Part shown: positions 1 through 64,000 of the stretch, piece after piece
Layout of the letters: every line of letters begins with the position of its first letter
Numbering within the stretch: position 1 is the first letter of the stretch
Source: an uncultured Thiotrichales bacterium
Lineage (GTDB): Bacteria > Pseudomonadota > Gammaproteobacteria > UBA4575
Length of the DNA: 64,000 nt
Direction of reading: 5' to 3'
Assembly: GCA_964614915.1 (NCBI GenBank)
Contig: CAZTNC010000011.1
Location: forward strand, 280,705 to 344,704
Made by a program: the position numbers and the translations under genes
The notes under the pieces: generated by a model
Databases searched by the model: none
What the model saw: the letters and a program-made list of their open reading frames with translations, nothing else
Told to the model about the DNA's origin: nothing

Positions 1-909
1 GACCTTTTTGTATTGCGCACGCGAGGCTTCGCTGAGCTGCTCGTAGACGTTGTTGATGCGGCTCATGTTGGCCGCATCGTAATCGAGCAGGTCGAGGAAC
101 ATTGAGTCCAGCAGGATACCGATGATCTGCGCGACCGGTACATAGCCCTGGATCATGGATTCCTCGGGGCCGAGGTGTGCGTCCTGGAAGCGGGTGGAGA
201 TGGCGAGGATGCGCTCGGCGCCAAGGTGCATGGCCGGGGACAGCGGGGCGATTGAGCGGATGCCACCGTCACCGTGCCAGCCGTCGTTGATCTGGATAGC
301 AGGAAAGATCAGCGGCAGGGCCGTCGAGGCCATCACGTGCTCGATGGTGATGTGTGCATTTTCGCTGCGCCGTCGCGGTCGCCGCCAGTGCTCGCCGACG
401 TGTCCCTGGACCCAGGTGACGGACACCCCGGTGCCGTAGTTCGTGGCGGTGATGCCAAGCACGCGCAGCCGGCCACGCTCGATGTTCTCCTGGATGCCGG
501 CAATGGGCTCGCCCGCAGGAGTGCCCAGGTTTCTTTCCAGGAGTCGGCGAAGCGGGTCGTTGTCCAGCAGGCTTCGCCTGCCCCCGCCGATGCGCCGACC
601 GCCGAGTACCAGGCTCGATCCCCAGCGCAGGAAGTTGGCCAGAAAATACCGGCTGTCGGTGCGAAAGACCTTGTCCGCGTTCAGGTTCGTCCAGATGCCG
701 GCCAGATGCTCGACCGCATCGGTAAAGCTGCCCGGATGCGAGGCCAGGTGCACGGCATTCAGGGCCCCGGCTGAGACCCCGGTGAGGATAGGCGGGTGAA
801 AATCCTCGAAATGCTTGCAGACGTAGCGCAACACGCCGACCTGGTAAGCGGCGCGAGCTCCGCCGCCGGTCATTGCAAGGCCTAGCCCCGAACGGGTTAC
901 ATCTGACAT
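1..909 (-). CDS. Patatin-like phospholipase (5' part; C-terminal end of the protein lies beyond the window start)
   Basis: Reverse-strand translation starts MSDVTRSGLGLAMTGGGARAAYQVGVL (GGGxR oxyanion motif), then GVSAGA (GxSxG nucleophile) and GDGGIRS (catalytic Asp motif). The ORF runs off the window edge. Confidence 0.7.
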   Translation of the reverse strand, partial: MSDVTRSGLGLAMTGGGARAAYQVGVLRYVCKHFEDFHPPILTGVSAGALNAVHLASHPGSFTDAVEHLAGIWTNLNADKVFRTDSRYFLANFLRWGSSLVLGGRRIGGGRRSLLDNDPLRRLLERNLGTPAGEPIAGIQENIERGRLRVLGITATNYGTGVSVTWVQGHVGEHWRRPRRRSENAHITIEHVMASTALPLIFPAIQINDGWHGDGGIRSIAPLSPAMHLGAERILAISTRFQDAHLGPEESMIQGYVPVAQIIGILLDSMFLDLLDYDAANMSRINNVYEQLSEASRAQYKKV

Positions 910-1042
910 GTCAAATCCAGGTCTGTGTGAGCCGGTGAGGTCAGCGTGCGCACCTTCGGGCGATTGCGGACTAAAGTACGCATGACCCGCGTATCCGGTC
1001 TACAATTACACTAGCGTTGAATCTCAAGTATACCGTATCGCC

Positions 1043-3748
1043 ATGTCCGAGCCGCGCACTCAAAAACCCGAGCCACCTCCATCTGAGGAACCGAAAATCT
1101 CCGGGCAGGACATCGACCCGCAGGAGACCCGGGAGTGGCTGGCAGCCCTCGATGCGGTGCTCGAGCGAGACGGTGCCGAGCGCGCCCACCACCTCATCGA
1201 GGAGTTGATCCACAGTGCGCGCATCCGCGGCGTGAACCTGCCGTTTCGAAACACCACGGCCTACGTCAACACCATCCCGGTCGAAGAGGAGGCGCGCCTG
1301 CCGGGTGATCCCCGGATGGAACACCGGGTGCGTTCGCTGGAGCGCTGGAATGCGCTCGCCATGGTCGTCAAGGCCAACCTGAAACACCCCGAGCTCGGCG
1401 GGCACATCTCCACCTACGCCTCGGCGGCAACCCTGATCAGCATCGGCTTCAATCATTTTTTCCGCCCTGCCAACGGTGAGTTTGCCGGTGACCTGGTGTA
1501 CTTTCAGGGCCATGCCGCTCCCGGGGTGTATGCACGCGCCTTCCTCGATGGGCGTCTGAGCGAATCACAGCTGTTGAATTTCAGGCGCGAGGTCGAAGGC
1601 GAAGGCCTGTCATCCTATCCGCACCCCTGGCTGATGCCGGACTTCTGGCAGTTCCCGACGGTGTCCATGGGTCTCGCACCGATCATGGGGATCTACCAAG
1701 CGCGTTTCATGAACTACCTGCATGACCGCAGCCTGATCGACAAGGGCAGCCGCAAGGTGTGGGTGTTCACAGGAGACGGCGAGATGGACGAGCCGGAATC
1801 GCTGGGCGCCATCTCGCTGGCTGCTCGCGAGGAACTCGATCACCTGATCTTCGTGATCAACTGCAACCTGCAGCGACTGGACGGACCGGTGCGCGGCAAC
1901 AGCAAGATCATCCAGGAACTCGAGGGGAATTTCCGGGGTGCTGGCTGGAACGTCATCAAGGTGCTTTGGGGCGGCAACTGGGATCCGCTGTTTGCCCGCG
2001 ACAAGGACGGCATCCTTCGAAAGCGCATGGAGGAGGCAGTCGATGGCGACTACCAGAACTACCGCGCTAAGGGAGGCGCTTACGTGCGCGAGCATTTCTT
2101 CGGCAAGTATCCGGAACTGAAGAAAATGACCGAGCACATGACTGACGATGACATCTGGCGGCTGAACCGCGGTGGCCACGATCAGCAGAAAATCTATGCC
2201 GCGTATGCGCGTGCCGTGGCGCATACCGGTCAGCCGACCGTGATTCTCGCCAAGACCGTCAAGGGTTACGGGCTTGGCAAGAGCGGTGAGAGCCTGAACA
2301 TTGCCCACCAGCTGAAAAAACCGGCGCGCGAATCCCTGGTCGCGTTTCGCGACCGCTACCGCATCCCGATCAGCGATGCCGAACTTGAGGACGTGCCGTT
2401 CTACAAGCCGCCCGAGGACAGCCCCGAGATGCGCTACCTCAAGCGCCTGCGCGACAAGCTGCACGGCGAGATGCCGAGACGCGAGAGCCCGACGATCGAA
2501 CTGAAGATACCAAAGCTTGAGGCCTTCAGGGAATTGCTCGACGGCAGCAAGGGCCGTTCGTATTCCACCACCATGGCTTTCGTCCGCATCCTGCTGACGC
2601 TGACGCGGGACAAGGCGCTGGCCCGCCACATCGTTCCGATCGTGCCGGATGAGGCGCGCACGTTCGGCATGGAGGGCCTGTTCCGGAGCCTCGGGATCTA
2701 CGCGCACCGTGGCCAGCAGTACGACCCGGTGGATTCCGACCAGGTACTGGTCTACCGTGAGGACCGCGCGGGACAGATCCTTGAGGAGGGCATCACCGAG
2801 GCCGGGGCAATGTCCTCCTGGATTGCCGCGGCCACCTCCTTTTGCATCCATAACATGCCGATGATCCCGTTCTACATTTTCTACTCCATGTTCGGCTTTC
2901 AGCGAGTCGGCGATCTGGCCTGGGCAGCTGGAGACAGCCGTGCACGGGGCTTTTTGATCGGCGGCACCTCCGGTCGCACGACTCTGGCTGGTGAAGGACT
3001 ACAGCACCAGGACGGGCACAGCCATGTACTTGCCTCCACGATTCCCAACTGCCGTGCCTACGACCCGGCCTTTGCCTATGAGCTTGCTGTCATCATCCAC
3101 CATGGGCTCGAGGCGATGTACGTGGAACAGAAGGACTGGTACTACTACATCACGGTGACCAATGAGAACTACGAGCACCCGGCCCTGCCCACCGGTTGCG
3201 AGCCCGGCATCATCCAGGGCATGTACCGACTGCAGGAAGCGCCCGGAAACGAGGTACAGGTGCGGTTGCTAGGCAGCGGGGCAATCCTTCGTGAAGTCAT
3301 CCGTGCGGCAGTCTTGCTGCTTGAGAATTTCGGCATCCATGCCGAGGTCTGGAGTGTGACGAGCTTCAATCGGCTGCGACGTGAAGGCATGGAGCGTGAA
3401 CGCTGGAACATGCTGCATCCCCGGAAAAAGGCGCGAAGGTCCTTCGTCGAGACATGCCTCGACGGTAGCGATGCGCCGGTGGTGGCGGCCACGGACTACA
3501 TGAAAATCTATGCTGACCAGATCCGTCCCTACGTGAAGGCTCCTTATGTCGTGCTCGGTACCGACGGGTTCGGGCGAAGCGATACCCGCCAAAGCCTGCG
3601 CCGTTACTTTGAGGTCGATGCCGAGTCCATTGCGGTGGCGACCCTGCACACGCTTGCCGAGCAAGGCACTATTGAGCGCAAGCACATCGGGGCTGCCATA
3701 AAAAAATACCGGCTGGACCCTGAAAAACCACCCCCGGTGCACAACTGA
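1043..3748 (+). CDS. aceE: Pyruvate dehydrogenase E1 component (homodimeric type)
   Basis: 901-aa ORF. The N-terminus and overall length match AceE (E. coli 887 aa). It contains a ThDP-binding GDGEMDEPE region. Confidence 0.95.
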   Translation: MSEPRTQKPEPPPSEEPKISGQDIDPQETREWLAALDAVLERDGAERAHHLIEELIHSARIRGVNLPFRNTTAYVNTIPVEEEARLPGDPRMEHRVRSLERWNALAMVVKANLKHPELGGHISTYASAATLISIGFNHFFRPANGEFAGDLVYFQGHAAPGVYARAFLDGRLSESQLLNFRREVEGEGLSSYPHPWLMPDFWQFPTVSMGLAPIMGIYQARFMNYLHDRSLIDKGSRKVWVFTGDGEMDEPESLGAISLAAREELDHLIFVINCNLQRLDGPVRGNSKIIQELEGNFRGAGWNVIKVLWGGNWDPLFARDKDGILRKRMEEAVDGDYQNYRAKGGAYVREHFFGKYPELKKMTEHMTDDDIWRLNRGGHDQQKIYAAYARAVAHTGQPTVILAKTVKGYGLGKSGESLNIAHQLKKPARESLVAFRDRYRIPISDAELEDVPFYKPPEDSPEMRYLKRLRDKLHGEMPRRESPTIELKIPKLEAFRELLDGSKGRSYSTTMAFVRILLTLTRDKALARHIVPIVPDEARTFGMEGLFRSLGIYAHRGQQYDPVDSDQVLVYREDRAGQILEEGITEAGAMSSWIAAATSFCIHNMPMIPFYIFYSMFGFQRVGDLAWAAGDSRARGFLIGGTSGRTTLAGEGLQHQDGHSHVLASTIPNCRAYDPAFAYELAVIIHHGLEAMYVEQKDWYYYITVTNENYEHPALPTGCEPGIIQGMYRLQEAPGNEVQVRLLGSGAILREVIRAAVLLLENFGIHAEVWSVTSFNRLRREGMERERWNMLHPRKKARRSFVETCLDGSDAPVVAATDYMKIYADQIRPYVKAPYVVLGTDGFGRSDTRQSLRRYFEVDAESIAVATLHTLAEQGTIERKHIGAAIKKYRLDPEKPPPVHN

Positions 3749-3754
3749 TCGCAC

Positions 3755-4996
3755 ATGGGTCAACTCAAGGACATTTGCATCACCGAGCTTGAAGATGACG
3801 CTCCGGTGGATGTGGTCGAGATCCTGGTGCAGGCGGGCGAGACCGTCGAGGCCGACCAGCCCCTGGCCACCTTGGAGACAGACAAGGCCCTGGTGGAGTT
3901 CCCGTCCCCGCATGCCGGCGTGGTGGGCAAGATCCACGTGCAGCCCGGGGACCAGATGGTGCAAGGGGATGCATTGCTCGCTCTGGAACTTACTGCTTCC
4001 GCGCCCGATGCAGAGCCGTCTACGCTTGAAGAGGCGCAGACTCCGGTATCGCGCGAACCCGCACTGAACCCCGAGCCCGTACCGGCGCCACTTGGGACAA
4101 CTCCTCGAGCCTACGCCAGCCCGGCCATGTACCGCTATGCCCGTGAACTCGGGGTCTCGCTTGAGCGCGTGCAGGGCAGCGGGCGCGGACTGCGGGTCTT
4201 GAAGGAGGATATCGAGCAGCATGTGCGCACCCGCCTACAGTCTTCATCCGAGCCTTCGGTGCCAGCACCGGCCCCCCTGCCGGACTTTTCCAAGTACGGG
4301 GACACCGAGGAAGAACCCCTGACCCGGATCCAGCGCCTGACTGCAGAGAACCTGCTTTCGGCCTGGCAGTCCATCCCGCACGTGACCCATTTCGAGCGTG
4401 CCGATGTGACCGCCCTCGAGGCCTATCGTGCCGAGCTGGCCGAGGAGGCAAGGTCCCAGGGATTGCGACTTACGCCACCAATCTTCGTCATCAAAGCCTT
4501 GGCCGACGCATTGGCCGAGTTTCCACGTTTCAATGCCTCCTACGATGCAGCAAAAGGCTGCATCCTGCTGAAAAAGTTCTTCCACATCGGTATCGCAGTG
4601 GACACCCCGCATGGATTGCTGGTGCCGGTACTGCGCGATGTGAACAAGAAGACCTTGGCTGAAGTGGCCGTCGAGGTGGCGGACCTCGGTCAGCGTGCCC
4701 GCGAACGAAAGTTGAGGCCGGACGAGATGGGTGGTGCGAGCATGACGGTCACGAGCCTCGGACATATCGGCGGGCAGGCCTTCACGCCGATCATCAATCC
4801 GCCCGAGGTGGCCATCCTGGGCCTGTCACGCATGATCGTGCGCACCAGTTCTTCCCCGCAGGGCACCTCCCGGCAGAATTTTCTGCCACTCTCGTTGTCC
4901 TATGATCACCGGGTCATCAATGGAGCAGAGGCCGCCCGGTTTTCTTTGCATCTGAAGGCCATTCTTGAAGACATCTGGAAGCTGGTTCTGGGATAA
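3755..4996 (+). CDS. aceF: Dihydrolipoamide acetyltransferase E2 (single lipoyl domain)
   Basis: Lipoyl-lysine motif LETDKA. E3-binding domain (YASPAMYRYARELGV). Catalytic C-terminus SYDHRVINGAEAARF (DHRxxDG). Confidence 0.9.
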   Translation: MGQLKDICITELEDDAPVDVVEILVQAGETVEADQPLATLETDKALVEFPSPHAGVVGKIHVQPGDQMVQGDALLALELTASAPDAEPSTLEEAQTPVSREPALNPEPVPAPLGTTPRAYASPAMYRYARELGVSLERVQGSGRGLRVLKEDIEQHVRTRLQSSSEPSVPAPAPLPDFSKYGDTEEEPLTRIQRLTAENLLSAWQSIPHVTHFERADVTALEAYRAELAEEARSQGLRLTPPIFVIKALADALAEFPRFNASYDAAKGCILLKKFFHIGIAVDTPHGLLVPVLRDVNKKTLAEVAVEVADLGQRARERKLRPDEMGGASMTVTSLGHIGGQAFTPIINPPEVAILGLSRMIVRTSSSPQGTSRQNFLPLSLSYDHRVINGAEAARFSLHLKAILEDIWKLVLG

Positions 4997-5003
4997 TGCC
5001 GTT

Positions 5004-6104
5004 ATGAGGATTGGAGTCCCGAAGGAGATCATGGTCGACGAGTACCGGGTGTCGTTGCTGCCGGTCGGTGCCCAGTTGCTGGTCGAGGACGGCCACGAGG
5101 TGTGGGTGCAGACCTTGGCCGGTACGGGCAGTGGTTATCTGGACGAGGAATACCAAAAGGCCGGCGCACGCATTGTGGACTCGGCCGATACCATCCACCA
5201 GGAATGCGAGTTGCTGCTCAAGGTTAAGGAGCCGCAGATGTCGGAGATCGGACACTACGCGAACTCCTTGATGGTCTTCGGGTATTTCCACCTGGCGGTC
5301 TCAAGACCTTTGGTTGAGACCTGCCTTGAAAAAAATATCTCGGCACTGGCCTGCGAGACGCTGGGAGATCCGAGAGGTGAGCGCCCGCTGCTCAAACCCA
5401 TGAGCGAGGTTGCCGGCAAGATGTCGATCCAGGAAGGGGCGAAATGCCTGGAGCGTCCGATGATGGGGCGCGGCATCCTGCTCGGTGGGGTAGCCGGTGT
5501 GGCCCCGGCCAATGTGCTGGTGCTGGGGGCGGGCGTGGTTGGCGCCAATGCCGCACGGGTGGCAGCCGGGCTCGGTGCCAACGTCACCATCATGGATATC
5601 GATATCGAAAAACTCAGGCGCCTCGGTGAGGTCATGCCGGACAATGTCACGACCATCTACTGCGACCCCCATGCCGTGCACCAGTACGCCGTGCAGGCGG
5701 ACCTGATCGTGGGGGCCTTGCTGATTCCCGGTGCCCGCTCACCAAGGCTGATCAACCGCGCGATGCTGGGTGAGATGAAGCGCGGTGCCGTCCTTGTGGA
5801 TGTGTCCATTGACCAGGGCGGATGTTTCGAGACGAGCCGGCGCACCTCGCACAGCGATCCGGTATACGTGATCGATGACATCGTGCACTACTGCGTGCCG
5901 AACATGCCGGGTGCGGTGGGCCGCACCAGCACCCAGGCATATTGCAACGCTACGCTGCCCTACATTCGCAAGCTGGCTAAACTGGGGCTTGAGGGTTTTC
6001 TCGGGTATGAAGCCGGTGTGCAAGAGGCGCTCAACCTCCATGGCGGTAAAATCACCCATGCCGGGGTGGCCAGCGCTTTTCCGGATCTGCCAAGTTCCGC
6101 CTGA
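5004..6104 (+). CDS. ald: L-alanine dehydrogenase
   Basis: MRIGVPKEI N-terminus, PLLKPMSEVAG, VLVDVSIDQGG and HYCVPNMPGAVGRTST all match AlaDH rather than PntA. Start taken at the internal ATG 5004; the tracked ORF starts at 4965 inside aceF. Confidence 0.85.
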   Translation: MRIGVPKEIMVDEYRVSLLPVGAQLLVEDGHEVWVQTLAGTGSGYLDEEYQKAGARIVDSADTIHQECELLLKVKEPQMSEIGHYANSLMVFGYFHLAVSRPLVETCLEKNISALACETLGDPRGERPLLKPMSEVAGKMSIQEGAKCLERPMMGRGILLGGVAGVAPANVLVLGAGVVGANAARVAAGLGANVTIMDIDIEKLRRLGEVMPDNVTTIYCDPHAVHQYAVQADLIVGALLIPGARSPRLINRAMLGEMKRGAVLVDVSIDQGGCFETSRRTSHSDPVYVIDDIVHYCVPNMPGAVGRTSTQAYCNATLPYIRKLAKLGLEGFLGYEAGVQEALNLHGGKITHAGVASAFPDLPSSA

Positions 6105-6127
6105 CCCTCAACGATCCGCCGGCCCTC

Positions 6128-6161
6128 CTGTCACGGGCCTTCAGCAAAGGCCTGCTACAAT
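6128..6161 (+). promoter_or_regulatory. Possible PhoB-type promoter upstream of phoX: Pho-box-like half-site CTGTCAC (6128-6134), weak second repeat, then a TACAAT -10-like hexamer (6156-6161)
   Basis: CTGTCAC is 6/7 identical to the CTGTCAT half-site. The 10-11 bp spacing to the -10-like element fits PhoB promoter geometry. The second half-site is poor. Confidence 0.25.
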
Positions 6162-6206
6162 CAATTATCACTAATTACCCTGCAAACCAGGGGGTTCGAT
6201 AGAAGA

Positions 6207-8099
6207 ATGAGCAGTCTGGATGTGGATGATTTCCCGGTGCCGCGCGAACACTGCTCAACACCGTTTCGTGAAATCCTTGAGCGTCGTATCGCACGGCGCA
6301 CCTTCCTGAAAGGCTCTGCGCTTGCCGGTGCACAAACGACGTTACTCAGTCAGGCGCTAGCTTCAAAGACAACTTCTCCAGTTTCGTTCAAGGAGTTGCC
6401 CCATGGGCTAGATGACACCCTGCATGTGCCAGAAGGTTATGTCTGGCAGGTAGTGTGCGCCTGGGGAGATCCCGTGTTTGGTGATGCCCCGGACTTTGAT
6501 CCGTACCGGCAAACGCCTGACGCCCAGGCCAGGCAATTCGGATATAACAATGATTTTCTCGCCTGGCTCCCCTTGCCAGGCGCCCCTCACTCATCAAAAT
6601 CCGGCCTCCTGGTGATCAACCACGAGTATACGAGCAGTGCCATGATGCACCCGGGCTCACCCGACCCCTTTGGCCTAAGCCGCGAACAGGTGGATATCGA
6701 GATACAGGCCCACGGCTTGTCCGTGATCGAGGTACACCGGCAAGCGGGTGTTTGGAAGACCAACCTCGCCTCCGGATACAATCGGCGCATCACACCGCTC
6801 ACTGAAATGCAATTCTCCGGCCCGGCCCGTGGCCATCGCAGGCTGAGGACCACTTTCTCTCCCGAGGGTGTGGAATCTATGGGCACGTTCGGCAACTGTG
6901 CGGGACAGGCTACACCGTGGGGCACGGTACTCACAGCAGAAGAAAATGTGCAGTTTTACTTCATGGGCGAGGCAAGGCTGACCGATGAAATCAGGAGTTA
7001 CAAGCGCTTTGGCATGCATGGCAGCGACGTCGCCCTCTCGGCCTGGGGGATGTTTCATGAGCACTGGAACCTGGACCTGCACCCGCAGGCCGGAATGCAC
7101 GCCGGGTGGATCGTCGAGATCGACCCGTACGATCCGGAATCCGTACCGGTGAAACGAACGGCGCTTGGGCGCTGCAAGCACGAGGGTTGTGATGTGATCA
7201 TCAATCCGGACGGGCGGGTGGTGGTGTACATGGGTGATGACCAGGCCTTCGAGTACATCTACCGGTTTGTCAGCAAGCACCGCTATCGCCCGGGAGATGC
7301 CGGGCACAACCGCACCTTGCTGGATGAAGGAGAGCTGTCGGTAGCCGAGTTCACCGAACAGGGCGTGCTTGTCTGGCATCCCCTGGTATGGGGACAGGGC
7401 GCCTGTACGCCGGCCAACGGTTTCTCCAGCCAAGCGGATGTGGTCATCGATCTGCGAAAGGCGGCAGACCTTGCAGGAGCGACCCCGATGGACCGGCCTG
7501 AGGAGATCAAGGTCAACCCGATCACGGGCCACGTCTTTGCGATCCTCACGAACAACGTGATGCGTGAGCCGCTGTCAGACGATCCTGCCAACCCGAGGGG
7601 TTTCAATCGCCATGGGCACATCCTTGAATTCATTGCGTCCGTCGGTGATCACACCGCCCCAGAGTTCACATGGGAGATCTTCATACTTGCCGGTGACCCA
7701 CAAAGTCCGATGGACGGGGCCCGCTATCATCCAGACATCAGTGAACAGGGCTGGTTCTCCTGTCCGGACAACGGTACGTTCGATCGCTCCGGCCATCTGT
7801 GGATTGCAACCGACGGCTTTGGAAAACAGGGCGTTGCAGATGGTATATGGGTCAGTGGTACCCAAGGAAGCCATCGTGCCCGATCTCGCCATTTTCTGCA
7901 CGCTCCCCGAGGAGCGGAGATCTGCAGTCCGTGCTTCACACCTGATCAAAAAACGATGTTCTGTTCCGTACAACACCCCGGGGAAGGCTCAAGATTCGAC
8001 GCACCCTCAACACGATGGCCTGATTTTGATGCCAGTACGCCACCGCGTCCGGCAATAGTAGCGATTTCTCATGGTAGGGATCAGGTGATAGGCAGCTAA
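6207..8099 (+). CDS. phoX: PhoX-family (DUF839) phosphatase with Tat signal peptide
   Basis: Twin-arginine motif RRTFLKGSALAGA. The motif NCAGQATPWGTVLTAEEN is characteristic of PhoX/DUF839. 630 aa. Confidence 0.7.
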   Translation: MSSLDVDDFPVPREHCSTPFREILERRIARRTFLKGSALAGAQTTLLSQALASKTTSPVSFKELPHGLDDTLHVPEGYVWQVVCAWGDPVFGDAPDFDPYRQTPDAQARQFGYNNDFLAWLPLPGAPHSSKSGLLVINHEYTSSAMMHPGSPDPFGLSREQVDIEIQAHGLSVIEVHRQAGVWKTNLASGYNRRITPLTEMQFSGPARGHRRLRTTFSPEGVESMGTFGNCAGQATPWGTVLTAEENVQFYFMGEARLTDEIRSYKRFGMHGSDVALSAWGMFHEHWNLDLHPQAGMHAGWIVEIDPYDPESVPVKRTALGRCKHEGCDVIINPDGRVVVYMGDDQAFEYIYRFVSKHRYRPGDAGHNRTLLDEGELSVAEFTEQGVLVWHPLVWGQGACTPANGFSSQADVVIDLRKAADLAGATPMDRPEEIKVNPITGHVFAILTNNVMREPLSDDPANPRGFNRHGHILEFIASVGDHTAPEFTWEIFILAGDPQSPMDGARYHPDISEQGWFSCPDNGTFDRSGHLWIATDGFGKQGVADGIWVSGTQGSHRARSRHFLHAPRGAEICSPCFTPDQKTMFCSVQHPGEGSRFDAPSTRWPDFDASTPPRPAIVAISHGRDQVIGS

Positions 8100-8410
8100 C
8101 TACGTACGGTTACCCCCCAACAAGCTGAAGACTGGAGATACATGACCCTAAAATTCAGAATCGAAATTGTAGAAGAATTTCAGGTTAACTAAACCGCGGT
8201 GTAGGGTTGTTGTATAAATCTAGAATCATGTGGGGTTAAATTGAACGTTCGTCGCATTCTCTCTCTGTCTCCTGGCTTGGAATGCGTTTGTCCGTACAAG
8301 GATCGTAGGCGTACAGAGAGAACCACTGAAAATTAATGGAGCCCGGTGGGGCAAGATCATGTCGGCGAAATATACTGACGCTTTGCTATGGTTGATTGCA
8401 TCAATGGGGC

Positions 8411-9565
8411 TCAGAGGCCTGTCCTTGTAAAAAGACACTCCCGACCGATATTTTCAATCGATGCGCATCCGGCCAGTGACATGGCGAATTCCAGCTCGTT
8501 GCGAACCAGCTTGATGAGGTGTGCAACGCCCAGGCGACCCGCTATGGCCAGTGCATAGACTTGCGGTCGACCAATCATCACGGCATCGGCGCCCATGGCA
8601 ATGGCCTTGAACACATCGTATCCGCTTCTAATTCCACCATCCATGAGCAGCGGGAAATCATCACCGACGGCCTCGCGGATTTCGGGCAGGCAATGAATGC
8701 TGGCCGGCATCGCATCCAGGCCCCTGCCACCGTGATTAGACACCGCAATACAGTCGATGCCCATATCGACCAGACGCCTGGCATCCTGCGGATGCGTCAC
8801 CCCCTTTGCAATCGTGGGCAGCGAGGTCTGTTCAAGTATCCAGGCCAGCTCGTCCCAGCCTGGCGCCTCGCTCATCATGCCTTGGAAAATCGGGCTTTGA
8901 TCGGGCTGCAGAACGGCTTGCGGCCGGGGGGCTGAATCGGTCAGGTTTGCCGGGCGGGCATGATCGGGCAGGACAAACCCGGCTCTCAATGCACGATAGA
9001 TGGGGGCCTGAATGGGCACGTTCAGGGTCACCATGAGGGCGCCGAAGCCTGCTTCTTCTGCGCGGCCAATCAACGTCTGAGTGTGCTCACGGGAAGACTG
9101 AATGTAGAGCTGGAACCACTTCGGCGCATCGGTTTCTGCGGCGATCTCCTCCATGGGTTTGGAGGCCAGGGTACTGACGACGAGCCCTGCCTCCTGTTCT
9201 GCGGCACCTGCGGCTGTGGCGAGTTCTCCTTGTGGGTGCACCAGGGTTTGTGCGCTCACCGGTGCGAGTAGCACGGGATGACGGAATGGCTGCCCGAGCA
9301 GCGTCACCCGCGTTGAGGCTTCCCTGAGGTCCTGCAGGATTCGGCTGTGCAGCTCGATGTCTGCCAGTGCCCGAAGGTTTGCGTGCAGGGCCAGCTCGCT
9401 ACCGCTGCCGCCAGCAATTTGTGCCAGGGCCGCAGCCCCGATGAATTCGGGGGCAAGCCGCTCGTAATCAGACGGGGCTGCCAGTTCGGATGAGATCACA
9501 TCCAGAGGCTCCCGCAGAGCAGAGAATTGAGTTTTTGTGCCGCCCATAGTCGTATGGTTACACAA
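8411..9565 (-). CDS. FMN-dependent alpha-hydroxy acid dehydrogenase/oxidase (LldD / glycolate oxidase family)
   Basis: SNHGGRGLD active-site motif and a TIM-barrel FMN family pattern (PxxLAPxxxQ, GADAVMIGRP). The start may be the internal Met at 9547. Confidence 0.75.
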   Translation of the reverse strand: MCNHTTMGGTKTQFSALREPLDVISSELAAPSDYERLAPEFIGAAALAQIAGGSGSELALHANLRALADIELHSRILQDLREASTRVTLLGQPFRHPVLLAPVSAQTLVHPQGELATAAGAAEQEAGLVVSTLASKPMEEIAAETDAPKWFQLYIQSSREHTQTLIGRAEEAGFGALMVTLNVPIQAPIYRALRAGFVLPDHARPANLTDSAPRPQAVLQPDQSPIFQGMMSEAPGWDELAWILEQTSLPTIAKGVTHPQDARRLVDMGIDCIAVSNHGGRGLDAMPASIHCLPEIREAVGDDFPLLMDGGIRSGYDVFKAIAMGADAVMIGRPQVYALAIAGRLGVAHLIKLVRNELEFAMSLAGCASIENIGRECLFTRTGL

Positions 9566-9619
9566 ATTCTTCTACCCGCCTACTGACAGCCCCCAGGGCC
9601 GCCTTGGCCTCATTTCAGT

Positions 9620-10978
9620 TCAGGCTTTTTTGAAGCGCCAGCCGTACATCATGCGGCCGTAAAAGTTGAACCAGTGCCTCGCCTCGGCATCCTGGAACGG
9701 GTAGTCGGCACCGAGTTGCCTTGCCGTGGCCAGACCAGTCACGAAACAGGTCTCCTGGCTGTTGATCAGCGTGTGTGCGCCGCAGTGCCAGGTTCGTCTT
9801 TTCCCCTGGATGAAGCGAAACATCAGGATGAGCAGGGCCACCTGGCGCACATCATGCACGATGTGCTGGAACCACCACCGCTTGATGATCTTGTCCTCAT
9901 CGATACGGCTGATCGGGTTGTAGGTCACCAGGCAGGGCTTGTCCGAGCGTTTTGCCCAGGGCTGTTGGTTGTGCATGATGTAGGTGATCTCGTAATTGTC
10001 CGGGCGCACCCCGTACTGCTCGATGTGGTTACTGCGGGTATCGATCTCCCTGACCTCCGTGTCCGGCAGCACCGAGGCATCCGAATGTACGATCGTATGA
10101 TTATGCAGTTCGCTCTCGTAACGGACCGAGGAGAGTAGCCAGTTCTCCAGAAGGGTCGGTTGGTCCAGCATCATCAGCGTCTGGTTCGCATTGCACGCGA
10201 ACACCACGTCATCGTAGGTCTCTCTTTTCCCATTCTCGTCCTCGACGACAACCTCGTTCTCGCGCCGGTACACCTTACGGACCGGTCGCTCCAGGTAGAT
10301 CTTGTCCCGGAACTCCTTGGACAGGCTTTCGTAGATGCGCCGCGTGCCCTGGTCCCAGGACTTCATCGGCGTGGCGGTTTCGATGTCGAAGAACTCCAGG
10401 TAGCGGGAAAACAGCGCGGCCGGCATGTCGAACACGTTGGTGGCCATCAGGAAGTTGACGAACATAGGCTTGAGGATCTTGTAGCGGAAGTCGCCCGAGA
10501 AGCGCCCGAGGTTGAGCAGTGTGCCCATGCTGACGTAGTTGAACGGGTTGAGCGCATTGAGCAGGGCGGACCTCGAGCGGTTCAGTCGGCCGAACCACTT
10601 CAGGCGCCTCAGCAGTTTCTGGAACTTCTCGATTTCCGGCAGCAGCTGCCGACGGATGTCGGAGTCGAAATCGTGCGCGTAGACCCCGCCTTTGTACTTC
10701 ACGCTGTAGCTGAAGCGGGTGTCGATCAGGTCGATGCCGTATTGCTGCATGACCAGCACGATATGGTGGTAGGCTGAGGGGATACAGGCGGTGACGGAAA
10801 TATCGAACGGGATCGAGCCGCCGTCCTCCTGCGGCATGTCCACCGTGATGGCGTTGCCGCCGATCCGCGACTGGGCCTCGTAAATTCTGAAATCGAACCG
10901 CTCGGGGTGGTGGTGCAGCGCCCAGGCCACACCCAGTCCCGAGACTCCCCCACCGATAATTGCGACTTTCCTTGGCAT
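9620..10978 (-). CDS. FAD/NAD(P)-binding amine-oxidase-like oxidoreductase (COG2907-like)
   Basis: N-terminal Rossmann MPRKVAIIGGGVSGLGVAWAL...EAQSRIGGN. C-terminal RTWHCGAHTLINSQETCFVTGLATARQLG resembles the COG2907 C-terminus (recognised from memory, no search run). Start chosen at MPRKV (452 aa); the tracked ORF extends 59 aa upstream. Confidence 0.6.
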   Translation of the reverse strand: MPRKVAIIGGGVSGLGVAWALHHHPERFDFRIYEAQSRIGGNAITVDMPQEDGGSIPFDISVTACIPSAYHHIVLVMQQYGIDLIDTRFSYSVKYKGGVYAHDFDSDIRRQLLPEIEKFQKLLRRLKWFGRLNRSRSALLNALNPFNYVSMGTLLNLGRFSGDFRYKILKPMFVNFLMATNVFDMPAALFSRYLEFFDIETATPMKSWDQGTRRIYESLSKEFRDKIYLERPVRKVYRRENEVVVEDENGKRETYDDVVFACNANQTLMMLDQPTLLENWLLSSVRYESELHNHTIVHSDASVLPDTEVREIDTRSNHIEQYGVRPDNYEITYIMHNQQPWAKRSDKPCLVTYNPISRIDEDKIIKRWWFQHIVHDVRQVALLILMFRFIQGKRRTWHCGAHTLINSQETCFVTGLATARQLGADYPFQDAEARHWFNFYGRMMYGWRFKKA

Positions 10979-11171
10979 CCTCGCGACCTGCAAATCAAAG
11001 GCTGCTACTCTACTACGCTTGGCGGTTGCCTCCAACGAAATTCCATCACAGTTCGTGATGCCCATACAGCCCGGCCTGCCACGGTTATGAATCAGTGGCT
11101 TACACGGCCACGGTATTGCCAGTGGTGGACCGGTAGCGGTACCATACACGTGCATCTTGGAACGCAGGGCT

Positions 11172-12395
11172 ATGGTTAGGCGCCCGCCTTCACCGGATTG
11201 TGCAAAGCAGGAAAATCAGGACCTTCTAGACTCACATGCAGCACACCCAATGACTTCGGGACTGAGCACTTCCAATGGTTCCTCGTCGCCGCCGGTATTC
11301 GTGACCGGCGCAGCCGGGCATGTTGGCGCCAACCTCGTGCTGCGCCTGCTTGAGGACGGGGTCCGGGTACGTGTATTGCTCCGCCAAGGGGACAACAACG
11401 AGGCCATGGAGGGGCTGGAGGTGGAACGCATCTACGGGGACATCCGTGATCTCGATGACACCCGGCGTGCGCTTGAAGGTTGCCAGGGGGTCTATCATGT
11501 CGCCGCCATGATCTCCACTATCGAGGGTAACCATGCCTACCGCCGTAACATCTACGAATGCAACGTGCTGGGCACTCGCCATGTGCTGCAGGCTGCGCGC
11601 GAAGCCGGGGCCGGACGGGTGGTGGTGACGGGTTCTTTCAGTGCCGTCGGTTACGATCTGGACAACCCGTCTTTGCCCAGCGACGAGACGATGCAGTTCT
11701 ATCCCATGGAACGCACCATGCCCTACGAGCGCAGCAAGGCGCTCGTCGAGCACGAGTGCTGGCGTGCCGCAGCTCAGGGGCAGGATGTCATGGTCGCCAC
11801 CTGCTGTGCGGTGATCGGTGGTGCCGATTATTTCCCGTCGCGCCTTGGCAGAACCCTGTGCGACTATACCAACGGCAAGCTGCGTGCCTACGTGGACGGT
11901 GGATTTGAATTTGTTGCCGCGCGGGACATCGTGGAAGGGCACCTGCTGTGCATGGCGCACGGGCGCGCCGGGGAGAAGTACATTTTCAGCAGCGAGTACA
12001 AGACGATCTCCGAGATTCTTGACCTGTACGAGGAGGTTACCGGCATCTCGCGGCCCGGCCGGCGCATCCCCACGCACATGATGCTTGCCTTCTCGGAAGT
12101 GGCGAGCTTTTATCTCAGCCGCTTTCACCCGAGCTTCCCGCAGCGCTTCACGCCAGGTGCCATCCGCCTGCTGAAAAAGTGTCGCCACGCGGACACCGGC
12201 AAAGCAAAGCGCGAGCTTGGCTATTGCCCCACCAGTATCCTTGATGCGGTACACCAGGCGTACGCGTTTCACTATCACCGCGGTGCGATCCAGAACCCGC
12301 TTGCAAATCCCCCGCGCGAGGAGGCCCTGCGAGCGGTGCAACACCCCGTCTGCGGTGAGGACGTCTCCGTCGCCTCCGAAAGGGGCCCACTGTGA
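11172..12395 (+). CDS. NAD(P)-dependent 3-beta-HSD/extended-SDR family dehydrogenase, SdmB-like (candidate sterol C-4 decarboxylating dehydrogenase)
   Basis: VFVTGAAGHVGANLVLRLL Rossmann motif and a YERSK catalytic dyad. First gene of an overlapping operon with a Rieske oxygenase, a sterol reductase, CYP51 and OSC. Start is uncertain (TTG 11157, ATG 11172 or ATG 11250). Confidence 0.6.
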   Translation: MVRRPPSPDCAKQENQDLLDSHAAHPMTSGLSTSNGSSSPPVFVTGAAGHVGANLVLRLLEDGVRVRVLLRQGDNNEAMEGLEVERIYGDIRDLDDTRRALEGCQGVYHVAAMISTIEGNHAYRRNIYECNVLGTRHVLQAAREAGAGRVVVTGSFSAVGYDLDNPSLPSDETMQFYPMERTMPYERSKALVEHECWRAAAQGQDVMVATCCAVIGGADYFPSRLGRTLCDYTNGKLRAYVDGGFEFVAARDIVEGHLLCMAHGRAGEKYIFSSEYKTISEILDLYEEVTGISRPGRRIPTHMMLAFSEVASFYLSRFHPSFPQRFTPGAIRLLKKCRHADTGKAKRELGYCPTSILDAVHQAYAFHYHRGAIQNPLANPPREEALRAVQHPVCGEDVSVASERGPL

Positions 12396-13489
12396 GCGCG
12401 AGAGTGGATCCGCCTCCGGGCTTTGAGCAGGCCACCAACCTGCGCCAGCAGGTGCGCGCTACCGGGCTCGACCCGGATTACTGGTACGCCGTTGAGGAAG
12501 TGCGAAACATCAAGCCGGGCACCGTGGTCGAGGTCATCTTCTGGAAACGCTCGATTGCCCTGTATCGCTCGAACGACGGTTCGTTTCATGCGCTCGAGAA
12601 CCGCTGTGCGCATCGCCAGATCAAGCTTTCTTTGGGCGATGTGCAGGGCTGCAAGCTGGTATGCGCCTACCATGGCTGGGAGTATGATCAGGAGGGCCGC
12701 CGGGTCGACATCGTTCATGATGCCAGCAAGGGCGGTCTTCCGAAGCCCTCCATCCGGGCTTATCCCGTGAAGGTCCGTTACGGCATGGTGTGGCTGTTTC
12801 CCGGCAATCCCGAGCGTGCCGAGGAGCACCGAATCCCGGACATTCCCGAACTGGAAGGACCGGAACGCTGGGCATGTGTGCCGCTGAGCTTCACTTGGTC
12901 CGCCCACCACTCCATGATTATCGACAACGTCAGCGACTTCACACATGCTCATCTGCACCGCCGTTACCGCCCCTTTGAAGGCGCAACGCTGACCCGTTGC
13001 GAGACCATTGGCGACAACGTGCACCTGGCCTATGACACGAAGGTGGGGCGCGGGCGCATTTCAGGGCGGTTTGTCGATCACCGGCAGCTGGACACCAATC
13101 ACATGGACCTGTGCTTTGAATACCCCTACCAGTGGTCCAACACCGATGATGCGATCAAGCACTGGTTGTTCGTCTTGCCGATCGATGAGCGCACCACTCG
13201 GGTGTTCTTCATGTTCTATTTCAAGTCTCTGAAGATTCCCCTGCTGCCGGTCCATATCCCGCGTTTTGCCATGACCACGGTGTTGAAGCTGTCGAACCGC
13301 ATGCTGATCGCACCCCTGTTGGATCAGGACCGCTATGCGGTCGAAGCCGAGCAGCTGGGCTACGAGAAACACTGGGATGCAGCGCCCATCGAGTTCAATC
13401 CGGTGGTCAAGGCCTTCCAGAACGTGACCGTGCGCAAGTGGCAGGAATACCTGGCGCGCGAGGCGGAAAACGGCCGTGCCGTTGCCTGA
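12392..13489 (+). CDS. Rieske [2Fe-2S] non-heme iron oxygenase, SdmA-like (candidate sterol C-4 methyl oxidase)
   Basis: Rieske motifs CAHRQ and CAYHGW. Mononuclear iron motif D-F-T-H-A-H-L-H. GTG start overlaps the upstream stop (GTGA). It sits in the sterol operon. Confidence 0.65.
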   Translation: MSARVDPPPGFEQATNLRQQVRATGLDPDYWYAVEEVRNIKPGTVVEVIFWKRSIALYRSNDGSFHALENRCAHRQIKLSLGDVQGCKLVCAYHGWEYDQEGRRVDIVHDASKGGLPKPSIRAYPVKVRYGMVWLFPGNPERAEEHRIPDIPELEGPERWACVPLSFTWSAHHSMIIDNVSDFTHAHLHRRYRPFEGATLTRCETIGDNVHLAYDTKVGRGRISGRFVDHRQLDTNHMDLCFEYPYQWSNTDDAIKHWLFVLPIDERTTRVFFMFYFKSLKIPLLPVHIPRFAMTTVLKLSNRMLIAPLLDQDRYAVEAEQLGYEKHWDAAPIEFNPVVKAFQNVTVRKWQEYLAREAENGRAVA

Positions 13490-14576
13490 ACTCGCGGGCG
13501 AACCACTTCTGCTGTCGGGGGCAACCCTGCTTGAGTCCGCGGCCATGCTGGCGGTGTTTATCGGGGCCCTGTTCGCAGGCTCGATCCTGTTGCCCGGACA
13601 TCGCATCACCGGACCGCAGGTGGCAGGTCAGGTACGTACATATAAGCTCAACGGCTTCCTGCTGTTCTTGCTGACTGTGATCGCGGCAGGCACCGCCCAG
13701 CTCCTGGGCTGGTTTTCGCTCGCTGCGCTCTATACTCACTTTGGTGCCCTGTTCGTAGCCGCCAACGTATTCGCATTCGCCCTGTCCGCCTGGTTGTACT
13801 GGCGAGGGGTGAAGGTCCGGGAGGAACGCCCGGGGCTGTGGCGGGGCTTTTTCTTCGGCGTCGAACTCAACCCGAGTTGGCTCGGGGTGGACCTGAAGCT
13901 GTTCAGCTACCGACCCTCCCTGATCGGACTGGCCCTGCTCAACCTGTCCTTTGCCGTCGTGCAGTACGAAACCTATGGCGAACTGACCCTGGCCATGGTG
14001 CTCTACCAGGCCTTCACGTTCCTGTATGTACTCAACTACTTCCAGTTCGAACACGGCATGGTCCACACCTGGGACATCGTCAGTGAGCGTTTCGGCTGGA
14101 TGCTGGTCTGGGGCGACTATGTGCTGGTGCCGTTTTTCTACTGCCTCGCCGGCTGGTGGCTGGTTCATGCCACGGAGACGCTGTCAATGCTGGGTGCCGC
14201 AGCCATCGTCTCGCTGTTCGCGTTCGGCTTCTGGCTGTTTCGCGGCGCCAATGAGCAAAAGCACCGCTTCAAGCGTGACCCGGACGTGAAAATATGGGGG
14301 CGACCCGCCGAGACTTTGGATGGGCGCTTGCTGGTATCCGGCTTCTGGGGGATCGGGCGACATCTTAACTATACAGGCGAGATTTGCATCTACCTCTCGT
14401 TTACCCTGACTACCGGGTTCGCATCCTGGTTGCCGTACCTGCTACCGGCCTGGCTCGCAAGCCTGCTGTGGCACCGCTCCCGACGGGATGAACGCCGCTG
14501 CCGTGCCAAGTACGGAGAACTGTGGGGACGCTACAAGAAGCGGGTGCGCTATTCCATGTTGCCGTTCGTCTATTAG
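13476..14576 (+). CDS. Sterol reductase, ERG4/ERG24 family (likely delta-14 sterol reductase)
   Basis: Polytopic membrane protein. Family signatures GVELNPS (LNPR-like), LLVSGFWGIGRHLNYTGE and C-terminal HRSRRDERRCRAKYGELWGRY. GTG start at 13476; an alternative ATG lies at 13545. Confidence 0.8.
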   Translation: MPLPELAGEPLLLSGATLLESAAMLAVFIGALFAGSILLPGHRITGPQVAGQVRTYKLNGFLLFLLTVIAAGTAQLLGWFSLAALYTHFGALFVAANVFAFALSAWLYWRGVKVREERPGLWRGFFFGVELNPSWLGVDLKLFSYRPSLIGLALLNLSFAVVQYETYGELTLAMVLYQAFTFLYVLNYFQFEHGMVHTWDIVSERFGWMLVWGDYVLVPFFYCLAGWWLVHATETLSMLGAAAIVSLFAFGFWLFRGANEQKHRFKRDPDVKIWGRPAETLDGRLLVSGFWGIGRHLNYTGEICIYLSFTLTTGFASWLPYLLPAWLASLLWHRSRRDERRCRAKYGELWGRYKKRVRYSMLPFVY

Positions 14577-14584
14577 GAGCCGAA

Positions 14585-15991
14585 ATGGTGCAGCGATCAG
14601 ACAGGGTGACTACGGTGGGTTCTGCGAACCCTTCACCGCCAGACAGGGCCGTGCCCGAGATGGCCGGCGGCTGGCCGCTGATCGGCCACCTGCCGGAGTT
14701 TCTCAAGGATCCGGTCTCAATGCTGGCGCGCGGCTGGGAGGAACAGGGTGAGCTTTTCCAGTTTCGCATCGGCCCGCGCAAATTTGTGCTCTTCTCCGGG
14801 CCCGAGGCCCACGATTTCTATTTCAGAACGCCCGAGGAGCAGCTGAATGCCAAGGCCGTCTACCAGTTCACGGTGCCCATCTTCGGGCGTGGCGTGGCGT
14901 ACGACATTTCCCCGGAATTGATGGCCGAGCAGTTGGGGTTTCTGTACCCGGCGCTTCGTGAATCCGCGATGCGCAGATTTGCCCGTATCATGTTTGCGGA
15001 GACCAGCCGCTTTGCCGATGCCCTCGGCGAATCCGGAGAAATCGATCTGCCGCACGCGATGAACGAACTCACCGTCAAGATCGCAAGTCGCTGCCTGATT
15101 GGAGAAGAAGTCAGGGCACAGGTGGACACGGGGTTTGCCGAGGCCTATCACGATCTGCAAAACGGCATCAATACCTTGGGGTTCTTCCTCCCCAGGCTGC
15201 CGACCCCGGCCCATCGCACCCGCGACCGGGCCCGGCAAAAAGTGGCCGAGATCTTCAGCCGGGTCATGACGGAACGCCGGCGCACCGGAGCGCAGCCCGA
15301 CGATTTCATGCAAACGCTCATGCACGCCCGGTACAAGGATGGCCGCGCACTGAGCGACGACGAGATTACCGGCATCCTGCTGACGGTGCTGTTTGCGGGA
15401 CAGCACACGAGTGCCGTGCTCGCGACCTGGACGTTGCTAGAGCTTTTAAGAACGCCCACCTACCTGGAGCGCATCCGGGACGAGATGCAGGAGGTCTACC
15501 GCGAGAGTGCGCAGGTGAGTCTTGCGAGTCTCAAGCAGCAGGTGGCCTTGGAGCACGCCGTGCGTGAAGGGGAGCGACTGCATCCGCCATTGATCATGCT
15601 GATCCGCAAGGTACTCAAGCCCTTGCAATACAAGGGCTACAGCGTGCCGGAAGGCACCCTGGCTGTGGTGTCACCGGCGGTCTCTCATCGCTTGCCGCAC
15701 GTCTTTGCCGACCCGGAACGTTTTGCTCCAGAGCGTTTTGACCCGCCAGCCAGTGAGGACAAGCAGCACCACTTCGCCCTGATCGGTTTTGGCGGCGGCA
15801 AACACCGGTGCATGGGCAAGCATTTTGCGGTCATGCAACTGAAAGCGATCTGGACCGTGCTGCTCGATCGCTTCGACTTTTATCTCGACTCTGAATTTCC
15901 CGCCCCGAATTACGGCAGCTGGGTGACCGGTCCGGTGGAGCCCTGCCGGCTGCGCTACCGGCGACGCCCAAGCACGGGGCTGCTCCAGTGA
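14585..15991 (+). CDS. cyp51: Sterol 14-alpha demethylase cytochrome P450 (CYP51)
   Basis: Heme-thiolate FGGGKHRCMG. CYP51-specific I-helix AGQHTS. B' helix YQFTVPIFGRGVAYD. AGGAG ribosome-binding site 6 nt upstream of ATG 14585. No C-terminal ferredoxin domain. Confidence 0.85.
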   Translation: MVQRSDRVTTVGSANPSPPDRAVPEMAGGWPLIGHLPEFLKDPVSMLARGWEEQGELFQFRIGPRKFVLFSGPEAHDFYFRTPEEQLNAKAVYQFTVPIFGRGVAYDISPELMAEQLGFLYPALRESAMRRFARIMFAETSRFADALGESGEIDLPHAMNELTVKIASRCLIGEEVRAQVDTGFAEAYHDLQNGINTLGFFLPRLPTPAHRTRDRARQKVAEIFSRVMTERRRTGAQPDDFMQTLMHARYKDGRALSDDEITGILLTVLFAGQHTSAVLATWTLLELLRTPTYLERIRDEMQEVYRESAQVSLASLKQQVALEHAVREGERLHPPLIMLIRKVLKPLQYKGYSVPEGTLAVVSPAVSHRLPHVFADPERFAPERFDPPASEDKQHHFALIGFGGGKHRCMGKHFAVMQLKAIWTVLLDRFDFYLDSEFPAPNYGSWVTGPVEPCRLRYRRRPSTGLLQ

Positions 15992-17340
15992 ACGGTGCCT
16001 CGGCCCGGCGTTACGATGTAGCCATCGTCGGTGCGGGTCCGGTCGGCAGCCTGTGCGCACTGGCCCATGCACGAAAGGGCGCTCGGGTGATCCTGCTCGA
16101 AGCCAATCCCAAGGCTTCCCTGCGTCTAGCCGGCGAATGGCTGCATCCTCCCGCCGTGCGCATCTTGCGCGATCTTGAGGTTGATCTGGGCTTGCCGCTC
16201 AGCGATCCCAGGGGCAAGGGTTTTGCCGTGTTCCCGGAAGACGGTACGGAGCCGATCGTCTTTCCCTATCCGCAAGGCGCCCGGGGGCTGACCTGCGAGC
16301 ATGCCTCACTGGTCTCGAACCTGCGCGAAGCGGTCGGCTGTCACCCCGAGATCGAGTTCCTTGTTCATGCCCGCGTGCGCGAGGTCGAGGACGGCCGCCT
16401 CACGTTCAGCTACAACGGCACGGACGAAACGGTGATGGCGCCGCGCATCGTCGGTGCTGACGGCCAGGCATCGATCGTGCGTCAATCGCTGGGACTGTCG
16501 AAAAACCCGGTGATCTGCTCCCAGACGGTGGGTGTGGTTCTGAGCGGGGTGACGTTGCCGCTGGAAGGTTACGGGCATGTGTTGCTCGGTGGTCCGGGCC
16601 CCGTACTCATCTACCGTCTCGACGAGCAGCATGTGCGGTTGATCGTCGATGTCCCGCTGGAGCGCACCACGCCCCGGGACCGCATCGGGTTCCTGCTGGA
16701 TTCGTATACCGACCTGCTGCCGGGACCCTTTCGCACGGCATTTGTCGATGCATTGCGTGCCGGCCAATTCCATGTTGCCGCCAACAAGCTGAGACCACGG
16801 CTCACCTACGGGAATGCACAGCGTGTTCTGATCGGCGATGCGGCAGGACACTACCACCCAATGACGGCTATGGGAATGACTTTTGGTTTCGGTGATGCGG
16901 TGGCGCTCGCCGAGAGCGATGACTTTCGCGACTTTACCCACCAGCGCATCCGCGCTACCCGGGGTCCGGCGTTTCTCGCCATGGGACTCTATGAGGTGTT
17001 TGCCGATCACCGTGCAGAGGCAGTCGCCTTCCGACACACGATTTACCGAAGTGCCCGCACCAATACGGCGTTCAGGGACCAGACCGTGCGATTACTCGCT
17101 TGTGAAGACACTTCATCAATCCGCATGGGGATTGCCTTTGTCACGACCGTGGCGCGTGCCATCGTCGAGCAAATCCCGCGATCCTTCAACCACCTCGCAT
17201 GGCGACGAGCACGCGATGTGCTTCGAGCGATTACGATCCGGATCAGCTGGTTTTTGCGAAGCATACTGCAACTCTCCAGGGCGAGAAGCGGCAAAGGGGA
17301 ACTGGACTCCGAATCGTGGAACACGCTGGCTGGCGTGCTT
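15988..17340 (+). other. Squalene epoxidase domain of the fusion protein (approx. aa 1-450)
   Basis: Rossmann FAD motif at aa 10-25. GD-AAGHYHPMT motif at aa 283-300. Confidence 0.7.
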
Positions 17341-19428
17341 CAGATCTCCATGCCTGCCAAAGCCCGAGACCCTCAGCCCAGTCGCCCGAAGGAAGTGCCC
17401 TCCCTCGATGCCACGGCTGCACTGCAGCATGCAGTTACGCGCTTGCTGGAGCTGCAGGGCAAGGAGGGTGGCTGGGAAGGCGAGATGGTCTGGTGTCCCA
17501 TGCTGACGGCACAGTACGTATTGTTGCATTACATCATCGGCAGACCCTTGGAACCTACCCGGCGCAGGCTCGTGCTGCGCTCGTTCGAACATACCCGTCT
17601 TGAAGGGGGCACATGGGGGATGCACGAGCACTCCCGGCCCCACCTGTTCGTCACCACCCTGGTCTACGTAGCGGCGAGACTGCTCGGCATCGAACGCGAG
17701 GATCCGTTGCTCGTGCCAGCGAGACAATTCCTGCAGGCCGAGGGGGTGCTCGCCATTCCGAGCTGGGGGAAGTTCTGGCTGGCCCTTCTCAATCTATACG
17801 ACTGGCGCGGTGTCAATGCCGTGCTGCCGGAGTTGTGGAGCCTGCCGCGCTGGATTGCGCTGCATCCCTCAAACTGGTACTGCCACACCCGGCTGATCTA
17901 CATGGCCATGTCGGTGATGTATTCGCATCGGTTCCAGGCCCCGATAACTCCCCTGATCACGTCCTTGCGTGAGGAGTTGTACCCGCAGGGGTTTGACTCT
18001 GTCAATTTCTACCAGGGCCGCAACCGCCTGCGAGACGCCGACCTTTTCTCACGGCCTAGCATATGGCTTCGGATCGGCTATCGTCTTGCGCAGGTATTCG
18101 AGCGCTACCACGGGCAACGCTTTCGCAATCGGTGTGTGGAAGCGATCCTGCATCAGATTCGGTGGGAGTTGCAGACCACCAGCCATACGAGTATTTCTCC
18201 GGTCAGCGGTATCCTGAACATGCTTGCCCTGTGGCTGCGCGATCCCGACGACCCGGATCTGCACCAGGCGCTCGACCAGCTGGAAGGTTGGATCTGGGAA
18301 GACGAGGCGATGGGGGCACGTGTCACAGGTGCAAGAAGCGCCTCGTGGGATACCGGGTTTGCATTGCAGGCGCTGGCCTTGATGAGTGAAGTTGAAGGGG
18401 TAGGGGATGCCCGCATGGCGGGTGCCGAGTTTCTGTACCGACAGCAGATCACCACCAGCTTCGAAGGCTATCGCGAGGCCTACCGAAACGACCCCAAGGG
18501 CGGCTGGTGTTTTGCTGGCGGATGGCATGGCTGGCCGGTATCCGACTGTACGGCCGAGGCTGTGCTTGGACTGATCGCCACCCATCGCGAGACGACAGAC
18601 CAAACCGTGCTTCGCGATGCGATTCGGTTCATGTTGCGCAGTCAAAACCGTGACGGTGGCTTTGGCAGCTACGAATCCCAACGTTCCGTTCTCGGGCTCG
18701 AGTGGCTGAATCCTGCCGAGATGTTCGGTGAATCGATGACCGAGCATTCCTACATTGAATGCACCGCATCGTGTCTTGCGGCGTTCGCCGCCTGCCGGGA
18801 GCACTTCCCGAAACTCGCTGATCGGCAATTGATGGAGGCGATCTTGCGGGCGGATAACTGGATTCGCTGGTCCCAGGCCAGTGACGGGTCCTGGCGTGGC
18901 GTGTGGGGTGTTCAGTTCATTTATGGCACGCTGTTCGGGATCCGGGGCCTGTTGGCCACCGGTGCTGGTACCGGTGATCCGGCATTGCGCCAGGCTTGCC
19001 AGTGGTTGCTGGAGCGCCAGCGCGATGACGGCGGGTGGGGTGAACACCACAGCGGCTGTCTGAGTGGCCAATACATCGCGCATGAACAAAGTCAGGTCAT
19101 CCAGACCGCGTGGGCGCTGATTGCGCTCCTTGAGGCGGGGGATTCGAGCTGGAACGCGATTTCCAAGGGTGCTAGGTTTTTGCTCGATGCCCAGCAAGAA
19201 GACGGGTCTTGGCCCAGGCAAGACATGGCCGGGGTCTTTTTCCGCACGGCCCTGCTGGATTATGTTCTTTATCGGCAGTATTTCCCGATGCATGCGCTCG
19301 GACTCTACGAGCAGCGGCGCAGAGCCCGCCAGGATCTGACGAATCCCGTCATTCACAACGTCGCTGCAAGACCGTCTGAACCTGGAGATGCTTCAAAGTC
19401 GGCGGAGCGTTTGCGCTCCTCAGCCTAG
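15988..19428 (+). CDS. Fused squalene monooxygenase (squalene epoxidase) - oxidosqualene cyclase, 1146 aa
   Basis: N-terminal 450 aa carry FAD-binding YDVAIVGAGPVGS and the epoxidase motif IGDAAGHYHPMTAMGMTFGFGD. The C-terminal 690 aa align with lanosterol/cycloartenol synthases (AIPSWGKFWLALLNLYDWRG, catalytic VSDCTAEA, several QW motifs such as LLERQRDDGGWGE). It is one uninterrupted frame. The GTG start overlaps the cyp51 stop. Confidence 0.85.
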   Translation: MNGASARRYDVAIVGAGPVGSLCALAHARKGARVILLEANPKASLRLAGEWLHPPAVRILRDLEVDLGLPLSDPRGKGFAVFPEDGTEPIVFPYPQGARGLTCEHASLVSNLREAVGCHPEIEFLVHARVREVEDGRLTFSYNGTDETVMAPRIVGADGQASIVRQSLGLSKNPVICSQTVGVVLSGVTLPLEGYGHVLLGGPGPVLIYRLDEQHVRLIVDVPLERTTPRDRIGFLLDSYTDLLPGPFRTAFVDALRAGQFHVAANKLRPRLTYGNAQRVLIGDAAGHYHPMTAMGMTFGFGDAVALAESDDFRDFTHQRIRATRGPAFLAMGLYEVFADHRAEAVAFRHTIYRSARTNTAFRDQTVRLLACEDTSSIRMGIAFVTTVARAIVEQIPRSFNHLAWRRARDVLRAITIRISWFLRSILQLSRARSGKGELDSESWNTLAGVLQISMPAKARDPQPSRPKEVPSLDATAALQHAVTRLLELQGKEGGWEGEMVWCPMLTAQYVLLHYIIGRPLEPTRRRLVLRSFEHTRLEGGTWGMHEHSRPHLFVTTLVYVAARLLGIEREDPLLVPARQFLQAEGVLAIPSWGKFWLALLNLYDWRGVNAVLPELWSLPRWIALHPSNWYCHTRLIYMAMSVMYSHRFQAPITPLITSLREELYPQGFDSVNFYQGRNRLRDADLFSRPSIWLRIGYRLAQVFERYHGQRFRNRCVEAILHQIRWELQTTSHTSISPVSGILNMLALWLRDPDDPDLHQALDQLEGWIWEDEAMGARVTGARSASWDTGFALQALALMSEVEGVGDARMAGAEFLYRQQITTSFEGYREAYRNDPKGGWCFAGGWHGWPVSDCTAEAVLGLIATHRETTDQTVLRDAIRFMLRSQNRDGGFGSYESQRSVLGLEWLNPAEMFGESMTEHSYIECTASCLAAFAACREHFPKLADRQLMEAILRADNWIRWSQASDGSWRGVWGVQFIYGTLFGIRGLLATGAGTGDPALRQACQWLLERQRDDGGWGEHHSGCLSGQYIAHEQSQVIQTAWALIALLEAGDSSWNAISKGARFLLDAQQEDGSWPRQDMAGVFFRTALLDYVLYRQYFPMHALGLYEQRRRARQDLTNPVIHNVAARPSEPGDASKSAERLRSSA
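17350..19428 (+). other. Oxidosqualene cyclase domain of the fusion protein (approx. aa 455-1146)
   Basis: DCTAE catalytic aspartate motif at aa 853-857 (nt 18544-18558). QW repeats. The region aligns with human LSS from about residue 60 onward. Confidence 0.75.
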
Positions 19429-19468
19429 TCCCGAATAAGGAAGTGCGCGGGCACAGCGCCCGGCACGT

Positions 19469-20503
19469 TCAGTCTCTCGAAGGCAGGGGTTTTCGGGCCA
19501 GGAAGTAATACATCGGGGTAAAGATGCCGGTCTCACCCCCCTCGACCAGCGCATCCGCTCCCTCGTTCAAGATCGTACTGACCGCCCGGGTGCCTTCCGG
19601 GACCAGCTTCAGGGGCTCCAGCACCCTCAATACGATGTTCGTCAGGGCACGACCCATCGGCGTGCGAGGGATACTCGAAAGCGTCAGGTCGCGGCCCTGT
19701 AGAGCGCGGTACCAGGGAGTTTCCGGGTCCGATTCAAGGGCGAGGTCACGGGCTTCCAGAAGTTCGAATCCGGCTTCACGAAAGGCCGCACACACTTCGG
19801 TGGTGCGCGCGATATCCGGCAAGGCGTCTCCGACCTCGATATCTTTCTTGATTCTCAGGTGCTCTGCATTCTGCGGATCGAAATCATCGGTGAGGCACCA
19901 CTCGTAGCCGGCAAAGCATGCCCCCGGGCGCAGGATGCGAAAGACCTCCCGGAACGCCTCGGTCTTGTTGGGCGCGTGAGGCATGGACTCGATGGCGAAG
20001 GCGCCATCATAGCTGTCGTCCTCTTCGGGGATTTGCATGTAGTTGCCATGAATAAAACGGCACTGCGACTGGATATCCTGGGTATGCACTTTCGCGCGCT
20101 CAATCTGGTAGGCGTTATTGTTGATCCCCACAAAGCTAGCCCCGGAATAACGGGCCAGGGTGTGCATCGGGCCGCCCACGCCGCAGCCCACATCGAGCAC
20201 CTGCATCAACGGTTTCAGGTCCAGTTGGTCCGCCAGAAAATGCTCATGTCTGAGCAGCGACGCCTTGAAGCTTTCCCCCTTGCGTCGCGGAGCGAAATGA
20301 AAGGATCGCCCCCAACCGAACTCGTAAAAGTCCGTCACCAGGTCGTAGTAGTGGTTGACGAGCGACTGGTAGTGCTCTTTTCTACGCTCCGGGGAGTCGG
20401 TTTCGTGGAGTCCGGCATATTGATCGACTACCGACTTCACGTGCTCCGGGGCAAGATCCGCGAGTGAGCGAGAACTTGATCTTTTGACGGGTTCGCGGGT
20501 CAT
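19469..20503 (-). CDS. Sterol 24-C-methyltransferase (ERG6/SMT family)
   Basis: Diagnostic SMT region I YEFGWGRSFHF. SAM motif LDVGCGVGGP. Region II IESMPHAP. C-terminal sterol-MT-like domain. 344 aa. Convergent with the sterol operon. Confidence 0.8.
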   Translation of the reverse strand: MTREPVKRSSSRSLADLAPEHVKSVVDQYAGLHETDSPERRKEHYQSLVNHYYDLVTDFYEFGWGRSFHFAPRRKGESFKASLLRHEHFLADQLDLKPLMQVLDVGCGVGGPMHTLARYSGASFVGINNNAYQIERAKVHTQDIQSQCRFIHGNYMQIPEEDDSYDGAFAIESMPHAPNKTEAFREVFRILRPGACFAGYEWCLTDDFDPQNAEHLRIKKDIEVGDALPDIARTTEVCAAFREAGFELLEARDLALESDPETPWYRALQGRDLTLSSIPRTPMGRALTNIVLRVLEPLKLVPEGTRAVSTILNEGADALVEGGETGIFTPMYYFLARKPLPSRD

Positions 20504-20569
20504 CGGATGATTATGCCGGGTTCGTGCGGCTTCTCCAAATCGATGCTCAACATTATTTGACGGATTTGA

Positions 20570-20643
20570 TGGGCCCGGTAGGACTCGAACCTACGACCAA
20601 AGGATTATGAGTCCTCTGCTCTAACCAACTGAGCTACAGGCCC
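20570..20643 (-). tRNA. ileX: tRNA with CAU anticodon; sequence and synteny suggest tRNA-Ile2 (lysidine) rather than elongator Met
   Basis: 74-nt cloverleaf: 7-bp acceptor stem GGGCCTG/CGGGCCC, D arm GCTC...GAGC, anticodon loop CTCATAA, T arm GTAGGTTCGAGTCCTAC. No encoded CCA. Closely resembles E. coli ileX, which also lies downstream of rpoD. Confidence 0.85.
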
Positions 20644-20667
20644 GGACGGTTTGTCTCAAGAAGGATT

Positions 20668-22488
20668 TTATTCGATTTCCAGAAAGCTGCGTAGCTGTTC
20701 GGACCGACTGGGATGGCGAAGCTTGCGAAGGGCCTTGGCCTCGATTTGGCGGATGCGCTCACGCGTCACATCGAACTGCTTGCCCACTTCCTCCAGAGTG
20801 TGATCGGTGTTCATGTCGATCCCGAAACGCATGCGCAGCACCTTGGCTTCCCGTGGGGTGAGCGAAGCCAGTATTTCACGCGTGGCTTCACCGAGGCCCT
20901 CGGAGGAGGCGGAATCCACCGGAGACTCGATGATGACGTCCTCAATGAAGTCCCCCAGGTGCGAGTCTTCGTCGTCCCCGATCGGAGTTTCCATCGAGAT
21001 CGGCTCTTTGGCGATCTTCAGTACCTTGCGCACTTTTTCCTCGGGCATCTCCATGCGTTCGGCCAATTCTTCCGGGGTCGGTTCGCGCCCCTTTTCCTGC
21101 AGCATCTGCCGCGAGATCCGGTTCAGCTTGTTGATGGTCTCGATCATGTGTACGGGGATTCGTATCGTGCGTGCCTGGTCCGCAATCGAGCGGGTAATGG
21201 CCTGTCGAATCCACCAGGTGGCGTAGGTCGAAAACTTGTAGCCGCGGCGGTACTCGAATTTGTCCACCGCTTTCATCAGGCCGATGTTGCCTTCCTGGAT
21301 CAGGTCCAGGAACTGCAATCCACGATTGGTGTACTTCTTAGCGATAGAAATCACCAGTCGCAGGTTGGCTTCCACCATTTCTTTCTTGGCCCGGCTGGCT
21401 TTGGCCTCGCCGATCGACATGCGTCGATTGATGTCACGGATCTCACCGATAGTCAGGCCGGTTTCCTGCTCGATCAGAAACAGCTTATCCTGTTCCTTGG
21501 CAATCTCCGGTTTCAGGGCAAGCAGGCCTTTCGCATACTTGGCCCTGGATCGAGGCAGGGCGTCCAGCCAGTCGGTGCAGGATTCGTTGCCAACAAAGAC
21601 CTTGATGAAGCGGTCCCGCGGCATCTTGGCATCCTGGATACAAAGCTGGCGAATACGACCTTCATGGATGCGGATTCTGCCGATCATTTTTTTGAAGTCC
21701 CCGGTCAGGATTTCCACCATCTTGGGCGTGAGCTTGACCATGGTGAACTCGTTGGCAAGGTCCTCCCCGGCCTTGAGCCGTTTTTTAGCATCGCTGTTGG
21801 CAGACAGGAACTTCTTGTACAACCGCTGCAGTTTCCGGAAATAGGCTTGGACTTCCTTGGGATCAGGACCGGTGTCCTGCTCTTTTTCATCGACCTCATC
21901 ATCGTCGCCCACCGCGGCATTCTTGCTTTCCTGAGTGATTTGCGCCGCTGGCGGAGGGATGGCATCCGTGTCTTCGTCGAGATCCACGAACCCGATGATC
22001 AGGTCCGTCAGGCGCAACTCCTCGGATTTGACCTTGTCATAGAACGCCAGCAGCTTCTCAATGGTGGATGGATAGTGTCCGATCGCAAACAGGACCTGGC
22101 GCAGTCCCTCTTCGATGCGCTTTGCAATCTTGATTTCCCCCTCGCGGGTCAGCAGGTTCACAATCCCCATCTCGCGCATGTACATGCGTACCGGGTCTGT
22201 GGTACGGCCGAACTCGCTGTCTACAGTAGCCAGGGCTGCGGCGGCTTCCTCGACATCATCATCTGTGGCGGCGCTGTCGGTCAGCACCAGGCTGTCGGTG
22301 TCCGGGGGTTGCTCATGGACATTGATGCCCATGTCATTGATCATGCCAACAATATCTTCGATCTGCTCGGGATCCACGATACCGCTTGGCAGGTGATCGT
22401 TGACTTCCGCATAGGTCAAGTAACCCTGTTCCTTGCCTTTTGCGATAAGTTGCTTGATGCTGCTGGATTGCTGTTGATTTTCGTCCAA
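20668..22488 (-). CDS. rpoD: RNA polymerase sigma-70 factor RpoD
   Basis: [17 protein letters not shown] region 1.1 and conserved regions 2-4 (regions 2.4 and 4.2 present). Start assigned to TTG at 22488, which gives a 17-aa lead before GKEQG like E. coli; the tracked ORF begins at GTG 22536. Confidence 0.93.
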
Positions 22489-22730
22489 ATGTATACCTGC
22501 CACCCGGATTCGGGCACTCCATGAACCAAACACCACAATATATCAGGATCTGTGGGGTATGGATAGCACCCTGATGGAAATCAAGGACTTAACTTGCCAT
22601 CCAGTCCTTCTGCGGCACTCTGAAACACGAAATCGTTTGCGTGTGCGGGTTGTTTGCGAGGGTTCGGGCACAGACGCTTTGCAGTGGTATCAGTACTCAA
22701 GGCCTGCAACGGTGAACCGCATCGTTTTCC

Positions 22731-24446
22731 TTAGGACACCTTGTGGTGAAGCAGGTTCCGAAGCTGCTGTTTCTCCTCTTCGCTCAGCCCGTCCGTTTGT
22801 TCCTTGTCGATCAGTGCCTGCACCCGGGCTTGGTCGGTCTTGCGGCAGACCCATTTCATGGCATCTTCGAAGGCCTGGTCAGGGTGTTTCAGTTGTGGCG
22901 GCTCCCAGGTCATCAGCTTTTGCAGCTGCTGGGCCTCTTCCTGACCGCGAAAGCGCTCGATCAATGCTGCATGGCTCAGTTCGGGTTCCCGTTGCCAGAT
23001 CTGCAGGATTCTTGCAAGAAGTGTCACTCCCGGGATCGGCGATTCATGCAGGGAGTCCGAGTCTGTGACCGTCTTGGCCAGGTCGGGCTGGTGCAACAGG
23101 GCAGAGATCGCAAGCCGCACCGGAGTGGCGCGGGTCAGGGCATCGGCCACCTTGTACCGATACGTGTTCCCGGAGACTGGTTTGGCAACAGTGTAGTGCA
23201 CCGGTGCGCCGACCATTTTTTCCAGTTCCTCGAAAACGAGTTTCTTGAACACGCCGTCCGGAAGCTTGGACAGCAACGGCTTTGCCCGCTGGGCAAGACG
23301 GGCCTTGCCTGCCGGGGTGCGAATGTCCGAATCGCGACTCAGCTTGTCCAGGATGAACTCTGACAGCGGGATGCTGTCTTCCACGTACTGCAGGAAGATC
23401 TCCTTTCCACGTGCGCGAATCAGGCTGTCCGGGTCTTCCCCTTGCGGCAGGAACAGGAATTTCGCTTCCAGCCCGTCGCGAAACACCGGTACGGTATGCT
23501 CGGCGGCGCGCCAGGCCGCCTCGCGGCCGGCGCGATCACCGTCAAAGCAGAAAATGATTTCCTGGGTGTAGCGAAACAGTTGCTGGACATGTTGTGAGGT
23601 CGTGGCCGTGCCAAGCGTGGCTACGGTATTCTCGATGCCGTGCTGTGCCAGGGCGAGTACGTCCATGTAGCCTTCCACTACTACCAGGTTGCGTGGGGCG
23701 CCTTTAGCCTTGCGCGCCTCGTACATGCCGTACAGTACATCGCTCTTGTGAAATACCGGGGTTTCAGGAGAGTTCATGTACTTGGGGATGGCATCGTCCA
23801 GTACACGCCCACCGAAGCCAATCACCCGTCCGCGCCGGTCACGGATCGCGAACATGATGCGGTTTCGAAAGCGATCGTACAGCTTGCCATGGACATTTTT
23901 CTTGACCAGTCCGCTGAGCAAAAGCTCCGCTTCACTCGCTTCATCCTTGAGCACATTCAGCAGGCTGTCAAAACGGTCCGGCGCGAATCCGAGTCCGAAA
24001 CGTGCTGCTACCTCGCCGCTCAGTCCGCGGTCTTTCAGGTACCCGGTGGCTACGGGCTCTGCGCGCAGGCAACTGCGAAAGTGAGCATGGGCCCGCTCCA
24101 GCAAGGCCAGCAGCTTGTGATGGCTCTGCGGCGGTGGGGCACCGGCATCGCGGGGCACTTCCAGGCCCGCACGCTGCGCCAGTACCTCGACGGCTTCCAG
24201 GAATTCAAGGCGTTCGTAATCCATCAGGAAGCCAAGCGCGGTACCGTGTGCGCCGCAGCCGAAACAGTGGTAGAACTGCTTCTCCGGGCTGACCGTGAAC
24301 GAAGGGGTTTTCTCGTTGTGGAAGGGACAGCAGGCCATGTACTCCCGGCCCTTCTTTTTCAGGGACACCTGGCCACTGATGAGCTCGACGATATCCGTGC
24401 GCGTAATCAGTTCATCGATGAAGGATTGCGGGATTCGGGTCGACAC
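22731..24446 (-). CDS. dnaG: DNA primase
   Basis: Zinc-ribbon CCPFHNEKTPSF...CFGCGAHG. TOPRIM domain (VVVEGYMDV). 571 aa. Confidence 0.95.
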   Translation of the reverse strand: MSTRIPQSFIDELITRTDIVELISGQVSLKKKGREYMACCPFHNEKTPSFTVSPEKQFYHCFGCGAHGTALGFLMDYERLEFLEAVEVLAQRAGLEVPRDAGAPPPQSHHKLLALLERAHAHFRSCLRAEPVATGYLKDRGLSGEVAARFGLGFAPDRFDSLLNVLKDEASEAELLLSGLVKKNVHGKLYDRFRNRIMFAIRDRRGRVIGFGGRVLDDAIPKYMNSPETPVFHKSDVLYGMYEARKAKGAPRNLVVVEGYMDVLALAQHGIENTVATLGTATTSQHVQQLFRYTQEIIFCFDGDRAGREAAWRAAEHTVPVFRDGLEAKFLFLPQGEDPDSLIRARGKEIFLQYVEDSIPLSEFILDKLSRDSDIRTPAGKARLAQRAKPLLSKLPDGVFKKLVFEELEKMVGAPVHYTVAKPVSGNTYRYKVADALTRATPVRLAISALLHQPDLAKTVTDSDSLHESPIPGVTLLARILQIWQREPELSHAALIERFRGQEEAQQLQKLMTWEPPQLKHPDQAFEDAMKWVCRKTDQARVQALIDKEQTDGLSEEEKQQLRNLLHHKVS

Positions 24447-24596
24447 GGCAAATCAATGGGCACTGCGGTGCAGGGTTCGTTCTTGTTCACGCCCGTGGGC
24501 CGGGGTACGAGCACGTATTCCCCGATGGCGTGTGTTCGTTCCATGATGCGCCCTGCGCAAGGACAGGGTCAAGCGCTGGGCGATACCGGTGGATGC

Positions 24597-25787
24597 TTAG
24601 AAAATCTTCTCATTGAAGATGCGCTGGTGCTCGGCAATCGCGTAGCGGTCGGTCATGCCGGAGATGTAATCGGAGATCACCCGGGCACGCCCGCTGTCAC
24701 CATCCCGGCTGGCAGCCTCATTGGCCAGTCCGCGGTATTCGTCTGGCATCAGACGGGCATCCCTGAAGAACGCGACGTACAGGTCCGCTACCACTTTTGC
24801 GGCCTCGCGGTTCATGCGGTGTACACGCTCGTGACGATACAGGTGTTCTCGCAGAAAGTGCTTGAGTGCCTGGTTTTTCTCACGCATGGGTTCGCTGAAA
24901 CGGATCAGGGAGCCCGGTGCCGCACGTACCTCATCGAGGCTGCCTACCTTGGCTTCGGCAATGGCAGCCTGGCTCGCCGTGATCAGATCCGCCACCAGCC
25001 GGTTACGGATCCGGCGGATGGTCTCGTAGGTTTTCCGGCGTTGTCCAAGCTGCGGAAATTCATGTTCGACGGCATCAATGTGTAGGTCAAACAGTTCGAC
25101 TTCCCTGAGCTGGGGCACAGTGATCAGGTTGGCGCGCAGGCCGTCATCGATGTCATGGCTGGTGTAGGCAATCTCATCAGCGATATTGGCCAGTTGGGCT
25201 TCCAGGCTCGGTTGCGTGCGCTCGAGAAAGCGCCGTCCCACTGAGCCCAAGGTTCGTGCATTCTTTTTCGAGCAATGCTTGAGGATGCCTTCACGGGTCT
25301 CGAATGTCAGGTTCAAGCCCGGGAACTGCGGGTATTTCAGTTCCAGACAGTCGACCACTCGCAGGGATTGCAGATTGTGCTCGAAGCCGCCGTGCTCCTG
25401 CATGCAGCGGTTGAGGGCATCCTGGCCGGCGTGGCCGAACGGGGTGTGGCCCAGGTCGTGGGCCAGTGCAATCGCCTCGCAGAGAGGCTCATTGAGTCCG
25501 AGGCGGTACGCGATGCTGCGCGCCACCTGAGCCACTTCGATGGAATGGGTGAGGCGGGTGCGATACAGATCTCCCTCGTGATTGACGAACAACTGGGTCT
25601 TGTACTCCAGCCTGCGAAAGGCCGTGCTGTGAATGATCCGTTCGCGGTCGCGCCGGTATTCACCGCGGTGTGACGCCGGGGCCTCGGCATGTTCTCGCCC
25701 CCGACTGTCGGACTCGTGTGCGCCATACGGAGCCAGGATGGTGGATTGGACCTTGTGTACGGGGTCGGATGCCGGGATGCCTCGCAC
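24597..25787 (-). CDS. dgt: dGTP triphosphohydrolase-like HD-domain protein
   Basis: HD motif LAHDLGHTPFGHAGQ. Dgt family length and pattern. Confidence 0.85.
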   Translation of the reverse strand: MRGIPASDPVHKVQSTILAPYGAHESDSRGREHAEAPASHRGEYRRDRERIIHSTAFRRLEYKTQLFVNHEGDLYRTRLTHSIEVAQVARSIAYRLGLNEPLCEAIALAHDLGHTPFGHAGQDALNRCMQEHGGFEHNLQSLRVVDCLELKYPQFPGLNLTFETREGILKHCSKKNARTLGSVGRRFLERTQPSLEAQLANIADEIAYTSHDIDDGLRANLITVPQLREVELFDLHIDAVEHEFPQLGQRRKTYETIRRIRNRLVADLITASQAAIAEAKVGSLDEVRAAPGSLIRFSEPMREKNQALKHFLREHLYRHERVHRMNREAAKVVADLYVAFFRDARLMPDEYRGLANEAASRDGDSGRARVISDYISGMTDRYAIAEHQRIFNEKIF

Positions 25788-25790
25788 CGT

Positions 25791-26876
25791 TCAGGTCTCG
25801 CAAAATTCCTGCAGCGTCTCTTTCAGGGTCGATGCCGGAAACTCGCCGGTGAGCACGGCCTCGCCAATGTCCCTGAGCAGCACCAGGTGCAACTGGCCCG
25901 CACGTGCCTTCTTGTCACGCACCATGTGTTCTAGGAAAGACTCTGCCTGCAGGGCTTCGGGCGGGGCACTGGGCAGTTGTGCGCGTGCCAGCAACGCCTG
26001 GATGCGCTCACCAGCCTCCTCGTTGAGCCAGCCCAGCCGGATCGACATCCGCGCGGCCATCAGCATGCCACAGGCGACTGCTTCGCCATGCAGCCACTGT
26101 CCGTAGCCGAGCGCCGTTTCGATGGCATGACCGAAGGTATGCCCGAGATTGAGTAACGCGCGTGCTCCGGAGATTTCCAGCTCGTCCTTGGCTACAATCT
26201 CGGCCTTGTTCTTGCAGGAGCGGTGCACGGCATAAGTCAGGGCCTCGGCGTCACGGGCCAGCAACTGCTCGACGTTGTCTTCTAGCCAAACGAAGAATTC
26301 GGCATCGCGAATGAGCCCGTACTTGATGATTTCGGCGATCCCCGCCCGCAGTTCTCGGTCCTCGAGGGTGGACAGGCACTCCAAGTCGGCGATCACGCAT
26401 TGCGGCTGGTAGAAGGCACCGATCATGTTTTTGCCCAGTGTGTGGTTGACGCCGGTCTTGCCGCCTACCGAGGAATCCACCTGGGCAAGCAGCGTGGTCG
26501 GAATCTGGATGAAGTCCACGCCGCGCAAATAGGTGGCCGCAGCAAAGCCCGTAATGTCGCCGATCACTCCGCCCCCGAGGGCCACCAGCGTCGTATCACG
26601 CCCGCAGCGGTTCTCCAGCAGGCAGGTATACACCCGCTCCAGGGTTTGCAGGGACTTGGTCGTCTCGCCGTCTGGAAGCACGAGGTGCAGGACGCGATTC
26701 GGTTCAAGCTGTTGGCACACGGTCTCCAGGTACAGCGGCGCCACCTGCTCGTTGCTCAGAACGAACACGCGGCTACCGCGGATATGCTCTTTCAGGTAAC
26801 GGGATTGGCCAAGCAGACCGGCTCCAATGTAGATTGGATACCCGCGCGTGCCTAGTTGTACTTCAAATTGAATCAT
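25791..26876 (-). CDS. aroB: 3-dehydroquinate synthase
   Basis: NAD-binding and metal-site motifs of AroB (GGGVIGDITGFAAATYLRG, LNLGHTFGHAIE). aroK-aroB operon arrangement. Confidence 0.9.
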   Translation of the reverse strand: MIQFEVQLGTRGYPIYIGAGLLGQSRYLKEHIRGSRVFVLSNEQVAPLYLETVCQQLEPNRVLHLVLPDGETTKSLQTLERVYTCLLENRCGRDTTLVALGGGVIGDITGFAAATYLRGVDFIQIPTTLLAQVDSSVGGKTGVNHTLGKNMIGAFYQPQCVIADLECLSTLEDRELRAGIAEIIKYGLIRDAEFFVWLEDNVEQLLARDAEALTYAVHRSCKNKAEIVAKDELEISGARALLNLGHTFGHAIETALGYGQWLHGEAVACGMLMAARMSIRLGWLNEEAGERIQALLARAQLPSAPPEALQAESFLEHMVRDKKARAGQLHLVLLRDIGEAVLTGEFPASTLKETLQEFCET

Positions 26877-26890
26877 CGTCGGGGAGGAAT

Positions 26891-27460
26891 TCAGGACTCC
26901 GTCGTCAGGCCCAGGAGTTGCAACACCCGGTTGGCTGTCCAGCTCACGGTGCGCCGGTCCGTGTCGATGGTATGGTCCGCGGTTTGCAAATACAAGGGCT
27001 CTCTTTGTTCCAGCAATTCAGCGATGGCCCGGCGCTTGTCCGGCACATTCAGCAAGGGTCGGTGATTGCTGTGCCGGGTCCGCTTGAGGAGCATATCGAT
27101 TGACGCCTTCAGGTAGATGACCGTGCCATGGGTCATCAGAAGATTGCGGGAAGGCGCGGCAAGCACCGCACCACCTCCCGTAGCAAGTACCATGGCTTGC
27201 CGGCGACACAGTTCGCCGATGGCCTTCTCCTCGCGCAGCCTGAAGCCGGCTTCACCCTCGTACTCGAAAATGGTCGCGATATCGACGCCGGTTTTCTCTT
27301 CGATGACCTGGTCGCTGTCATAAAAGGGTCGGTTCAGCTTTTTGGCGAGCTTTCGCCCGACCGACGACTTACCGACCCCCATGGCTCCGATCAGGATGAT
27401 GTGTTCCGCAGTCACGGGCCACAGGGAGGGGTTTGCATCCGGTGGCAGGAAACCGGACAT
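26891..27460 (-). CDS. aroK: Shikimate kinase
   Basis: P-loop LIGAMGVGKSSVGRKLA and DSDQ motif. Start taken at ATG 27460; the tracked ORF extends to 27520. Confidence 0.85.
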   Translation of the reverse strand: MSGFLPPDANPSLWPVTAEHIILIGAMGVGKSSVGRKLAKKLNRPFYDSDQVIEEKTGVDIATIFEYEGEAGFRLREEKAIGELCRRQAMVLATGGGAVLAAPSRNLLMTHGTVIYLKASIDMLLKRTRHSNHRPLLNVPDKRRAIAELLEQREPLYLQTADHTIDTDRRTVSWTANRVLQLLGLTTES

Positions 27461-27647
27461 TTGGCGCAGGAAGTCAAGGTAATCACAGGCGGTTCCATTA
27501 TACACGAGGGGGGTTCGCATACGGAGATGTCCGGCTTGCAGGCACCGGTCCAGCCTCCGAACATGGCCTGGGGTTTACTACCGGGGCCAGCTCGGACTAC
27601 CATAACTTTCGGCTTCTCACAATTCATAAAAACAGAGAATTCATTTC

Positions 27648-30600
27648 GTGAAACCGGATAGCCCGCACGATGCCAAGTTATCTCCCGGTCCCGAGGGAGA
27701 TGTGCGAAAACCAGAGAGCTTGATCTCCAGCCCGCCGATCGCCATCGTGGGCATGGCCTGCCGGTTCCCGGGTGCACCGGACCTTGCAGCTTTCTGGCAC
27801 TTGCTGGACAGCGGAGGAAATGCCATCACGCAGGCAGAGCCCGGTACTGGGGTCGATCGCGTGGATGCATTGTTCCCGGACGATGCGGTGCGCAGCCCGG
27901 CCTGCCAGTTCGGGGGATTCGTGGAAGACATCGACCGCTTCGATGCCGCGTTCTTCCGGATTTCACCCGTCGAAGCCCAGATGCTTGACCCGCAACAGCG
28001 AATGATGCTGGAGACGAGCTGGCATGCACTTGAGGATGCGGGCATCGATCCGGAGTGCCTAAAGGGTAGCCGCACAGGGGTCTATACCGGTATCAGCACG
28101 GACGAGTACCGCATGATGGTGCTGAATTCCGCACGGCCTGAAGAGGCCGCCGGATGCCTCTATGCCCTGAGCGGTACCAACATGAACGGCGCTGCGGGGC
28201 GGGTCTCTTTCATACTGGGATTGATGGGTCCCGCAAAAGCGGTGGATGCTGCCTGCGCTTCTTCGCTGGTTTCCGTACACGATGCAGTCGCTGATCTTCA
28301 GCAAGGCAAGGCAGACCTGGCAATCGCCGGCGGGGTGCATACCATGCTCAACGGCCGTGTATACGAATTGCGGGCGGACTCGATGATGCTGTCCCCGGAT
28401 GGGCAATGCAAGGCTTTTGATGCCTCTGCCAATGGCTACGTGCGAGGCGAAGGGTGCGGTGTGGTAATCCTCAAGCGCCTGAGCGAGGCACAGGCGGCCG
28501 GGGACCGAATCTGGGCCGTGATCCGGGGGGCTGCGGTCAATCATGGCGGTGCCAGTTCGGGGCTCACGGTGCCGAATACGCCGGCACTTGAGGCCGTAAT
28601 CGAGGAGGCCCTGACACACGCGGGAATGTCCGCATCGATGGTGGACTACCTTGAGGCGCACGGCACCGGAACTACGGTGGGCGACCCGATCGAACTCAAT
28701 GCTGCTGCCGTGGCTTACGGCCGAGGGCGCAGGGACGATCGCCCACTCCTGGTAGGCTCGGTCAAGACCAACATCGGTCATCTGGAAGCGGCGGCCGGCG
28801 TGGCCGGGCTGATCAAGGCGGCCCTGGTGGTGCATCGCGGCATGATCCCAATGCACCTGCATTTCCACAACCCGAATCCGAGTCTCGACTGGGATCGCCT
28901 GCCGCTTCGCGTGATTACAGACAATCTGCTGTGGCCGTATGCCACCGATGAGCCGCGCCGCGCCGGTGTGAACTCCTTCGGGATCTCCGGGACGAATGCT
29001 CATATCATTCTTGAACAGTACGGCGCAGGGCCCGCGGTGTCCGAGTCCACACTGCAACCCGTAGGCCTGGCTCAGGCAGTTGCCACAACCTTGCCGCAGA
29101 CTGTAGCGGAGTGTCGCGATCAGGCATTTGTGAAACGTACTTCGCGCCTGTTGCCGCTCTCGGCCAAGAGCGAGCCAGCGCTGCATGCGTTGGCAGAGCG
29201 TTACCTGTCCTGGCTCGATCAACAGCAAGCGGCTCAGCCGGATCCAGCCACGGAGGATGAGCAGCTGGCCAATCTTGCCTGGACGGCTTCGATCGGGCGC
29301 AGCCACTTCGATTACCGCGCAGGCCTGGCATTCACCGACGTGGCTTCCTTGCAGCAGCAGTTGAAGAAGTTGGTAAAGGCAGATGGACTGACCCATACAC
29401 GCTCACTGAAGGTCGCATTTGCCTACACCGGACAAGGCAGTCAGTGGCCGGGTATGGGTCAAGTACTTTATGAGCGTGAACCAGTGGTGCGGGCTGTACT
29501 GGACCGTTGCGAGAGCGTGTTTTTCGAGCAGCGGGGCGCCTTGCTTCTGGATGTGATGTTCAATCGCCCGGGTGCTCGTGGTGCCCTGGAAGATACCGCT
29601 TGGGAGCAGCCAGCGCTGTATGCACTCGAATGTGCGTTGACTGCTCTTTGGGCCAGCCTCGGGGTTCGCCCTGCCATTGTGTTAGGACATAGTGTCGGCG
29701 AGCTTGCAGCCGCGCAGGCCGCAGGCGTGTTCAGCCTTGAAGACGGAATGCGGTTTGCCGAAGCCAGGGGCCGACTGCTCTCCCGAACCGCAGAAGGCGC
29801 TATGGCCGCAGTGTTTGCGCCGGCACAACAGGTGGTTTCCGCCGTCGCCAAGCGAAACAAGGAAACGGATGGGGACGCGCTTTGCATCTCAGGCTATAAC
29901 GGCCTTCATCAGGTGATCAGCGGTCCGATTCCGGAAGTGCAATGCCTTCTTGAGCGTTTCGATTCTGAAGGTATTCGCACCCGGCGGTTGAACACGGCCC
30001 GAGCCTTTCACAGTGCCCTGGTGGAGCCGGTTCTCGATGACTTGGAGGCCTCCCTGGAGGGTGTGGCATTCGAGTCGCCTTCTGTGGAAGTGATCAGCAA
30101 TCTGACCGGTGTGGCTGTGGGACCTGGCGAAACACTGGATGCGAAATACTGGAGACGTCATGCGCGCGAGGCAGTCGCCTTTGCCGAGGGGGTTTGCACC
30201 TTGTCCGGCCTTGACGTGGACCTGGTAGTGGAAATCGGCCCGGGCAAAATCCTGGCACCGATGCTGGCCTCGGCTTGGCCGGACTCGACGCGGACTGCAC
30301 CCCCTGGCATATCGAGTCTTCAGGCGCCCTCGGCCTCAGCACCAGAACCAAATTCAGATGCAGGATTTCTACAGGCGGTCGCGAAGGTCTACGAGGCCGG
30401 ACTGCCTGTTCATTTTGAGGGACTTTTTGCAGGCGAGTTACGTGCCAGGATTTCACTGCCTCAATATCCGTTCCAGCGAGAGCGCCACTGGATGGAAACT
30501 CCGCGCAAGCACCGGCGTGAAAAGGGTCACCCGCTACTCGGGGTCCGGCACGAATCGGCCACTGGCGGGATTACATACGAGACACAGTTGTACGCCACCG

Positions 30601-33600
30601 ATCCGGCCTGGCTGGGGGATCACCGGGTATTCGAGCGCATCGTGGTCCCCGGTGCGGTCTATGGCGCGATGGCGGCTCTGGCCTCCCTGGCCGAGGGTGC
30701 TCCACATGCCACGGTGGGGGATATGCAGCTGCACAATGCGATGATCGTCCCGGAAGCGGCCCCTGACGATGGCATGGCAGAACCGGGTGCGACCCTGCAG
30801 CTCATGCTGGGCGAGGAGGAAGTCGGTGCACGGCCTATGCGTGTGTTCAGCAAGGGCGATGAAGGAGACTGGATCCTGCATGCGGAAGGACGCATTGGAA
30901 CAGGTGCCTCCTCCCCCCAGGCACCGGAGCGAATCGACCTTCAGGCACTGGCAGAAAACCTGTCCGTGATGGAGGTGTCGGACTATTACCGTGCCCGGGC
31001 TGAAACAGGAATTGGACTGGGTCCGTCGTTTCGAACGCTGACCAAGATTTGGGCTGCACCCGGTGAAGCCCTGGCAGAGGTGTCGGTCCCGGAAGACCTG
31101 GGCGGTACCGGACTGGGCGTGCATCCACTGGTACTTGACGGCTGCTTCCAGGTCGTGGGTGCGGCACGGGGCCTTGGCGGGATGCAGGGCTCAACGACCT
31201 ACCTGCCCTTCGGCTGGGAGCAGCTATGGCTGGCCGGTCCGCTTCCCCAAAAGGTGTTCTGCCATGTGCGCATGAATGCTGCGGCTGTGCAATCCGAGGA
31301 AGCCCCTGCCGAGGCACCCGAGGTGCAAAGTGGTGAGGTGTACATTTACGATGCCAACGGGATGCTGATCGGTGGCTTGAGCGGCTACACCGTGAAGCGG
31401 GCCGAGCGCTCGGCGATGCTTTCAGCATTGGAAGGTACTGATGATTTGCTGTACGAGGTGGTATGGCGTGAATGCGCTCTTGCCTCTGGACTGGAAGCTG
31501 CGGACTTCTTCCCCGAACCGGCTTCGGTCAAGGATAGTACCCGACTGTTCTCCGAGTATCTGAAGGATGCCGGGGTAGGGCCCGAAGACCGGGACGCCCT
31601 GCTTTCGGAACTCGAGCACTGGTCATGGGCCTATGCGCTCGCGAACCTGGACCGGTTGGGATGGCAGCGTGTGGCCGGCGAAACCGTCGACCCGGATGCA
31701 TTGCGCCAGCAACTGAACGTGAGCGCAGATCACAGGCGTTTGTTTCGCCGAATGCTCGAGATGCTGACCCGGTGCGAGGTGCTGGAAGAGATCGATGACG
31801 GCTTTCTCGTGTTGTCGGGGTCCAAGGATGCGTGGCCAAAGGGGCTTGTCGAGGATCCTGAGGCCCATGCGGAAACAATGGCCGAGCGGTTTCCCCATGG
31901 GCTGACCGAGGTCGGATTATTTCGGCGCTCCGGAAGCGCATTGGCTGATGTTCTGCGGGGTCAGGCCGATCCCCTGACACTGTTGTTCAGCAGTGGCGAG
32001 CCTACTGCAGCCGACCTGTATCTTCGAGCTCCGGTAGCCCGTGCAGCCAACCGAATGCTTGGTGAAGCGGTCCGTACGCTTGTCGGTGCGCTTCCTGCCG
32101 GGCGGCGTCTGCGGGTGATCGAGGTGGGTGCGGGTACGGGTTCGGCGACGGCATCCGTGTTGCCGGAACTGCCGCAGGGACAGTTCGAATACACCTATAC
32201 GGATATCTCGGCGGGCTTTTTCGCAGAAGCGGAGGCACGCTTTGGGGACGGCGGTGGCCACATTGATTATCGACCGCTGGATATCGAGAAAGACCCTCAG
32301 GATCAGGGCTTCGAGGTGCACGGCTATGATTTGCTGATCGCATCCAACGTACTTCATGCGACACGCCTGTTGCCAGAGACGCTGGCCCACTGCCTGAAGC
32401 TCCTCGCCCCTTCCGGACAGTTGATCGCACTTGAGAACCTTCGCGGCCAGGGTTGGATGGACCTGACTTTCGGACAACTGGATGGCTGGTGGCGCTTCGC
32501 CGATGACTACCGCCCACACCATGCGCTGGCCAACCCTGCGGTGTGGCGTCAGGCACTTGGTGATGCCGGTTTTGATGCGATCGAGATTCTGGGCGTGGAC
32601 GAGTCGGAGACAGCCAAACTTCCGGATCGGGGTGTAATTGTGGCCCGTGGCCCCGCCCGGGTGCATGAAGCTCCGGGCATGTGGGTTCTGATGGCGGATG
32701 AGGGTGGGACCGCTACACATCTAGCGCACGAGCTTGCAGATCGCAATCAGACGGTCGTGCTGGCAGGTCCCGGTTTTGACAAGGCTGCCGATTTCAAGGT
32801 ATCCGGCGCCGGTGTGCATGAGGTGTACGTGGATGCGATACGGCGCGAGACTTGGCAGCAACTTGTGGAGCACCTGCCAGGCGACCTGCCCTTCAGCGGG
32901 GTGGTGCATTTTGCAGGACTCGACGGGCATGGCATGCAGGCGAGTACCGCAGAAATTGCAGAGGATGTCGAGCGCACGGGGGCGAGCGCACTGGCCCTGG
33001 TGCAGGGCGTGGCTGATTCGGTCCGTGAGCCTGCCAAGGGCATCTGGTTAATCACGCGGGGTGCACAGATTCTGGAGCGAGAACGCGGCGGGGAACTTGC
33101 CGGTGCGATCCTGTGGGGTTTCGGCAAGGCCGTGGACCGCGAGGCGGCGCACCTGCAACCGCGGATGATCGACCTTGACCCGCAACCCGAAGCCTCACCA
33201 CCCGATCTGGCCAATGAACTGCTGTATCCTGATGTCGAAAACCACATTGCCTATCGCTTGGGTCGACGGCAGGTCGCGCGCCTGGTCCGCTTTGCGGATG
33301 GGCCAGCGCGCCTGGCACTGCCGAAGACGCCGGACTGGGTGCTGGCACCGGATCCAGGCGGCACATTCGATCGCCCCTGCGTGCAGTCCCTGGCTGCGCG
33401 CCCGCTGGAACCCAGGGAAGTGCGTGTCGAGGTCGATGCTGCGGGTCTGAACTTCTGGGATGTGTTCCGCTCCCTCGGGTTTATTGAGGAGGGATTGCTT
33501 GGCCGGGAGATGTGCGGACGTGTCATCGAGACCGGCTCCGAAGTGAGCAGCGCGATTACCGGTAAGCGCGTGATTGGACTTGGCTTCGGCGCCTTTGGTC

Positions 33601-36600
33601 CGCAGATGATCACGCGAGAGGAACTCGTCTCTGCTGCCCCTTCGGGGTATTCGGTCACCGAACTGGCGACGGTGCCGAGCGCGTATGTCTCCGCGGCGCT
33701 CTCCTATGAACTTTCCGGACTGCAGGCCGGCGAGCGCGTATTGATTCATGCCGGTGCCGGCGGGGTGGGCCTTGCGGCCATCCAGCTTGCCCAGGCCGCA
33801 GGGGCCGAAGTATTCGCCACAGCAAGCATTCCCAAACAGGTATACCTCAGATCACTGGGAGTGAAGCATCTGTTTGACAGTCGCACGACCGCCTTCGGGG
33901 AACAGATCCTCGAAGTGACCGGTGGAGCCGGCGTGGACGTGGTGCTGAATAGCCTGACGAGCGAGGGATTTATTGATGCCAGCCTGTCCTGCCTGCGCCA
34001 GGGAGGCCGGTTCGTGGAACTGGCCCGCAGGGACATCCTGAGTCCAGAGGAGATGGCAGCGGTGCGCCCGGATGTGGGTTATGACATTCTGGAACTCGAT
34101 GTCTTGAAAAAGACGGATCCGGCGTGGGTCGGGCGGGTGTTGGACGATGTTACGAGACAGCTCGCTTCAGGCGAAATCGGGCCGATCGTGCACAGCCGGT
34201 GGCCTCTGGCTGAAGCGGGAGCTGCCTTGCGGTTCATGCGGTCTGCCCGTCATCTGGGAAAGATTGTTGTCACGGCACCGCCGCTGGCGACAGGCAGGCT
34301 GCGCCAGGACGCCACCTACCTTGTAACCGGTGGGCTGGGCGGTATCGGCCTTGCCGTGGCTGACTGGCTGGTCGGGCAGGGTGCCGGGACCCTTGTGCTG
34401 AATGGACGCCGCAGCCCGGATGCCGAGGCCGAGGCCGCGATCCAGGAGCTTCGCGAACGCGGGGCATCGATCCACGTAGAGATTGCGGATGTGACGGATG
34501 CCGCGGCAATGGACCGGATGATGTCGCGCATCGACCAGGAATTGCCGCCCCTGGCCGGTGTGATTCACAGTGTCGGGGTGCTGTCGGATGGTGCTCTGAC
34601 AAACCAGAACTGGGAGCGATTCGAACAGGTGCTGTGGCCAAAGATCCTGGGCGCCTGGCACCTGCACCGCTCAACGCTGGATCGTGACCTCGACTTCTTC
34701 ATTCTTTTTTCAAGCCGTGTTGGTGTGATGGGGAATCCGGGTCAGGCGAACCACGCTGCAGCCAATGCCTTTCTGGACCAGTTGGCCGGTCATCGCCGCG
34801 CTCTTGGGCTTGCCGGGCAGGCGATTGCCTGGGGTGCGTGGTCCGAGATCGGCGAAGCTGCGGAGCAAAAAGACCGCATCGAACGCCAGCGCTCTGCACT
34901 GGGCGGGCGCTGGTTCACTCCGCAGCAAGGTCTCAAGGCCCTTGAACGGCTGGTACGCCAGGATGTTACGACCTCCGTGGTGATGTCGATGGACTGGTCC
35001 GTGTTTGAAAAGGCTGTTGGTGCGCGACCTCCGTTTCTTGAGGAGATGCTTGTGACGGACGACGAGACCGAAGCCGGTGCTGTGGCCTCGTCGGCCGATG
35101 TGATGGCCCGACTGCAGCAAACCCCGGCCTCTGAACGGGGCCGCCTGCTAGAGTCGTATCTGCAGGGAGAGGTGCAGGCGGTGCTGCGCTTGCCTTCGGC
35201 TCCGGAGCCCGCCGTCGGATTTTTCGACCTCGGTATGGATTCCCTGATGGCCGTAGAACTGCGAAACCGTCTGAACCGGGCCTTCTCGGATGAGTACACT
35301 GCCTCCAACACGGTGGTGTTCGACTACCCGGACATCATCTCGCTGGCCCGCCACCTGTCCGAGGAACTGGGTGAAGTCGAGGAGGCCCCCGCACCCCAGC
35401 CCCAGCCAGCACCGGTGTCTGCATCCGAAGATGCAACGACCGAGGGCGGCATTGCGATTATCGGCATGGCCTGCCGGTTCCCGGGTGCCCGCAATCTTTC
35501 CGAATTCTGGCAGATCCTCGATGAGGGCCGCGAAACCGTGAGTGACCGGCGCGAGGACACTGGTTCGTGGGACGGGGTGTTGGGAGATCCTGCCAAGCCC
35601 GATGACGGCTACCAGCGTGGCGGGTTCATCGAGGGGATCGATCGCTTCGATGCTCGTTTTTTCGGCATTCGGCCGATCGAAGCCCACGCCATGGATCCGC
35701 AGCAGCGGATGCTGCTCGAGACGAGCTGGCACGCCCTTGAGGATGCCGGTATTGATCCTGAGCGTTTGCGAGGCAGTCCCACCGGAGTTTATGCCGGCAT
35801 TGCCTCCAGCGAATACCGGGACTTGATGGTGGACAGTGGCGGCCCCAGCTATCTAGGCACAGCAGGAAGTATGGCGGTCGGGCGTGTCTCGTTTTGCCTG
35901 GGCCTGGAAGGACCGACCATGCCGGTCATGCTCAACTGCGCTTCATCTCTGGTTGCCATACATCATGCCGTAGTGAGCTTGCGCCAGGGCGAGGCGGACT
36001 TGGCGTTGGCTGGCGGAGTCAACGCGATCCTTTCGAACGGGCTGACCCGTGAACTCGCTGAACTCGGGATGCTGTCGCGTGATGGACGATGCAAGACGTT
36101 CAATGCCTCGGCGGACGGGTTTGTACGCAGTGAAGGTTGCGGAATGGTTGTCCTCAAGCGCCTGAGCGAGGCGCAGGCGGATGGCGATCGAATCTGGGGC
36201 GTGATCCGTGGCTCGGCTATCAACCACAGTGGGGCGAGTGCAGGGCCCACTGTGCCCACGGGTCCAACGAAGGAACGGGTCATCGAGGAGGCGCTTGCCG
36301 GGACAGGTGTCTCGCCACACGAAGTGGACTATCTTGAGGCGCACGGAGGTGGCTCGGAGTTGGGTGATTCAATTGAGGTCAATGCTTCTGCAAGGGTCTA
36401 TGGGCGAGGGCGCGAGGCAGAGGATCCCCTGTTGATTGGTTCGGTGAAAACGAACCTCGGACACCTGGAATCCGCTGCCGGCATTGCAGCACTCATCAAG
36501 ACGGTGTTGGCAATGGATCGGCGCAGGATCCCTCAACACCTGCATTTTCATGACCCGAACCCGCACATGGACTGGGAGCAGTTACCGGTGAAGGTGGTCT

Positions 36601-37289
36601 CGGAGGCCATGGACTGGCCTCGGCATGAGGGCCGGCCTGCGCGTGCAGGGGTCAGTGCATTTGGAATCTCGGGAACCAATGCCCATGTGGTGGTCGAAGA
36701 GTATCCGGCGCCGGAGGATACTCCGTACCCAGACCGTACACGATCTTTCCCTGCAGGGAATGCTCAACAGGTCACATCGCCCCTGTCGGACTCACCCCAG
36801 GAGACTCCCTCTGAAATACCTGCACCGGACGAGCGAAAGATCCGCCTGCTGCCGCTTTCTGGAAAGTCTCTAGTCGTTCTTGGGGAGCTGGCCGAAGCGT
36901 ATCTTGCCTGGCTTGATGCGCACTCGGAGGAGCTTTCGGGTGATGACAGTGCATCCGGCCCACTGCTTTCGGATATGGCATGGACGGCCAGCACGGGACG
37001 TGCGCACTTCGATCATCGGGCGGGTATCCTGTTCAGTGATGCGGCCTCGCTCCGGGCTCAACTTCAGTCACTTGCCAGGGGCACTGGCAAAGAGGTGGCT
37101 GCAGCAGCGAACGCAGACTCCCGCAATGGGAAAACGGATGAAGTACATGCCTTCATGCTGGAAGTGGCAGAAGCCTACGAGGCAGGGCGTGCGGTTTCGC
37201 TTGCAGGTCTTTTTGAGGGCGAGATGCGCCGGCGAATTTCCGTACCAGACTATCCATTTGAGCGGAAGAGGTTTTGGGTCAAGGCCTGA
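27648..37289 (+). CDS. Type I highly reducing polyketide synthase, 3213 aa: KS-AT-DH-cMT-ER-KR-ACP-KS(-AT-less linker)
   Basis: KS1 active Cys203 (DAACASS), HGTGT, NIGH. AT GHSVGE (Ser682) and AFHS. DH HxxxGxxxxP at His992. Class I methyltransferase VIEVGAGTG near aa 1490. ER (medium-chain dehydrogenase-like GAGGVGLAAIQLA). KR YLVTGGLGGIG. ACP GMDSL (Ser2532). Second KS Cys2764 (NCASS), EAHGGGS, NLGH. Terminates after an AT-less linker. GTG start. Confidence 0.9.
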   Translation: MKPDSPHDAKLSPGPEGDVRKPESLISSPPIAIVGMACRFPGAPDLAAFWHLLDSGGNAITQAEPGTGVDRVDALFPDDAVRSPACQFGGFVEDIDRFDAAFFRISPVEAQMLDPQQRMMLETSWHALEDAGIDPECLKGSRTGVYTGISTDEYRMMVLNSARPEEAAGCLYALSGTNMNGAAGRVSFILGLMGPAKAVDAACASSLVSVHDAVADLQQGKADLAIAGGVHTMLNGRVYELRADSMMLSPDGQCKAFDASANGYVRGEGCGVVILKRLSEAQAAGDRIWAVIRGAAVNHGGASSGLTVPNTPALEAVIEEALTHAGMSASMVDYLEAHGTGTTVGDPIELNAAAVAYGRGRRDDRPLLVGSVKTNIGHLEAAAGVAGLIKAALVVHRGMIPMHLHFHNPNPSLDWDRLPLRVITDNLLWPYATDEPRRAGVNSFGISGTNAHIILEQYGAGPAVSESTLQPVGLAQAVATTLPQTVAECRDQAFVKRTSRLLPLSAKSEPALHALAERYLSWLDQQQAAQPDPATEDEQLANLAWTASIGRSHFDYRAGLAFTDVASLQQQLKKLVKADGLTHTRSLKVAFAYTGQGSQWPGMGQVLYEREPVVRAVLDRCESVFFEQRGALLLDVMFNRPGARGALEDTAWEQPALYALECALTALWASLGVRPAIVLGHSVGELAAAQAAGVFSLEDGMRFAEARGRLLSRTAEGAMAAVFAPAQQVVSAVAKRNKETDGDALCISGYNGLHQVISGPIPEVQCLLERFDSEGIRTRRLNTARAFHSALVEPVLDDLEASLEGVAFESPSVEVISNLTGVAVGPGETLDAKYWRRHAREAVAFAEGVCTLSGLDVDLVVEIGPGKILAPMLASAWPDSTRTAPPGISSLQAPSASAPEPNSDAGFLQAVAKVYEAGLPVHFEGLFAGELRARISLPQYPFQRERHWMETPRKHRREKGHPLLGVRHESATGGITYETQLYATDPAWLGDHRVFERIVVPGAVYGAMAALASLAEGAPHATVGDMQLHNAMIVPEAAPDDGMAEPGATLQLMLGEEEVGARPMRVFSKGDEGDWILHAEGRIGTGASSPQAPERIDLQALAENLSVMEVSDYYRARAETGIGLGPSFRTLTKIWAAPGEALAEVSVPEDLGGTGLGVHPLVLDGCFQVVGAARGLGGMQGSTTYLPFGWEQLWLAGPLPQKVFCHVRMNAAAVQSEEAPAEAPEVQSGEVYIYDANGMLIGGLSGYTVKRAERSAMLSALEGTDDLLYEVVWRECALASGLEAADFFPEPASVKDSTRLFSEYLKDAGVGPEDRDALLSELEHWSWAYALANLDRLGWQRVAGETVDPDALRQQLNVSADHRRLFRRMLEMLTRCEVLEEIDDGFLVLSGSKDAWPKGLVEDPEAHAETMAERFPHGLTEVGLFRRSGSALADVLRGQADPLTLLFSSGEPTAADLYLRAPVARAANRMLGEAVRTLVGALPAGRRLRVIEVGAGTGSATASVLPELPQGQFEYTYTDISAGFFAEAEARFGDGGGHIDYRPLDIEKDPQDQGFEVHGYDLLIASNVLHATRLLPETLAHCLKLLAPSGQLIALENLRGQGWMDLTFGQLDGWWRFADDYRPHHALANPAVWRQALGDAGFDAIEILGVDESETAKLPDRGVIVARGPARVHEAPGMWVLMADEGGTATHLAHELADRNQTVVLAGPGFDKAADFKVSGAGVHEVYVDAIRRETWQQLVEHLPGDLPFSGVVHFAGLDGHGMQASTAEIAEDVERTGASALALVQGVADSVREPAKGIWLITRGAQILERERGGELAGAILWGFGKAVDREAAHLQPRMIDLDPQPEASPPDLANELLYPDVENHIAYRLGRRQVARLVRFADGPARLALPKTPDWVLAPDPGGTFDRPCVQSLAARPLEPREVRVEVDAAGLNFWDVFRSLGFIEEGLLGREMCGRVIETGSEVSSAITGKRVIGLGFGAFGPQMITREELVSAAPSGYSVTELATVPSAYVSAALSYELSGLQAGERVLIHAGAGGVGLAAIQLAQAAGAEVFATASIPKQVYLRSLGVKHLFDSRTTAFGEQILEVTGGAGVDVVLNSLTSEGFIDASLSCLRQGGRFVELARRDILSPEEMAAVRPDVGYDILELDVLKKTDPAWVGRVLDDVTRQLASGEIGPIVHSRWPLAEAGAALRFMRSARHLGKIVVTAPPLATGRLRQDATYLVTGGLGGIGLAVADWLVGQGAGTLVLNGRRSPDAEAEAAIQELRERGASIHVEIADVTDAAAMDRMMSRIDQELPPLAGVIHSVGVLSDGALTNQNWERFEQVLWPKILGAWHLHRSTLDRDLDFFILFSSRVGVMGNPGQANHAAANAFLDQLAGHRRALGLAGQAIAWGAWSEIGEAAEQKDRIERQRSALGGRWFTPQQGLKALERLVRQDVTTSVVMSMDWSVFEKAVGARPPFLEEMLVTDDETEAGAVASSADVMARLQQTPASERGRLLESYLQGEVQAVLRLPSAPEPAVGFFDLGMDSLMAVELRNRLNRAFSDEYTASNTVVFDYPDIISLARHLSEELGEVEEAPAPQPQPAPVSASEDATTEGGIAIIGMACRFPGARNLSEFWQILDEGRETVSDRREDTGSWDGVLGDPAKPDDGYQRGGFIEGIDRFDARFFGIRPIEAHAMDPQQRMLLETSWHALEDAGIDPERLRGSPTGVYAGIASSEYRDLMVDSGGPSYLGTAGSMAVGRVSFCLGLEGPTMPVMLNCASSLVAIHHAVVSLRQGEADLALAGGVNAILSNGLTRELAELGMLSRDGRCKTFNASADGFVRSEGCGMVVLKRLSEAQADGDRIWGVIRGSAINHSGASAGPTVPTGPTKERVIEEALAGTGVSPHEVDYLEAHGGGSELGDSIEVNASARVYGRGREAEDPLLIGSVKTNLGHLESAAGIAALIKTVLAMDRRRIPQHLHFHDPNPHMDWEQLPVKVVSEAMDWPRHEGRPARAGVSAFGISGTNAHVVVEEYPAPEDTPYPDRTRSFPAGNAQQVTSPLSDSPQETPSEIPAPDERKIRLLPLSGKSLVVLGELAEAYLAWLDAHSEELSGDDSASGPLLSDMAWTASTGRAHFDHRAGILFSDAASLRAQLQSLARGTGKEVAAAANADSRNGKTDEVHAFMLEVAEAYEAGRAVSLAGLFEGEMRRRISVPDYPFERKRFWVKA
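27738..29012 (+). other. PKS ketosynthase domain 1 (KS1)
   Basis: IAIVGMACRFPGA start. Cys203 at nt 28254-28256. HGTGT. NIGH. Confidence 0.8.
29415..30317 (+). other. PKS acyltransferase domain (malonyl-type inferred)
   Basis: GHSVGE at nt 29688-29705. AFHS motif (His-Ala-Phe-His-Ser pattern typical of malonyl-specific ATs). Confidence 0.7.
30525..31397 (+). other. PKS dehydratase domain
   Basis: HPLLGVRH...LGDHRVFERIVVPGAVY hot-dog motif. His992 at nt 30621. Confidence 0.7.
32055..32627 (+). other. PKS C-methyltransferase domain
   Basis: SAM motif I VIEVGAGTGSATA (nt 32115-32150). Motif II region LLIASNVLHAT. Catalytic competence not assessed. Confidence 0.6.
33390..34277 (+). other. PKS enoylreductase domain
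   Basis: MDR/quinone-oxidoreductase-like LIHAGAGGVGLAAIQLAQAAGAEVFATAS. Confidence 0.7.
34305..34847 (+). other. PKS ketoreductase domain
   Basis: YLVTGGLGGIGLAVADWL Rossmann motif and an SDR catalytic region. Confidence 0.7.
35145..35387 (+). other. PKS acyl carrier protein domain
   Basis: LGMDSLMAVELRNRL. Ser2532 at nt 35241-35243. Confidence 0.75.
35448..36737 (+). other. PKS ketosynthase domain 2 (terminal KS2, paralogous to KS1)
   Basis: IAIIGMACRFPGA. Cys2764 at nt 35937-35939. EAHGGGS variant of HGTGT. NLGH. About 70% nucleotide identity to the KS1 region. Confidence 0.75.
36738..37289 (+). other. C-terminal KS-AT linker remnant fused directly to a post-AT linker motif (no AT domain)
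   Basis: LLPLSGKS...MAWTASTGRAHFDHRAGILF parallels the KS1-AT linker. The terminal ISVPDYPFERKRFW parallels ISLPQYPFQRERHW, which follows the AT. Confidence 0.6.
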
Positions 37290-37342
37290 CGCACTTCGAG
37301 ATCACGGGCCTGTTTTGACAGTTGTGGGTGCCACCGCCGCCT

Positions 37343-38239
37343 TCAGGCATCGGGCAACAGTTGCTGTTCCTGGAATTCTCGCACCGCAGATACACAGTCC
37401 ACCGGCTTTTCCAGTTGAAGAAGATGTGTGGTCTCAGGGATGAAATCATAATCGACAGTCAGGACATCGCTGAGATCGAAGGTTGGCAGATAGGCATACG
37501 GCAAGGTCGGGTCCGCCCCGATGACCTTCGTCGGACACGGGAGCGTCTCAAAGTCCACCAGCGGGGAAAAGCTTCGGACATAATCGGTGATTTGGGCTTC
37601 GTATTCGCGTGGGCAACGCAGCTCATACCCCAGCCCGTCGGGAACCTCGCGAAGCGTGGTCTTGGCCATGAGTTCCCGGACCCCGGGAACCACATGGGTG
37701 AAGGTCGGGATGTAGCTCAGGAAATCAGAAAATTCTTCCTCCGTCTGGAATCGGTATCCGCGTCGGCGCGTCAGCGATGCAGCGTGTTCGGCAGCCACGT
37801 CAAATTCGGTCTGGCTGGCACCAGGCTTGCATACGGGCGGGTCAAATAGAATCTGTGCAGAGCAGCTGTTGTCCTGCGGCGCCGAAAGCAGCGAGATCAG
37901 CGCTGAGACGGAGTGTAATACCCCGATCTTGGGTTTGTTGCCATAGTGGCGGTCGATGGATTCCAGTATCAGGGCATAATCCTGTATTAGTACGGGAACG
38001 TTGTGGTCGCGGCGCTCGCCCACGGAATTCCAGCCATGGTTTCTGAGGTCATAGAGGATTAGTTCGTAGTCCTCGGCAAGCAGCGACCAGAACGGGTAAT
38101 ACAGGTCAATGGCAAGACCGTTGCCGTGACAAAGCACAAGCCGAGGCCCTGACGGATTGCCGTGCTGTCGCAAGTGCGTGACTGTATTTTGATCCAGTCG
38201 GACTTCACGCACTGAGATTGGTTCAGGAATTTCCCACAT
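37343..38239 (-). CDS. Alpha/beta-hydrolase fold protein (thioesterase/lipase-like), convergent with the PKS
   Basis: HG oxyanion motif (LVLCHGNG). Nucleophile elbow GVLHSVSA. C-terminal His region. 298 aa. Confidence 0.6.
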   Translation of the reverse strand: MWEIPEPISVREVRLDQNTVTHLRQHGNPSGPRLVLCHGNGLAIDLYYPFWSLLAEDYELILYDLRNHGWNSVGERRDHNVPVLIQDYALILESIDRHYGNKPKIGVLHSVSALISLLSAPQDNSCSAQILFDPPVCKPGASQTEFDVAAEHAASLTRRRGYRFQTEEEFSDFLSYIPTFTHVVPGVRELMAKTTLREVPDGLGYELRCPREYEAQITDYVRSFSPLVDFETLPCPTKVIGADPTLPYAYLPTFDLSDVLTVDYDFIPETTHLLQLEKPVDCVSAVREFQEQQLLPDA

Positions 38240-38323
38240 GGTCCTTATGAGGTAAATCGTATTCTCGTTTTATCAGGTTCAAAAGGTTGGACCGAATCGC
38301 CTGGTTCATTCTCCAGGCCGGCA

Positions 38324-39061
38324 TCACCCCGGGTTAAGCTCGTGTGCCAGGGCTGCGGCAAAATTAGGGTCGTCCAGGGATTCAAGCCACCACCGGACTG
38401 TGGGCAGTTGAGGAAAGCAAAATTCGCCTGCACTCATCCCCTGGCGCAGGGTTTTCGGAATTTCGATTCCTGACATGTCCAGCGAGAATCCCGTACCCAG
38501 GGCCTTGAGTAATGCTTCTTTCATCGTCCACAGGCGGAAAAACAAGTGGATCTTTTGCGGGCCGCGGGCCGCGGCCAGGTCCGCGCGTTCATTCGGAGTA
38601 AATACCGACTGAATATCTCCATCCAGGTTCTGTTGCATGTTCCGTTCTTCCACGTCCACCCCGATACGCCCATGCAGGGCAAGTGCCACCAGCCCGTGCT
38701 GGTGGCTGTGGCTGACGTTGAAGCCGATACCTTTCGATTCTCCATCCACCAGGGCATGGGGTTTTCCGTATTTTGATGTCCCGAAGGCGAGTTGTTCGTT
38801 GCTGCAGTCGAGATGTTTGCAGAGAATCGCACGCAGAGCGGCACGGCACAAGCTGAATTCATACCGGGCACGGGCATGGCGAAACCGGCGCCAGCGTGCC
38901 TGTTCATTGTGATCCAACCACTCCAGCGCCTCGGCCTCACGAGTATCATGAGGCCGCAGGTCCACATGAAAAATTGTGGTATCCCGGGTTCTCCTGTACG
39001 GGCGCCACCAGTCCTTTGTCGCGGTAGCCGATTCCTTGTGCCTGCTCACCTTCACGGGCAC
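38324..39061 (-). CDS. 4'-phosphopantetheinyl transferase, Sfp/EntD type
   Basis: KYGKP, GFNVSHS, GVDVE and WTMKEALLKALG motifs. Confidence 0.8.
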   Translation of the reverse strand: MPVKVSRHKESATATKDWWRPYRRTRDTTIFHVDLRPHDTREAEALEWLDHNEQARWRRFRHARARYEFSLCRAALRAILCKHLDCSNEQLAFGTSKYGKPHALVDGESKGIGFNVSHSHQHGLVALALHGRIGVDVEERNMQQNLDGDIQSVFTPNERADLAAARGPQKIHLFFRLWTMKEALLKALGTGFSLDMSGIEIPKTLRQGMSAGEFCFPQLPTVRWWLESLDDPNFAAALAHELNPG

Positions 39062-39201
39062 AGGGTCAAGTCACGTTGTACAGTGCCCGGGTTGTCCATG
39101 ACCATCGCAGTGTCTGCGCTTGTCCCGGCCTGGGAACTGGGGCACACGTGCACCCCGATGTCCGGATGCAGTTCTGCCTACATCCCTGAACCGGAAAAGG
39201 T

Positions 39202-39432
39202 TTACCCGGAGTTCGAATCCAGATAGGAAGCCAGTTCCCGCAGAGACTGGAACTGGGAGAAATCTTCAGGAGGAATTGTCAACCCGAATTCCTGGCCGAC
39301 CTTCTTGATGAAGGCGACGGCATCCACTGAGGACACGCCAGAGTCACCAAACCCGGTGTCCATATCCGGTTCCCTGCCAATATCCAGATTTTCATTTGCT
39401 AGTGCCATGAGGCGGTCTTCTGTTGAGGACAT
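39202..39432 (-). CDS. Discrete acyl carrier protein
   Basis: 76 aa, acidic. GFGDSGVSSVDAV phosphopantetheine-attachment-like motif. Heads an ACP-PPTase-hydrolase operon. Confidence 0.65.
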   Translation of the reverse strand: MSSTEDRLMALANENLDIGREPDMDTGFGDSGVSSVDAVAFIKKVGQEFGLTIPPEDFSQFQSLRELASYLDSNSG

Positions 39433-39927
39433 GATGAAATTCTCCTGATTGTTTTAGTTGGTTTTTGGTGTAGACAGACCGGTATTTTAGGTGCAGGCAC
39501 GTTTTCAGACAAGGGCAGGTGTAAGTCGCCGATGAACCTGGGCAGGCATGCTACGGAATTGATCCCGGCCTGACCGCTGGCCGCATACGCTTCTCGAGGC
39601 ATACGTTCGAAATCCCTGCATTTTTTGAGCGCATTTTCGAACGGATTCAGCCGATCCGCGTCTATACCTATGTAGGCTGCTGTTGCTTCCTGACAGCACC
39701 TGTCCGCGTCATGACTTGTCCGGGGCTTTGACTTACAATGACAGAACAGGAAACTGCCTGGGTCGGGGAGCGCAGTCCATCTGAATTGATTTGTCAAGAT
39801 TGGCGGGAGTCCGTATGTCTGTACCGGTGAATAAGGAAGGAAGCCATGCGGCTTCGCCCGACCGTCCGGCCCTGGGTCCCGCCGCAAGCGAGATGATGTC
39901 AGGCGATCGCTTTCCCCTACAGGGCAC

Positions 39928-42372
39928 ATGGCCTATCTCCTGAAGCTTTTGCGCCTTGCGCTGGGGGCTTTTCTTGCCATCATCGTCGCAATACTGGCCA
40001 CCTACATATACTTGGCACCTTCCCTGCCCGGGGTGGCCGTGCTCAGGGATGTGGAACTGCAGGTGCCGCTCAAGGTGTACAGCCGGGACGGCAAGCTGAT
40101 TGCCGTGTATGGAGAACAAAGGCGTGAACCCCTGGGGGTGGATGAGATCCCGGAATTGCTGGTCCAGGCATTCCTTGCTGCAGAAGATGACCGCTTTTAC
40201 GAACACTTAGGCGTCGATTATCAGGGTCTGGCCCGTGCTGCACTTTATGTATTGCTGACCGGAGAAAAACGGCAGGGCGGCAGCACCGTCACGATGCAGT
40301 TGGCCCGGAACTTCTTTCTGGACAATGAGCGCACCTACCGACGCAAGCTCAAGGAAATTTTCCTGGCCCTGAGAATTGAGCACGAGTTCAACAAGAACGA
40401 AATCCTCGAACTGTACCTGAACAAGATCTACTTGGGGAACCGGGCCTACGGCGTGGGTGCGGCGGCCGAGGTCTATTACGGGCGCAGCGTGCATGATCTC
40501 AATCTAGCCCAGATTGCCATGATTGCAGGCCTGCCCAAGGCTCCTTCGAGGTTTAACCCGATTGTCAATCCCGAGCGTGCCGTCATCCGCCGCAATTATG
40601 TGCTTGGCAGAATGCACAAGCTTGAATTCATTGACGATGACACCTACCGCAAAATGCTGGATGAGCCGGTAAGCGCATCGGTCCACTACCCCCGGGTTGA
40701 GATGAATGCGCCGTACATTGGAGAGATGGCGCGCGCGCAGATGTTCGGGGAATACGGCTCCGAGGCCTATACCAAGGGTTACCGGGTGTACACGACGATC
40801 AACAGCAAACTCCAGCGCCAAGCCCAACTGGCCCTTAGAAAAGGGTTGCATGCCTACGACCGGCGTCATGGCTGGCGGGGTGCAAAATCCCATTTGGAAC
40901 TGGAGTTAACAGGCGATGACATGGACCAGATTGCGTTTGAAAAACTGGATGAGGTGATTCTGGGCATGGATCTGATCGGAGGGTTGATGCCGGCCGTGGT
41001 GACCCGGGTGGAGCCCTTGGAAATCGAGGTGTATCTGGGTGAGCAGCAGTTTGCCTTGGTGTCAATCGACCAGGCCAAGTGGGCTAGGCCTTACATCAGC
41101 GAAAATACCATGGGGGAGGTGCCGGAAGACTTCACCGGACTGCTTGCACCGGGGGATGTGATCCGGATTACCCGGGCAGATACCGGCAAATGGGCCCTCA
41201 GCCAGATTCCTGAGGCGGCCGGTGCCTTCGTGGCGATCGACCCGCAAAACGGCAGCGTACTGGCCCTGGTCGGCGGGTACGATTACCTGCACAGCAAGTT
41301 CAATCGCGTCACGCAGGCGAAACGCCAGCCCGGCTCAAGTTTCAAGCCGTTTATCTATTCGGCCGCGCTCGAGTCAGGCTTCACGCCAGCCAGCATTGTC
41401 AACGATGCGCCGGTGGTACATGACGGCAGCGGCCTGGAAAGTGCCTGGCGCCCCAAAAATTACAGCGGCAAGTTTTTCGGACCGACCCGCCTTCGCGAGG
41501 CCTTGGTGAAGTCCCGCAACATGGTTTCGATCCGCGTGCTGCGAAGCGTGGGTCACCGCTATACCGAGCAGCACATCACCAACTTCGGTTTTGGCCCGGA
41601 GCAACTGCCCCAGGGCTTGTCCCTGGCATTGGGTTCCGGTGTGGCGACGCCACTGGAGATGGCCCGCGGCTATGCAGTGTTTGCCAATGGCGGTCACTAC
41701 GTGGAACCGTTCGTGATTGAAAGGATAGAAGATGTCAGTGGTGAGGTCCTGTTTCGCTCCAGTCCACTCATGGTATGCGAGGCAGACTGTCTGGACCTAC
41801 AACAACAGTTGTACCAAAGCGTAGAGGAGGTCATCGGGGAGGATGGGGCCCCCGAACTGGGCATACGGGTCGCTGAGCGCGTGCTGTCCAAAGAGAACGC
41901 CTATCAGATGGTGAGCATGATGCATGATGTCATACAAAGTGGCACAGGCAGGCGTGCGCGCCAGTTGGGACGCAGTGATCTTGCTGGAAAAACAGGTACG
42001 ACGAACGAGCAGCGGGATGCATGGTTCTGCGGCTTCAACGGTGACATTGTTGCAATCTCCTGGGTGGGGTTTGATCAGCACAAGCCGCTCGGACGCAAGG
42101 AAGTCGGCAGTGTCACAGCGTTACCAATATGGATCGAGTTCATGCGTGCTGCCCTTCAGGGTAAACCGGAAAACAAGCTGAAGCGACCGGAGACAATCGT
42201 CAGTGTGCGTATCGATCCTGCCACTGGACAGCGGGTGGACCCGGGCAATGAACAGGGCATTGAGGAGACCTTCCGTATGGGGTATGTTCCGGCTGAAGGC
42301 TCCGGATCGGGTACACCGCCGGCATATCCGAGAAATGACCAGGGGATGGGAACTCCGGAACAGCTTTTTTAA
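39928..42372 (+). CDS. mrcA: Penicillin-binding protein 1A (bifunctional transglycosylase/transpeptidase)
   Basis: N-terminal TM helix. GT51 motifs (EDDRFYEH, RQGGSTVTMQLARN). Transpeptidase SxxK region (SSFKPF), SRN and KTGTT. Confidence 0.9.
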   Translation: MAYLLKLLRLALGAFLAIIVAILATYIYLAPSLPGVAVLRDVELQVPLKVYSRDGKLIAVYGEQRREPLGVDEIPELLVQAFLAAEDDRFYEHLGVDYQGLARAALYVLLTGEKRQGGSTVTMQLARNFFLDNERTYRRKLKEIFLALRIEHEFNKNEILELYLNKIYLGNRAYGVGAAAEVYYGRSVHDLNLAQIAMIAGLPKAPSRFNPIVNPERAVIRRNYVLGRMHKLEFIDDDTYRKMLDEPVSASVHYPRVEMNAPYIGEMARAQMFGEYGSEAYTKGYRVYTTINSKLQRQAQLALRKGLHAYDRRHGWRGAKSHLELELTGDDMDQIAFEKLDEVILGMDLIGGLMPAVVTRVEPLEIEVYLGEQQFALVSIDQAKWARPYISENTMGEVPEDFTGLLAPGDVIRITRADTGKWALSQIPEAAGAFVAIDPQNGSVLALVGGYDYLHSKFNRVTQAKRQPGSSFKPFIYSAALESGFTPASIVNDAPVVHDGSGLESAWRPKNYSGKFFGPTRLREALVKSRNMVSIRVLRSVGHRYTEQHITNFGFGPEQLPQGLSLALGSGVATPLEMARGYAVFANGGHYVEPFVIERIEDVSGEVLFRSSPLMVCEADCLDLQQQLYQSVEEVIGEDGAPELGIRVAERVLSKENAYQMVSMMHDVIQSGTGRRARQLGRSDLAGKTGTTNEQRDAWFCGFNGDIVAISWVGFDQHKPLGRKEVGSVTALPIWIEFMRAALQGKPENKLKRPETIVSVRIDPATGQRVDPGNEQGIEETFRMGYVPAEGSGSGTPPAYPRNDQGMGTPEQLF

Positions 42373-42378
42373 AGAATC

Positions 42379-42990
42379 GTGGCTGTAAGAAAACAGGACC
42401 GGCTTCGGGAGAAGCTTGCCCAAGAGGCTGCCAGAATCATTGTCAGCGAAGGGGTGCACGACTACCAGAAAGCCAAGTGCAAGGCTCGCGAGCGCCTGCA
42501 TGCACTGCAGGGCGTGGCGCTGCCCAGCAATGTCGAGATCGAGTCCGCCATCCGTTCATTTACACGGACTTTTTTGCCGGACCATGAGGGGATCCTTCGA
42601 AACTTGCGATGTACGGCACTGACCGTGATGAACTGGCTGACTCCGTATCACCCCTACCTGACAGGTCCCGTGCTGGAAGGTACCGCAGGTGCAAAAACGC
42701 CGATCAGCCTGCACGTCTCCTGTGACTGCCCAGAAGAAGTTCTGGCGGTGCTGCAGCAACGCGGCCTGGTAGTGCGGCTGGCAGACCGTCATTTCAAGCA
42801 AAACCGCCATTACACCTGCCTGCCCGTTCTGGTGTTCACGTATCGCGAGCATGAAATTGATGTCACGATTTTCAGCTTGCGCCAGCAGCACCAGCCTCCG
42901 AAAAGCAAGACGCATCACCGCAGTGCTCAAAGAATGAACGGAAAGGCGCTGGCCAGCCTGCTGGGGCAAGCCCGCAGCAAGGCTCTGTAA
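42379..42990 (+). CDS. Conserved hypothetical protein co-transcribed with mrcA
   Basis: 203-aa ORF 7 bp after the mrcA stop. No family recognised. Confidence 0.4.
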   Translation: MAVRKQDRLREKLAQEAARIIVSEGVHDYQKAKCKARERLHALQGVALPSNVEIESAIRSFTRTFLPDHEGILRNLRCTALTVMNWLTPYHPYLTGPVLEGTAGAKTPISLHVSCDCPEEVLAVLQQRGLVVRLADRHFKQNRHYTCLPVLVFTYREHEIDVTIFSLRQQHQPPKSKTHHRSAQRMNGKALASLLGQARSKAL

Positions 42991-43081
42991 GAACGCCGCG
43001 GTGCTTTTTACTGCCTGCAGGGGCTCTGCATCGGCATGCAGCTTCGATCCGACCCCGGCGCATCTGCCGGGATTGTAACGG

Positions 43082-44143
43082 CTAGTGATAGGCGGGGCTG
43101 AACTCCCTGACCGCATCAACCAGTACCGTGACTTTTTCCGGGTCCACGAATTGCTGTATACCGTGGCCTAGGTTGAAGACGTGACCGCTGCCCTGACCAT
43201 ATTTTTCCAGCACTTTCTGCACCTCACGTCGAATGGCCGAATCCGGAGCATACAGCACAGCCGGGTCTAGGTTGCCTTGCAACGCGACTTTTGAACCAAC
43301 CTGCGCCCGGGCCTGATCCAGTTCCATGGTCCAGTCCAGTCCCACCGCATGGCACCCGCTGGCAGCCAAGTCCGCCAATTCATGCCCGACCCCCTTGGTA
43401 AACAAGATGATCGGGACCGTGTGTGACGTCTCGAGTCGTAACAGTTCCGAGACAATGTGCTGCATGGGTCCCAGGGAGTATTTCAGGTAGGCATCCCGGG
43501 ATAGCACGCCCCCCCAAGTGTCAAAAACCATTACAGCCTGTGCGCCGGCGCGAATCTGTGCCGACAGGTAGTCGGCTGCCGCCTGACTCAGAATCTCGAG
43601 CAGGCGTTCAAGTATGTCCGGGTGGGTATAGAGCAGGCTCTTGATCTTGCGGAACTCGCGGCTGGTTTCACCTTCCACCATGTAGGTTGCAAGTGTCCAC
43701 GGACTGCCGGTGAATCCAATCAGCGGAACCCGTCCGTTCAGTTCATGCCGGATCATGCGCACTGCATCGCACACGTACCCCAAGCCTTCCATGGGCCGGG
43801 TACGGGCGATGCGTTCTACGTCTTTCATGCTTGATACGGGTCTTGAAAACCGTGGTCCCTCACCCTCGCTGAAGGAAAGGCCCAGTCCCATCGCGTCCGG
43901 GATAGTCAGGATGTCCGAAAACAGGATTGCCGCATCGAGATCGAAACGCTCTACCGGTTGCAGCGTGACCTCGCATGCCAGTTCCGGAGTTTTGCAAAGG
44001 GTCAGGAATCCGCCGGCACGCTTGCGGGTGGCCCGGTATTCCGGCAGGTAACGGCCCGCTTGGCGCATGATCCACAGGGGGGTTCGTGGCACCGGTTTTT
44101 TGAGCAGTGCCCGGATCAGGACATCGTTTCGTAAGGGTGGCAT
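43082..44143 (-). CDS. hemE: Uroporphyrinogen decarboxylase
   Basis: N-terminal [15 protein letters not shown] signature. 353 aa. Confidence 0.9.
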
Positions 44144-44258
44144 AGCACTTCGAGTATAGCCGCAAACAAGGATTTGGAACCAGCGCGAAGAAGGCGGTTC
44201 GCTGCATGTGTGTGCACCCGCACTGCGGACACGTCAAGGGTTACAAGCCTGGAGGGAT

Positions 44259-44474
44259 TCAGTAAAGCCGCCGGCGTCGCAGGCTGGTTCGCGCCACGCG
44301 CTTCAGGTTGCGCTTGACGGCTGCGGCCGCTTTGCGTTTGCGCACCTCGGTAGGCTTTTCATAGTATTCGCGTCGACGCACTTCAGTAATGATTCCCGCT
44401 TTTTCGCAAGAGCGTCGAAATCGCCGCAAGGCAAAGTCGAACGGTTCATTTTCTTTTACACGTACACCGGGCAT
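44259..44474 (-). CDS. rpsU: 30S ribosomal protein S21
   Basis: 71 aa. [28 protein letters not shown] matches bS21. Confidence 0.9.
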
Positions 44475-44816
44475 TCAATACTGTCCTGATCCTAGGATGC
44501 TCAAACCAAAAAGAACCGCGATTATACCGACAGGTTCCTATATTTCAAATATATTTTGAGCAAAAACAATCTATTCGGCCCCCTCAAGGATTCAGCAGAT
44601 TTGCCATAAGTACAACCATGCCAAGGAGAAGAACCATCCGCGTGAACCATTTGATGATTGTTTCGAAAGCAAGTGAAAGCAGCTTCTGCATGAAAGGCAT
44701 TATTTGCGTGGTGAAAGGAGGTTAATGATGGTGATTTGGATTGTATACACGTTCTGTGAACGCCCGATGAAAATACATGCTATGTTTGCCGGGACGAACC
44801 ACACTAAGCTGTCCGC

Positions 44817-45827
44817 ATGCGAGTACTGGGTATTGAAACCTCTTGCGACGAAACCGCCGTTGCCGTGATCTGTGAACGCCAGGGACTGCTGGCCCACCAT
44901 CTGTATTCGCAGTCTGCCCTGCACAGCGAATACGGGGGCGTCGTTCCAGAACTGGCCTCACGCGATCATATTCGAAAGCTCGCGCCCCTGGTTGAGTCTG
45001 CAATACACACGGCGCGACTGTCTCTGAGAGAGGACATCGATGCCGTGGCCTATACCTCGGGGCCGGGACTGATGGGGGCCCTGATGGTGGGGGCCGGACT
45101 GGGCCGCAGCCTGGCCTTCGCACTCGACAAGCCAGCCGTGGCGGTTCATCACATGGAGGCCCACCTGCTGGCACCCCTGCTGGAGGAGGTTGCCCCCGCC
45201 TGCCCGTACGTGGCATTGCTGGTCTCGGGAGGACACACCCTGCTGGTTGAGGTCCGCTCGGTCGCACGCTATGCAGTGCTCGGAGAGAGCATTGATGATG
45301 CCGTTGGCGAGGCATTTGACAAAGTGGCGCTGATGTTGGGTCTCGGCTACCCAGGCGGGCCACAGATCCAGCGATTGGCCAGGCAGGGCGACCCGGAGCG
45401 TTTCATATTTCCCCGCCCGATGGTAAACCGTGCAGGGCTTGATTTCAGTTTCAGCGGGCTGAAGACCCATGTGCTTAGCACCCTGAAAGGGCTTGGAAAG
45501 CCGGATCACCAGGCCCGTGCCGATGTGGCGCGGGCCTTCGAGGACGCGGTTGTGGACACCCTGAGAATCAAGTGTACGCGGGCAATCGAGCACACGGGTG
45601 CGAAGACGCTGGTTGTGGCCGGGGGCGTCGGTGCGAACCAGAAGCTGCGCCAGCAGCTCATGCAGCGGCTGGGCGAGCAAGACGTGACGGTGATCTTTCC
45701 GGCACTTGAATTCTGCACGGACAATGCTGCCATGGTTGCGCAGTTGGGCCTGCTTAGGCTGCAAAGCGGAAGCCGCGAGCCGCTGCAGATCCGGGTTCAG
45801 CCTCGCTGGGCCCTCGAAGACGTCTGA
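44817..45827 (+). CDS. tsaD: tRNA N6-adenosine threonylcarbamoyltransferase
   Basis: [18 protein letters not shown]-terminus. Divergent from rpsU as in many gammaproteobacteria. Confidence 0.9.
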
Positions 45828-46430
45828 CTAATCCTCCCCCAACCGGGCCTCCTTTCCTGCAAGCAGGTCGCGAATGTTGCTGACATGCCGCCAGAAGATC
45901 AGGGCGGTGATGACCGCAAGGACACCGGCGGTCCACATCTGTTCTGAAGGGGTGACAAGTACGAGACCCAAGGTAATCGACATGGCGGTCATGGCGGCCA
46001 CGGACGAATACCGGAACACCAATGCGGTGGCTAGCCAGACCAGGGCCCAAAACACGCCGAGCAGCCAGTCCATTGCCAGCAGGACACCCAATGTGGTCGC
46101 TACCCCTTTGCCGCCTCGAAAGTGATAATAGACTGGATAGATATGGCCAAGCACTGCCGCCAAGCCCACTGCGGCAACCAGCCGTGGGTCGTCCGTGAGC
46201 ACGGTGGTCAGCAGGACTGGCAGATAGCCTTTCAGGAGATCGCTCAGCAGCGTGATTGCTGCGGCCGATTTGTTGCCAACGCGCAATACATTGGTGGCGC
46301 CAGGGTTGCCGGACCCGGCGGTCCTTGGGTCCGGCAGGTGCAGGGCCTTGCTGGCCAGCACTGCACTGTTGATTGAGCCCAGTAGATATGCCGCAATGAC
46401 TACTGCGATCTGAAGAAGGATTACACCCAT
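45828..46430 (-). CDS. plsY: Glycerol-3-phosphate acyltransferase PlsY
   Basis: SGNPGATNVLR motif. 200-aa membrane protein. Confidence 0.85.
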   Translation of the reverse strand: MGVILLQIAVVIAAYLLGSINSAVLASKALHLPDPRTAGSGNPGATNVLRVGNKSAAAITLLSDLLKGYLPVLLTTVLTDDPRLVAAVGLAAVLGHIYPVYYHFRGGKGVATTLGVLLAMDWLLGVFWALVWLATALVFRYSSVAAMTAMSITLGLVLVTPSEQMWTAGVLAVITALIFWRHVSNIRDLLAGKEARLGED

Positions 46431-46440
46431 CTGAGGTACC

Positions 46441-47211
46441 GTGTCAAAACTGCACTGTTCAAAGTCCGGTCAAGGCCCGAATCTTGTATTGTTGCATGGA
46501 TGGGGGTCGAGTTCGAAAATCTGGCACAAGGTGGCTGGTGATCTGGCCTTGCAACATCAGGTCTGGTGCGTTGATCTGCCGGGACACGGACACAGTCACG
46601 CCGTGCACTGGGATTGCAGTCCCGGACAGGGGGTACAGCTGCTGGCCGACGTGCTGCCGCCTGCCGCAACTCTTCTGGGATGGTCCCTGGGGGGGCTGTG
46701 GGCCTTGCTGTATGCCAAACAGTATCCTGACCGGGTCGCCCACGTGATGCTCGTATCAAGTGCCCCAAGATTTACCGCAGCACCGGACTGGCCGCATGGC
46801 ATGGCACATACGGAGCTGCTGGATTTTTCGAGACAGTTCACGCAGGCTCCCCAGCGGACCCTGCAAAAATTCTGTTCGCTGCAGACCATCAACAGCGAAC
46901 ATGCGAAACCGACGCTTGTTGCATTGCGCAGCGCCCTGTCCGGTTCGCCCGATCATGTCGGGAATATCGCCTGGGGTTTGAAATGGCTGGAGCAGGTCGA
47001 CCTGCGCACCAATGGCAGGCTCTCGCACCTGCCTGTGGGCTTGCTGCATGGCGAGGAGGATCAGGTGTTGCCAGTCGGCACCGCCGAGGATACGAGTCGC
47101 ATTTGGCAGCATGCGCGGGTCGAGCGCATTGCCCGGGCCGGGCATGCTCCGTTTGTTTCACATCCCGAACAGTTTTTGCGATGGGTGAGCCAAAGTAAAA
47201 TCCATGAGTGA
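46441..47211 (+). CDS. bioH: Pimeloyl-[ACP] methyl ester esterase (alpha/beta hydrolase)
   Basis: LVLLHGWG and GWSLGG nucleophile elbow. It immediately precedes bioC. Confidence 0.7.
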   Translation: MSKLHCSKSGQGPNLVLLHGWGSSSKIWHKVAGDLALQHQVWCVDLPGHGHSHAVHWDCSPGQGVQLLADVLPPAATLLGWSLGGLWALLYAKQYPDRVAHVMLVSSAPRFTAAPDWPHGMAHTELLDFSRQFTQAPQRTLQKFCSLQTINSEHAKPTLVALRSALSGSPDHVGNIAWGLKWLEQVDLRTNGRLSHLPVGLLHGEEDQVLPVGTAEDTSRIWQHARVERIARAGHAPFVSHPEQFLRWVSQSKIHE

Positions 47212-48091
47212 GCATGCGGACATAAAAAAGCAGCGCGTGCGCGATGATTTCTCGAACGCTGCCGCCAGTTACGATACTGCAGCAGTGCTGCAACGCGAGG
47301 TGTGTGAGCGTACTCTTGAACGCGTGGACATGCTCAAGCTGCAACCTCGGCGGGTGCTCGATGTCGGAACCGCAACCGGTCGCAGCCTGAAGGGCCTTGC
47401 CACGCGTTTTCCCAACAGTTCGATGGTCGCTTGTGACCTTGCCTTGCCCATGCTGTCGTGGTGTCGCCGACATCACGATGCTCGGTATACGGACGCACTG
47501 GTATGCAATGATGCCGAACAGTTGCCTTTTGCGAACGGGTCGGTCGACCTGATTTTCTCTTCTTCAACGTTTCAGTGGTGTGTGAACCTGCCGCAGGTAT
47601 TTTCCGAATGCATGCGGGTGCTGCGCATCGAAGGTGTGTTGATATTTTCCACATTCGGGCCGGATACCCTGCACCAGTTGCGCGATAGTTTTGCAAGACT
47701 GGACGATTACCGGCATGTACACGAGTTTGTCGACATGCACCATATCGGAGACATGCTGCTAGCAGAACATTTCACGGACCCGGTCGTTGACATGGAGATG
47801 ATCGATATTCAATATCAATCCCTGCCGCAGTTGCTGCAGGATCTGAAAGACACAGGCAGCCGTGGAAAATTTGGCTCCACGCATGACACGGCTCCAGGGC
47901 TGATGGGCAAACAGAAATACCGCACGCTCGTGCAGGCATACGAAGAGTACCGCCTGGACAACGGCATGCTTCCGGCAAGCTACGAAGTGATTTACGGGTA
48001 TGCCCGCAAGTCGGCGAACCCTGCGCCAGAAACAGCAGACGGCAACGAGGTCAGGATACCGGTCGACCAACTGCAAGGCAGGAACCGGTAG
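47204..48091 (+). CDS. bioC: Malonyl-[ACP] O-methyltransferase
   Basis: SAM-methyltransferase motif VLDVGTATG and a BioC-like C-terminal region. Overlaps the bioH stop. Confidence 0.7.
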   Translation: MSEHADIKKQRVRDDFSNAAASYDTAAVLQREVCERTLERVDMLKLQPRRVLDVGTATGRSLKGLATRFPNSSMVACDLALPMLSWCRRHHDARYTDALVCNDAEQLPFANGSVDLIFSSSTFQWCVNLPQVFSECMRVLRIEGVLIFSTFGPDTLHQLRDSFARLDDYRHVHEFVDMHHIGDMLLAEHFTDPVVDMEMIDIQYQSLPQLLQDLKDTGSRGKFGSTHDTAPGLMGKQKYRTLVQAYEEYRLDNGMLPASYEVIYGYARKSANPAPETADGNEVRIPVDQLQGRNR

Positions 48092-48188
48092 GTGGCTTGC
48101 GAGCGGTGCCGACATGAAATGACGTGGCTTCATCTGCAGGGGCAGACGGGGTTGCGGGAGTAAGAAAAATTCAGGACCGAAGATATGC

Positions 48189-49229
48189 ATGAGTGTTACA
48201 AGTCAGATGGACAATAAGCGCAGAAACCGGTTTCGGACCTTGGCCTTGGTCAGCTGTGCACTGGCTTTGCTGGTGGTGGTGCTGGGCGCCTATGTACGCC
48301 TTTCTGATGCAGGACTGGGCTGCCCGGACTGGCCTGGATGTTACGGCCATCTGCTGGGCATTCCGGAATCTGAGCAAGAAATCTTGCAGGCCAACCGTGC
48401 CTTTCCCGAGCGTGCAGTGGAAGCGGACAAGGCCTGGAAAGAGATGGCTCATCGCTATTTTGCGGGTGTGCTCGGCATTCTGATCCTGGTTCTCGCCGTG
48501 ATGGGCCTGCGCAATCGCAAGGACCCGGGGCAGCCCGTGGGCCTGCCGGTGTTTCTGGTGGGCCTGGTAATTTTTCAGGCCCTGCTCGGGATGTGGACGG
48601 TGACCTTGTTGCTCAAGCCAGTGATCGTCATGCTGCATCTGATTGGCGGCTTTGCCGTGTTGTCATTGCTGTGGTGGACGTACCTGGATACCGGTACCGA
48701 GCGGCTGATCTACCGCCAGCGCCTCAGCCATGCAATTCTGCCGATGCTGGTGGCTGGCTTGTTGCTGTTGATCGGACAGATCATTCTGGGTGGCTGGACC
48801 AGCGCAAATTACGCAGCGCTCGCCTGCATTGATTTTCCGACCTGCCAAGGGCAGTGGTGGCCGCCCATGGATTTCAAGGAAGGTTTCGTGTTCTGGCGCG
48901 GCCTCGGCACCAATTATGAATTCGGGGTGCTGGATAACCCGGCGCGCACGGCCATTCACTTGAGCCATCGATACATGGCTGTCGTGGTGGCTGCTTACTG
49001 GGTGGTATTGCTGATCTACCTGCTGGCCACGAGCCAGGCCACGGCGTCGTTGCGCATCGCCAGTATCGTGACCCTGCTGTTGTTGTCGGGCCAGTTGGCG
49101 TTAGGGATATCGAATATTGTGCTGCACCTGCCAATCGCTGTGGCCGTCATGCACAACGGAGGGGCAGCCCTGCTGCTGCTCAGCGTAGTGACTTTGGTAT
49201 ATCTCGCCCGCAGCGAGGCGGGCCGGTGA
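48189..49229 (+). CDS. ctaA: Heme A synthase (COX15/CtaA)
   Basis: GLGCPDWPGCYG cysteine motif. Multi-TM protein with His-containing helices. Confidence 0.75.
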   Translation: MSVTSQMDNKRRNRFRTLALVSCALALLVVVLGAYVRLSDAGLGCPDWPGCYGHLLGIPESEQEILQANRAFPERAVEADKAWKEMAHRYFAGVLGILILVLAVMGLRNRKDPGQPVGLPVFLVGLVIFQALLGMWTVTLLLKPVIVMLHLIGGFAVLSLLWWTYLDTGTERLIYRQRLSHAILPMLVAGLLLLIGQIILGGWTSANYAALACIDFPTCQGQWWPPMDFKEGFVFWRGLGTNYEFGVLDNPARTAIHLSHRYMAVVVAAYWVVLLIYLLATSQATASLRIASIVTLLLLSGQLALGISNIVLHLPIAVAVMHNGGAALLLLSVVTLVYLARSEAGR

Positions 49230-49238
49230 CGACGAAAA

Positions 49239-50141
49239 TCAGCTGACGACTGCAGCCTTGAGTGCCTGGATGGCGTTGCTCTCCAGCTGGCGTATGCGCT
49301 CTGCCGAAACCTCGTACTTGGCAGCAAGTTCCTGCAGGGTGGCGCGCTTCTCGCTTAACCAGCGCTGTGCGATGATGTCCCTGCTGCGCTCGTCCAACAC
49401 GGTCAGTGCAGTTTGCAGTTGCCGGGCCTGATGGGATTCCCAGTCCTCGTGTTCGACCTGCAGTTCCGGGTTGTCTTCTTCATGGCTCAGGTAGGCCGCG
49501 GGTGCAAAGTGACCTGACTCGTCCTTATGCTCATCGTGATCCTGATCAAATCCGAGGTCATGATTGCTGAGCCGCTTTTCCATCTCCACCACTTCGCTGC
49601 GCTTGACGCCGAGTTCCTTGGCGACCGTGTCCACCTCATCCTGATTCAGCCAGGCCAAACGTTTCTTGGAGTTGCGCAGGTTGAAGAACAGCTTGCGCTG
49701 GGCCTTGGTGGTTGCAACTTTGACAATGCGCCAGTTGCGCAGTACGAACTCATGGATCTCGGCGCGAATCCAGTGCACCGCAAACGAAACCAGACGCACG
49801 CCCTTGTGCGGGTTGAAGCGGTTGACAGCCTTCATCAGCCCGACATTGCCTTCCTGAACCAGGTCCGCAAGCGGCAGGCCGTATCCTAGGTACCCACGCG
49901 CCACATGGATCACGAACCGCAGGTTGTGAATGATCAGGGTACGTGCTGCATCCAGGTCGTTGTCCTCATACAGGCGCAGTGCCAGGGCATGTTCCTCTTC
50001 CATGCTCAGCACCGGAATCTGCAACGTTGAGGCGATGTAGCTGTCCAGATTGGCAGTGGAAATCGCCGTTGAAGCTTGCAGAGGTTGTATGGAGGTTGCC
50101 ACGATTCTCAAGTTCTCCCAGGTTGGAGTTTTTCGTTTCAA
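49239..50141 (-). CDS. rpoH: RNA polymerase sigma-32 heat-shock factor
   Basis: NLDSYI, region 2 ([30 protein letters not shown]) and the RpoH box motif QRKLFFNLR. Sits downstream of ftsYEX as in E. coli. Confidence 0.85.
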
Positions 50142-50158
50142 TCTTTTTCCACGGGTAA

Positions 50159-50189
50159 TTTTAGCACTCTTTTATATAGAGTGCTAAAA
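50159..50189. promoter_or_regulatory. Perfect 12-bp inverted repeat (TTTTAGCACTCT-N7-AGAGTGCTAAAA) in the ftsX-rpoH intergenic region: candidate operator or ftsX terminator
   Basis: Read directly from the sequence. The AT-rich context contrasts with a 63% GC genome. Lies about 20-50 bp upstream of the rpoH start. Confidence 0.35.
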
Positions 50190-50336
50190 ATTTTTCATAT
50201 TAAAAATCATATGCTTATGACATATGAACAAAGGCTTTACCGGCGGGATGTACAGGATGACGAAGATCTCCCATTGCTGAATTTTGTAGGTCAAGGGCCA
50301 GGATGCTGGCGAGAGTATCTGTCTTGGACCTGATGT

Positions 50337-51305
50337 TCAGCTGGGTTCTATCCGCACGATGTGGCGTCCAACTGCCAGCCATGAACCCAGAAGTCCCAGC
50401 ACAATACTGGTCGCGACCAGCGCCAGGCCCTGCTTGAGATCCGGAAAGATCAACTCGAAATTGCTGTTGTACAGTCCAATCAGGTGTTGTGCAGGTGCTT
50501 CGATAAAGTGCAGCACGAGCAGCACCAGTAATAGCGCCAGACTTCCTCCCAGCAGACCATACCACATGCCACCGTACAGGAAGGGCCTGCGCACGAAGCG
50601 GTTGGTCGCACCGATCAGCTTGGCGACCTCGATTTCCTCGCGTCGATTCTCAATGTCCAGGCGGATGCTGTTGCCGACCACCAGCAGCACGGAAATGGCC
50701 AGGGTGATGCCCAGCATCATGATCGCACGGTGCACCACTCCAGTGATGGCCTGCAACCGCTGCAACCATTGCAGGTCGAGCTGTACCTGCTCGACTTGGG
50801 GGTAGGTCCCGAGATCCTGGACCAGACGGTCCAGATGACCGGCCTGCTTGGCATGCTCAAACGGGGTCAGGGTCAGAGTTGGCGGCAGAGGATTTTCCTC
50901 CAGCCCTTCGATCAGGTATTCGAGCTTGCTGAGTTTGCGAAACTCCTCCAAGGCCTGCTGTGCTGATACGTACTTGATGCTTTCGATCTCCTCGAGCGCG
51001 GCCAGGCGCGTGCGAAGTGTCTTGATCTCGGTTTCACTGCTGTCCACGTTCAAAAACAGCGTGATTTGTCCGGAGTCGTCCCATTTTTCGGTGATCGCCT
51101 GCAGATTATCCAGCAGCAGGTACATACAGGCCGGTAGCGCCAGCGCTACGGCGATCATGAGGATAGTCAGCGTCGATGCGAACGGGTGGCGGTACAGCTT
51201 GCCGAGGCTGAATACCAGGCTGCGCAGATGCTCGCGCACCAGCGCACGAAAGCGCATCAGGGAGTTCGGCCGATTCGGGGAAGGTCTGCGTCGGGATACC
51301 TGCAT
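50337..51305 (-). CDS. ftsX: Cell division ABC transporter permease FtsX
   Basis: Four TM segments with an FtsX-like periplasmic domain. Follows ftsE. Confidence 0.8.
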   Translation of the reverse strand: MQVSRRRPSPNRPNSLMRFRALVREHLRSLVFSLGKLYRHPFASTLTILMIAVALALPACMYLLLDNLQAITEKWDDSGQITLFLNVDSSETEIKTLRTRLAALEEIESIKYVSAQQALEEFRKLSKLEYLIEGLEENPLPPTLTLTPFEHAKQAGHLDRLVQDLGTYPQVEQVQLDLQWLQRLQAITGVVHRAIMMLGITLAISVLLVVGNSIRLDIENRREEIEVAKLIGATNRFVRRPFLYGGMWYGLLGGSLALLLVLLVLHFIEAPAQHLIGLYNSNFELIFPDLKQGLALVATSIVLGLLGSWLAVGRHIVRIEPS

Positions 51306-51342
51306 GTTCCTGTGAAGGTTTGTGCTGCCGTGTTACCTGCTA

Positions 51343-52014
51343 TCAGGCCGGTTGTGCCTGTCCATTGATGCACTGTCCGTCCTGCAGGCGGATAATGCGT
51401 TTGCCCAGACGGGAAATCAGGTCCAGATCATGACTGGCGATCAGCACGGTGACACCGACCTGGTTGAACTCGGAAAAAAGCTGCATGATCTCGGCCGACA
51501 AACCCGGGTCCAGGTTGCCAGTCGGTTCGTCCGCCAGCAAAATTGCCGGCTTGTGGACGACCGCACGTGCGATCCCGACCCGCTGCTGTTCCCCCCCGGA
51601 CAATGTGATGGGCATGGCCTTTTCCTTGTTCAGTAATGCCACCTTGTCCAGAGCAGCCCGCACCCGGCGGCTGATTTCTGCCCGCGCATAACCTGCGATC
51701 TGCAACGGCAGGGACACGTTGTCGAAGACACTGCGGTCGTACAGCAGATGGTGATCCTGGAATACGATTCCCATGAATCTTCGCAAGTTGGGAATCTTGC
51801 GCTTGGGGATGTGTGTGATATTTTTCTGGTTGACCAAAATCCGGCCCCGGGTCGGGCGCTCGATGGCCGCAATCAGTTTCAGCAAGGTGCTTTTGCCCGC
51901 ACCCGAAGGCCCGGTGAGAAATGCCATTTCGCCACGTTCGAGCACCAGGTCCAGTTGCGTCAGGGCTTCACGGTTTCCCGGGTATCGCTTGGTGACATTC
52001 TGCAGTTCAATCAT
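51343..52014 (-). CDS. ftsE: Cell division ABC transporter ATP-binding protein FtsE
   Basis: Walker A GPSGAGKST. ABC signature LSGGEQQR. Walker B ILLADEPTGNLD. Confidence 0.9.
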   Translation of the reverse strand: MIELQNVTKRYPGNREALTQLDLVLERGEMAFLTGPSGAGKSTLLKLIAAIERPTRGRILVNQKNITHIPKRKIPNLRRFMGIVFQDHHLLYDRSVFDNVSLPLQIAGYARAEISRRVRAALDKVALLNKEKAMPITLSGGEQQRVGIARAVVHKPAILLADEPTGNLDPGLSAEIMQLFSEFNQVGVTVLIASHDLDLISRLGKRIIRLQDGQCINGQAQPA

Positions 52015-52041
52015 CGGTCCGTGCCTGACACCGGTTCCTGC

Positions 52042-52956
52042 CTAGGCATGCAACAGGGCTTCGGCATACCGGTAGGCATCAAATACGCGCAAATCCTCGA
52101 TGCCCTCACCCACACCAATATAGCGAATCGGGATCTCCAGCCGATCGGCGATGGCAATGACGGTGCCACCCTTGGCCGTACCATCCAGCTTGGTCACACA
52201 CAGGCCTGTAAGGTTCAGTACCTCGTGAAAGCCTAGCGCCTGCTTCAGGGCATTTTGTCCGGTACCGGCTTCCAGCACCAGCAGGATTTCATGCGGTGCC
52301 TCGGGCTCTATTTTTTGCATGGCCCGCTTGATCTTGAGCAGTTCGTCCATCAGGTTTTGCTGGGTATGCAGCCGCCCTGCAGTATCGGCAATCAGCACGT
52401 CGATGTCGCGTGCCTTCGCAGACTGGTATGCATCGAACACGACGGCGGCGCTGTCCGCCCCGCTTTTTTGCGCTACCACAGGCACCTCAATTTTCTTTCC
52501 CCAGGATTGCAACTGCTCGACCGCTGCCGCACGAAAGGTATCCCCGGCGGCCAGCATCACGGTCTGGTCCTGCCCGGTCAGGCGGTGGGCAATCTTGCCG
52601 ATGGTGGTGGTCTTGCCCGCCCCGTTGATGCCGACCACCAGAATGGTGAAGGGCTTGCTGCCACGGGTCAGTAGTGGCTTGTTGCAGGCCGCCATGATTT
52701 CTGCGAGGCTTTCCTGCAGAAGTGCATCCGCCCCCTGGGCCTCACCGCTGCGACTGCGCAGGCGCGTTTTCAGATCGTCGATGATCCGGGTAGTCGTCTC
52801 GATACCCACATCCGCGAGCAGCAAGCGGTCTTCCAGTTCACTGAGCAGATCCTCGCTGTTATTCCGCCACGCAGCCGCAGGGATGCCACTGGTTAGCACA
52901 TTTCTGGTTTTTTGCAGGCCCAGGCGCAGCCGTGAAAAAACTCCGGTTTCAGGCAT
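52042..52956 (-). CDS. ftsY: Signal recognition particle receptor FtsY (NG domain only, short form)
   Basis: GINGAGKTTTIGK GTPase motif, DTAGR and TKLDGTAKGG. Confidence 0.85.
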   Translation of the reverse strand: MPETGVFSRLRLGLQKTRNVLTSGIPAAAWRNNSEDLLSELEDRLLLADVGIETTTRIIDDLKTRLRSRSGEAQGADALLQESLAEIMAACNKPLLTRGSKPFTILVVGINGAGKTTTIGKIAHRLTGQDQTVMLAAGDTFRAAAVEQLQSWGKKIEVPVVAQKSGADSAAVVFDAYQSAKARDIDVLIADTAGRLHTQQNLMDELLKIKRAMQKIEPEAPHEILLVLEAGTGQNALKQALGFHEVLNLTGLCVTKLDGTAKGGTVIAIADRLEIPIRYIGVGEGIEDLRVFDAYRYAEALLHA

Positions 52957-53049
52957 GGATTTCGGGCAAACAGTTATAGTAAGGTTCGCTGATCATACAT
53001 CAATGCATCCGACGCGATGCTAATCCTAACATCCCAACACCCATCATTT

Positions 53050-54432
53050 ATGGAAGTAGCCAAAATTGCCGGACTGCTGCTGGGCCTGGCACTCTTTGGC
53101 CATGCGCAGGCCGGTTCCGGGAACACCCACGAGATGGTGTTGGACAATGGCCTGAAAGTCATTGTCAAGGAAGATCATCGAGCCCCTGTGGCGGTTTCCC
53201 AAATCTGGTACCGCGTGGGATCTGCCCAGGAACATAACGGTATCACCGGAATATCCCACATGCTCGAGCACATGATGTTCAAGGGCACGGAAAAATATTC
53301 TGCCGAGAAATTTACATCGACACTGGCGGAAATCGGCGCACGTGACAATGCATTCACCGGGCGCGACTACACTGCCTACTTTCAAGTAATGGGCCGCGAT
53401 CACCTGGAGGTGAGTTTCGACATCGAGTCGGACCGCATGGTCAACCTGATCCTCACACAGGAAGATTTTGACAGCGAGCGCGAGGTCGTCAAGGAGGAGC
53501 GACGTTTGCGCACCGACGATGATCCGAATGCACTCGTCTACGAGCAACTGAGTGCAGCCGCTTTCTCCAGCAGTCCGTATCACCACCCAGTGATCGGATG
53601 GATGAACGATCTGGAGCATCTCGAGCTTGAGGATCTGAGTCGTTGGTACCAACGCTGGTATGCGCCAAACAACGCCAGCTTGGTAGTGGTGGGGGATGTT
53701 GAGCCCGAGGCCGTGTTTGCTTTGGCCCGCAAGTACTTCGGCGCAATCGAGCGCCGGCATATCCGCAACAGCAAGCCGCGGGTCGAGCCCGTCCAGAGCG
53801 GGCTGCGCCGCATCAAGGTGAAAGCCGTCGCCAAACTGCCGTACATTCTGTTGGGATACAAGGCGCCGAGCCTGACCACGGCTGAACAGGACTGGGAACC
53901 ATATGCCCTGTCGGTACTGTCCGGCGTGCTCGACGGGGGCCGCAGCGCGCGGCTCAGCAAGCACTTGGTGCGGGAAATGGAAATAGCCGCCAGTGCAGGC
54001 GCCGGATACAGTCTGTATGCCCGCTATCCCACCCTGTTCCTGATGGAGGCCACGCCTGCGCCACAGCACAACCTGGAGGATGTCGAGCAGGCCCTCTATG
54101 CCGAGATTCGGGCACTGCAGGAAGATCTGGTCAGCGAACGGGAACTTGCCCGTGTCAAGGCACAGGTCATCGCCAGCGAAGTGTATGCGCAGGACTCCAT
54201 CCGTGCGCAAGCTGGCGTAATTGGCCGACTTGAATCGGCGGGACTGGGCTGGCGTGTGATGGACGAATACAGCCGGCGCATCAATGCGATCAGTGCCGAG
54301 CAGGTGCGCCAGGTGGCCCGCACCTACCTAATCGAGGACCGCCTCACCGTGTCCGTACTGGAGCCGTTGCGCGAACCGCTGCAAGCCGGCGGGAGGATCG
54401 GTGCGGCTGTGGTATCCGATGCTGCACACTAG
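53050..54432 (+). CDS. M16 family zinc metallopeptidase (pitrilysin-like), secreted, active-site subunit
   Basis: Signal peptide MEVAKIAGLLLGLALFGHAQA. Inverted zinc motif HMLEHMMF (HxxEH). Confidence 0.75.
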   Translation: MEVAKIAGLLLGLALFGHAQAGSGNTHEMVLDNGLKVIVKEDHRAPVAVSQIWYRVGSAQEHNGITGISHMLEHMMFKGTEKYSAEKFTSTLAEIGARDNAFTGRDYTAYFQVMGRDHLEVSFDIESDRMVNLILTQEDFDSEREVVKEERRLRTDDDPNALVYEQLSAAAFSSSPYHHPVIGWMNDLEHLELEDLSRWYQRWYAPNNASLVVVGDVEPEAVFALARKYFGAIERRHIRNSKPRVEPVQSGLRRIKVKAVAKLPYILLGYKAPSLTTAEQDWEPYALSVLSGVLDGGRSARLSKHLVREMEIAASAGAGYSLYARYPTLFLMEATPAPQHNLEDVEQALYAEIRALQEDLVSERELARVKAQVIASEVYAQDSIRAQAGVIGRLESAGLGWRVMDEYSRRINAISAEQVRQVARTYLIEDRLTVSVLEPLREPLQAGGRIGAAVVSDAAH

Positions 54433-55747
54433 TACACCATTGAGAGTTGCCTGCGGCACACTGTGGCTTTGTGTGGCGCTGCTCGGAAATGCCGTGGCCG
54501 CACCTTCGATCGAGCAGTGGACCAGTGCTCAGGCTGTTCGCACCCTGTTCGTGGCGGCCCCGGAGTTGCCAATGCTGGACATCGCCGTGACCTTTGGTGC
54601 CGGCAGTGACCGGGACGCTGAACTTGCCGGTCTCTCGCAGCTCACGCATGGTCTGCTGAGTGCCGGTACCGAAGCCATGGATGCCGATACGGTGGCCGAG
54701 AGATTCGAAGAGGTCGGCGCCCGCTACGGGTACGACGTCAATCTGGATCATTCCAGAGTCAGCTTGCGCAGTCTGACCGAGGAGCGGCTGCTTGAGCAGG
54801 CGTTGTCTACCTTCGTCGAGATCCTGACCCGTCCCGGCTTTCCGCAAAAGGACTTCCTGCGTTTGAAGAACCAAGCGCTTACTGCAATCCGCGACGAGCA
54901 GCAACGCCCGGACAGGATTGCTGGTAAGGCGTTCTACCAGGCCGTATACGGCACTCATCCCTACGCACAGCCGGTTTCGGGAAGCGAGAGCAGCATGCAG
55001 GCCATTGCACTGGCGGATGTCAAGGCATTCCAGCGGCAGTATCTGGTTGCGGAAAATGCCACAATTGCAATCGTTGGAGACTTGGATACGGATCAGGCCC
55101 GCCGAATTTCCGAGTACATTGCATCCCATCTTCCCAGGGGCACGCAGCCTGCGCTCGCACCACCCCCGCAGCCTGCAACAGAGGGCCAGTACCGGTTTAT
55201 TCCCTATCCCTCCCAGCAGTCGCATGTCTACCTGGGGCAGTTGGGTATTGCCCGGGGAGATCCGGATTATTTCATCCTGTACACCGGCAATTATGTCCTG
55301 GGCGGAGGCGGTTTCAGCTCGCGTTTGATGAAAAGGATCCGCAAGCAACTGGGGTTGTCCTACAGCGTATACAGTTACTTCTTCCCCTTGCAGCAACCGG
55401 GGCCTTTCATGCTGGGTCTGCAGACACGCGCCGATCAGGCCCAGATGGCACTCGATCAGGCTTGGCAACTGGTTCAGGACTATGTGGACCAGGGTCCCAG
55501 CGAGGAAGAGCTGGAACTCGCCAAGAAAAGCATCATCGGCGGTTTTCCGTTACGGGTAGACCAGAACAGCGATATCCTGGCGTATTTGTCGTTGATCGGG
55601 TACTACGACCTGCCTCTGGACTACCTCGAGACCTTCACCACACACATTGCCGAGGTCACACAGGAGGATGTTCGAGTAGCGTTCAGCCGGCATTTGCACA
55701 CTGACCGCATGGTCAAGATTGTCGTTGGTGGTCCCGAAGAGGAATAG
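54401..55747 (+). CDS. M16 family peptidase homolog lacking the HxxEH motif (non-catalytic partner)
   Basis: Signal peptide. M16 fold similarity to the upstream gene. No HxxEH. GTG start with a GGGAGGA ribosome-binding site, overlapping the upstream gene. Confidence 0.6.
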   Translation: MRLWYPMLHTSTPLRVACGTLWLCVALLGNAVAAPSIEQWTSAQAVRTLFVAAPELPMLDIAVTFGAGSDRDAELAGLSQLTHGLLSAGTEAMDADTVAERFEEVGARYGYDVNLDHSRVSLRSLTEERLLEQALSTFVEILTRPGFPQKDFLRLKNQALTAIRDEQQRPDRIAGKAFYQAVYGTHPYAQPVSGSESSMQAIALADVKAFQRQYLVAENATIAIVGDLDTDQARRISEYIASHLPRGTQPALAPPPQPATEGQYRFIPYPSQQSHVYLGQLGIARGDPDYFILYTGNYVLGGGGFSSRLMKRIRKQLGLSYSVYSYFFPLQQPGPFMLGLQTRADQAQMALDQAWQLVQDYVDQGPSEEELELAKKSIIGGFPLRVDQNSDILAYLSLIGYYDLPLDYLETFTTHIAEVTQEDVRVAFSRHLHTDRMVKIVVGGPEEE

Positions 55748-56297
55748 CCTGCGCATCGTCGGCGGCGTTTGGCGCAGCCGTCGGATCCAGTTTGCAAATA
55801 CTCCGGGTATCCGGCCCACTCCAGACCGGGTGCGTGAGACCCTGTTCAACTGGCTGGCCGACAAAATCGACGGTGCACGCTGTCTGGACCTGTTTGCCGG
55901 CAGTGGTGCACTGGGATTTGAAGCGGCTTCCCGGGGGGCCTCGCATGTCACCCTGGTGGATCGCGATGCTTCGGTGGTGGCTATGCTGGAGTTGCAGAAA
56001 CAAGCCCTGCGGGCTCGGCAGGTGGATATCGTATGCCAAGATGCACTGGACTATGTGCAGCGGGCAAGAGAGCCGTTCGATATCGTGTTCCTCGATCCTC
56101 CCTTTGCAACAGACCTGGACCGGCAGGTATTGCCGGAGCTGGTCACTCACCGACTGGTGCGCCCGCCCGCCCGGGTCTATGTGGAATCCCCGGCCAATCG
56201 GATCCTGGAATTTCCGGGCTCCCTGTGCTGCATCCGTGAAAAAACGGCGGGACAGGTGCGTTACCAGCTGTACGCGCTGGAAGATAAAATCGTGTGA
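55719..56297 (+). CDS. rsmD: 16S rRNA (guanine966-N2)-methyltransferase
   Basis: LRIVGG...DRVRETLFNWL...LDLFAGSGALGFEA matches RsmD. TTG start; precise start uncertain. Confidence 0.8.
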   Translation: MSLVVPKRNSLRIVGGVWRSRRIQFANTPGIRPTPDRVRETLFNWLADKIDGARCLDLFAGSGALGFEAASRGASHVTLVDRDASVVAMLELQKQALRARQVDIVCQDALDYVQRAREPFDIVFLDPPFATDLDRQVLPELVTHRLVRPPARVYVESPANRILEFPGSLCCIREKTAGQVRYQLYALEDKIV

Positions 56298-56334
56298 CAA
56301 AGCCCCCGGGGGCGCCGGGATCGCTTCATGCTAG

Positions 56335-56829
<495 letters not shown>

Positions 56830-56845
56830 AACCCTTTTGTTTGAA

Positions 56846-58564
56846 ATGCGGATTCTGGTCTTCGTGTGCTTGGCATGGGGAGTGATCTCCTGTGGCACGT
56901 CCCCGACTGACAAATCCGCTCTGTCAAGCTCGCCATCCCGGCCCTCCCTCACAGATTATGCTGTGGCCAGTGCCCATCCGCTGGCCACTCAGGCAGGCAT
57001 CGATATCCTGCGTCAGGGTGGCAACGCCTTCGATGCGGCCGTAGCGGTGACCGCATGCCTGGCGGTGGTGGAGCCCTATGGCTCAGGTCTGGGCGGCGGC
57101 GGCTTCTGGCTATTGCACACGGCATCGGATGGACGCGATGTCATGCTGGATGGGAGGGAGGTGGCACCGCTTGCAGCGACCCGGGACATGTATCTGGATG
57201 ATGCTGGCAGGCCCACCCGAGAGTCCGTCGTAGGTCCCTTGGCTGCAGGCATTCCAGGCGTCCCTGCAGCCCTCGTTCACCTGTCGGACAGGTATGGGCG
57301 GCTTCCCCTTGATCGCACCTTGCACGCGGCCATCCGACATGCCCATGAGGGTTTTGAGGTGAGCACGCGTTATCAAAGGCTGGCCACAGCCGTGCTTGAT
57401 CACTTGCAGGAGACCACCGAGGGAAATTCAATTTTTCTGGAGCAGGGCAGCGTACCCGAACCCGGCTATGTGCTTCGACAACCGCAATTGGCCCGTGTCC
57501 TGGAACGCATCCGCGACGAGGGCGCTGACGGATTCTATCAGGGAGAAGTGGCAGCGCTACTGGTCCAGGGCGTGCAGCAGGCCGGAGGAATCTGGCAGAT
57601 GCAGGACCTGACGAAATACCGGGTCCGGGAACGAAAGCCGGTTTCCGGTACCTACGCAAACATGAGAGTCACCAGCGCCGCGCTGCCTTCTTCGGGAGGC
57701 ATCCTACTGGCGCAAATGCTCAACATGCTGTCGTTACTGGACCTGTCACAGATGGAAGCCACACAGCGCACTCATGCCCTAGTCGAAGTCATGCGCCGGG
57801 CGTATGTCGACCGTGCCCGGTATCTCGGGGATACGGACCATGTCGAGGTGCCCGTCGAGAGTCTTTTATCTGCACAGCATGCAACCCTGATGCTGGCGGA
57901 TTTCAACCCGCAGCGGGCTTCCTTGAGCAGCACATACCTCAAGGAACAGGCCGGTTTGCAGGGTGGTGAACCTGCAGAAGGCCGCAACACCACACATTTT
58001 TCCATCATCGACCGGGAGGGCAATTACGTGGCCGCGACGCTTTCCATCAACTACCCGTTTGGTTCGGGATTTGTACCGCCCGGCACAGGGGTCCTGCTGA
58101 ACAACGAAATGGACGATTTTGCGATCAAGCCGGGGCATGCCAACCTGTATGGCCTGACCGGCAACCGCGCAAATGCCATCGAAGCAGGTAAACGCATGCT
58201 TTCAAGCATGTCGCCTACGTTCCTGGATGATGGTGAACGAGTGGCGATTTTGGGGACCCCGGGCGGCAGCCGGATAATTACCATGGTGTTGCTGGCCGCG
58301 CTGGAATTTGTCCGTGGCGGGGATGTGAACGCCATGGTCTCGCGGCCACGATTTCATCACCAGTTCGCCCCGGACCGTATCGAGTTTGAAAACGGGACCT
58401 TCGATGCTGCCACCCTGGCTGCACTCGCCGAGATGGGCCACACGTTGCAGGCTACCTCTCGCAGCTACGGGGACATGCATGCCGTCATCTGGAATCGAAA
58501 GACCGGGCACGTGACTGCAGCCAGCGATCCTCGGGGCCTGGGTCTTGCACAGGTCGGCGAATAA
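56846..58564 (+). CDS. ggt: Gamma-glutamyltranspeptidase, lipoprotein precursor
   Basis: Lipobox GVISCG after MRILVFVCLAW. GGT family with a conserved Thr autoprocessing region (ATLSINYPFGSG, TTHFS). Confidence 0.85.
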   Translation: MRILVFVCLAWGVISCGTSPTDKSALSSSPSRPSLTDYAVASAHPLATQAGIDILRQGGNAFDAAVAVTACLAVVEPYGSGLGGGGFWLLHTASDGRDVMLDGREVAPLAATRDMYLDDAGRPTRESVVGPLAAGIPGVPAALVHLSDRYGRLPLDRTLHAAIRHAHEGFEVSTRYQRLATAVLDHLQETTEGNSIFLEQGSVPEPGYVLRQPQLARVLERIRDEGADGFYQGEVAALLVQGVQQAGGIWQMQDLTKYRVRERKPVSGTYANMRVTSAALPSSGGILLAQMLNMLSLLDLSQMEATQRTHALVEVMRRAYVDRARYLGDTDHVEVPVESLLSAQHATLMLADFNPQRASLSSTYLKEQAGLQGGEPAEGRNTTHFSIIDREGNYVAATLSINYPFGSGFVPPGTGVLLNNEMDDFAIKPGHANLYGLTGNRANAIEAGKRMLSSMSPTFLDDGERVAILGTPGGSRIITMVLLAALEFVRGGDVNAMVSRPRFHHQFAPDRIEFENGTFDAATLAALAEMGHTLQATSRSYGDMHAVIWNRKTGHVTAASDPRGLGLAQVGE

Positions 58565-58573
58565 CGGCCGGCA

Positions 58574-59386
58574 TTAATGCTGGCACTGGCTGCAATAAAA
58601 ACTGCTGCGCTGACCGAGTGTCCGGAGTTGGATGGGATGACCGCAGACCGGGCACGGCTCCCCGTGCCGGTTGTAGACATTGAGTTCTTGCGCAAAATAG
58701 CCGGGGCTGCCGTTTTCACGGGTGAAATCGCGCAAGGTGGTACCCCCCGCATCAATGGCGGTGCTCAGTACATGCTTGATGTCCGCGACCAGTTTTTCAT
58801 AACGGGACAGCGAGATACGGCCTGCAGCTCGCTGCGGGTGTATGCCGCTTAGAAAAAGCGCTTCACTGGCATAGATGTTGCCTACGCCGGCAACTACACT
58901 GCTGTTCATGATGAAATTCTTGACACCGACCTTCCTGGAAGCAGCACGGCCGTGGAGGTAACGGCCGCTGAATGCATCGCTGAAGGGTTCCGGTCCGAGG
59001 TTTTGCAGCAGCTTGTGCTGCAGGGGGTCTTGGCGGGTCCAGTGTATGCTCCCGAAACGGCGTGGATCATGAAACCGCAGAATCTTGTTGCCGAACACGA
59101 AATCCACCTGGTCATGCTTTTGTGCCGGCACACCGTTTGCGACGATGCGCAAACTTCCAGACATTCCGAGATGCACAATGAGGCAGCCGTTGCCGGTTTC
59201 AAGCAGCAGATACTTGGCGCGTCGCCCGACCGATTTCACCTGCTGGTCTTTTAACGATCTTTTCAACTGGCCCGGTACAGGCCAGCGAAGCTGCCGCTGA
59301 TGCACGATGAGGTCAGTGATTCTTCTGCCGGCAACGTGCGGACGAATGCCGCGACACGTCGTTTCCACTTCTGGCAGTTCAGGCAT
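58574..59386 (-). CDS. mutM: Formamidopyrimidine-DNA glycosylase
   Basis: MPELPEVETT N-terminus. C-terminal zinc finger CPVCGHPI...CSQCQ. Confidence 0.9.
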   Translation of the reverse strand: MPELPEVETTCRGIRPHVAGRRITDLIVHQRQLRWPVPGQLKRSLKDQQVKSVGRRAKYLLLETGNGCLIVHLGMSGSLRIVANGVPAQKHDQVDFVFGNKILRFHDPRRFGSIHWTRQDPLQHKLLQNLGPEPFSDAFSGRYLHGRAASRKVGVKNFIMNSSVVAGVGNIYASEALFLSGIHPQRAAGRISLSRYEKLVADIKHVLSTAIDAGGTTLRDFTRENGSPGYFAQELNVYNRHGEPCPVCGHPIQLRTLGQRSSFYCSQCQH

Positions 59387-59398
59387 TCCGGTCGTGGC

Positions 59399-60460
59399 TC
59401 ATGACTGGTAGAGTGCCTCGATCTCCACCAGCAGGTCGGTCCGGCACATGTCTCCCAGCAGCAATATCCGGGGCGTCGTGCTGGGCAGACGCGCAGCCAA
59501 CACTCTTTGGATGTGGGGCACGTCACGGCGGTGGCGTACGTACACTTTCATGCACAGCAGATCGTCCTGTGCGTTCAGCTGCGTTTGATGCCGGTGATTG
59601 GCATGGACAACCAGAGTTTCGACGTTGTTCAGGGATTCGTTGAGTTGCGCACCGACATCGTCCACGTGCCGGGTTTCATGTCCAACGATGCTGGCAGTGC
59701 CCGAGACATAAAAGTGTATGCAGTTACTCCAGTGCTTGAGCACCCCCCGTGAAAACAGGGGCGGTGCCTGCACATCGGCAGTTGGGTAGTCGTAGGCGCT
59801 CGTCTGTCGCGGGTTTTCAACGGCAATTCCTGGAGCATCCCCCGCCAGAAAATAAATTTGCAGGCACGGGTTTTGGTTGCCAATCACGGTTGCTGCCGGA
59901 TAGATGCTGCTTTCGGCATTGCAGGCCTGCATGGCCTGCAGGCGGCCGCTGCAAAACAGGTCGTAGCGGCAGGACTGGTTTCCAGCCGGATCGGTAATGC
60001 CCGGGAAGTAGTTCCAGGTGCGCAAAAGATGGTTGCAGGCGGTGCTTTGCAAGCAGTCATAGATCTCCTGGTAGGCCTGCTTGGCCAGCGCTTGGAAATC
60101 GCTCGTCTGCGGACAGTCCAGCTGGATATGGCCAAACAGTACTTGGGGGTGACCGGCATACTGTATGTTTGCGTGCTGCCCATGCGTGACCGGACCGTCC
60201 GTATACCAGTTCTGGAAATGGAAATCAGACCCCTGCAGAACCTCAAGGCGGCTGTTGACCGACCACCCCTTTGCCCGGCATTGTCCGGGGTCCCCGAAAT
60301 GCACGTGTGTCAGCAGGGCGGAGTCGACGACCGGGTCCATGCTTTCATGGACTGCGACTTCCAGGCTGGGCATCGGACCGGAGTGGACGGGTTTGGGATC
60401 ACCTGCTGTCATGAGAACACTGTAACCTGCAAATGGCGGCCTTGCGAACAAAAGATACAA
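59399..60460 (-). CDS. FkbO/Hyg5/XanB2-type chorismatase-like protein with C-terminal RidA/YjgF-like fold
   Basis: C-terminus ILLLGDMCRTDLLVEIEALY resembles RidA-family ends. Overall length about 340 aa is typical of chorismatases. Assignment from pattern memory only. N-terminal start uncertain. Confidence 0.4.
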   Translation of the reverse strand: MYLLFARPPFAGYSVLMTAGDPKPVHSGPMPSLEVAVHESMDPVVDSALLTHVHFGDPGQCRAKGWSVNSRLEVLQGSDFHFQNWYTDGPVTHGQHANIQYAGHPQVLFGHIQLDCPQTSDFQALAKQAYQEIYDCLQSTACNHLLRTWNYFPGITDPAGNQSCRYDLFCSGRLQAMQACNAESSIYPAATVIGNQNPCLQIYFLAGDAPGIAVENPRQTSAYDYPTADVQAPPLFSRGVLKHWSNCIHFYVSGTASIVGHETRHVDDVGAQLNESLNNVETLVVHANHRHQTQLNAQDDLLCMKVYVRHRRDVPHIQRVLAARLPSTTPRILLLGDMCRTDLLVEIEALYQS

Positions 60461-60651
60461 GGCGGATTCGGACTGGCTTTAAATTCCCGGTAATGATGTT
60501 TAAAGTGTGGTCCGACCGGTAGCACTTGTACCGGGTGATACCTCGGCATCACCAATAAAGAATCCGAAACGGACATGCTGCGGCCTCTTGCTGCACCCGG
60601 TTGTGTGCCCATGCAAAGACGTGACCCGATTGACTGAACCGGAATGAATTC

Positions 60652-62610
60652 ATGCGCTTGCTAGGTGTCGATACAGGTGGAACCTTTACGGATCTGGTCT
60701 ATTTTAATGGACAATCCGTGCAGACACACAAGGAACTGTCCACACCGCAGGCACCTGAGCGTGCCATCCTGCAGGGCATTGCCTCTCTGGGGATTGATAC
60801 CCGCGGTCTGCACATCGTGCATGGTACCACGGTGGCTACCAACGCACTGCTCGAGGGCAAGGGGGCACGAACGGTATTTGTCACCAACCATGGTTTCAAG
60901 GACCTGCTGTTGATTGGCCGCCAGACCCGTGAGGAGCTCTACAATCTCACACCCCGGGAAAAGCCCACGTTGTTCGAACCGCAGTTGTGCCTGGAAACCG
61001 GCGGACGTACGGATTCCCGGGGGAACACGGTCTTGCAGCTGCCCACTGCGGAAATGGACATGCTTGCCGACACCATCGACCAGCTTGATGCCGAGGCAGT
61101 TGCAGTTTGCCTGCTGTTTTCATTTATCGACAACCGCTTTGAGAAGGCACTCAAGGCGCGGCTGGATGAGCGGTATTTTGTTTCGATTTCATCCGAGGTG
61201 CTGGCGGAGTACCGCGAATATGAACGTGGACTGGCTACTTGGATTAACAGCTATCTGGGTCCTGTGATGCAAGGCTACCTGTCTCGCCTTGGCGAGGCAC
61301 TGCCGGACTCCCGACTCTTCGTCATGCAAAGTGACGGCCTGACCCTGAGCACGGGGGCGGCAGAACGTAATGCCGTGCGCCTGTTGTTGTCCGGGCCGGC
61401 AGGCGGGCTCTGGGGCAGCCTTCACACAGGGGCGAGTGTCGGATGCGCGCGATTGCTGACCTTTGACATGGGGGGGACATCCACGGATGTTTCCATCATT
61501 GATGGGGAATTCGAGCTGACCCGCCGCGGGAAAATCGCAGGACTCCCGGTGGCCGTGCCCATGCTGGACATTCACACCATCGGTGCGGGCGGCGGCTCGA
61601 TTGCGTGGGTGGATGAGGGCGGACTGCTGCAGGTGGGCCCGGACTCAGCTGGCGCCTCGCCCGGACCGGCATGTTATGGACAGGGAGGGGATCACCCCAC
61701 CGTGACCGATGCACATGTGGTACTGGGGCGCCTACCCTCCAGTTGCAGGCTCGCCGGGAATCTGGATCTGGATCCTGAAGCTTCCCAAAGCGTCATCTCC
61801 CGCCTTGCTCGGCATCTGAGCCTGGACTCCCAAGCCTGTGCCCAGGGAATCGTGCGGATTGCCAATGAGCAGATGACACAAGCTCTGCGAGTGATGTCGG
61901 TGTACCGGGGTCATGACCCGAAGGACTTTACACTGGTCAGTTTTGGGGGTGCGGGCGGCCTTCACGTCTGCGATCTCGCCGAGAGTTTACGCATTTACCA
62001 GGCGCTGGTCCCCGCCCATACCGGTGTGTTATCAGCGTTTGGTCTCCTGGCGGCACCTTCCGGCAAGGAGGTGTCCCAGAGCTGTATCCAGTTGTTGGCT
62101 GAGTGCGAGGACCAGGAGCTGGAGGAAGTGTTTGCTCGACTGGAGCACAGAATTACCTCCGACTTGAGTGCGGAGTCTGCCTCACAGTATGCGCTGAAAA
62201 GGGAACTCGATCTGCGTTACCGGGGCCAGTCGACGACGCTGAGGCTGCCTTGGCAGGATCCGTCCCTCGCAGAACAGGCATTCCATGAGCGTCACCGCGA
62301 ACGCTATGGCTATGCACTGGATATGCCAGTGGAACTGGTCAATCTGCGGCTTACAGCAACGGGCACGGACACATCCGAGTTGCCCATGCCCCGCGTCGCC
62401 CGCAGACAACCCGGCTCGCCGATCGGAAAGACTCGCCTGCACGAGCTCGCAAAGGAGGTCCCTGTGTTCAGGCGCTCCGACATTGCACGGGACCAGATGC
62501 TGAGCGGTCCAGTCATCGTGATTGAACCCCAGGCTACCCTGTACATTGCTCCCAAGTGGACCGCATTGCAGCGGGAATCGGGCGGTCTTTTGTTGGAAAA
62601 AATGAAATAA
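60652..62610 (+). CDS. Hydantoinase/oxoprolinase A-subunit family protein (HyuA-like), no B subunit adjacent
   Basis: MRLLGVDTGGTFTDLV N-terminus and an ASKHA-fold hydantoinase_A pattern. 652 aa. Confidence 0.7.
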   Translation: MRLLGVDTGGTFTDLVYFNGQSVQTHKELSTPQAPERAILQGIASLGIDTRGLHIVHGTTVATNALLEGKGARTVFVTNHGFKDLLLIGRQTREELYNLTPREKPTLFEPQLCLETGGRTDSRGNTVLQLPTAEMDMLADTIDQLDAEAVAVCLLFSFIDNRFEKALKARLDERYFVSISSEVLAEYREYERGLATWINSYLGPVMQGYLSRLGEALPDSRLFVMQSDGLTLSTGAAERNAVRLLLSGPAGGLWGSLHTGASVGCARLLTFDMGGTSTDVSIIDGEFELTRRGKIAGLPVAVPMLDIHTIGAGGGSIAWVDEGGLLQVGPDSAGASPGPACYGQGGDHPTVTDAHVVLGRLPSSCRLAGNLDLDPEASQSVISRLARHLSLDSQACAQGIVRIANEQMTQALRVMSVYRGHDPKDFTLVSFGGAGGLHVCDLAESLRIYQALVPAHTGVLSAFGLLAAPSGKEVSQSCIQLLAECEDQELEEVFARLEHRITSDLSAESASQYALKRELDLRYRGQSTTLRLPWQDPSLAEQAFHERHRERYGYALDMPVELVNLRLTATGTDTSELPMPRVARRQPGSPIGKTRLHELAKEVPVFRRSDIARDQMLSGPVIVIEPQATLYIAPKWTALQRESGGLLLEKMK

Positions 62611-62740
62611 CGTGAACCCTGCGCTCACCCTGGACACATCTTGCGAACTTGTGTAATTCCCCCGTCAGCACGTATGATGCACGGACCGAAAAGCGGGCTT
62701 CTTCTAAAACAATAACAAATGCCCGGACTAGGATCTGCCT

Positions 62741-63925
62741 ATGCTTGATGGACTGGTAGCTTTGCCTGGGTGGGGATATGTCGTCCTCACGCTCGTTCTC
62801 ACACATCTCACCATCGTGTCGGTCACCGTGTTTCTGCATCGGTGCCAGGCACATTGTGCTCTGGACCTGCATCCGCTGCCTGCACATTTGTTCCGTTTCT
62901 GGCTCTGGCTGACTACAGGTATGGTGACCAAGGAGTGGGTTGCAATTCACAGGAAGCACCATGCCAAGACCGAGACCGCAGAAGATCCGCACAGCCCGCA
63001 CGTGGTGGGTATCGGCACGGTGTTCTGGCAGGGTTCGGAGCTGTATCGGGAAGAAGCCGGAAATGCGGACACGCTGGAGCATTATGGTCACGGCACGCCT
63101 GATGACTGGATCGAGCGAAACCTGTACACGCGTTTCTCCTCCATGGGAGTGGTGTTGATGCTGGTCTTGAACTTGGTGTTGTTTGGCCTTCTTGGAGTCG
63201 TGATCTGGGCGGTACAAATGATCTGGATACCGGTTACTGCGGCGGGCGTTATCAATGGCTTTGGTCATTACTGGGGGTACCGCAACTTCGAAACCCCGGA
63301 CGGCTCGACCAATATCATGAATCTGGGCATCCTGATCGGCGGTGAGGAGCTGCACAACAACCACCATGCCTATCCGAGTTCGGCGAAGTTTTCCAGCAAG
63401 CGCTGGGAGGTTGATGCGGGCTGGCTTTACATTCGGATGCTGTGCTTCCTAAATCTGGCCAGGGTTCGCCGGCGCGCTCCGCAACCCGTGCGTGTGGCCA
63501 TCAAGGAAAAAATTGACCTCGAAACGGCTAAGGCCATTATTTCCAGCAAGCTACACGTCATGGCTGACTATGCTCAGCACGTGACGCTGCCAACGTTTCG
63601 CAGCGAATTGTCCGGCAACAAACTGCGTGGTAAAAAGCTGATGCGTCAGATGCGAACTGCGCTGATCCGTGAAAAATCCCGCCTGAAACCGCTGCATCAC
63701 AAACACCTGCAGGTGCTTTTGCAGGACAGCGAAACTTTACATACGGTGTATGAGTTTCAGGGACGATTACAGCAATTGTGGAACGAGACCTATGCCAGTC
63801 ACGAACCTTTGGTCCAGGCCATCACCCAGTGGTGCAAGGAAGCGGAGGCCACCGGGATTCGTGTCCTGCAGACCTTTGCGCAAGGCCTGAGAGGCTATGC
63901 ATTGCAGCCCACCCCTGTGGGCTAG
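62741..63925 (+). CDS. desA: Membrane fatty-acid desaturase (DesA-type acyl-lipid delta-9 desaturase)
   Basis: Three His boxes (HRCQAH, HRKHH, HNNHHAYP). 394 aa, as Pseudomonas DesA. Confidence 0.75.
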   Translation: MLDGLVALPGWGYVVLTLVLTHLTIVSVTVFLHRCQAHCALDLHPLPAHLFRFWLWLTTGMVTKEWVAIHRKHHAKTETAEDPHSPHVVGIGTVFWQGSELYREEAGNADTLEHYGHGTPDDWIERNLYTRFSSMGVVLMLVLNLVLFGLLGVVIWAVQMIWIPVTAAGVINGFGHYWGYRNFETPDGSTNIMNLGILIGGEELHNNHHAYPSSAKFSSKRWEVDAGWLYIRMLCFLNLARVRRRAPQPVRVAIKEKIDLETAKAIISSKLHVMADYAQHVTLPTFRSELSGNKLRGKKLMRQMRTALIREKSRLKPLHHKHLQVLLQDSETLHTVYEFQGRLQQLWNETYASHEPLVQAITQWCKEAEATGIRVLQTFAQGLRGYALQPTPVG

Positions 63926-63958
63926 CGAGACAGTCACTGGATGCATCTAGCCCAAGGG
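63912..63958. terminator. Imperfect 13-bp stem hairpin (CCCCTGTGGGCTAG ... CTAGCCCAAGGGG) overlapping the desaturase stop, between convergent genes
   Basis: Read from the sequence. About 20-nt loop. No clear U-tract, so weak as an intrinsic terminator. Confidence 0.3.
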
Positions 63959-64000
63959 GAGTTGGGCAGGCTGCGGGGTTACTTGATCTTGGCTTCCTTG

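What the first reader, a model, noticed from the sequence alone, without database searches (positions are those of the whole stretch)
19469..20503. Bacterial sterol 24-C-methyltransferase (ERG6/SMT family) next to the sterol operon
The protein carries the signature YEFGWGRSFHF, the SAM motif LDVGCGVGGP and the IESMPHAP region that distinguish sterol C-24 methyltransferases from other class I methyltransferases. It is convergent with the SE-OSC gene and only 40 bp from its stop. It predicts 24-methyl or 24-methylene sterols from a proteobacterium, which are normally taken as eukaryote markers.
Basis: partly seen in the sequence, partly recalled or inferred. Interest (0 to 1): 0.8.

Follow-up and report, generated by a model that had tools for sequence, protein, structure and literature searches.

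The report
Sponge-symbiont bacterial sterol C-24 methyltransferase
The gene is a genuine bacterial sterol side-chain methyltransferase sitting beside a complete sterol-making gene cluster in an uncultured gammaproteobacterium related to sponge-metagenome genomes, but this exact kind of gene and cluster was already described and tested in 2022-2025, so it is a correct but no longer novel finding.

Summary
ORF 19469-20503 (-) encodes a 344-aa protein carrying all three quoted motifs, and it is convergent with an SE-OSC fusion gene that ends 40 bp away.

- Pfam Sterol_MT_C scores 84.9 bits against a 21.7 cut-off.
- The protein is about 40-41% identical to yeast ERG6 over its full length.
- All 25 residues reported as conserved in functional SMTs are present.
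- It is 73-75% identical to sponge-symbiont and coral-reef bacterial SMTs tested in vitro by Brown et al. 2023.

The gene closes an ~11-kb cluster: flavoprotein, sdmB, sdmA, ERG24, CYP51, SE::OSC, SMT. The cluster lies between housekeeping genes. It recurs at about 60-85% protein identity in MAGs labelled as many different phyla.

This architecture, its spread by horizontal transfer, and in vitro SMT activity are already published (Kelly 2022; Brown 2023; Brown & Welander 2025).

New detail for this protein: yeast positions 81/83/249 are Tyr/Phe/Asp. Gly249 is reported as necessary for 24-isopropyl formation. I therefore predict 24-methyl(ene) sterols, possibly 24-ethyl, and not 24-isopropyl. 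Activity, substrate and in vivo products remain untested.

Novelty: already known. Interest is low to moderate.

The parts
19469..20503 (-). Sterol C-24 methyltransferase (ERG6/SMT family), 344 aa. Yeast positions 81/83/249 are Tyr60/Phe62/Asp226.
   Evidence: ORF, translation and motifs, Pfam Sterol_MT_C 84.9 bits plus class I MTase domains, 25/25 conserved functional-SMT residues and 40-41% identity to ERG6, 73-75% identity to tested bacterial SMTs.
19429..19468 (.). 40-bp spacer between the convergent SE::OSC and SMT genes; contains a GC-rich hairpin
   Evidence: Coordinates. The hairpin folds at -20 kcal/mol but is not better than shuffles (z -1.4 and -0.65), so a terminator role is only inferred.
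15988..19428 (+). Fused squalene epoxidase::oxidosqualene cyclase, 1146 aa (SE about aa 1-440, OSC about aa 470-1146)
   Evidence: Pfam SE, FAD_binding_3, SQHop_cyclase_N and SQHop_cyclase_C; NCBIfam osq_cycl 741 bits; catalytic motif HGWPVSDCTAE at aa 843-857. The same fusion is implied in Brown et al. Supplementary Data 1, where ERG1 and ERG7 hit one gene, and 'fused SMO/OSC' appears in their Methods.
14522..15991 (+). CYP51-type sterol 14-alpha-demethylase (P450), 489 aa
   Evidence: Pfam p450 213.8 bits; heme motif FGGGKHRCMG, I-helix AGQHTS and B'C-loop YQFTVPIFGRGVAYD (that these are CYP51 signatures is from my own knowledge).
13476..14576 (+). ERG24-type sterol C-14 reductase, about 350-366 aa (start codon uncertain)
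   Evidence: Pfam ERG4_ERG24 256.6 bits.
12392..13489 (+). SdmA-like Rieske oxygenase (bacterial C-4 demethylation)
   Evidence: Pfam Rieske plus VanA_C; NCBIfam 4beta-methylsterol monooxygenase SdmA 411 bits, below the 600 equivalog cut-off.
11157..12395 (+). SdmB-like NAD(P)-dependent SDR (bacterial C-4 demethylation)
   Evidence: Pfam Epimerase and 3Beta_HSD; NCBIfam SdmB 299 bits, below the 600 cut-off.
9620..11155 (-). Amine-oxidase-like flavoprotein of unknown role, divergent from sdmB. Probable accessory member of the cluster.
   Evidence: Pfam Amino_oxidase and NAD_binding_8; no NCBIfam equivalog; best PDB relative LkcE, E=5e-22. A 72-92% identical homologue lies within the ~10-kb flank in about 24 of 80 loci from several phyla. 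It is absent in close relative L003.
20570..20643 (-). tRNA-Met(CAT) between rpoD and the SMT gene. It marks the right-hand edge of the sterol cluster and is an integration site in a close relative.
   Evidence: ARAGORN. The same tRNA occurs in L001-L004 and L009. In L001 a 9-kb integrase element sits in it with a ~45-nt duplication.

Best explanation
The gene encodes a SAM-dependent sterol C-24 methyltransferase of the ERG6/SMT family. It belongs to the bacterial SMT clade that is widespread in sponge-symbiont genomes.

It is the last gene of an ~11-kb sterol cluster in an uncultured gammaproteobacterium whose nearest relatives are MAGs with sponge-metagenome names.

Proposed pathway (inferred from domain content):
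1. The SE domain epoxidises squalene.
2. The fused OSC domain cyclises it to a protosterol.
3. CYP51 and ERG24 remove the 14-methyl group.
4. SdmA and SdmB remove C-4 methyl(s).
5. The SMT transfers a methyl group from SAM to C-24 of the delta-24 side chain.

The product would be a 24-methylene or 24-methyl (C28) sterol, with a possible second methylation to 24-ethyl(idene).

Because position 249 (yeast numbering) is Asp and not Gly, it should not make 24-isopropyl sterols.

No C-24(28) reductase is in the cluster, so the side-chain double bond is probably retained.

Shown here: family membership, motif and residue content, cluster context, and relatedness to tested enzymes. Inferred: activity, substrate, order of steps, and product.
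For: - Pfam Sterol_MT_C 84.9 bits against a 21.7 cut-off, plus class I MTase domains. All 30 aligned homologues carry the same domains.
- 40-41% identity to yeast ERG6 over the full length. The 25 positions listed in the 2025 preprint were all correct in my recalled ERG6 and all match in the window protein (identity).
- This matches the 41-42% identity to ERG6 reported for published cluster-adjacent symbiont SMTs.
- 75% identity to the S. foetidus LXNI01004480 SMT and 73% to the P. ficiformis LXNJ01014139 SMT. Each is the only SMT of a cluster that Brown et al. Fig. 3 shows as containing a functional SMT.
- 74-75% identity to the T. swinhoei Chromatiales and coral-reef Nitrospira SMTs that were tested.
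- 8 of 10 symbiont SMTs tested methylated desmosterol in vitro.
- Cluster genes are identified. About 60 of 80 related loci carry all five operon genes (sdmB to SE::OSC) next to the SMT.
- The Asp249 rule: G249D mutants lose C30 products. The window protein has Y81/F83/D249.
Against: - No enzymology, lipid data or expression data exist for this protein or organism.
- 11 of the bacterial SMTs tested by the Welander lab were inactive in vitro. Four of these showed no deviation at the conserved positions, including L118, which is also Y/F/D. Sequence alone therefore cannot guarantee activity.
- SdmA and SdmB score below the NCBIfam equivalog cut-offs.
- The OSC specificity residues are mixed (His/Val), so the protosterol, and hence the true SMT substrate, is unknown.
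- No squalene synthase lies in the 64-kb window.
- The structure model was too poor to inspect the active site (pLDDT 53.8).
Confidence: 0.85

Rival explanations
1. The protein is an SMT-family member that is catalytically inactive, or active only on a substrate not yet considered, so it contributes no side-chain-alkylated sterols on the usual test substrates.
For: [quoted passage not shown] Four of them had no deviation at the conserved positions. One of those, the Beatty hot-spring SMT (L118), has the same Y/F/D pattern as the window protein.
Against: - All 25 conserved residues are intact.
- The gene is kept next to the sterol operon in about 60 of 80 loci, with 78% mean column identity in a 30-sequence alignment.
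- Kelly et al. report purifying selection on the core cluster genes ERG24, CYP51 and LSS.
- The closest tested relatives (73-75% identity) come from clusters reported to contain functional SMTs, whereas L118 is only 54% identical.
Confidence: 0.09
2. The enzyme is an SMT-family methyltransferase with a different regiochemistry or a host-derived substrate. For example, it could methylate C-26 of a codisterol-type sterol, contributing to aplysterol-type or 26-methyl sponge sterols, rather than performing a plain C-24 methylation of the bacterium's own sterol.
For: - No 26-SMT has been identified, and Brown et al. flag sponge and bacterial SMTs as candidates.
- The closest loci include a MAG (L003, SB0662_bin_53) whose name I recognise as from Aplysina (the host is from my own knowledge).
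- The major sterol of Aplysina aerophoba is aplysterol.
- Region III differs from the eukaryotic consensus: ESMPHAP instead of EATCHAP.
- The Chlamydiae example shows that bacterial SMTs can exist without a de novo pathway.
Against: - The ESMPHAP variant is the commonest form of the clade (72 of about 177) and is shared with tested homologues L088, L041 and L023_1.
- The functional SMTs in Brown et al. gave C-24 alkylated products.
- The gene is physically linked to a full de novo pathway.
Confidence: 0.04
3. It is a non-sterol class I methyltransferase (cyclopropane fatty-acid or mycolic-acid synthase-like, or UbiE-like), or a eukaryotic (sponge or algal) gene mis-assembled into a bacterial contig.
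For: Pfam CMAS (48.7 bits) and Ubie_methyltran (37.1 bits) exceed their gathering scores. The best PDB sequence hits are non-sterol methyltransferases such as MitM.
Against: - The Sterol_MT_C hit is specific and stronger.
- CFA, mycolic and UbiE NCBIfam equivalogs score 10-fold or more below their cut-offs.
- The PDB search returned only non-sterol methyltransferases and one weakly matching 231-aa chain named 24-sterol C-methyltransferase (6f5z, E=6e-8), so it does not discriminate.
- The gene is uninterrupted and has GC3 0.72, like its neighbours.
- It lies 66 bp from a bacterial tRNA and 164 bp from rpoD, and the same arrangement recurs in independent MAGs, including megabase-scale contigs.
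- Whokaryote classed all tested contigs of this kind as prokaryotic.
Confidence: 0.01

Closest known systems
Sponge-symbiont bacterial SMTs in sterol gene clusters (Brown, Olagunju, Giner & Welander 2023, PMC10070321), e.g. A. aerophoba JGIcombinedJ30088_10000835, P. ficiformis LXNJ01014139, S. foetidus LXNI01004480 and the T. swinhoei Chromatiales MAG
   Same: - Same gene set, and in the clusters with numbered gene IDs the same order: SMT next to a fused SMO/OSC gene, then CYP51, ERG24, sdmA and sdmB.
- Same identity to ERG6 (about 41-42%).
- 73-75% protein identity to the tested enzymes I could retrieve.
- Same Region I-IV motifs.
   Different: - This particular protein has not been tested.
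- It carries Asp at position 249, whereas the propylating A. aerophoba enzyme carries Gly.
- The window has a single SMT, whereas the A. aerophoba, T. swinhoei and Nitrospira examples have two.
- Here the cluster abuts tRNA-Met(CAT) and rpoD.
Clusters of steroid genes (CSGs) of Ircinia sponge microbiomes (Kelly et al. 2022, PMC9531527)
   Same: - ERG24-CYP51-LSS core.
- DFR-like (sdmB) and 'hypothetical' (sdmA) genes at the 5' end on the same strand.
- SMT on the opposite strand at the 3' end.
- Found in 10 phyla including Gammaproteobacteria, with evidence of HGT and purifying selection.
- My survey reproduces this: about 60 of 80 loci, with cluster proteins at about 60-85% identity across phyla.
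   Different: Nothing essential differs. The within-lineage mosaic seen here (SMT 75% versus flanks 90-93% nucleotide identity to L004) is a finer-scale illustration of the reported HGT.
Saccharomyces cerevisiae Erg6p (sterol 24-C-methyltransferase)
   Same: - 40-41% identity over the whole length.
- All 25 conserved residues.
- Asp at position 249 and Tyr at position 81, as in this mono-methylating enzyme.
   Different: - Phe rather than Tyr at position 83.
- Region III is ESMPHAP rather than EATCHAP.
- The N-terminus is about 21 residues shorter.
- It is bacterial and encoded in a cluster.
Propylating bacterial SMTs (Chlamydiae sp. SMT, Ap_sym_SMT; Brown & Welander 2025 preprint)
   Same: - Same family.
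- Shares Phe83 and four of the eleven residues flagged as typical of propylating enzymes: S68, A152, N318 and E350.
   Different: It lacks Gly249, which the preprint reports as necessary for C30 products, so it is not predicted to be a member of this functional subclass.

Membership tests
Sterol C-24 methyltransferase (ERG6/SMT) | C-terminal sterol methyltransferase domain (Pfam PF08498 Sterol_MT_C) | tested here: met
   84.9 bits against a 21.7 cut-off, aa 280-339. Present in 30 of 30 aligned homologues.
Sterol C-24 methyltransferase (ERG6/SMT) | Class I SAM-binding fold with the Region II motif D-x-G-x-G-x-x-G-P | tested here: met
   LDVGCGVGGP at aa 103-112. Methyltransf_11, _25 and _31 hits. 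D125, G127, G129, G132 and P133 all match.
Sterol C-24 methyltransferase (ERG6/SMT) | Sterol-binding Region I (Y-E-[YF]-G-W-G-x-x-F-H-F) | tested here: met
   YEFGWGRSFHF at aa 60-70.
Sterol C-24 methyltransferase (ERG6/SMT) | Region III Glu195 and Region IV Gly217 (yeast numbering) | tested here: met
   E172 and G194 align to E195 and G217. Region III reads AIESMPHAP, the commonest variant of the bacterial clade.
Sterol C-24 methyltransferase (ERG6/SMT) | All 25 residues conserved among experimentally functional SMTs (Brown & Welander 2025) | tested here: met
   25 of 25 are identical in a MAFFT alignment to ERG6.
Sterol C-24 methyltransferase (ERG6/SMT) | Full-length homology to characterised SMTs | tested here: met
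   40-41% identity to ERG6. 73-75% identity to bacterial SMTs tested in vitro from L088, L089, L041 and L023. The contigs were matched to the paper by name or length.
Sterol C-24 methyltransferase (ERG6/SMT) | SAM-dependent methyl transfer to C-24 of a delta-24 sterol | not testable with these tools
   This needs a lysate or purified-enzyme assay with GC-MS or NMR.
Sterol C-24 methyltransferase (ERG6/SMT) | Genomic association with sterol biosynthesis genes (supporting, not defining) | tested here: met
   SE::OSC, CYP51, ERG24, sdmA-like and sdmB-like genes are adjacent. The arrangement is conserved in about 60 of 80 loci.
24-isopropyl-forming (propylating) bacterial SMT subclass | Glycine at yeast position 249 (necessary but not sufficient) | tested here: not met
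   The window protein has Asp226 at this position. G249D mutants lose C30 products.
24-isopropyl-forming (propylating) bacterial SMT subclass | Phenylalanine at position 81 and/or 83 | tested here: met
   Tyr at 81 and Phe at 83.
Cyclopropane fatty-acid / mycolic-acid synthase (CMAS) | Score above the curated family cut-offs for CFA or mycolic-acid synthase equivalogs | tested here: not met
   NCBIfam CfaB 39.8 against 650, PRK11705 36.9 against 400, mycolic_MTase 24.2 against 390. Pfam CMAS at 48.7 bits passes its gathering score but is weaker than Sterol_MT_C and is shared by all SMT homologues scanned.
Sponge-symbiont cluster of steroid genes (CSG; Kelly et al. 2022) | ERG24-CYP51-LSS core on one strand, DFR-like and hypothetical genes at the 5' end, SMT or FDFT1 on the opposite strand at the 3' end | tested here: met
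   Gene order and strands. Published description.

The most novel reading that the evidence does not exclude
The SMT is a swappable cassette inside an otherwise stable sterol cluster. Recombination between co-resident sponge symbionts would exchange SMT alleles that differ at active-site position 249 (Asp, Asn, Gly, Ser or Thr). This would tune how many carbons are added to the side chain, or even shift methylation to C-26, so symbiont populations would jointly shape the unusual alkylated sterol profile of their host.

The evidence does not exclude this:
- The SMT of close relative L004 is only 75% identical in nucleotides where the flanks are 90-93%.
- L004 carries Asn249.
- Position 249 switches at least 20 times on a 95-sequence tree, even between proteins 96% identical.

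However, position 249 ranks only 38th of 344 columns for variability, so it is not an outlier. No product data exist.
Probability: 0.08. Interest if true: 0.7.

Novelty: already known. Interest (0 to 1): 0.27.

Why it matters
Side-chain-alkylated steranes (ergostane, stigmastane, 24-isopropylcholestane) are read as eukaryote or sponge fossils, so bacterial SMTs linked to complete sterol pathways weaken that inference. That point was made and tested in vitro by Brown et al. 2023. The spread of the cluster through sponge microbiomes was shown by Kelly et al. 2022.

This window adds another gammaproteobacterial example, closely related to sponge-metagenome MAGs, with clear chromosomal context (tRNA-Met/rpoD flank). 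It also adds a residue-based prediction: Asp249 implies C28 or C29 products and not 24-isopropyl. It does not change the picture.

It remains useful as a candidate for expression. It could also help test whether Asp versus Asn at position 249 predicts one versus two methylations.

Tried and rejected
- **Structure:** AlphaFold2 on a 30-sequence alignment gave mean pLDDT 53.8 and pTM 0.51. The alignment was too shallow (all sequences at least 73% identical). I ran no fold search because the matches would be meaningless.
- **PDB sequence search:** it returned only generic class I methyltransferases, plus one weakly matching 231-aa chain named 24-sterol C-methyltransferase (6f5z). It was uninformative for family assignment.
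- **NCBIfam:** no hit passed its cut-off for the SMT, and none of the 25 hits shown was an SMT model. It was useful only to reject CFA, UbiE and mycolic-acid equivalogs.
- **Island boundaries:** I found no att-like direct repeat between the tRNA and the left edge, no integrase in the window, and no GC break. Insertion of the sterol cluster at the tRNA is therefore not demonstrated.
- **Terminator in the 40-bp spacer:** the hairpin is not better than shuffles, and the consensus scan found none there.
- **Promoter:** the promoter-like site at 20537-20510 ends 6 nt before the ATG. I treated it as unreliable.
- **Per-enzyme products:** the products of the closest tested homologues are in figure images only and are not in the held text or supplements. 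I could only infer that the single SMTs of the P. ficiformis LXNJ01014139 and S. foetidus clusters are functional, from the Fig. 3 legend.
- **Position 249 as a hot spot:** it has 20 changes against a median of 6 but ranks only 38th of 344. I rejected it as an outlier.
- **OSC product specificity:** the residues are mixed (His/Val) and the third marker motif was not found. The product is left unassigned.
Full report
**Observation**

It is a 344-aa ATG-initiated frame on the minus strand at 19469..20503. Its translation contains YEFGWGRSFHF, LDVGCGVGGP and IESMPHAP.

The + strand gene that ends at 19428 is a 1146-aa fusion. It has a squalene-epoxidase/FAD domain followed by both oxidosqualene-cyclase domains (Pfam). 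It scores 741 bits on NCBIfam osq_cycl. The two genes are convergent and separated by 40 bp, as stated. No second SMT copy exists in the 64-kb window.

**What the protein is**

- Pfam gives a specific Sterol_MT_C hit of 84.9 bits against a 21.7 cut-off, on top of generic class I methyltransferase domains. The cyclopropane/mycolic-acid synthase model scores lower, at 48.7 bits.
- NCBIfam returned no passing hit for the SMT, and none of the 25 hits shown was an SMT model. All CFA, mycolic-acid and UbiE equivalogs fall 10-fold or more below their cut-offs.
- The PDB search found only generic methyltransferases, plus a weak hit to a 231-aa chain named 24-sterol C-methyltransferase.
All 28 matched.
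- The window protein is 40-41% identical to ERG6 over its whole length. It carries every one of the 25 residues that the preprint reports as conserved among experimentally functional SMTs.
- That identity equals the 41-42% reported for published cluster-adjacent symbiont SMTs.

**Relatives and source**

- More than 3400 database proteins match at E<=1e-20. The best is 95% identical.
- In the species-representative genome collection, 300 stretches encode a relative. The best 80 are all from uncultured MAGs.
- From my own knowledge, many have sponge-project names (SB06xx, APA, COS and RHO bins; Porisulfidus, Poriferihabitaceae, Palauibacter).
- Their labels are Gammaproteobacteria, Alphaproteobacteria, Nitrospirales, Binatia, Thermodesulfobacteriota, Opitutales, Gemmatimonadota and Acidobacteriota. 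Identity to the window SMT is 71-81%. Several lie on multi-megabase contigs, some labelled as chromosomes, so mis-binning is an unlikely explanation.
- Four loci (L001-L004) share the rpoD (L002-L004 also dnaG) flank at 91-99% protein identity and are the window's own gammaproteobacterial lineage.
- The exact protein is on record once, on a 2.7-kb Logan contig from run SRR16090826.

**Surroundings**

The operon upstream of the SE::OSC gene encodes, in order:
- an SdmB-like SDR;
- an SdmA-like Rieske oxygenase;
- an ERG24-type C-14 reductase;
- a P450 with CYP51 signatures.

A divergent amine-oxidase-like flavoprotein (9620-11155) precedes it.

Outside this ~11-kb block everything is housekeeping. 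On one side lie aceE, aceF, alanine dehydrogenase, phoX and an FMN-dependent dehydrogenase. On the other side lie a tRNA-Met(CAT), rpoD, dnaG, dGTPase, aroB and aroK.

tblastn shows that about 60 of the 80 related loci carry all five operon genes (sdmB to SE::OSC) beside the SMT, at about 60-85% protein identity regardless of phylum.

**Comparison with the literature**

- Kelly et al. 2022 (PMC9531527) described 'clusters of steroid genes' in 115 of 537 Ircinia-symbiont MAGs from 10 phyla. The core is ERG24-CYP51-LSS. DFR-like and hypothetical genes lie at the 5' end, and SMT or FDFT1 lies on the opposite strand at the 3' end. They reported HGT and purifying selection.
- Brown et al. 2023 (PMC10070321) showed the same clusters in A. 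aerophoba, P. ficiformis, S. foetidus and T. swinhoei symbionts and a coral-reef Nitrospira MAG. In their Supplementary Data, ERG1 and ERG7 hit one and the same gene, which is the SE::OSC fusion.
- They showed that 8 of 10 symbiont SMTs methylate desmosterol in vitro. Three bacterial SMTs make 24-isopropyl sterols.
- By contig name or length I could identify four of their tested contigs among my loci: L088, L089, L041 and L023. The window SMT is 73-75% identical to those enzymes and shares their Region I-IV sequences. This includes the ESMPHAP variant, which is the commonest form in the clade.

The kind of gene, its cluster, its cross-phylum transfer and its activity are therefore already known.

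**Mechanism and product prediction**

I infer this pathway:
1. Squalene is converted to oxidosqualene by the SE domain.
2. Oxidosqualene is converted to a protosterol by the OSC domain.
3. CYP51 and ERG24 carry out 14-demethylation.
4. SdmA and SdmB carry out C-4 demethylation.
5. The SMT carries out SAM-dependent methylation at C-24.

The OSC carries HGWPVSDCTAE. As I recall the specificity residues, this combines a cycloartenol-type His with a lanosterol-type Val. The protosterol, and hence the true SMT substrate, cannot be assigned.

The preprint reports that Gly249 (yeast numbering) is necessary for C30 products, and that Phe81 or Phe83 enhances them. G249D abolished C30 in both enzymes tested. 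It also abolished C29 in one of them.

The window SMT is Tyr81/Phe83/Asp249. I therefore predict 24-methyl or 24-methylene sterols, possibly 24-ethyl, and not 24-isopropyl.

No ERG4- or DHCR24-type reductase is in the cluster, so the side-chain double bond is probably kept.

All of this is inference. Eleven tested homologues were inactive in vitro, four of them without deviation at the conserved positions, so activity is likely but not assured.

**Finer observations**

- *Mosaic within the lineage.* Against L004, nucleotide identity is 90-93% in the flanks and the left half of the operon. It is 84-85% in SE::OSC and only 75% in the SMT. Against L003, the SMT is 93% identical but CYP51 is 79.5%. 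L004 carries Asn249.
- *Position 249 across the clade.* Among 95 clade members it is Asp in 56, Asn in 31, Gly in 3, Ser in 3 and Thr in 2. It changes at least 20 times on a neighbour-joining tree, even between proteins 96% identical. It ranks only 38th of 344 columns, so it is variable but not exceptional.
- *The tRNA as an integration site.* In L001 a 9-kb element lies between the SMT and the tRNA. It carries a tyrosine integrase, a second integrase and a restriction-modification pair, and it is flanked by a ~45-nt duplication of the tRNA 3' half. For the sterol cluster itself I found no att repeat, no integrase and no GC break.

**What led nowhere**

- The AlphaFold model was poor (pLDDT 53.8), so I ran no fold search.
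- The spacer hairpin is not significant.
- Per-enzyme product tables are only in figure images.

**Verdict**

It is one more member of a published, experimentally sampled clade, found in a published cluster architecture. Its residual value is as a well-contextualised candidate for testing the residue-249 rule and the cassette-exchange idea.

Noticed in passing
window 27648-37289 (+), 37343-38239 (-), 38324-39061 (-): A 3213-aa single-module type I PKS (KS-AT-DH-cMT-ER-KR-ACP-KS by Pfam domain order) is followed by an alpha/beta hydrolase and a 4'-phosphopantetheinyl transferase. From my own knowledge it resembles the sponge-symbiont 'sup/swf'-type PKS linked to methyl-branched fatty acids. I did not test this.
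   Followed up: partly
window 9620-11155 (-): A 511-aa amine-oxidase-like flavoprotein is divergently transcribed from sdmB. It has no NCBIfam equivalog, and its best PDB relative is LkcE (E=5e-22). A 72-92% identical homologue lies within the ~10-kb flank in about 24 of 80 loci from several phyla, but it is absent in close relative L003. It is an unassigned, possibly sterol-modifying accessory gene that is not annotated in the published clusters.
   Followed up: partly
window 20570-20643 (-); L001 826-902 and about 9894-9941: A tRNA-Met(CAT) lies between rpoD and the SMT gene. In relative L001 a ~9-kb integrative element has inserted into this tRNA. It carries a tyrosine integrase, an HTH protein, a second integrase, a DNA methylase and a SmaI-like nuclease. 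The insertion leaves a ~45-nt duplicated 3' half next to the SMT. The site is an active integration hot spot in this lineage.
   Followed up: yes
window 9921-24999 versus L004, L002 and L003: The lineage shows a recombination mosaic. L004 is 90-93% identical in nucleotides in the flanks and in sdmB-cyp51. It is 84-85% in SE::OSC and 75% in the SMT. L003 shows the reverse pattern, with the SMT at 93% and cyp51 at 79.5%. This suggests cassette-like exchange of cluster genes between symbionts.
   Followed up: partly
L009 about 610-1509 (-); also L005, L006, L023, L028, L044, L046, L048, L057, L058, L065: Many related loci carry a second or third, more divergent SMT-like copy (40-71% identity) near the first. 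L009, from the window's own lineage, has one between rpoD and the main SMT, and my 610-1600 translation of it contained stop codons. The window has only one copy.
   Followed up: partly
L028, L083 and L084 (SMT at 10001-11017): Three clade members carry Gly at yeast position 249 together with Phe81 and Phe83: Nitrospira sp. bin75, MKWU01000439 and A. aerophoba Ga0209021_1000731. This is the combination linked to 24-isopropyl formation. They are candidates for further propylating SMTs.
   Followed up: no
window 15988-19428 (+), aa 843-857: The OSC active-site motif reads HGWPVSDCTAE. As I recall the specificity residues, it combines a cycloartenol-synthase-type His with a lanosterol-synthase-type Val. 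The cyclisation product of this widespread fused enzyme is therefore not predictable from sequence.
   Followed up: partly
window 47204-48091 (+) and 49239-50141 (-): There is an additional small class I methyltransferase (UbiE/Methyltransf_11-like, no sterol domain) and an alternative sigma-70 family factor. They sit among housekeeping genes (ftsX, ftsE, ftsY, ctaA) and are unrelated to the sterol cluster.
   Followed up: no

What the first reader, a model, noticed from the sequence alone, without database searches (positions are those of the whole stretch)
27648..39432. Accessory PKS locus: KS-AT-DH-cMT-ER-KR-ACP-KS megasynthase with convergent ACP-PPTase-hydrolase operon
A 9.6-kb single gene encodes a fully reducing, C-methylating iterative-type module followed by a second KS. 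The facing operon provides a discrete carrier protein, a dedicated Sfp-type PPTase and an alpha/beta hydrolase, the likely release enzyme. The domain set predicts a saturated, methyl-branched long-chain acyl product (mycocerosate-like lipid), possibly extended once more by KS2 on the free ACP. I know of no characterised bacterial system with this exact architecture.
Basis: partly seen in the sequence, partly recalled or inferred. Interest (0 to 1): 0.8.

Follow-up and report, generated by a model that had tools for sequence, protein, structure and literature searches.

The report
Sponge-symbiont "Sup" methyl-branching lipid synthase
The locus is real, but it belongs to the long-known and still uncharacterised "Sup" polyketide synthase clusters of sponge-symbiont bacteria, which are thought to make methyl-branched fatty acids, so it is a new member of a known kind rather than a new architecture.

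Summary
One 3213-aa gene (27648-37289, +) encodes KS-AT-DH-cMT-ER-KR-ACP-KS. It converges on an operon for a 76-aa ACP, an Sfp-type PPTase and an alpha/beta hydrolase (39432-37343, -).

The novelty claim does not hold. The window comes from an uncultured gammaproteobacterial MAG. The same PKS+hydrolase(+ACP, +/-PPTase, +/-permease) cassette occurs in at least 586 GTDB species across about ten phyla; the 80 best matches are all MAGs. This fits the Sup ("sponge symbiont ubiquitous PKS") family, described in 2007 and proposed to make mid-chain methyl-branched fatty acids. No product has been demonstrated.

All catalytic motifs are intact and conserved in 54 homologues. It is therefore not a pseudo-domain synthase, and not PUFA, hgl or MAS type. 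The AT motif is RAFH (malonyl), not HAFH.

New details:
- KS2 is a copy of KS1 plus its linkers, with the AT core deleted.
- The KR catalytic Tyr is an invariant His, a variant strongly associated with cMT-containing modules in other PKSs.
- The cassette sits at one conserved site in five related species but has been swapped for a different Sup subtype in two of them.

Likely function: make a 2-methylacyl chain, then extend it once with KS2 onto the free ACP for hand-over to fatty-acid synthesis.

The parts
27648..37289 (+). supA-like type I PKS, 3213 aa: KS1-AT-DH-cMT-ER-KR-ACP-KS2-(AT-less linker)
   Evidence: Pfam. NCBIfam NF045894 scores 1895 bits, above its cutoff. The exact protein is in NCBI. 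54 full-length homologues were aligned.
27729..29027 (+). KS1 (res 28-460), with C203/H338/H378 and DPQQ and HGTGT motifs
   Evidence: The triad is conserved in every homologue that covers the region.
29400..30287 (+). AT (res 585-880), with GHSVG, R707 and RAFH: malonyl type
   Evidence: The family shows GHS[LVI]G and xA[FY]H.
30510..31427 (+). DH (res 955-1260), with H992...P1001 and D1164xxxQ1168
   Evidence: His, Pro, Asp and Gln are invariant in 54/54.
31845..32747 (+). C-methyltransferase (res 1400-1700), with ExGxGxG, NVLHAT (H1570) and E1596
   Evidence: invariant. The closest solved relative is the CurJ cMT, 5thy, E 6e-66, with the motifs aligned.
33345..34283 (+). ER (res 1900-2212), with the HAGAGGVG NADPH motif
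34290..34907 (+). KR (res 2215-2420), with GGxGxxG, K2332, S2355 and N2373 kept; the catalytic Tyr position is His2369
35130..35372 (+). Integrated ACP (res 2495-2575), LGMDS2532L
   Evidence: invariant.
35430..36737 (+). KS2 (res 2595-3030), with C2764/H2899/H2939 and HGxGS instead of HGTGT; 58% identical to KS1
36738..37286 (+). C-terminal tail: KS-AT linker plus post-AT linker (ends YPFERKRFW), with the AT core missing
   Evidence: tail is collinear with res 455-590 and 870-960 of module 1. (no GHSxGE in 120 family fragments, nearly all of which end at this motif).
37343..38239 (-). Alpha/beta hydrolase (298 aa) with HGNG, S110 (FHSxS), D243 and H272; probable supD equivalent
   Evidence: 63-97% identical across phyla. 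Linked to a SupA-type PKS in 67/67 loci with full flanks.
38324..39061 (-). Sfp/HetI-type 4'-phosphopantetheinyl transferase (245 aa) with FNVSHS, GVD and WTMKE motifs
39202..39432 (-). Discrete AcpP-like carrier protein (76 aa) with the conserved Ser in G(V/I)SS(V/L/M)D
   Evidence: Homologues carry PF00550.
39433..39927 (.). Divergent intergenic region between the ACP operon and PBP1A. One weak sigma-70-like match lies at 39512-39484 (-).
   Evidence: This is not above chance: 2 sites found against 3.8 expected.

Best explanation
This is a Sup-type ('sponge symbiont ubiquitous PKS') lipid cassette in an uncultured gammaproteobacterium.

Proposed mechanism:
1. (Inferred) The Sfp-type PPTase converts the integrated ACP (S2532) and the discrete ACP to their holo forms.
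2. (Inferred from motifs) The malonyl-specific AT loads malonate.
3. (Inferred from intact motifs) KS1, which has no loading module, is primed by a pre-made fatty acyl thioester and condenses it with malonyl-ACP. The cMT methylates C-alpha of the beta-ketoacyl-ACP with SAM. KR (His-type), DH and ER then reduce it fully to a 2-methylacyl-ACP.
4. (Inferred) The chain passes to KS2. KS2 is condensation-competent and AT-less, and it has no carrier of its own downstream. It condenses the chain with malonate on the free AcpP-like ACP, giving 4-methyl-3-oxoacyl-ACP.
5. (Most speculative) This intermediate is finished and elongated by the housekeeping type II fatty-acid synthase, giving a mid-chain methyl-branched fatty acid. 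The conserved Ser-Asp-His hydrolase releases or transfers it.
For: Architecture and accessory genes.

All catalytic residues are conserved in 54 full-length homologues from about ten phyla, and the KR, ACP, cMT, ER and both KS domains are 67-75% identical on average, which points to purifying selection.

KS2 keeps Cys-His-His, so it can catalyse decarboxylative condensation. Its tail is a KS-AT linker with the AT core removed, and the protein ends there in nearly all of 120 family fragments.

The discrete ACP lies next to the hydrolase in 52/67 loci. Its best matches are to AcpP families.

Hydrolase and PKS are linked in 67/67 hydrolase-selected loci with full flanks, and in 4 of 6 PKS-selected loci, plus an Abhydrolase_1 fragment in a fifth.

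Organism and family: the window proteins sit on an NCBI MAG contig. Relatives are MAGs of Gammaproteobacteria, Nitrospirales, Latescibacterota, Acidobacteriota, Spirochaetia, Alphaproteobacteria and others.

Literature: Sup enzymes are small monomodular PKSs that dominate HMA sponge metagenomes and are proposed to make mid-chain-branched fatty acids (PMC4245539). SupE is a permease (PMC3908369), and a Xan_ur permease adjoins the cassette in 17/67 loci. SUP families occur in Proteobacteria, Chloroflexota, Spirochaetota and Acidobacteriota MAGs (PMC9426513).
Against: No product of any Sup cluster has been shown.

The primary Sup paper (PMC1855645) is not in the library. The exact published SupA domain order and the sup gene names therefore rest on my memory, and no reference SupA sequence could be compared.

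Record titles do not name a sponge host.

Nothing in the sequence distinguishes one round of extension from iteration.

The starter, the enzyme that loads malonate on the free ACP, and the hand-over to FAS II are all inferred.

The KR lacks the canonical catalytic Tyr, so full reduction is assumed rather than shown.

About 22% of loci show no discrete ACP within 10 kb, and the window has no permease.
Confidence: 0.6

Rival explanations
1. Iterative, mycocerosate-like synthase. Module 1 cycles several times, methylating at each round, and gives a multi-methyl-branched saturated acid. KS2 adds a last unit on the free ACP and the hydrolase releases the product.
For: There is a single complete fully reducing module with no loading module or TE. 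The closest solved relatives of the ER-KR region are mycocerosic acid synthases. Monomodular PKSs are often iterative (PMC3908369 argues this for SwfA).
Against: MAS builds branches from methylmalonyl-CoA, and has no cMT and no terminal KS. The NCBIfam Pks2 and Pks13 models score far below their cutoffs. The sponge lipids the literature links to Sup are mono-methyl, mid-chain-branched acids (PMC4245539). A dedicated second KS with its own carrier is unnecessary for a purely iterative synthase.
Confidence: 0.25
2. The KS2 product is the end point. The 4-methyl-3-oxoacyl-ACP is hydrolysed by the alpha/beta hydrolase, and the beta-keto acid decarboxylates to a methyl-branched methyl ketone or is passed to another acceptor. 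It does not enter fatty-acid synthesis.
For: No reductive domains follow KS2. The hydrolase is the accessory gene most tightly linked to the PKS and is unusually conserved, at 63-97% identity across phyla. It has no close solved relative, so its chemistry is open.
Against: The free ACP is AcpP-like. It is missing from about a fifth of loci, which suggests that housekeeping AcpP can substitute, and this fits hand-over to FAS II. No ketone lipid class is linked to Sup in the papers read.
Confidence: 0.1
3. A PUFA-synthase (Pfa) or heterocyst-glycolipid (Hgl) type locus, or a decaying relic with pseudo-MT/ER domains.
For: There are partial hits to the PfaA and HetI models.
Against: PfaA scores 565 bits against a cutoff of 1010, and HetI 101 against 370. 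There are no tandem ACPs, FabA-type DH or CLF. The cMT, ER and all other active sites are invariant in 54 homologues. The cMT aligns along its full length with the active CurJ cMT. The frame is open over 9.6 kb.
Confidence: 0.02

Closest known systems
Sup ('sponge symbiont ubiquitous PKS') clusters: supA plus accessory genes (Fieseler et al. 2007; Hochmuth et al. 2010)
   Same: Both have a small monomodular type I PKS with a C-methyltransferase and a full reductive loop. Both are found in many phyla of uncultured symbionts and are proposed to make methyl-branched fatty acids (PMC4245539, PMC9426513). A permease is associated with the cluster, called SupE in PMC3908369, and appears in related loci here. 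KS1 carries the DPQQ and HGTGT motifs targeted by the primers that amplify supA (PMC4245539).
   Different: The window cassette has no permease, and its accessory genes converge on the PKS rather than following it on the same strand. No reference SupA sequence could be compared directly.
Swf (sponge widespread FAS) clusters: SwfA KS-AT-DH-ER-KR-ACP, SwfB (R+ST), SwfC (radical SAM)
   Same: Both are monomodular, FAS-like and specific to sponge symbionts, and neither has a known product (PMC3908369).
   Different: SwfA has no cMT and no terminal KS, lacks DPQQ, and has HATGT. Its partners are a reductase-sulfotransferase and a radical SAM enzyme, not ACP, PPTase and hydrolase (PMC3908369, compared).
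Mycocerosic acid synthase (MAS) and MAS-like PKSs of mycobacteria
   Same: Both have a single fully reducing module that extends a fatty-acyl primer to a methyl-branched acid. MAS is the closest solved structure for the ER-KR region.
   Different: MAS takes its branches from methylmalonyl-CoA, has no cMT or second KS, and has a Tyr-type KR. The NCBIfam Pks2 and Pks13 models score below cutoff.
CurJ/JamJ-type cis-AT modules with an embedded cMT
   Same: The cMT lies between DH and ER/KR in both. The window cMT is most similar to the CurJ cMT (5thy, E 6e-66).
   Different: Those are modules of long assembly lines. Here the module stands alone and ends in an AT-less KS.
Split modules of trans-AT PKSs (a C-terminal KS whose carrier lies on the next protein)
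   Same: KS2 is AT-less and sits at the C-terminus, and its probable carrier is a separate protein.
   Different: KS2 derives from a cis-AT KS-AT didomain: it is 58% identical to KS1 and keeps both linkers. No trans-AT gene is present.

Membership tests
Sup PKS cluster | Small, monomodular type I PKS (a single complete module) | tested here: met
   There is one KS-AT-DH-cMT-ER-KR-ACP module plus a terminal KS. The definition comes from PMC4245539.
Sup PKS cluster | FAS-like reductive loop plus a methyltransferase, predicting a methyl-branched saturated chain | tested here: met
   The cMT, KR, DH and ER motifs are intact and invariant. The MBFA proposal is in PMC4245539. The published domain order is recalled from memory only.
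Sup PKS cluster | KS falls in the sponge-specific Sup clade together with reference SupA sequences | not tested
   No reference SupA sequence was available. Named hits are generic MAG annotations. Indirect support only: the nearest relatives come from the phyla reported to carry SUP families (PMC9426513).
Sup PKS cluster | Carried by symbionts of high-microbial-abundance sponges | tested here: inconclusive
   The window and all 80 best loci are MAGs. Titles do not give the host. That bin names such as SB06xx_bin and 'Nitrospira sp. bin75' are Aplysina aerophoba bins is my recollection. The adjacent sterol/SMT operon matches clusters reported from A. aerophoba symbionts (PMC10070321).
Sup PKS cluster | Accessory genes next to supA (ACP, PPTase, hydrolase, SupE permease). 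These are accessory rather than strictly defining. | tested here: met
   ACP, PPTase and hydrolase are present. The permease is absent from the window but adjoins 17/67 related loci and L001, L083, L084 and L085. SupE as a permease comes from PMC3908369.
PUFA synthase (PfaA) / heterocyst glycolipid synthase | PfaA-type multidomain protein with tandem ACPs, CLF and FabA-like DH; HetI PPTase | tested here: not met
   TIGR02813 scores 565 against 1010 and NF042922 scores 101 against 370. Only a single ACP is present, and no CLF or FabA DH.
Mycocerosic acid synthase-like PKS | Methylmalonyl-specific AT, no cMT, KS-AT-DH-ER-KR-ACP only | tested here: not met
   The AT has GHSVG/RAFH, which is malonyl type. 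A cMT and a second KS are present. Pks2 scores 1344 against 2400.
Sfp-type (group II) PPTase | About 230 aa, two-domain, with (F/I)N(V/L)SHS, GxD and (W/F)xxKE motifs | tested here: met
   PF22624 and PF01648 both hit. FNVSHS is at 114, GVD at 134 and WTMKE at 178.

The most novel reading that the evidence does not exclude
Two linked ideas remain open.

(1) The invariant His in place of the KR catalytic Tyr is not a defect. It may mark a KR subtype co-adapted to C-methylating modules. Among 150 unrelated-cluster PKS representatives, cMT modules carry KR-His 10:2, while other modules carry KR-Tyr 304:5. Such a KR might gate ketoreduction until the cMT has acted.

(2) KS2, the free AcpP-like ACP and the hydrolase may form a dedicated device that injects a PKS-made methyl-branched primer into type II fatty-acid synthesis. 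If so, Sup would be a PKS-to-FAS interface rather than a secondary-metabolite synthase.
Probability: 0.25. Interest if true: 0.65.

Novelty: new member of a known kind. Interest (0 to 1): 0.4.

Why it matters
Sup clusters are among the most abundant biosynthetic genes in sponge microbiomes. They have swamped PKS screens for nearly two decades, yet their product has never been shown.

This copy is compact: four genes and no permease. It sits in a gammaproteobacterial genome with a defined chromosomal context, which makes it a practical candidate for expression in E. coli.

The family-wide features found here give concrete, mutable hypotheses for how the system works:
- a condensation-competent, AT-less KS2
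- a His-type KR tied to cMT modules
- an extremely conserved hydrolase
- in-situ exchange of cassette subtypes

Mid-chain methyl-branched fatty acids are also used as sponge and bacterial biomarkers. The same contig carries a sterol side-chain methylation operon, which is relevant to the sponge-biomarker debate.

Tried and rejected
- The full-length PKS search in the 5.8-billion-protein database timed out. I used the ACP-KS2, hydrolase and KS1 segments instead. None returned a hit named SupA.
- The exact-match contig look-up for the hydrolase found nothing, although the exact sequence is in the collection.
- The primary Sup papers (PMC1855645, PMC3105677) are not held. Several literature searches gave no paper that states the SupA domain order.
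- The AlphaFold model of the hydrolase was too poor to use: pLDDT 58 from a 25-sequence alignment of low diversity. I ran no fold search.
- The sequence search of the PDB with the hydrolase profile gave only generic alpha/beta hydrolases (best E 3.6e-5).
- The promoter and terminator scan was at chance level.
- Base composition and GC3 show no foreign-DNA signal.
- I rejected the PUFA/hgl, MAS-membership and pseudo-domain readings.
- A literature search for the KR Tyr-to-His variant found nothing relevant.
Full report
**What is there**

The window carries one uninterrupted 9.6-kb ORF (27648-37289, +). Its 3213-aa product is on record in NCBI with the same start.

Pfam places the domains in this order: KS, AT, DH, a class-I methyltransferase, a zinc-ADH-type ER, KR, a carrier domain and a second KS. 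After KS2 come KS-AT-linker families but no acyltransferase.

Three genes converge on its 3' end across a 53-bp gap, on the minus strand:
- an Abhydrolase_6 protein (37343-38239);
- a two-domain PPTase (38324-39061) with the Sfp-type motifs FNVSHS, GVD and WTMKE;
- a 76-aa AcpP-like carrier protein (39202-39432).

The flanks are housekeeping genes. On one side lie aroK-aroB, a dGTPase-like HD protein, and dnaG-rpoD. On the other lie PBP1A, hemE, tsaD and plsY.

**Are the domains functional?**

I aligned the window protein with 53 full-length homologues taken from GTDB genomes.
- Both ketosynthases keep the Cys-His-His triad: C203/H338/H378 in KS1 and C2764/H2899/H2939 in KS2.
- The AT has GHSVG, R707 and RAFH. 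The family pattern is GHS[LVI]G and xA[FY]H, which is malonyl type.
- The DH has H992...P1001 and D1164xxxQ1168.
- The cMT has ExGxGxG, NVLHAT and E1596, all invariant. It aligns end to end with the solved, active CurJ cMT (E 6e-66).
- The ER has the GGVG nucleotide motif.
- The carrier domain has LGMDSL.

It is not met: the PfaA, HetI, Pks2 and Pks13 models all score far below their cutoffs.

**What it belongs to**

Exact look-ups show that the window proteins lie on a 349-kb NCBI contig. Their 90% clusters are annotated 'MAG: Proteobacteria/Gammaproteobacteria bacterium'.

Searches with ACP-KS2, KS1 and the hydrolase return thousands of metagenomic relatives. Every named one is a MAG, from Gemmatimonadota, Nitrospira, Acidobacteriota, Latescibacteria, Chloroflexota, Rhodospirillales and others.

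The 80 best are all MAGs, from about ten phyla. Of these, 67 loci had full 10-kb flanks:

| Feature found within 10 kb of the hydrolase | Loci (of 67) |
|---|---|
| KS2-type KS | 67 |
| cMT | 66 |
| discrete ACP | 52 |
| PPTase | 23 |
| Xan_ur-family permease | 17 |

This sample was chosen through the hydrolase, so I also looked from the PKS side. Four of six PKS-selected loci carry the Abhydrolase_6 hydrolase (L001, L083, L084, L085). In L084 and L085 the order is PKS-ACP-PPTase-hydrolase, with a permease adjacent. One locus has no hydrolase within 10 kb. One low-coverage locus has only the ACP and an Abhydrolase_1 fragment.

This is the profile of the Sup clusters. The literature describes them as 'unusual, small monomodular polyketide synthases' that dominate KS amplicons from high-microbial-abundance sponges and are proposed to make mid-chain-branched fatty acids (PMC4245539). 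A permease is named SupE (PMC3908369). SUP gene-cluster families are reported in Proteobacteria, Chloroflexota, Spirochaetota and Acidobacteriota MAGs 'independent of bacterial taxonomy' (PMC9426513).

The primary description (Fieseler 2007) is not in the library. That SupA was published with this exact domain order, including the terminal KS, is my recollection and not a tested fact. I could not place KS1 in a tree with a reference SupA. I therefore file the locus as a Sup-type cluster with high but not complete confidence (about 0.85).

**New anatomical points**

*KS2 and its tail.* KS2 is 58% identical to KS1. Its 183-residue tail is collinear with the KS-AT linker and the post-AT linker of module 1, and it ends in the same YPF(Q/E)R(K/R)RxW motif. 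KS2 is thus a duplicated KS-AT didomain from which the AT core was excised. The 120 best family fragments lack a GHSxGE motif, and nearly all stop at that motif. KS2 is therefore condensation-competent but has neither an AT nor a carrier of its own. The free ACP is its obvious partner.

*The KR.* The KR is the best-conserved catalytic domain, at 74% mean identity. Even so, the catalytic Tyr of the SDR tetrad is His2369 (GQANHAAAN). This His aligns to the Tyr of MAS, SpnB and another modular KR. It is invariant in 54/54 full-length proteins and in 64/65 fragments. No other Tyr in the domain is invariant.

The variant is not confined to Sup. I analysed the 150 best 50%-identity representatives hit by this KR, using regex-defined domains:

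| Module type | KR-His | KR-Tyr |
|---|---|---|
| with a cMT motif | 10 | 2 |
| without a cMT motif | 5 | 304 |

Fisher's exact test gives p = 7e-14. The test is not corrected for shared ancestry, and the sample was chosen by similarity to a His-type KR. I read the His as a functional, cMT-associated KR subtype and not as an inactivation. Whether this is already known I could not establish.

*The hydrolase.* It is 63-97% identical across phyla. H38-G-N-G, S110, D243 and H272 are invariant. It has no close solved relative. The AlphaFold model was too uncertain to use.

**Evolution and context**

In five species-level gammaproteobacterial MAGs (L003-L007) the cassette sits at the same site: hemE-orf203-PBP1A-[ACP-PPTase-hydrolase]><SupA-aroK. 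Its GC and GC3 match the surrounding genes. In this lineage it is a resident locus, not a recent island.

However, PKS similarity does not track genome similarity:
- L005 and L006 have PBP1A and HemE about 90% identical to the window, as L004 does. Their SupA domains are only 47-76% identical to the window, and overall they fall below the 67% of its tenth-best match. Their closest SupA relatives are from Bryobacterales and Alphaproteobacteria (73%).
- L004 SupA is 83% identical to the window.
- L007 is more distant (PBP1A 71%) yet has a more window-like SupA.

The cassette has therefore been replaced in place by a different Sup subtype. This agrees with the taxonomy-independent distribution reported in the literature.

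**How it most likely works**

*Shown by sequence:* every catalytic site needed for one C-methylated, fully reduced extension is present; a second KS is condensation-competent; there are two carriers; and there is a dedicated PPTase and a Ser-Asp-His hydrolase.

*Inferred:*
1. KS1 is primed by a pre-formed acyl chain, since there is no loading module.
2. The module adds one malonate, methylates C-alpha and reduces fully, giving 2-methylacyl-ACP.
3. KS2 condenses this chain with malonate on the free AcpP-like ACP.
4. The 4-methyl-3-oxoacyl-ACP is completed by type II FAS into a mid-chain methyl-branched fatty acid.
5. The hydrolase releases or transfers it.

The discrete ACP is absent from about a fifth of loci. 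That fits a system that can also use housekeeping AcpP.

The main rival is iteration to a poly-methyl, mycocerosate-like acid. Sequence alone cannot exclude it. A second rival is release of the beta-keto product. I give the Sup assignment about 0.85, the one-round/FAS hand-over mechanism about 0.45, and the combined statement 0.6.

**Verdict**

It is a new member of a known, abundant and still uncharacterised family, not an unprecedented architecture. Interest is moderate. Its value lies in the open question of the Sup product and in the testable features listed above.

Noticed in passing
window 9620-20503: A complete bacterial sterol operon lies 7 kb upstream of the PKS. It comprises a FAD amine-oxidase-like gene (9620-11155, -), an SdmB-like NAD epimerase/3beta-HSD (11157-12395), an SdmA-like Rieske oxygenase (12392-13489), an ERG4/ERG24 sterol reductase (13476-14576), a P450 (14522-15991), a squalene epoxidase-oxidosqualene cyclase fusion (15988-19428) and a sterol methyltransferase with a Sterol_MT_C domain (19469-20503, -). 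It resembles the SMT/OSC clusters of Aplysina aerophoba symbionts tested in PMC10070321.
   Followed up: partly
window 15988-19428 (+): Squalene epoxidase (res 9-370) and oxidosqualene cyclase (res 480-1108) are encoded as one 1146-aa fusion protein. PMC10070321 does not mention a fusion: the word 'fusion' has no occurrence in it.
   Followed up: no
L003-L007 versus window 27648-42372: The Sup cassette occupies one conserved chromosomal site in five gammaproteobacterial species. In L005 and L006 it has been replaced by a different Sup subtype whose nearest relatives are in Bryobacterales and Alphaproteobacteria. Housekeeping genes are about 90% identical to the window, while SupA domains are 47-76% identical.
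   Followed up: yes
window 34752-34754 (His2369) and P0433-P0582: The KR catalytic Tyr is replaced by His. Across 150 PKS representatives this variant is strongly associated with modules that contain a cMT: 10:2 against 5:304.
   Followed up: partly
window 39399-39929 (-): A 176-aa ORF overlaps the start of the ACP gene and fills the ACP/PBP1A intergenic region. It has no Pfam or NCBIfam hit and is probably spurious.
   Followed up: partly
L086 1-2770 and 10001-13087: One metagenomic contig carries two SupA-like PKS genes within 10 kb of each other, a 3468-aa gene and a fragmented second copy, so some genomes hold tandem Sup paralogues.
   Followed up: no
P0001-P0120 (table): The precomputed Pfam lists show PF00698 (Acyl_transf_1) for many C-terminal Sup fragments that lack the GHSxGE active site. 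The hit comes from the AT-flanking linkers and could mislead automated architecture calls.
   Followed up: partly
window 42379-42990 (+): A 203-aa ORF with no Pfam family lies directly after PBP1A. It is conserved (65-94% identity) at the same position in L003-L007, so it is likely a real gene of unknown function.
   Followed up: no

What the first reader, a model, noticed from the sequence alone, without database searches (positions are those of the whole stretch)
35448..37289. Terminal second KS domain followed by a KS-AT linker spliced directly onto a post-AT motif (AT domain excised)
After KS2 the protein repeats the KS1-AT interdomain linker (LLPLSGKS...MAWTASTGRAHFDHRAG versus LLPLSAKS...LAWTASIGRSHFDYRAG). 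It then jumps straight to the motif that normally follows the AT (ISVPDYPFERKRFW versus ISLPQYPFQRERHW) and ends. This looks like a duplicated module whose AT and downstream domains were deleted. KS2 keeps Cys-His-His (NCASS, EAHGGGS, NLGH) and so may be catalytically active. It resembles AT-less (trans-AT-style) modules and could act with AT1 in trans and the discrete ACP, or serve as a transfer or off-loading KS.
Basis: seen in the sequence. Interest (0 to 1): 0.6.

Follow-up and report, generated by a model that had tools for sequence, protein, structure and literature searches.

The report
Sponge-type PKS terminal ketosynthase, AT lost
The second ketosynthase at the end of this giant enzyme is a conserved feature of the abundant "Sup"-type polyketide synthases of sponge-associated bacteria. 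In this lineage an already dead acyltransferase remnant behind it has been deleted completely, so the variant is tidy but fairly ordinary.

Summary
The 3213-aa PKS (27648-37289, +) reads KS-AT-DH-cMT-ER-KR-ACP-KS2. KS2 is followed by a full KS-AT linker domain, a bridge of about 22 aa and the post-AT linker, then a stop. No AT lies between them.

It is neither an assembly error nor a one-off. All 78 related loci, mostly MAGs whose names point to sponge microbiomes, from at least 12 phyla, share the architecture. All stop 0-17 codons after the YPFxRxxxW motif. Most have a free-standing ACP, an alpha/beta hydrolase and a PPTase next door. This fits the published Sup ("sponge symbiont ubiquitous") PKS family.

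In 60 loci a 215-284-aa AT2 relic sits behind KS2. It is dead: the catalytic Ser is almost always lost, and the small subdomain with the catalytic His is deleted. Three loci have shorter relics. Fifteen, including the window, have none. These losses arose several times independently.

KS2 keeps Cys-His-His in 63 of 63 full-length members and is about as conserved as KS1. Its model superposes over its full length on trans-AT "KS plus flanking subdomain" structures.

KS2 most likely extends the methyl-branched chain onto the free-standing ACP, which AT1 or FabD loads. This step is inferred, not shown.

The parts
27648..37289 (+). Sup-type PKS gene, 3213 aa: KS1-LD-AT1-postAT-DH-cMT-ER-KR-ACP-KS2-LD2-bridge-postAT2-stop
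   Evidence: ORF list and translation; Pfam; same architecture in 78 related loci
27738..29012 (+). KS1 (aa 31-455), Cys203/His338/His378 in DAACASS, EAHGTGT, NIGH
29400..30362 (+). AT1 (aa 585-905), the only intact acyltransferase: GHSVG Ser682, RAFHS (malonyl-type AFH motif)
30366..30497 (+). Post-AT linker 1 (aa 907-950), ends ISLPQYPFQRERHW
30510..34847 (+). Reducing and methylating loop: DH (aa 955-1260), C-methyltransferase (1484-1646), ER (1922-2208), KR (2222-2400)
35157..35357 (+). In-line ACP (aa 2504-2570), GMDSL Ser2531
35451..36737 (+). KS2 (aa 2602-3030), Cys2764/His2899/His2939; triad kept in 63/63 family members
36831..37088 (+). KS-AT linker domain 2 (LD2, aa 3062-3147); alpha/beta flanking subdomain, pLDDT 82-95
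37089..37154 (+). Bridge of about 22 aa (aa 3148-3169) in the place of the AT; poorly conserved; low model confidence
37155..37289 (+). Post-AT linker 2 (aa 3170-3213, AYEAG...ISVPDYPFERKRFW) and the stop codon, 3 codons after the motif
37343..38239 (-). Alpha/beta hydrolase (298 aa), conserved neighbour of Sup-type PKS genes; candidate release enzyme
38324..39061 (-). Sfp-type 4'-phosphopantetheinyl transferase (245 aa)
39202..39432 (-). Free-standing ACP (76 aa). It is AcpP-like and shows no alignment to the in-line ACP. Candidate carrier partner of KS2.

Best explanation
The gene is a member of the Sup-type ("sponge symbiont ubiquitous") PKS family.

The family plan is one fully reducing, C-methylating module (KS1-AT1-DH-cMT-ER-KR-ACP) followed by a terminal KS2-AT2 didomain that has no carrier of its own. 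A free-standing ACP, a PPTase and an alpha/beta hydrolase are encoded alongside.

Across the family AT2 is a catalytically dead relic. In the window's lineage, and independently in several others, the relic has been deleted entirely. What remains is KS2 plus the KS-AT linker domain plus the post-AT linker, a compact unit with the fold of a trans-AT-type KS with flanking subdomain.

Shown: the anatomy, its conservation, the dead AT2, the repeated loss, the intact and conserved KS2 triad, and the fold.

Inferred: KS2 is an active condensing enzyme. It takes the 2-methyl-branched saturated acyl chain from the in-line ACP. It extends the chain once with malonate carried on the free-standing ACP, which AT1 acting in trans, or the cell's FabD, must load. 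The product is then released by the hydrolase or passed to type II fatty acid synthesis, which would place the methyl branch mid-chain.
For: Anatomy.

Family conservation: 78 loci have the identical domain order. The ORF ends 0-17 codons after YPFxRxxxW in all of them.

Accessory genes within the limited flanks fetched: ACP in 56, hydrolase in 49 and PPTase in 39 of 81 sequences, the 80 loci fetched by then plus the window. The ACP gene lies 65-320 nt downstream of the PKS stop on the same strand in 34 of 78 loci, as in a split KS-AT|ACP module.

Dead AT2: the nucleophile motif reads GHGxG, GRGxG or similar, with Ser kept in only 2-3 of 51. About 75 aa holding the small subdomain and the AFH histidine are deleted. 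The relic is less conserved than AT1 (0.485 against 0.61 mean pairwise identity).

KS2 under selection: Cys, His and His are kept in 63 of 63. Mean pairwise identity is 0.65 against 0.69 for KS1, and post-AT2 0.69 against post-AT1 0.70.

Repeated loss: the AT-less forms are never monophyletic in 100 NJ bootstraps of the whole protein or of any of five regions tested, and Fitch parsimony needs 4-8 changes. The window's module 1 is sister to the relic-bearing L026 at 84-94% bootstrap. Bridges differ in length (11-43 aa) and sequence, and intermediates of 169-187 aa exist.

Fold: AlphaFold2 pLDDT 88, pTM 0.92. Foldseek aligns the model over its full length to PksJ KS2 (4NA1) and MgsE KS3 (4QYR) at TMq 0.80. 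Sequence identity is highest to the cis-AT didomains CurL (43%) and DEBS module 5 (41%).

Published context: Sup PKSs are small monomodular PKSs, ubiquitous in high-microbial-abundance sponges, independent of symbiont taxonomy and proposed to make mid-chain-branched fatty acids (PMC4245539, PMC3908369, PMC9426513).
Against: No sequence labelled SupA could be retrieved, and the founding paper (Fieseler et al. 2007) is not in the library. Family membership therefore rests on architecture, gene neighbourhood and distribution.

No biochemical data exist for any step.

Nothing shows that the free-standing ACP, rather than the in-line ACP, is the partner of KS2. The free-standing ACP could instead deliver the starter, because the PKS has no loading domain.

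The second-His motif is HG(G/A)GS rather than the canonical HGTGT; its effect on decarboxylation is unknown.

The trees are NJ only, and deep nodes are poorly resolved.
Confidence: 0.62

Rival explanations
1. Two ketosynthases share one loop. After the chain moves from the in-line ACP to KS2, the same ACP is reloaded by AT1. KS2 then condenses onto it, so the chain passes a second time through the same KR-DH-ER (and possibly MT) domains. KS1 and KS2 would supply different substrate gates for successive rounds. The free-standing ACP would deliver the starter or accept the product.
For: AT2 is dead or absent in the whole family, and no second ACP is fused to KS2. The KS2 triad is intact. The PKS has no loading domain, which leaves a starter-delivery job open for the free-standing ACP. 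That ACP is AcpP-like and unrelated to the in-line ACP.
Against: In 34 of 78 loci the ACP gene directly follows KS2-AT2 on the same strand, the layout of a split module. I know of no precedent for two KS domains sharing one ACP and reducing loop in a bacterial PKS (own knowledge).
Confidence: 0.18
2. KS2 does not elongate. It acts as a transfer or off-loading ketosynthase, which holds the finished chain and passes it to the free-standing ACP, to the hydrolase or to another acceptor.
For: It is terminal, it lacks its own AT and ACP, and a hydrolase is always nearby.
Against: Non-elongating KS0 domains of trans-AT PKSs typically lack the HGTGT histidine (own knowledge). Here both histidines and the cysteine are kept in 63 of 63 members.
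Confidence: 0.12
3. KS2 with its linkers is a decaying, functionless remnant of a former second module, kept only as a structural C-terminal cap or dimer interface.
For: Its neighbour AT2 is clearly decaying and has been lost repeatedly.
Against: KS2 is nearly as conserved as KS1 (0.65 against 0.69) and keeps every catalytic residue in 63 of 63 members from at least 12 phyla. The truly dead AT2 drops to 0.485 and loses its catalytic Ser and His.
Confidence: 0.05
4. It is a genuine trans-AT PKS module served by a dedicated free-standing acyltransferase.
For: There is no AT behind KS2, and the fold matches trans-AT KS structures over the full length.
Against: No AT gene is found in the window's cluster or outside the PKS genes in the related loci (a FabD-like AT could have been missed by that tblastn). 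KS2 is closer in sequence to its own KS1 (54%) and to cis-AT KSs (43% to CurL) than to trans-AT KSs (32-36%). Relatives still carry the AT relic in cis.
Confidence: 0.02
5. The ORF is truncated or mis-joined by an assembly or sequencing error.
For: None found.
Against: A separate Logan assembly contig is identical. Fourteen further loci have the same AT-less junction. All 78 homologues stop at the same place. Only 53 nt separate the stop from the convergent hydrolase gene.
Confidence: 0.01

Closest known systems
Sup (sponge symbiont ubiquitous) PKS cluster, supA-E (Fieseler et al. 2007; described in PMC4245539, PMC3908369, PMC9426513)
   Same: A small PKS with a single fully reducing, C-methylating module. 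It is hugely abundant and spread across many phyla of sponge-associated bacteria. The papers held describe SupE as a permease, and locus L001 has a permease downstream of its PKS. The accompanying ACP, PPTase and hydrolase genes fit the published cluster as I recall it, which I could not check. The proposed product is a mid-chain methyl-branched fatty acid.
   Different: The window belongs to the minority (15 of 78 here) in which the dead AT2 relic behind the terminal KS is missing entirely. Its accessory genes lie convergent to the PKS rather than downstream on the same strand. I could not read the original description, so I do not know whether the terminal KS(-AT) or its AT-less variant has been described.
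KS plus flanking subdomain of trans-AT PKSs (e.g. bacillaene PksJ KS2, PDB 4NA1; isomigrastatin MgsE KS3, 4QYR)
   Same: A KS followed by the KS-AT linker fold and a returning linker, with no AT. The structures superpose over the full length (TMq 0.80, TMt 0.84).
   Different: Sequence identity is only 32-36%. No dedicated trans-AT gene is present. The unit is derived within a cis-AT family whose relatives still hold the AT relic. It sits at the very C-terminus with no downstream domains.
cis-AT KS-AT didomains (CurL, PDB 4MZ0; DEBS module 5, 2HG4)
   Same: These give the highest sequence identity (43% and 41%). The linker domain and the post-AT YPFxRxxxW motif are the same.
   Different: The AT domain between the linker and the post-AT linker is absent.
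Mycocerosic acid synthase and animal FAS-like fully reducing synthases
   Same: The KS-AT-DH-ER-KR-ACP order of module 1 and the probable lipid product. MAS and FAS are among the PDB sequence hits.
   Different: The methyl branch would come from an in-line C-methyltransferase and a malonyl-type AT, not from methylmalonyl-CoA. There is an extra terminal KS and no thioesterase domain.

Membership tests
Sup-type PKS (SupA) | Single module with KS, AT, DH, C-MT, ER, KR and ACP in one protein ("small monomodular PKS") | tested here: met
   Pfam domain order; identical order in 78 related loci
Sup-type PKS (SupA) | Cluster partners: free-standing ACP, PPTase and hydrolase (and a permease, SupE) | tested here: met
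   ACP, PPTase and hydrolase are adjacent in the window and in most relatives. No permease is present in the window, but one lies next to L001. The published cluster composition is recalled from memory except for SupE = permease.
Sup-type PKS (SupA) | Found in sponge-associated bacteria of many phyla, independent of taxonomy | tested here: inconclusive
   Relatives are MAGs from at least 12 phyla, and several names point to sponges (Palauibacter irciniicola, Spongiisociaceae). The window's own sample (run SRR16090826, a Gammaproteobacteria MAG) could not be traced to a host.
Sup-type PKS (SupA) | KS groups with the published Sup KS clade | not testable with these tools
   No protein named SupA and no sponge amplicon names were returned. 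Fieseler 2007 is not held.
trans-AT PKS | Module lacks an integrated AT while the KS keeps its flanking subdomain | tested here: met
trans-AT PKS | Dedicated free-standing AT encoded with the PKS | tested here: not met
   No AT gene in the window's cluster. No AT hit outside the PKS genes in 80 loci.
trans-AT PKS | KS belongs to the trans-AT KS lineage | tested here: not met
   54% identity to its own KS1, 43% to cis-AT CurL, 32-36% to trans-AT KSs
Elongating (condensing) KS | Cys-His-His catalytic triad | tested here: met
   Cys2764, His2899 and His2939; conserved in 63 of 63
Elongating (condensing) KS | Demonstrated decarboxylative condensation | not testable with these tools
   Needs enzymology
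Functional acyltransferase (AT2 of relatives) | GHSxG serine, catalytic His (xAFH) and the small subdomain | tested here: not met
   Ser kept in 2-3 of 51. The His motif and about 75 aa of the small subdomain are deleted.

The most novel reading that the evidence does not exclude
Sup synthases may run a programmed two-ketosynthase cycle on a single AT, ACP and reducing loop. KS1 would handle the unbranched starter. KS2 would re-prime the same module with the newly methyl-branched chain, which is why AT2 could die and be deleted repeatedly without harm. Independently of the mechanism, the family preserves every stage of the conversion of a cis-AT KS-AT didomain into a trans-AT-style KS with flanking subdomain: intact AT1, a Ser-less AT2 without its small subdomain, half-size relics, and complete excision in several lineages.
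Probability: 0.2. Interest if true: 0.7.

Novelty: new variant of a known kind. Interest (0 to 1): 0.38.

Why it matters
Sup-type PKSs dominate PKS surveys of sponge microbiomes; they made up over 99% of KS amplicons in one study (PMC4245539). In the papers I could read, their product and mechanism remain unproven.

Three points sharpen the hypotheses that can be tested:
- The terminal KS is conserved and looks catalytically competent.
- Its AT is dead everywhere and dispensable.
- A free-standing AcpP-like carrier often sits where a module-2 ACP would be.

The likely experiments are AT1 loading of two carriers, elongation by KS2, and hand-off to fatty acid synthesis.

The natural series of AT decay also marks boundaries that nature tolerates for cutting an AT out of a KS-AT didomain. 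This is useful for PKS engineering and for ideas on how trans-AT architectures arise.

The finding as given, however, is a regular feature of a known family, not a singular event.

Tried and rejected
- A search with the full 3213-aa protein timed out. The three later searches returned only fragment-length proteins, none named SupA.
- Fieseler et al. 2007 and Siegl et al. 2011 are not held. Seven literature searches and the papers read gave the family's description but not the SupA C-terminal architecture.
- MAFFT aligned the window's bridge (GTGKEVAAAANA) to the AT nucleophile-elbow helix (GxGxGE[IV]AAAQAAG). This could have been a surviving fragment, but local alignment scores do not exceed those of shuffled bridges (mean 21.4 against 20.2, sd 1.1), so I do not claim it.
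- A KS2-only NJ tree suggested a single origin for the AT-less gammaproteobacterial forms. This clade has only 2-3% bootstrap support (WIN+L003 alone 10-15%) and is contradicted by module 1, so I rejected it.
- The promoter and terminator scan of 26.8-40 kb stayed at chance level.
- The look-up of encoding contigs gave inconsistent answers for the same ACP query and missed the hydrolase, although both proteins are in the collection.
- The overlapping ORFs 36880-37443 (+) and 37322-37849 (+) are out-of-frame noise over the PKS end and the hydrolase gene.
Full report
**What is there.**
The window holds one 9.6-kb ORF (27648-37289, +) that encodes 3213 aa. Pfam gives KS, KS-AT linker, AT, DH, C-methyltransferase, ER, KR, ACP, then a second KS with a second set of linker families and no second AT.

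BLASTP of module 1 against the C-terminal 629 aa gives 54% identity over 557 aa, from the start of the KS to the end of the KS-AT linker. A separate HSP aligns the post-AT linker of module 1 (aa 907-950) with the last 44 residues (55%, E=1e-12). The roughly 320 residues of AT1 have no counterpart; about 22 residues (aa 3148-3169) bridge the gap.

**Not an artefact.**
A Logan assembly contig from run SRR16090826 is 100% identical to window 35702-48602, across the KS2 end, the stop codon and the downstream genes. Only 53 nt separate the stop from a convergent hydrolase gene.

**Surroundings.**
On the minus strand downstream lie an alpha/beta hydrolase (37343-38239), an Sfp-type PPTase (38324-39061) and a 76-aa ACP (39202-39432). 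The 12-kb island sits between housekeeping genes: aroK, aroB, dnaG and rpoD on one side, and mrcA, hemE, rpsU and tsaD on the other. Proteins at least 90% identical occur in MAGs labelled Gammaproteobacteria.

**The family.**
A search with the last 224 aa found proteins about 45% identical that cover the query end to end and stop at the same place. Two of them lie in frameshifted copies of the same PKS, next to ACP and hydrolase genes, plus a PPTase gene at one of them.

A scan of one genome per species returned 78 loci. Nearly all are MAGs, from Gamma- and Alphaproteobacteria, Chloroflexota, Acidimicrobiia, Gemmatimonadota (Candidatus Palauibacter irciniicola), Latescibacterota, Nitrospinota, Nitrospirales, Acidobacteriota, Binatia, Dadabacteria, Opitutales and Rhodothermaceae.

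A tblastn domain map shows the same order in all of them: KS-LD-AT-postAT-DH-MT-ER-KR-ACP-KS2-LD2-[x]-postAT2. The ORF ends 0-17 codons (median 3) after the YPFxRxxxW motif in every case. No homologue continues into further domains. A free-standing ACP, a hydrolase and a PPTase are found in most of the fetched flanks.

This matches the published picture of the Sup ("sponge symbiont ubiquitous") PKSs. These are small monomodular PKSs that dominate sponge metagenomes, occur in MAGs of several phyla regardless of taxonomy, and are proposed to make mid-chain-branched fatty acids (PMC4245539, PMC3908369, PMC9426513). I could not read the founding paper or retrieve a sequence named SupA. Membership is therefore inferred from architecture, neighbours and distribution.

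**What [x] is.**
- In 60 loci, 215-284 aa lie between LD2 and the post-AT linker.
- In 3 loci the stretch is 169-187 aa.
- In 15, including the window, it is 11-43 aa.

The long insert is an AT relic. It keeps the N- and C-terminal parts of the large subdomain, but the nucleophile motif reads GHGxG, GRGxG, GQGxG and the like. Serine survives in only 2-3 of 51. About 75 residues holding the small subdomain and the AFH histidine are missing. The relic is also less conserved than AT1 in the same proteins (0.485 against 0.61 mean pairwise identity).

AT2 is therefore dead throughout the family. The window shows the end state of its decay, not the excision of a working domain.

**One loss or many.**
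The AT-less forms are never monophyletic in 100 NJ bootstraps of the whole protein or of any of five regions tested. Fitch parsimony needs 4-8 changes.

In module 1 the window is sister to L026, a gammaproteobacterial MAG whose PKS is 70% identical in DNA over 8.6 kb and still carries a 271-aa relic (84-94% bootstrap). Bridges differ in length and sequence between lineages. I conclude that complete loss happened several times. The caveat is that these are distance trees with weak deep nodes.

The window's KS2 does not share the affinity of its module 1 for L026. This may indicate mosaic evolution; I did not test it further.

**Is KS2 alive.**
Cys2764, His2899 and His2939 are present, and the triad is kept in 63 of 63 full-length members. 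Mean pairwise identities:

| Region | Second copy | First copy |
|---|---|---|
| KS | 0.65 | 0.69 |
| Post-AT linker | 0.69 | 0.70 |
| Linker domain | 0.52 | 0.57 |

This is the pattern of a domain under purifying selection, unlike AT2.

**Structure.**
AlphaFold2, run on an 81-sequence alignment of aa 2590-3213, gives pLDDT 88 and pTM 0.92. The linker domain and post-AT linker are confident (82-95), and the bridge is low (53-78).

Foldseek aligns the model over its full length to trans-AT KS plus flanking subdomain structures (4NA1, 4QYR, 5E5N; TMq 0.80, TMt 0.84-0.91; 32-36% identity). It aligns at higher sequence identity, but without the AT, to the cis-AT didomains CurL (43%) and DEBS module 5 (41%). 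KS2 is thus a trans-AT-style unit by form and a cis-AT KS by descent. It fails two of three membership criteria for trans-AT PKSs: no dedicated AT gene, and a KS lineage that is not trans-AT.

**How it probably works (inferred).**
AT1 is malonyl-type (AFH motif), and module 1 contains a C-methyltransferase and a full reducing set. Module 1 should therefore give a 2-methyl-branched saturated acyl-ACP.

By domain order, KS2 then receives this chain. Its likely carrier partner is the free-standing ACP. In 34 of 78 loci that gene starts 65-320 nt after the PKS stop on the same strand, like the ACP of a split KS-AT|ACP module. Because AT2 is dead or absent, malonyl must come from AT1 acting in trans or from FabD.

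This fits a hand-off toward type II fatty acid chemistry, which would leave the methyl branch mid-chain. Release by the hydrolase is equally possible.

**Rivals.**
- KS2 re-uses the in-line ACP and reducing loop for a second round (about 0.18).
- KS2 is a non-elongating transfer or off-loading KS (about 0.12). This is weakened by the intact histidines.
- KS2 is a dead remnant (about 0.05). This is contradicted by its conservation.
- It is a true trans-AT module (about 0.02).
- It is an assembly error (about 0.01).

**Verdict.**
It misses that this is the standard C-terminus of a known, very abundant family, that the lost AT was already dead, and that the same loss recurred in other lineages.

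I rate it a new variant of a known kind, of moderate interest. The natural series of AT decay and the unresolved role of the conserved terminal KS are the parts worth following.

Noticed in passing
window 9620-20503: A complete-looking bacterial sterol biosynthesis cluster: an amine-oxidase-like flavoprotein, an SdmB-like NAD-dependent 3beta-HSD/epimerase, an SdmA-like Rieske oxygenase, an ERG4/ERG24 reductase, a cytochrome P450, squalene epoxidase and oxidosqualene cyclase fused in one 1146-aa ORF (15988-19428), and a sterol C-24 methyltransferase with the Sterol_MT_C domain (19469-20503, minus strand). Clusters of this kind in sponge symbionts were reported by Brown et al. 2023 (PMC10070321). 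That paper's main text contains no occurrence of the word 'fusion'.
   Followed up: partly
window 26891-42372: The 12-kb PKS island (PKS, hydrolase, PPTase, ACP) lies between aroK/aroB and mrcA. From memory, many gammaproteobacteria carry pilMNOPQ at this position, so the island looks like an insertion or replacement. Not tested.
   Followed up: no
L026:8970-9780, L049, L055 and 57 other loci: The AT2 relic of most Sup-type PKSs keeps the large-subdomain core. It lacks the catalytic Ser (GHGxG and similar), the AFH histidine and about 75 aa of the small subdomain. At 0.485 mean pairwise identity it is still moderately conserved, which hints at a structural role.
   Followed up: yes
L044, L063, L074: Intermediate AT2 relics of 169-187 aa, which look like stages between the roughly 250-aa relic and complete loss.
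   Followed up: partly
window 27738-35357 versus 35451-37088: Module 1 of the window groups with L026 (84-94% bootstrap). KS2-LD2 is nearest to other loci (L049, L051, L040) and not to L026, which suggests mosaic evolution or recombination between sup genes.
   Followed up: partly
L015:944-20616: Two Sup-type PKS genes in tandem in one genome (Candidatus Aldehydirespirator), separated by ACP and hydrolase genes. The first is AT-less.
   Followed up: no
L011:5393-7618; L027:13145-15181: Family variants that seem to lack a domain: no MT hit in L011 (a frameshifted copy) and no ER hit in L027. Either real domain losses or sequence errors.
   Followed up: no
window 59399-60460 (-): A chorismatase of the FkbO/Hyg5 type, a secondary-metabolism-style enzyme sitting among housekeeping genes.
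   Followed up: no
window 27648-27737: The PKS starts about 30 aa before KS1 and has no loading domain (no ACP, AT or acyl-ligase). The starter acyl group must therefore reach KS1 directly, from acyl-CoA or from a free carrier protein.
   Followed up: no
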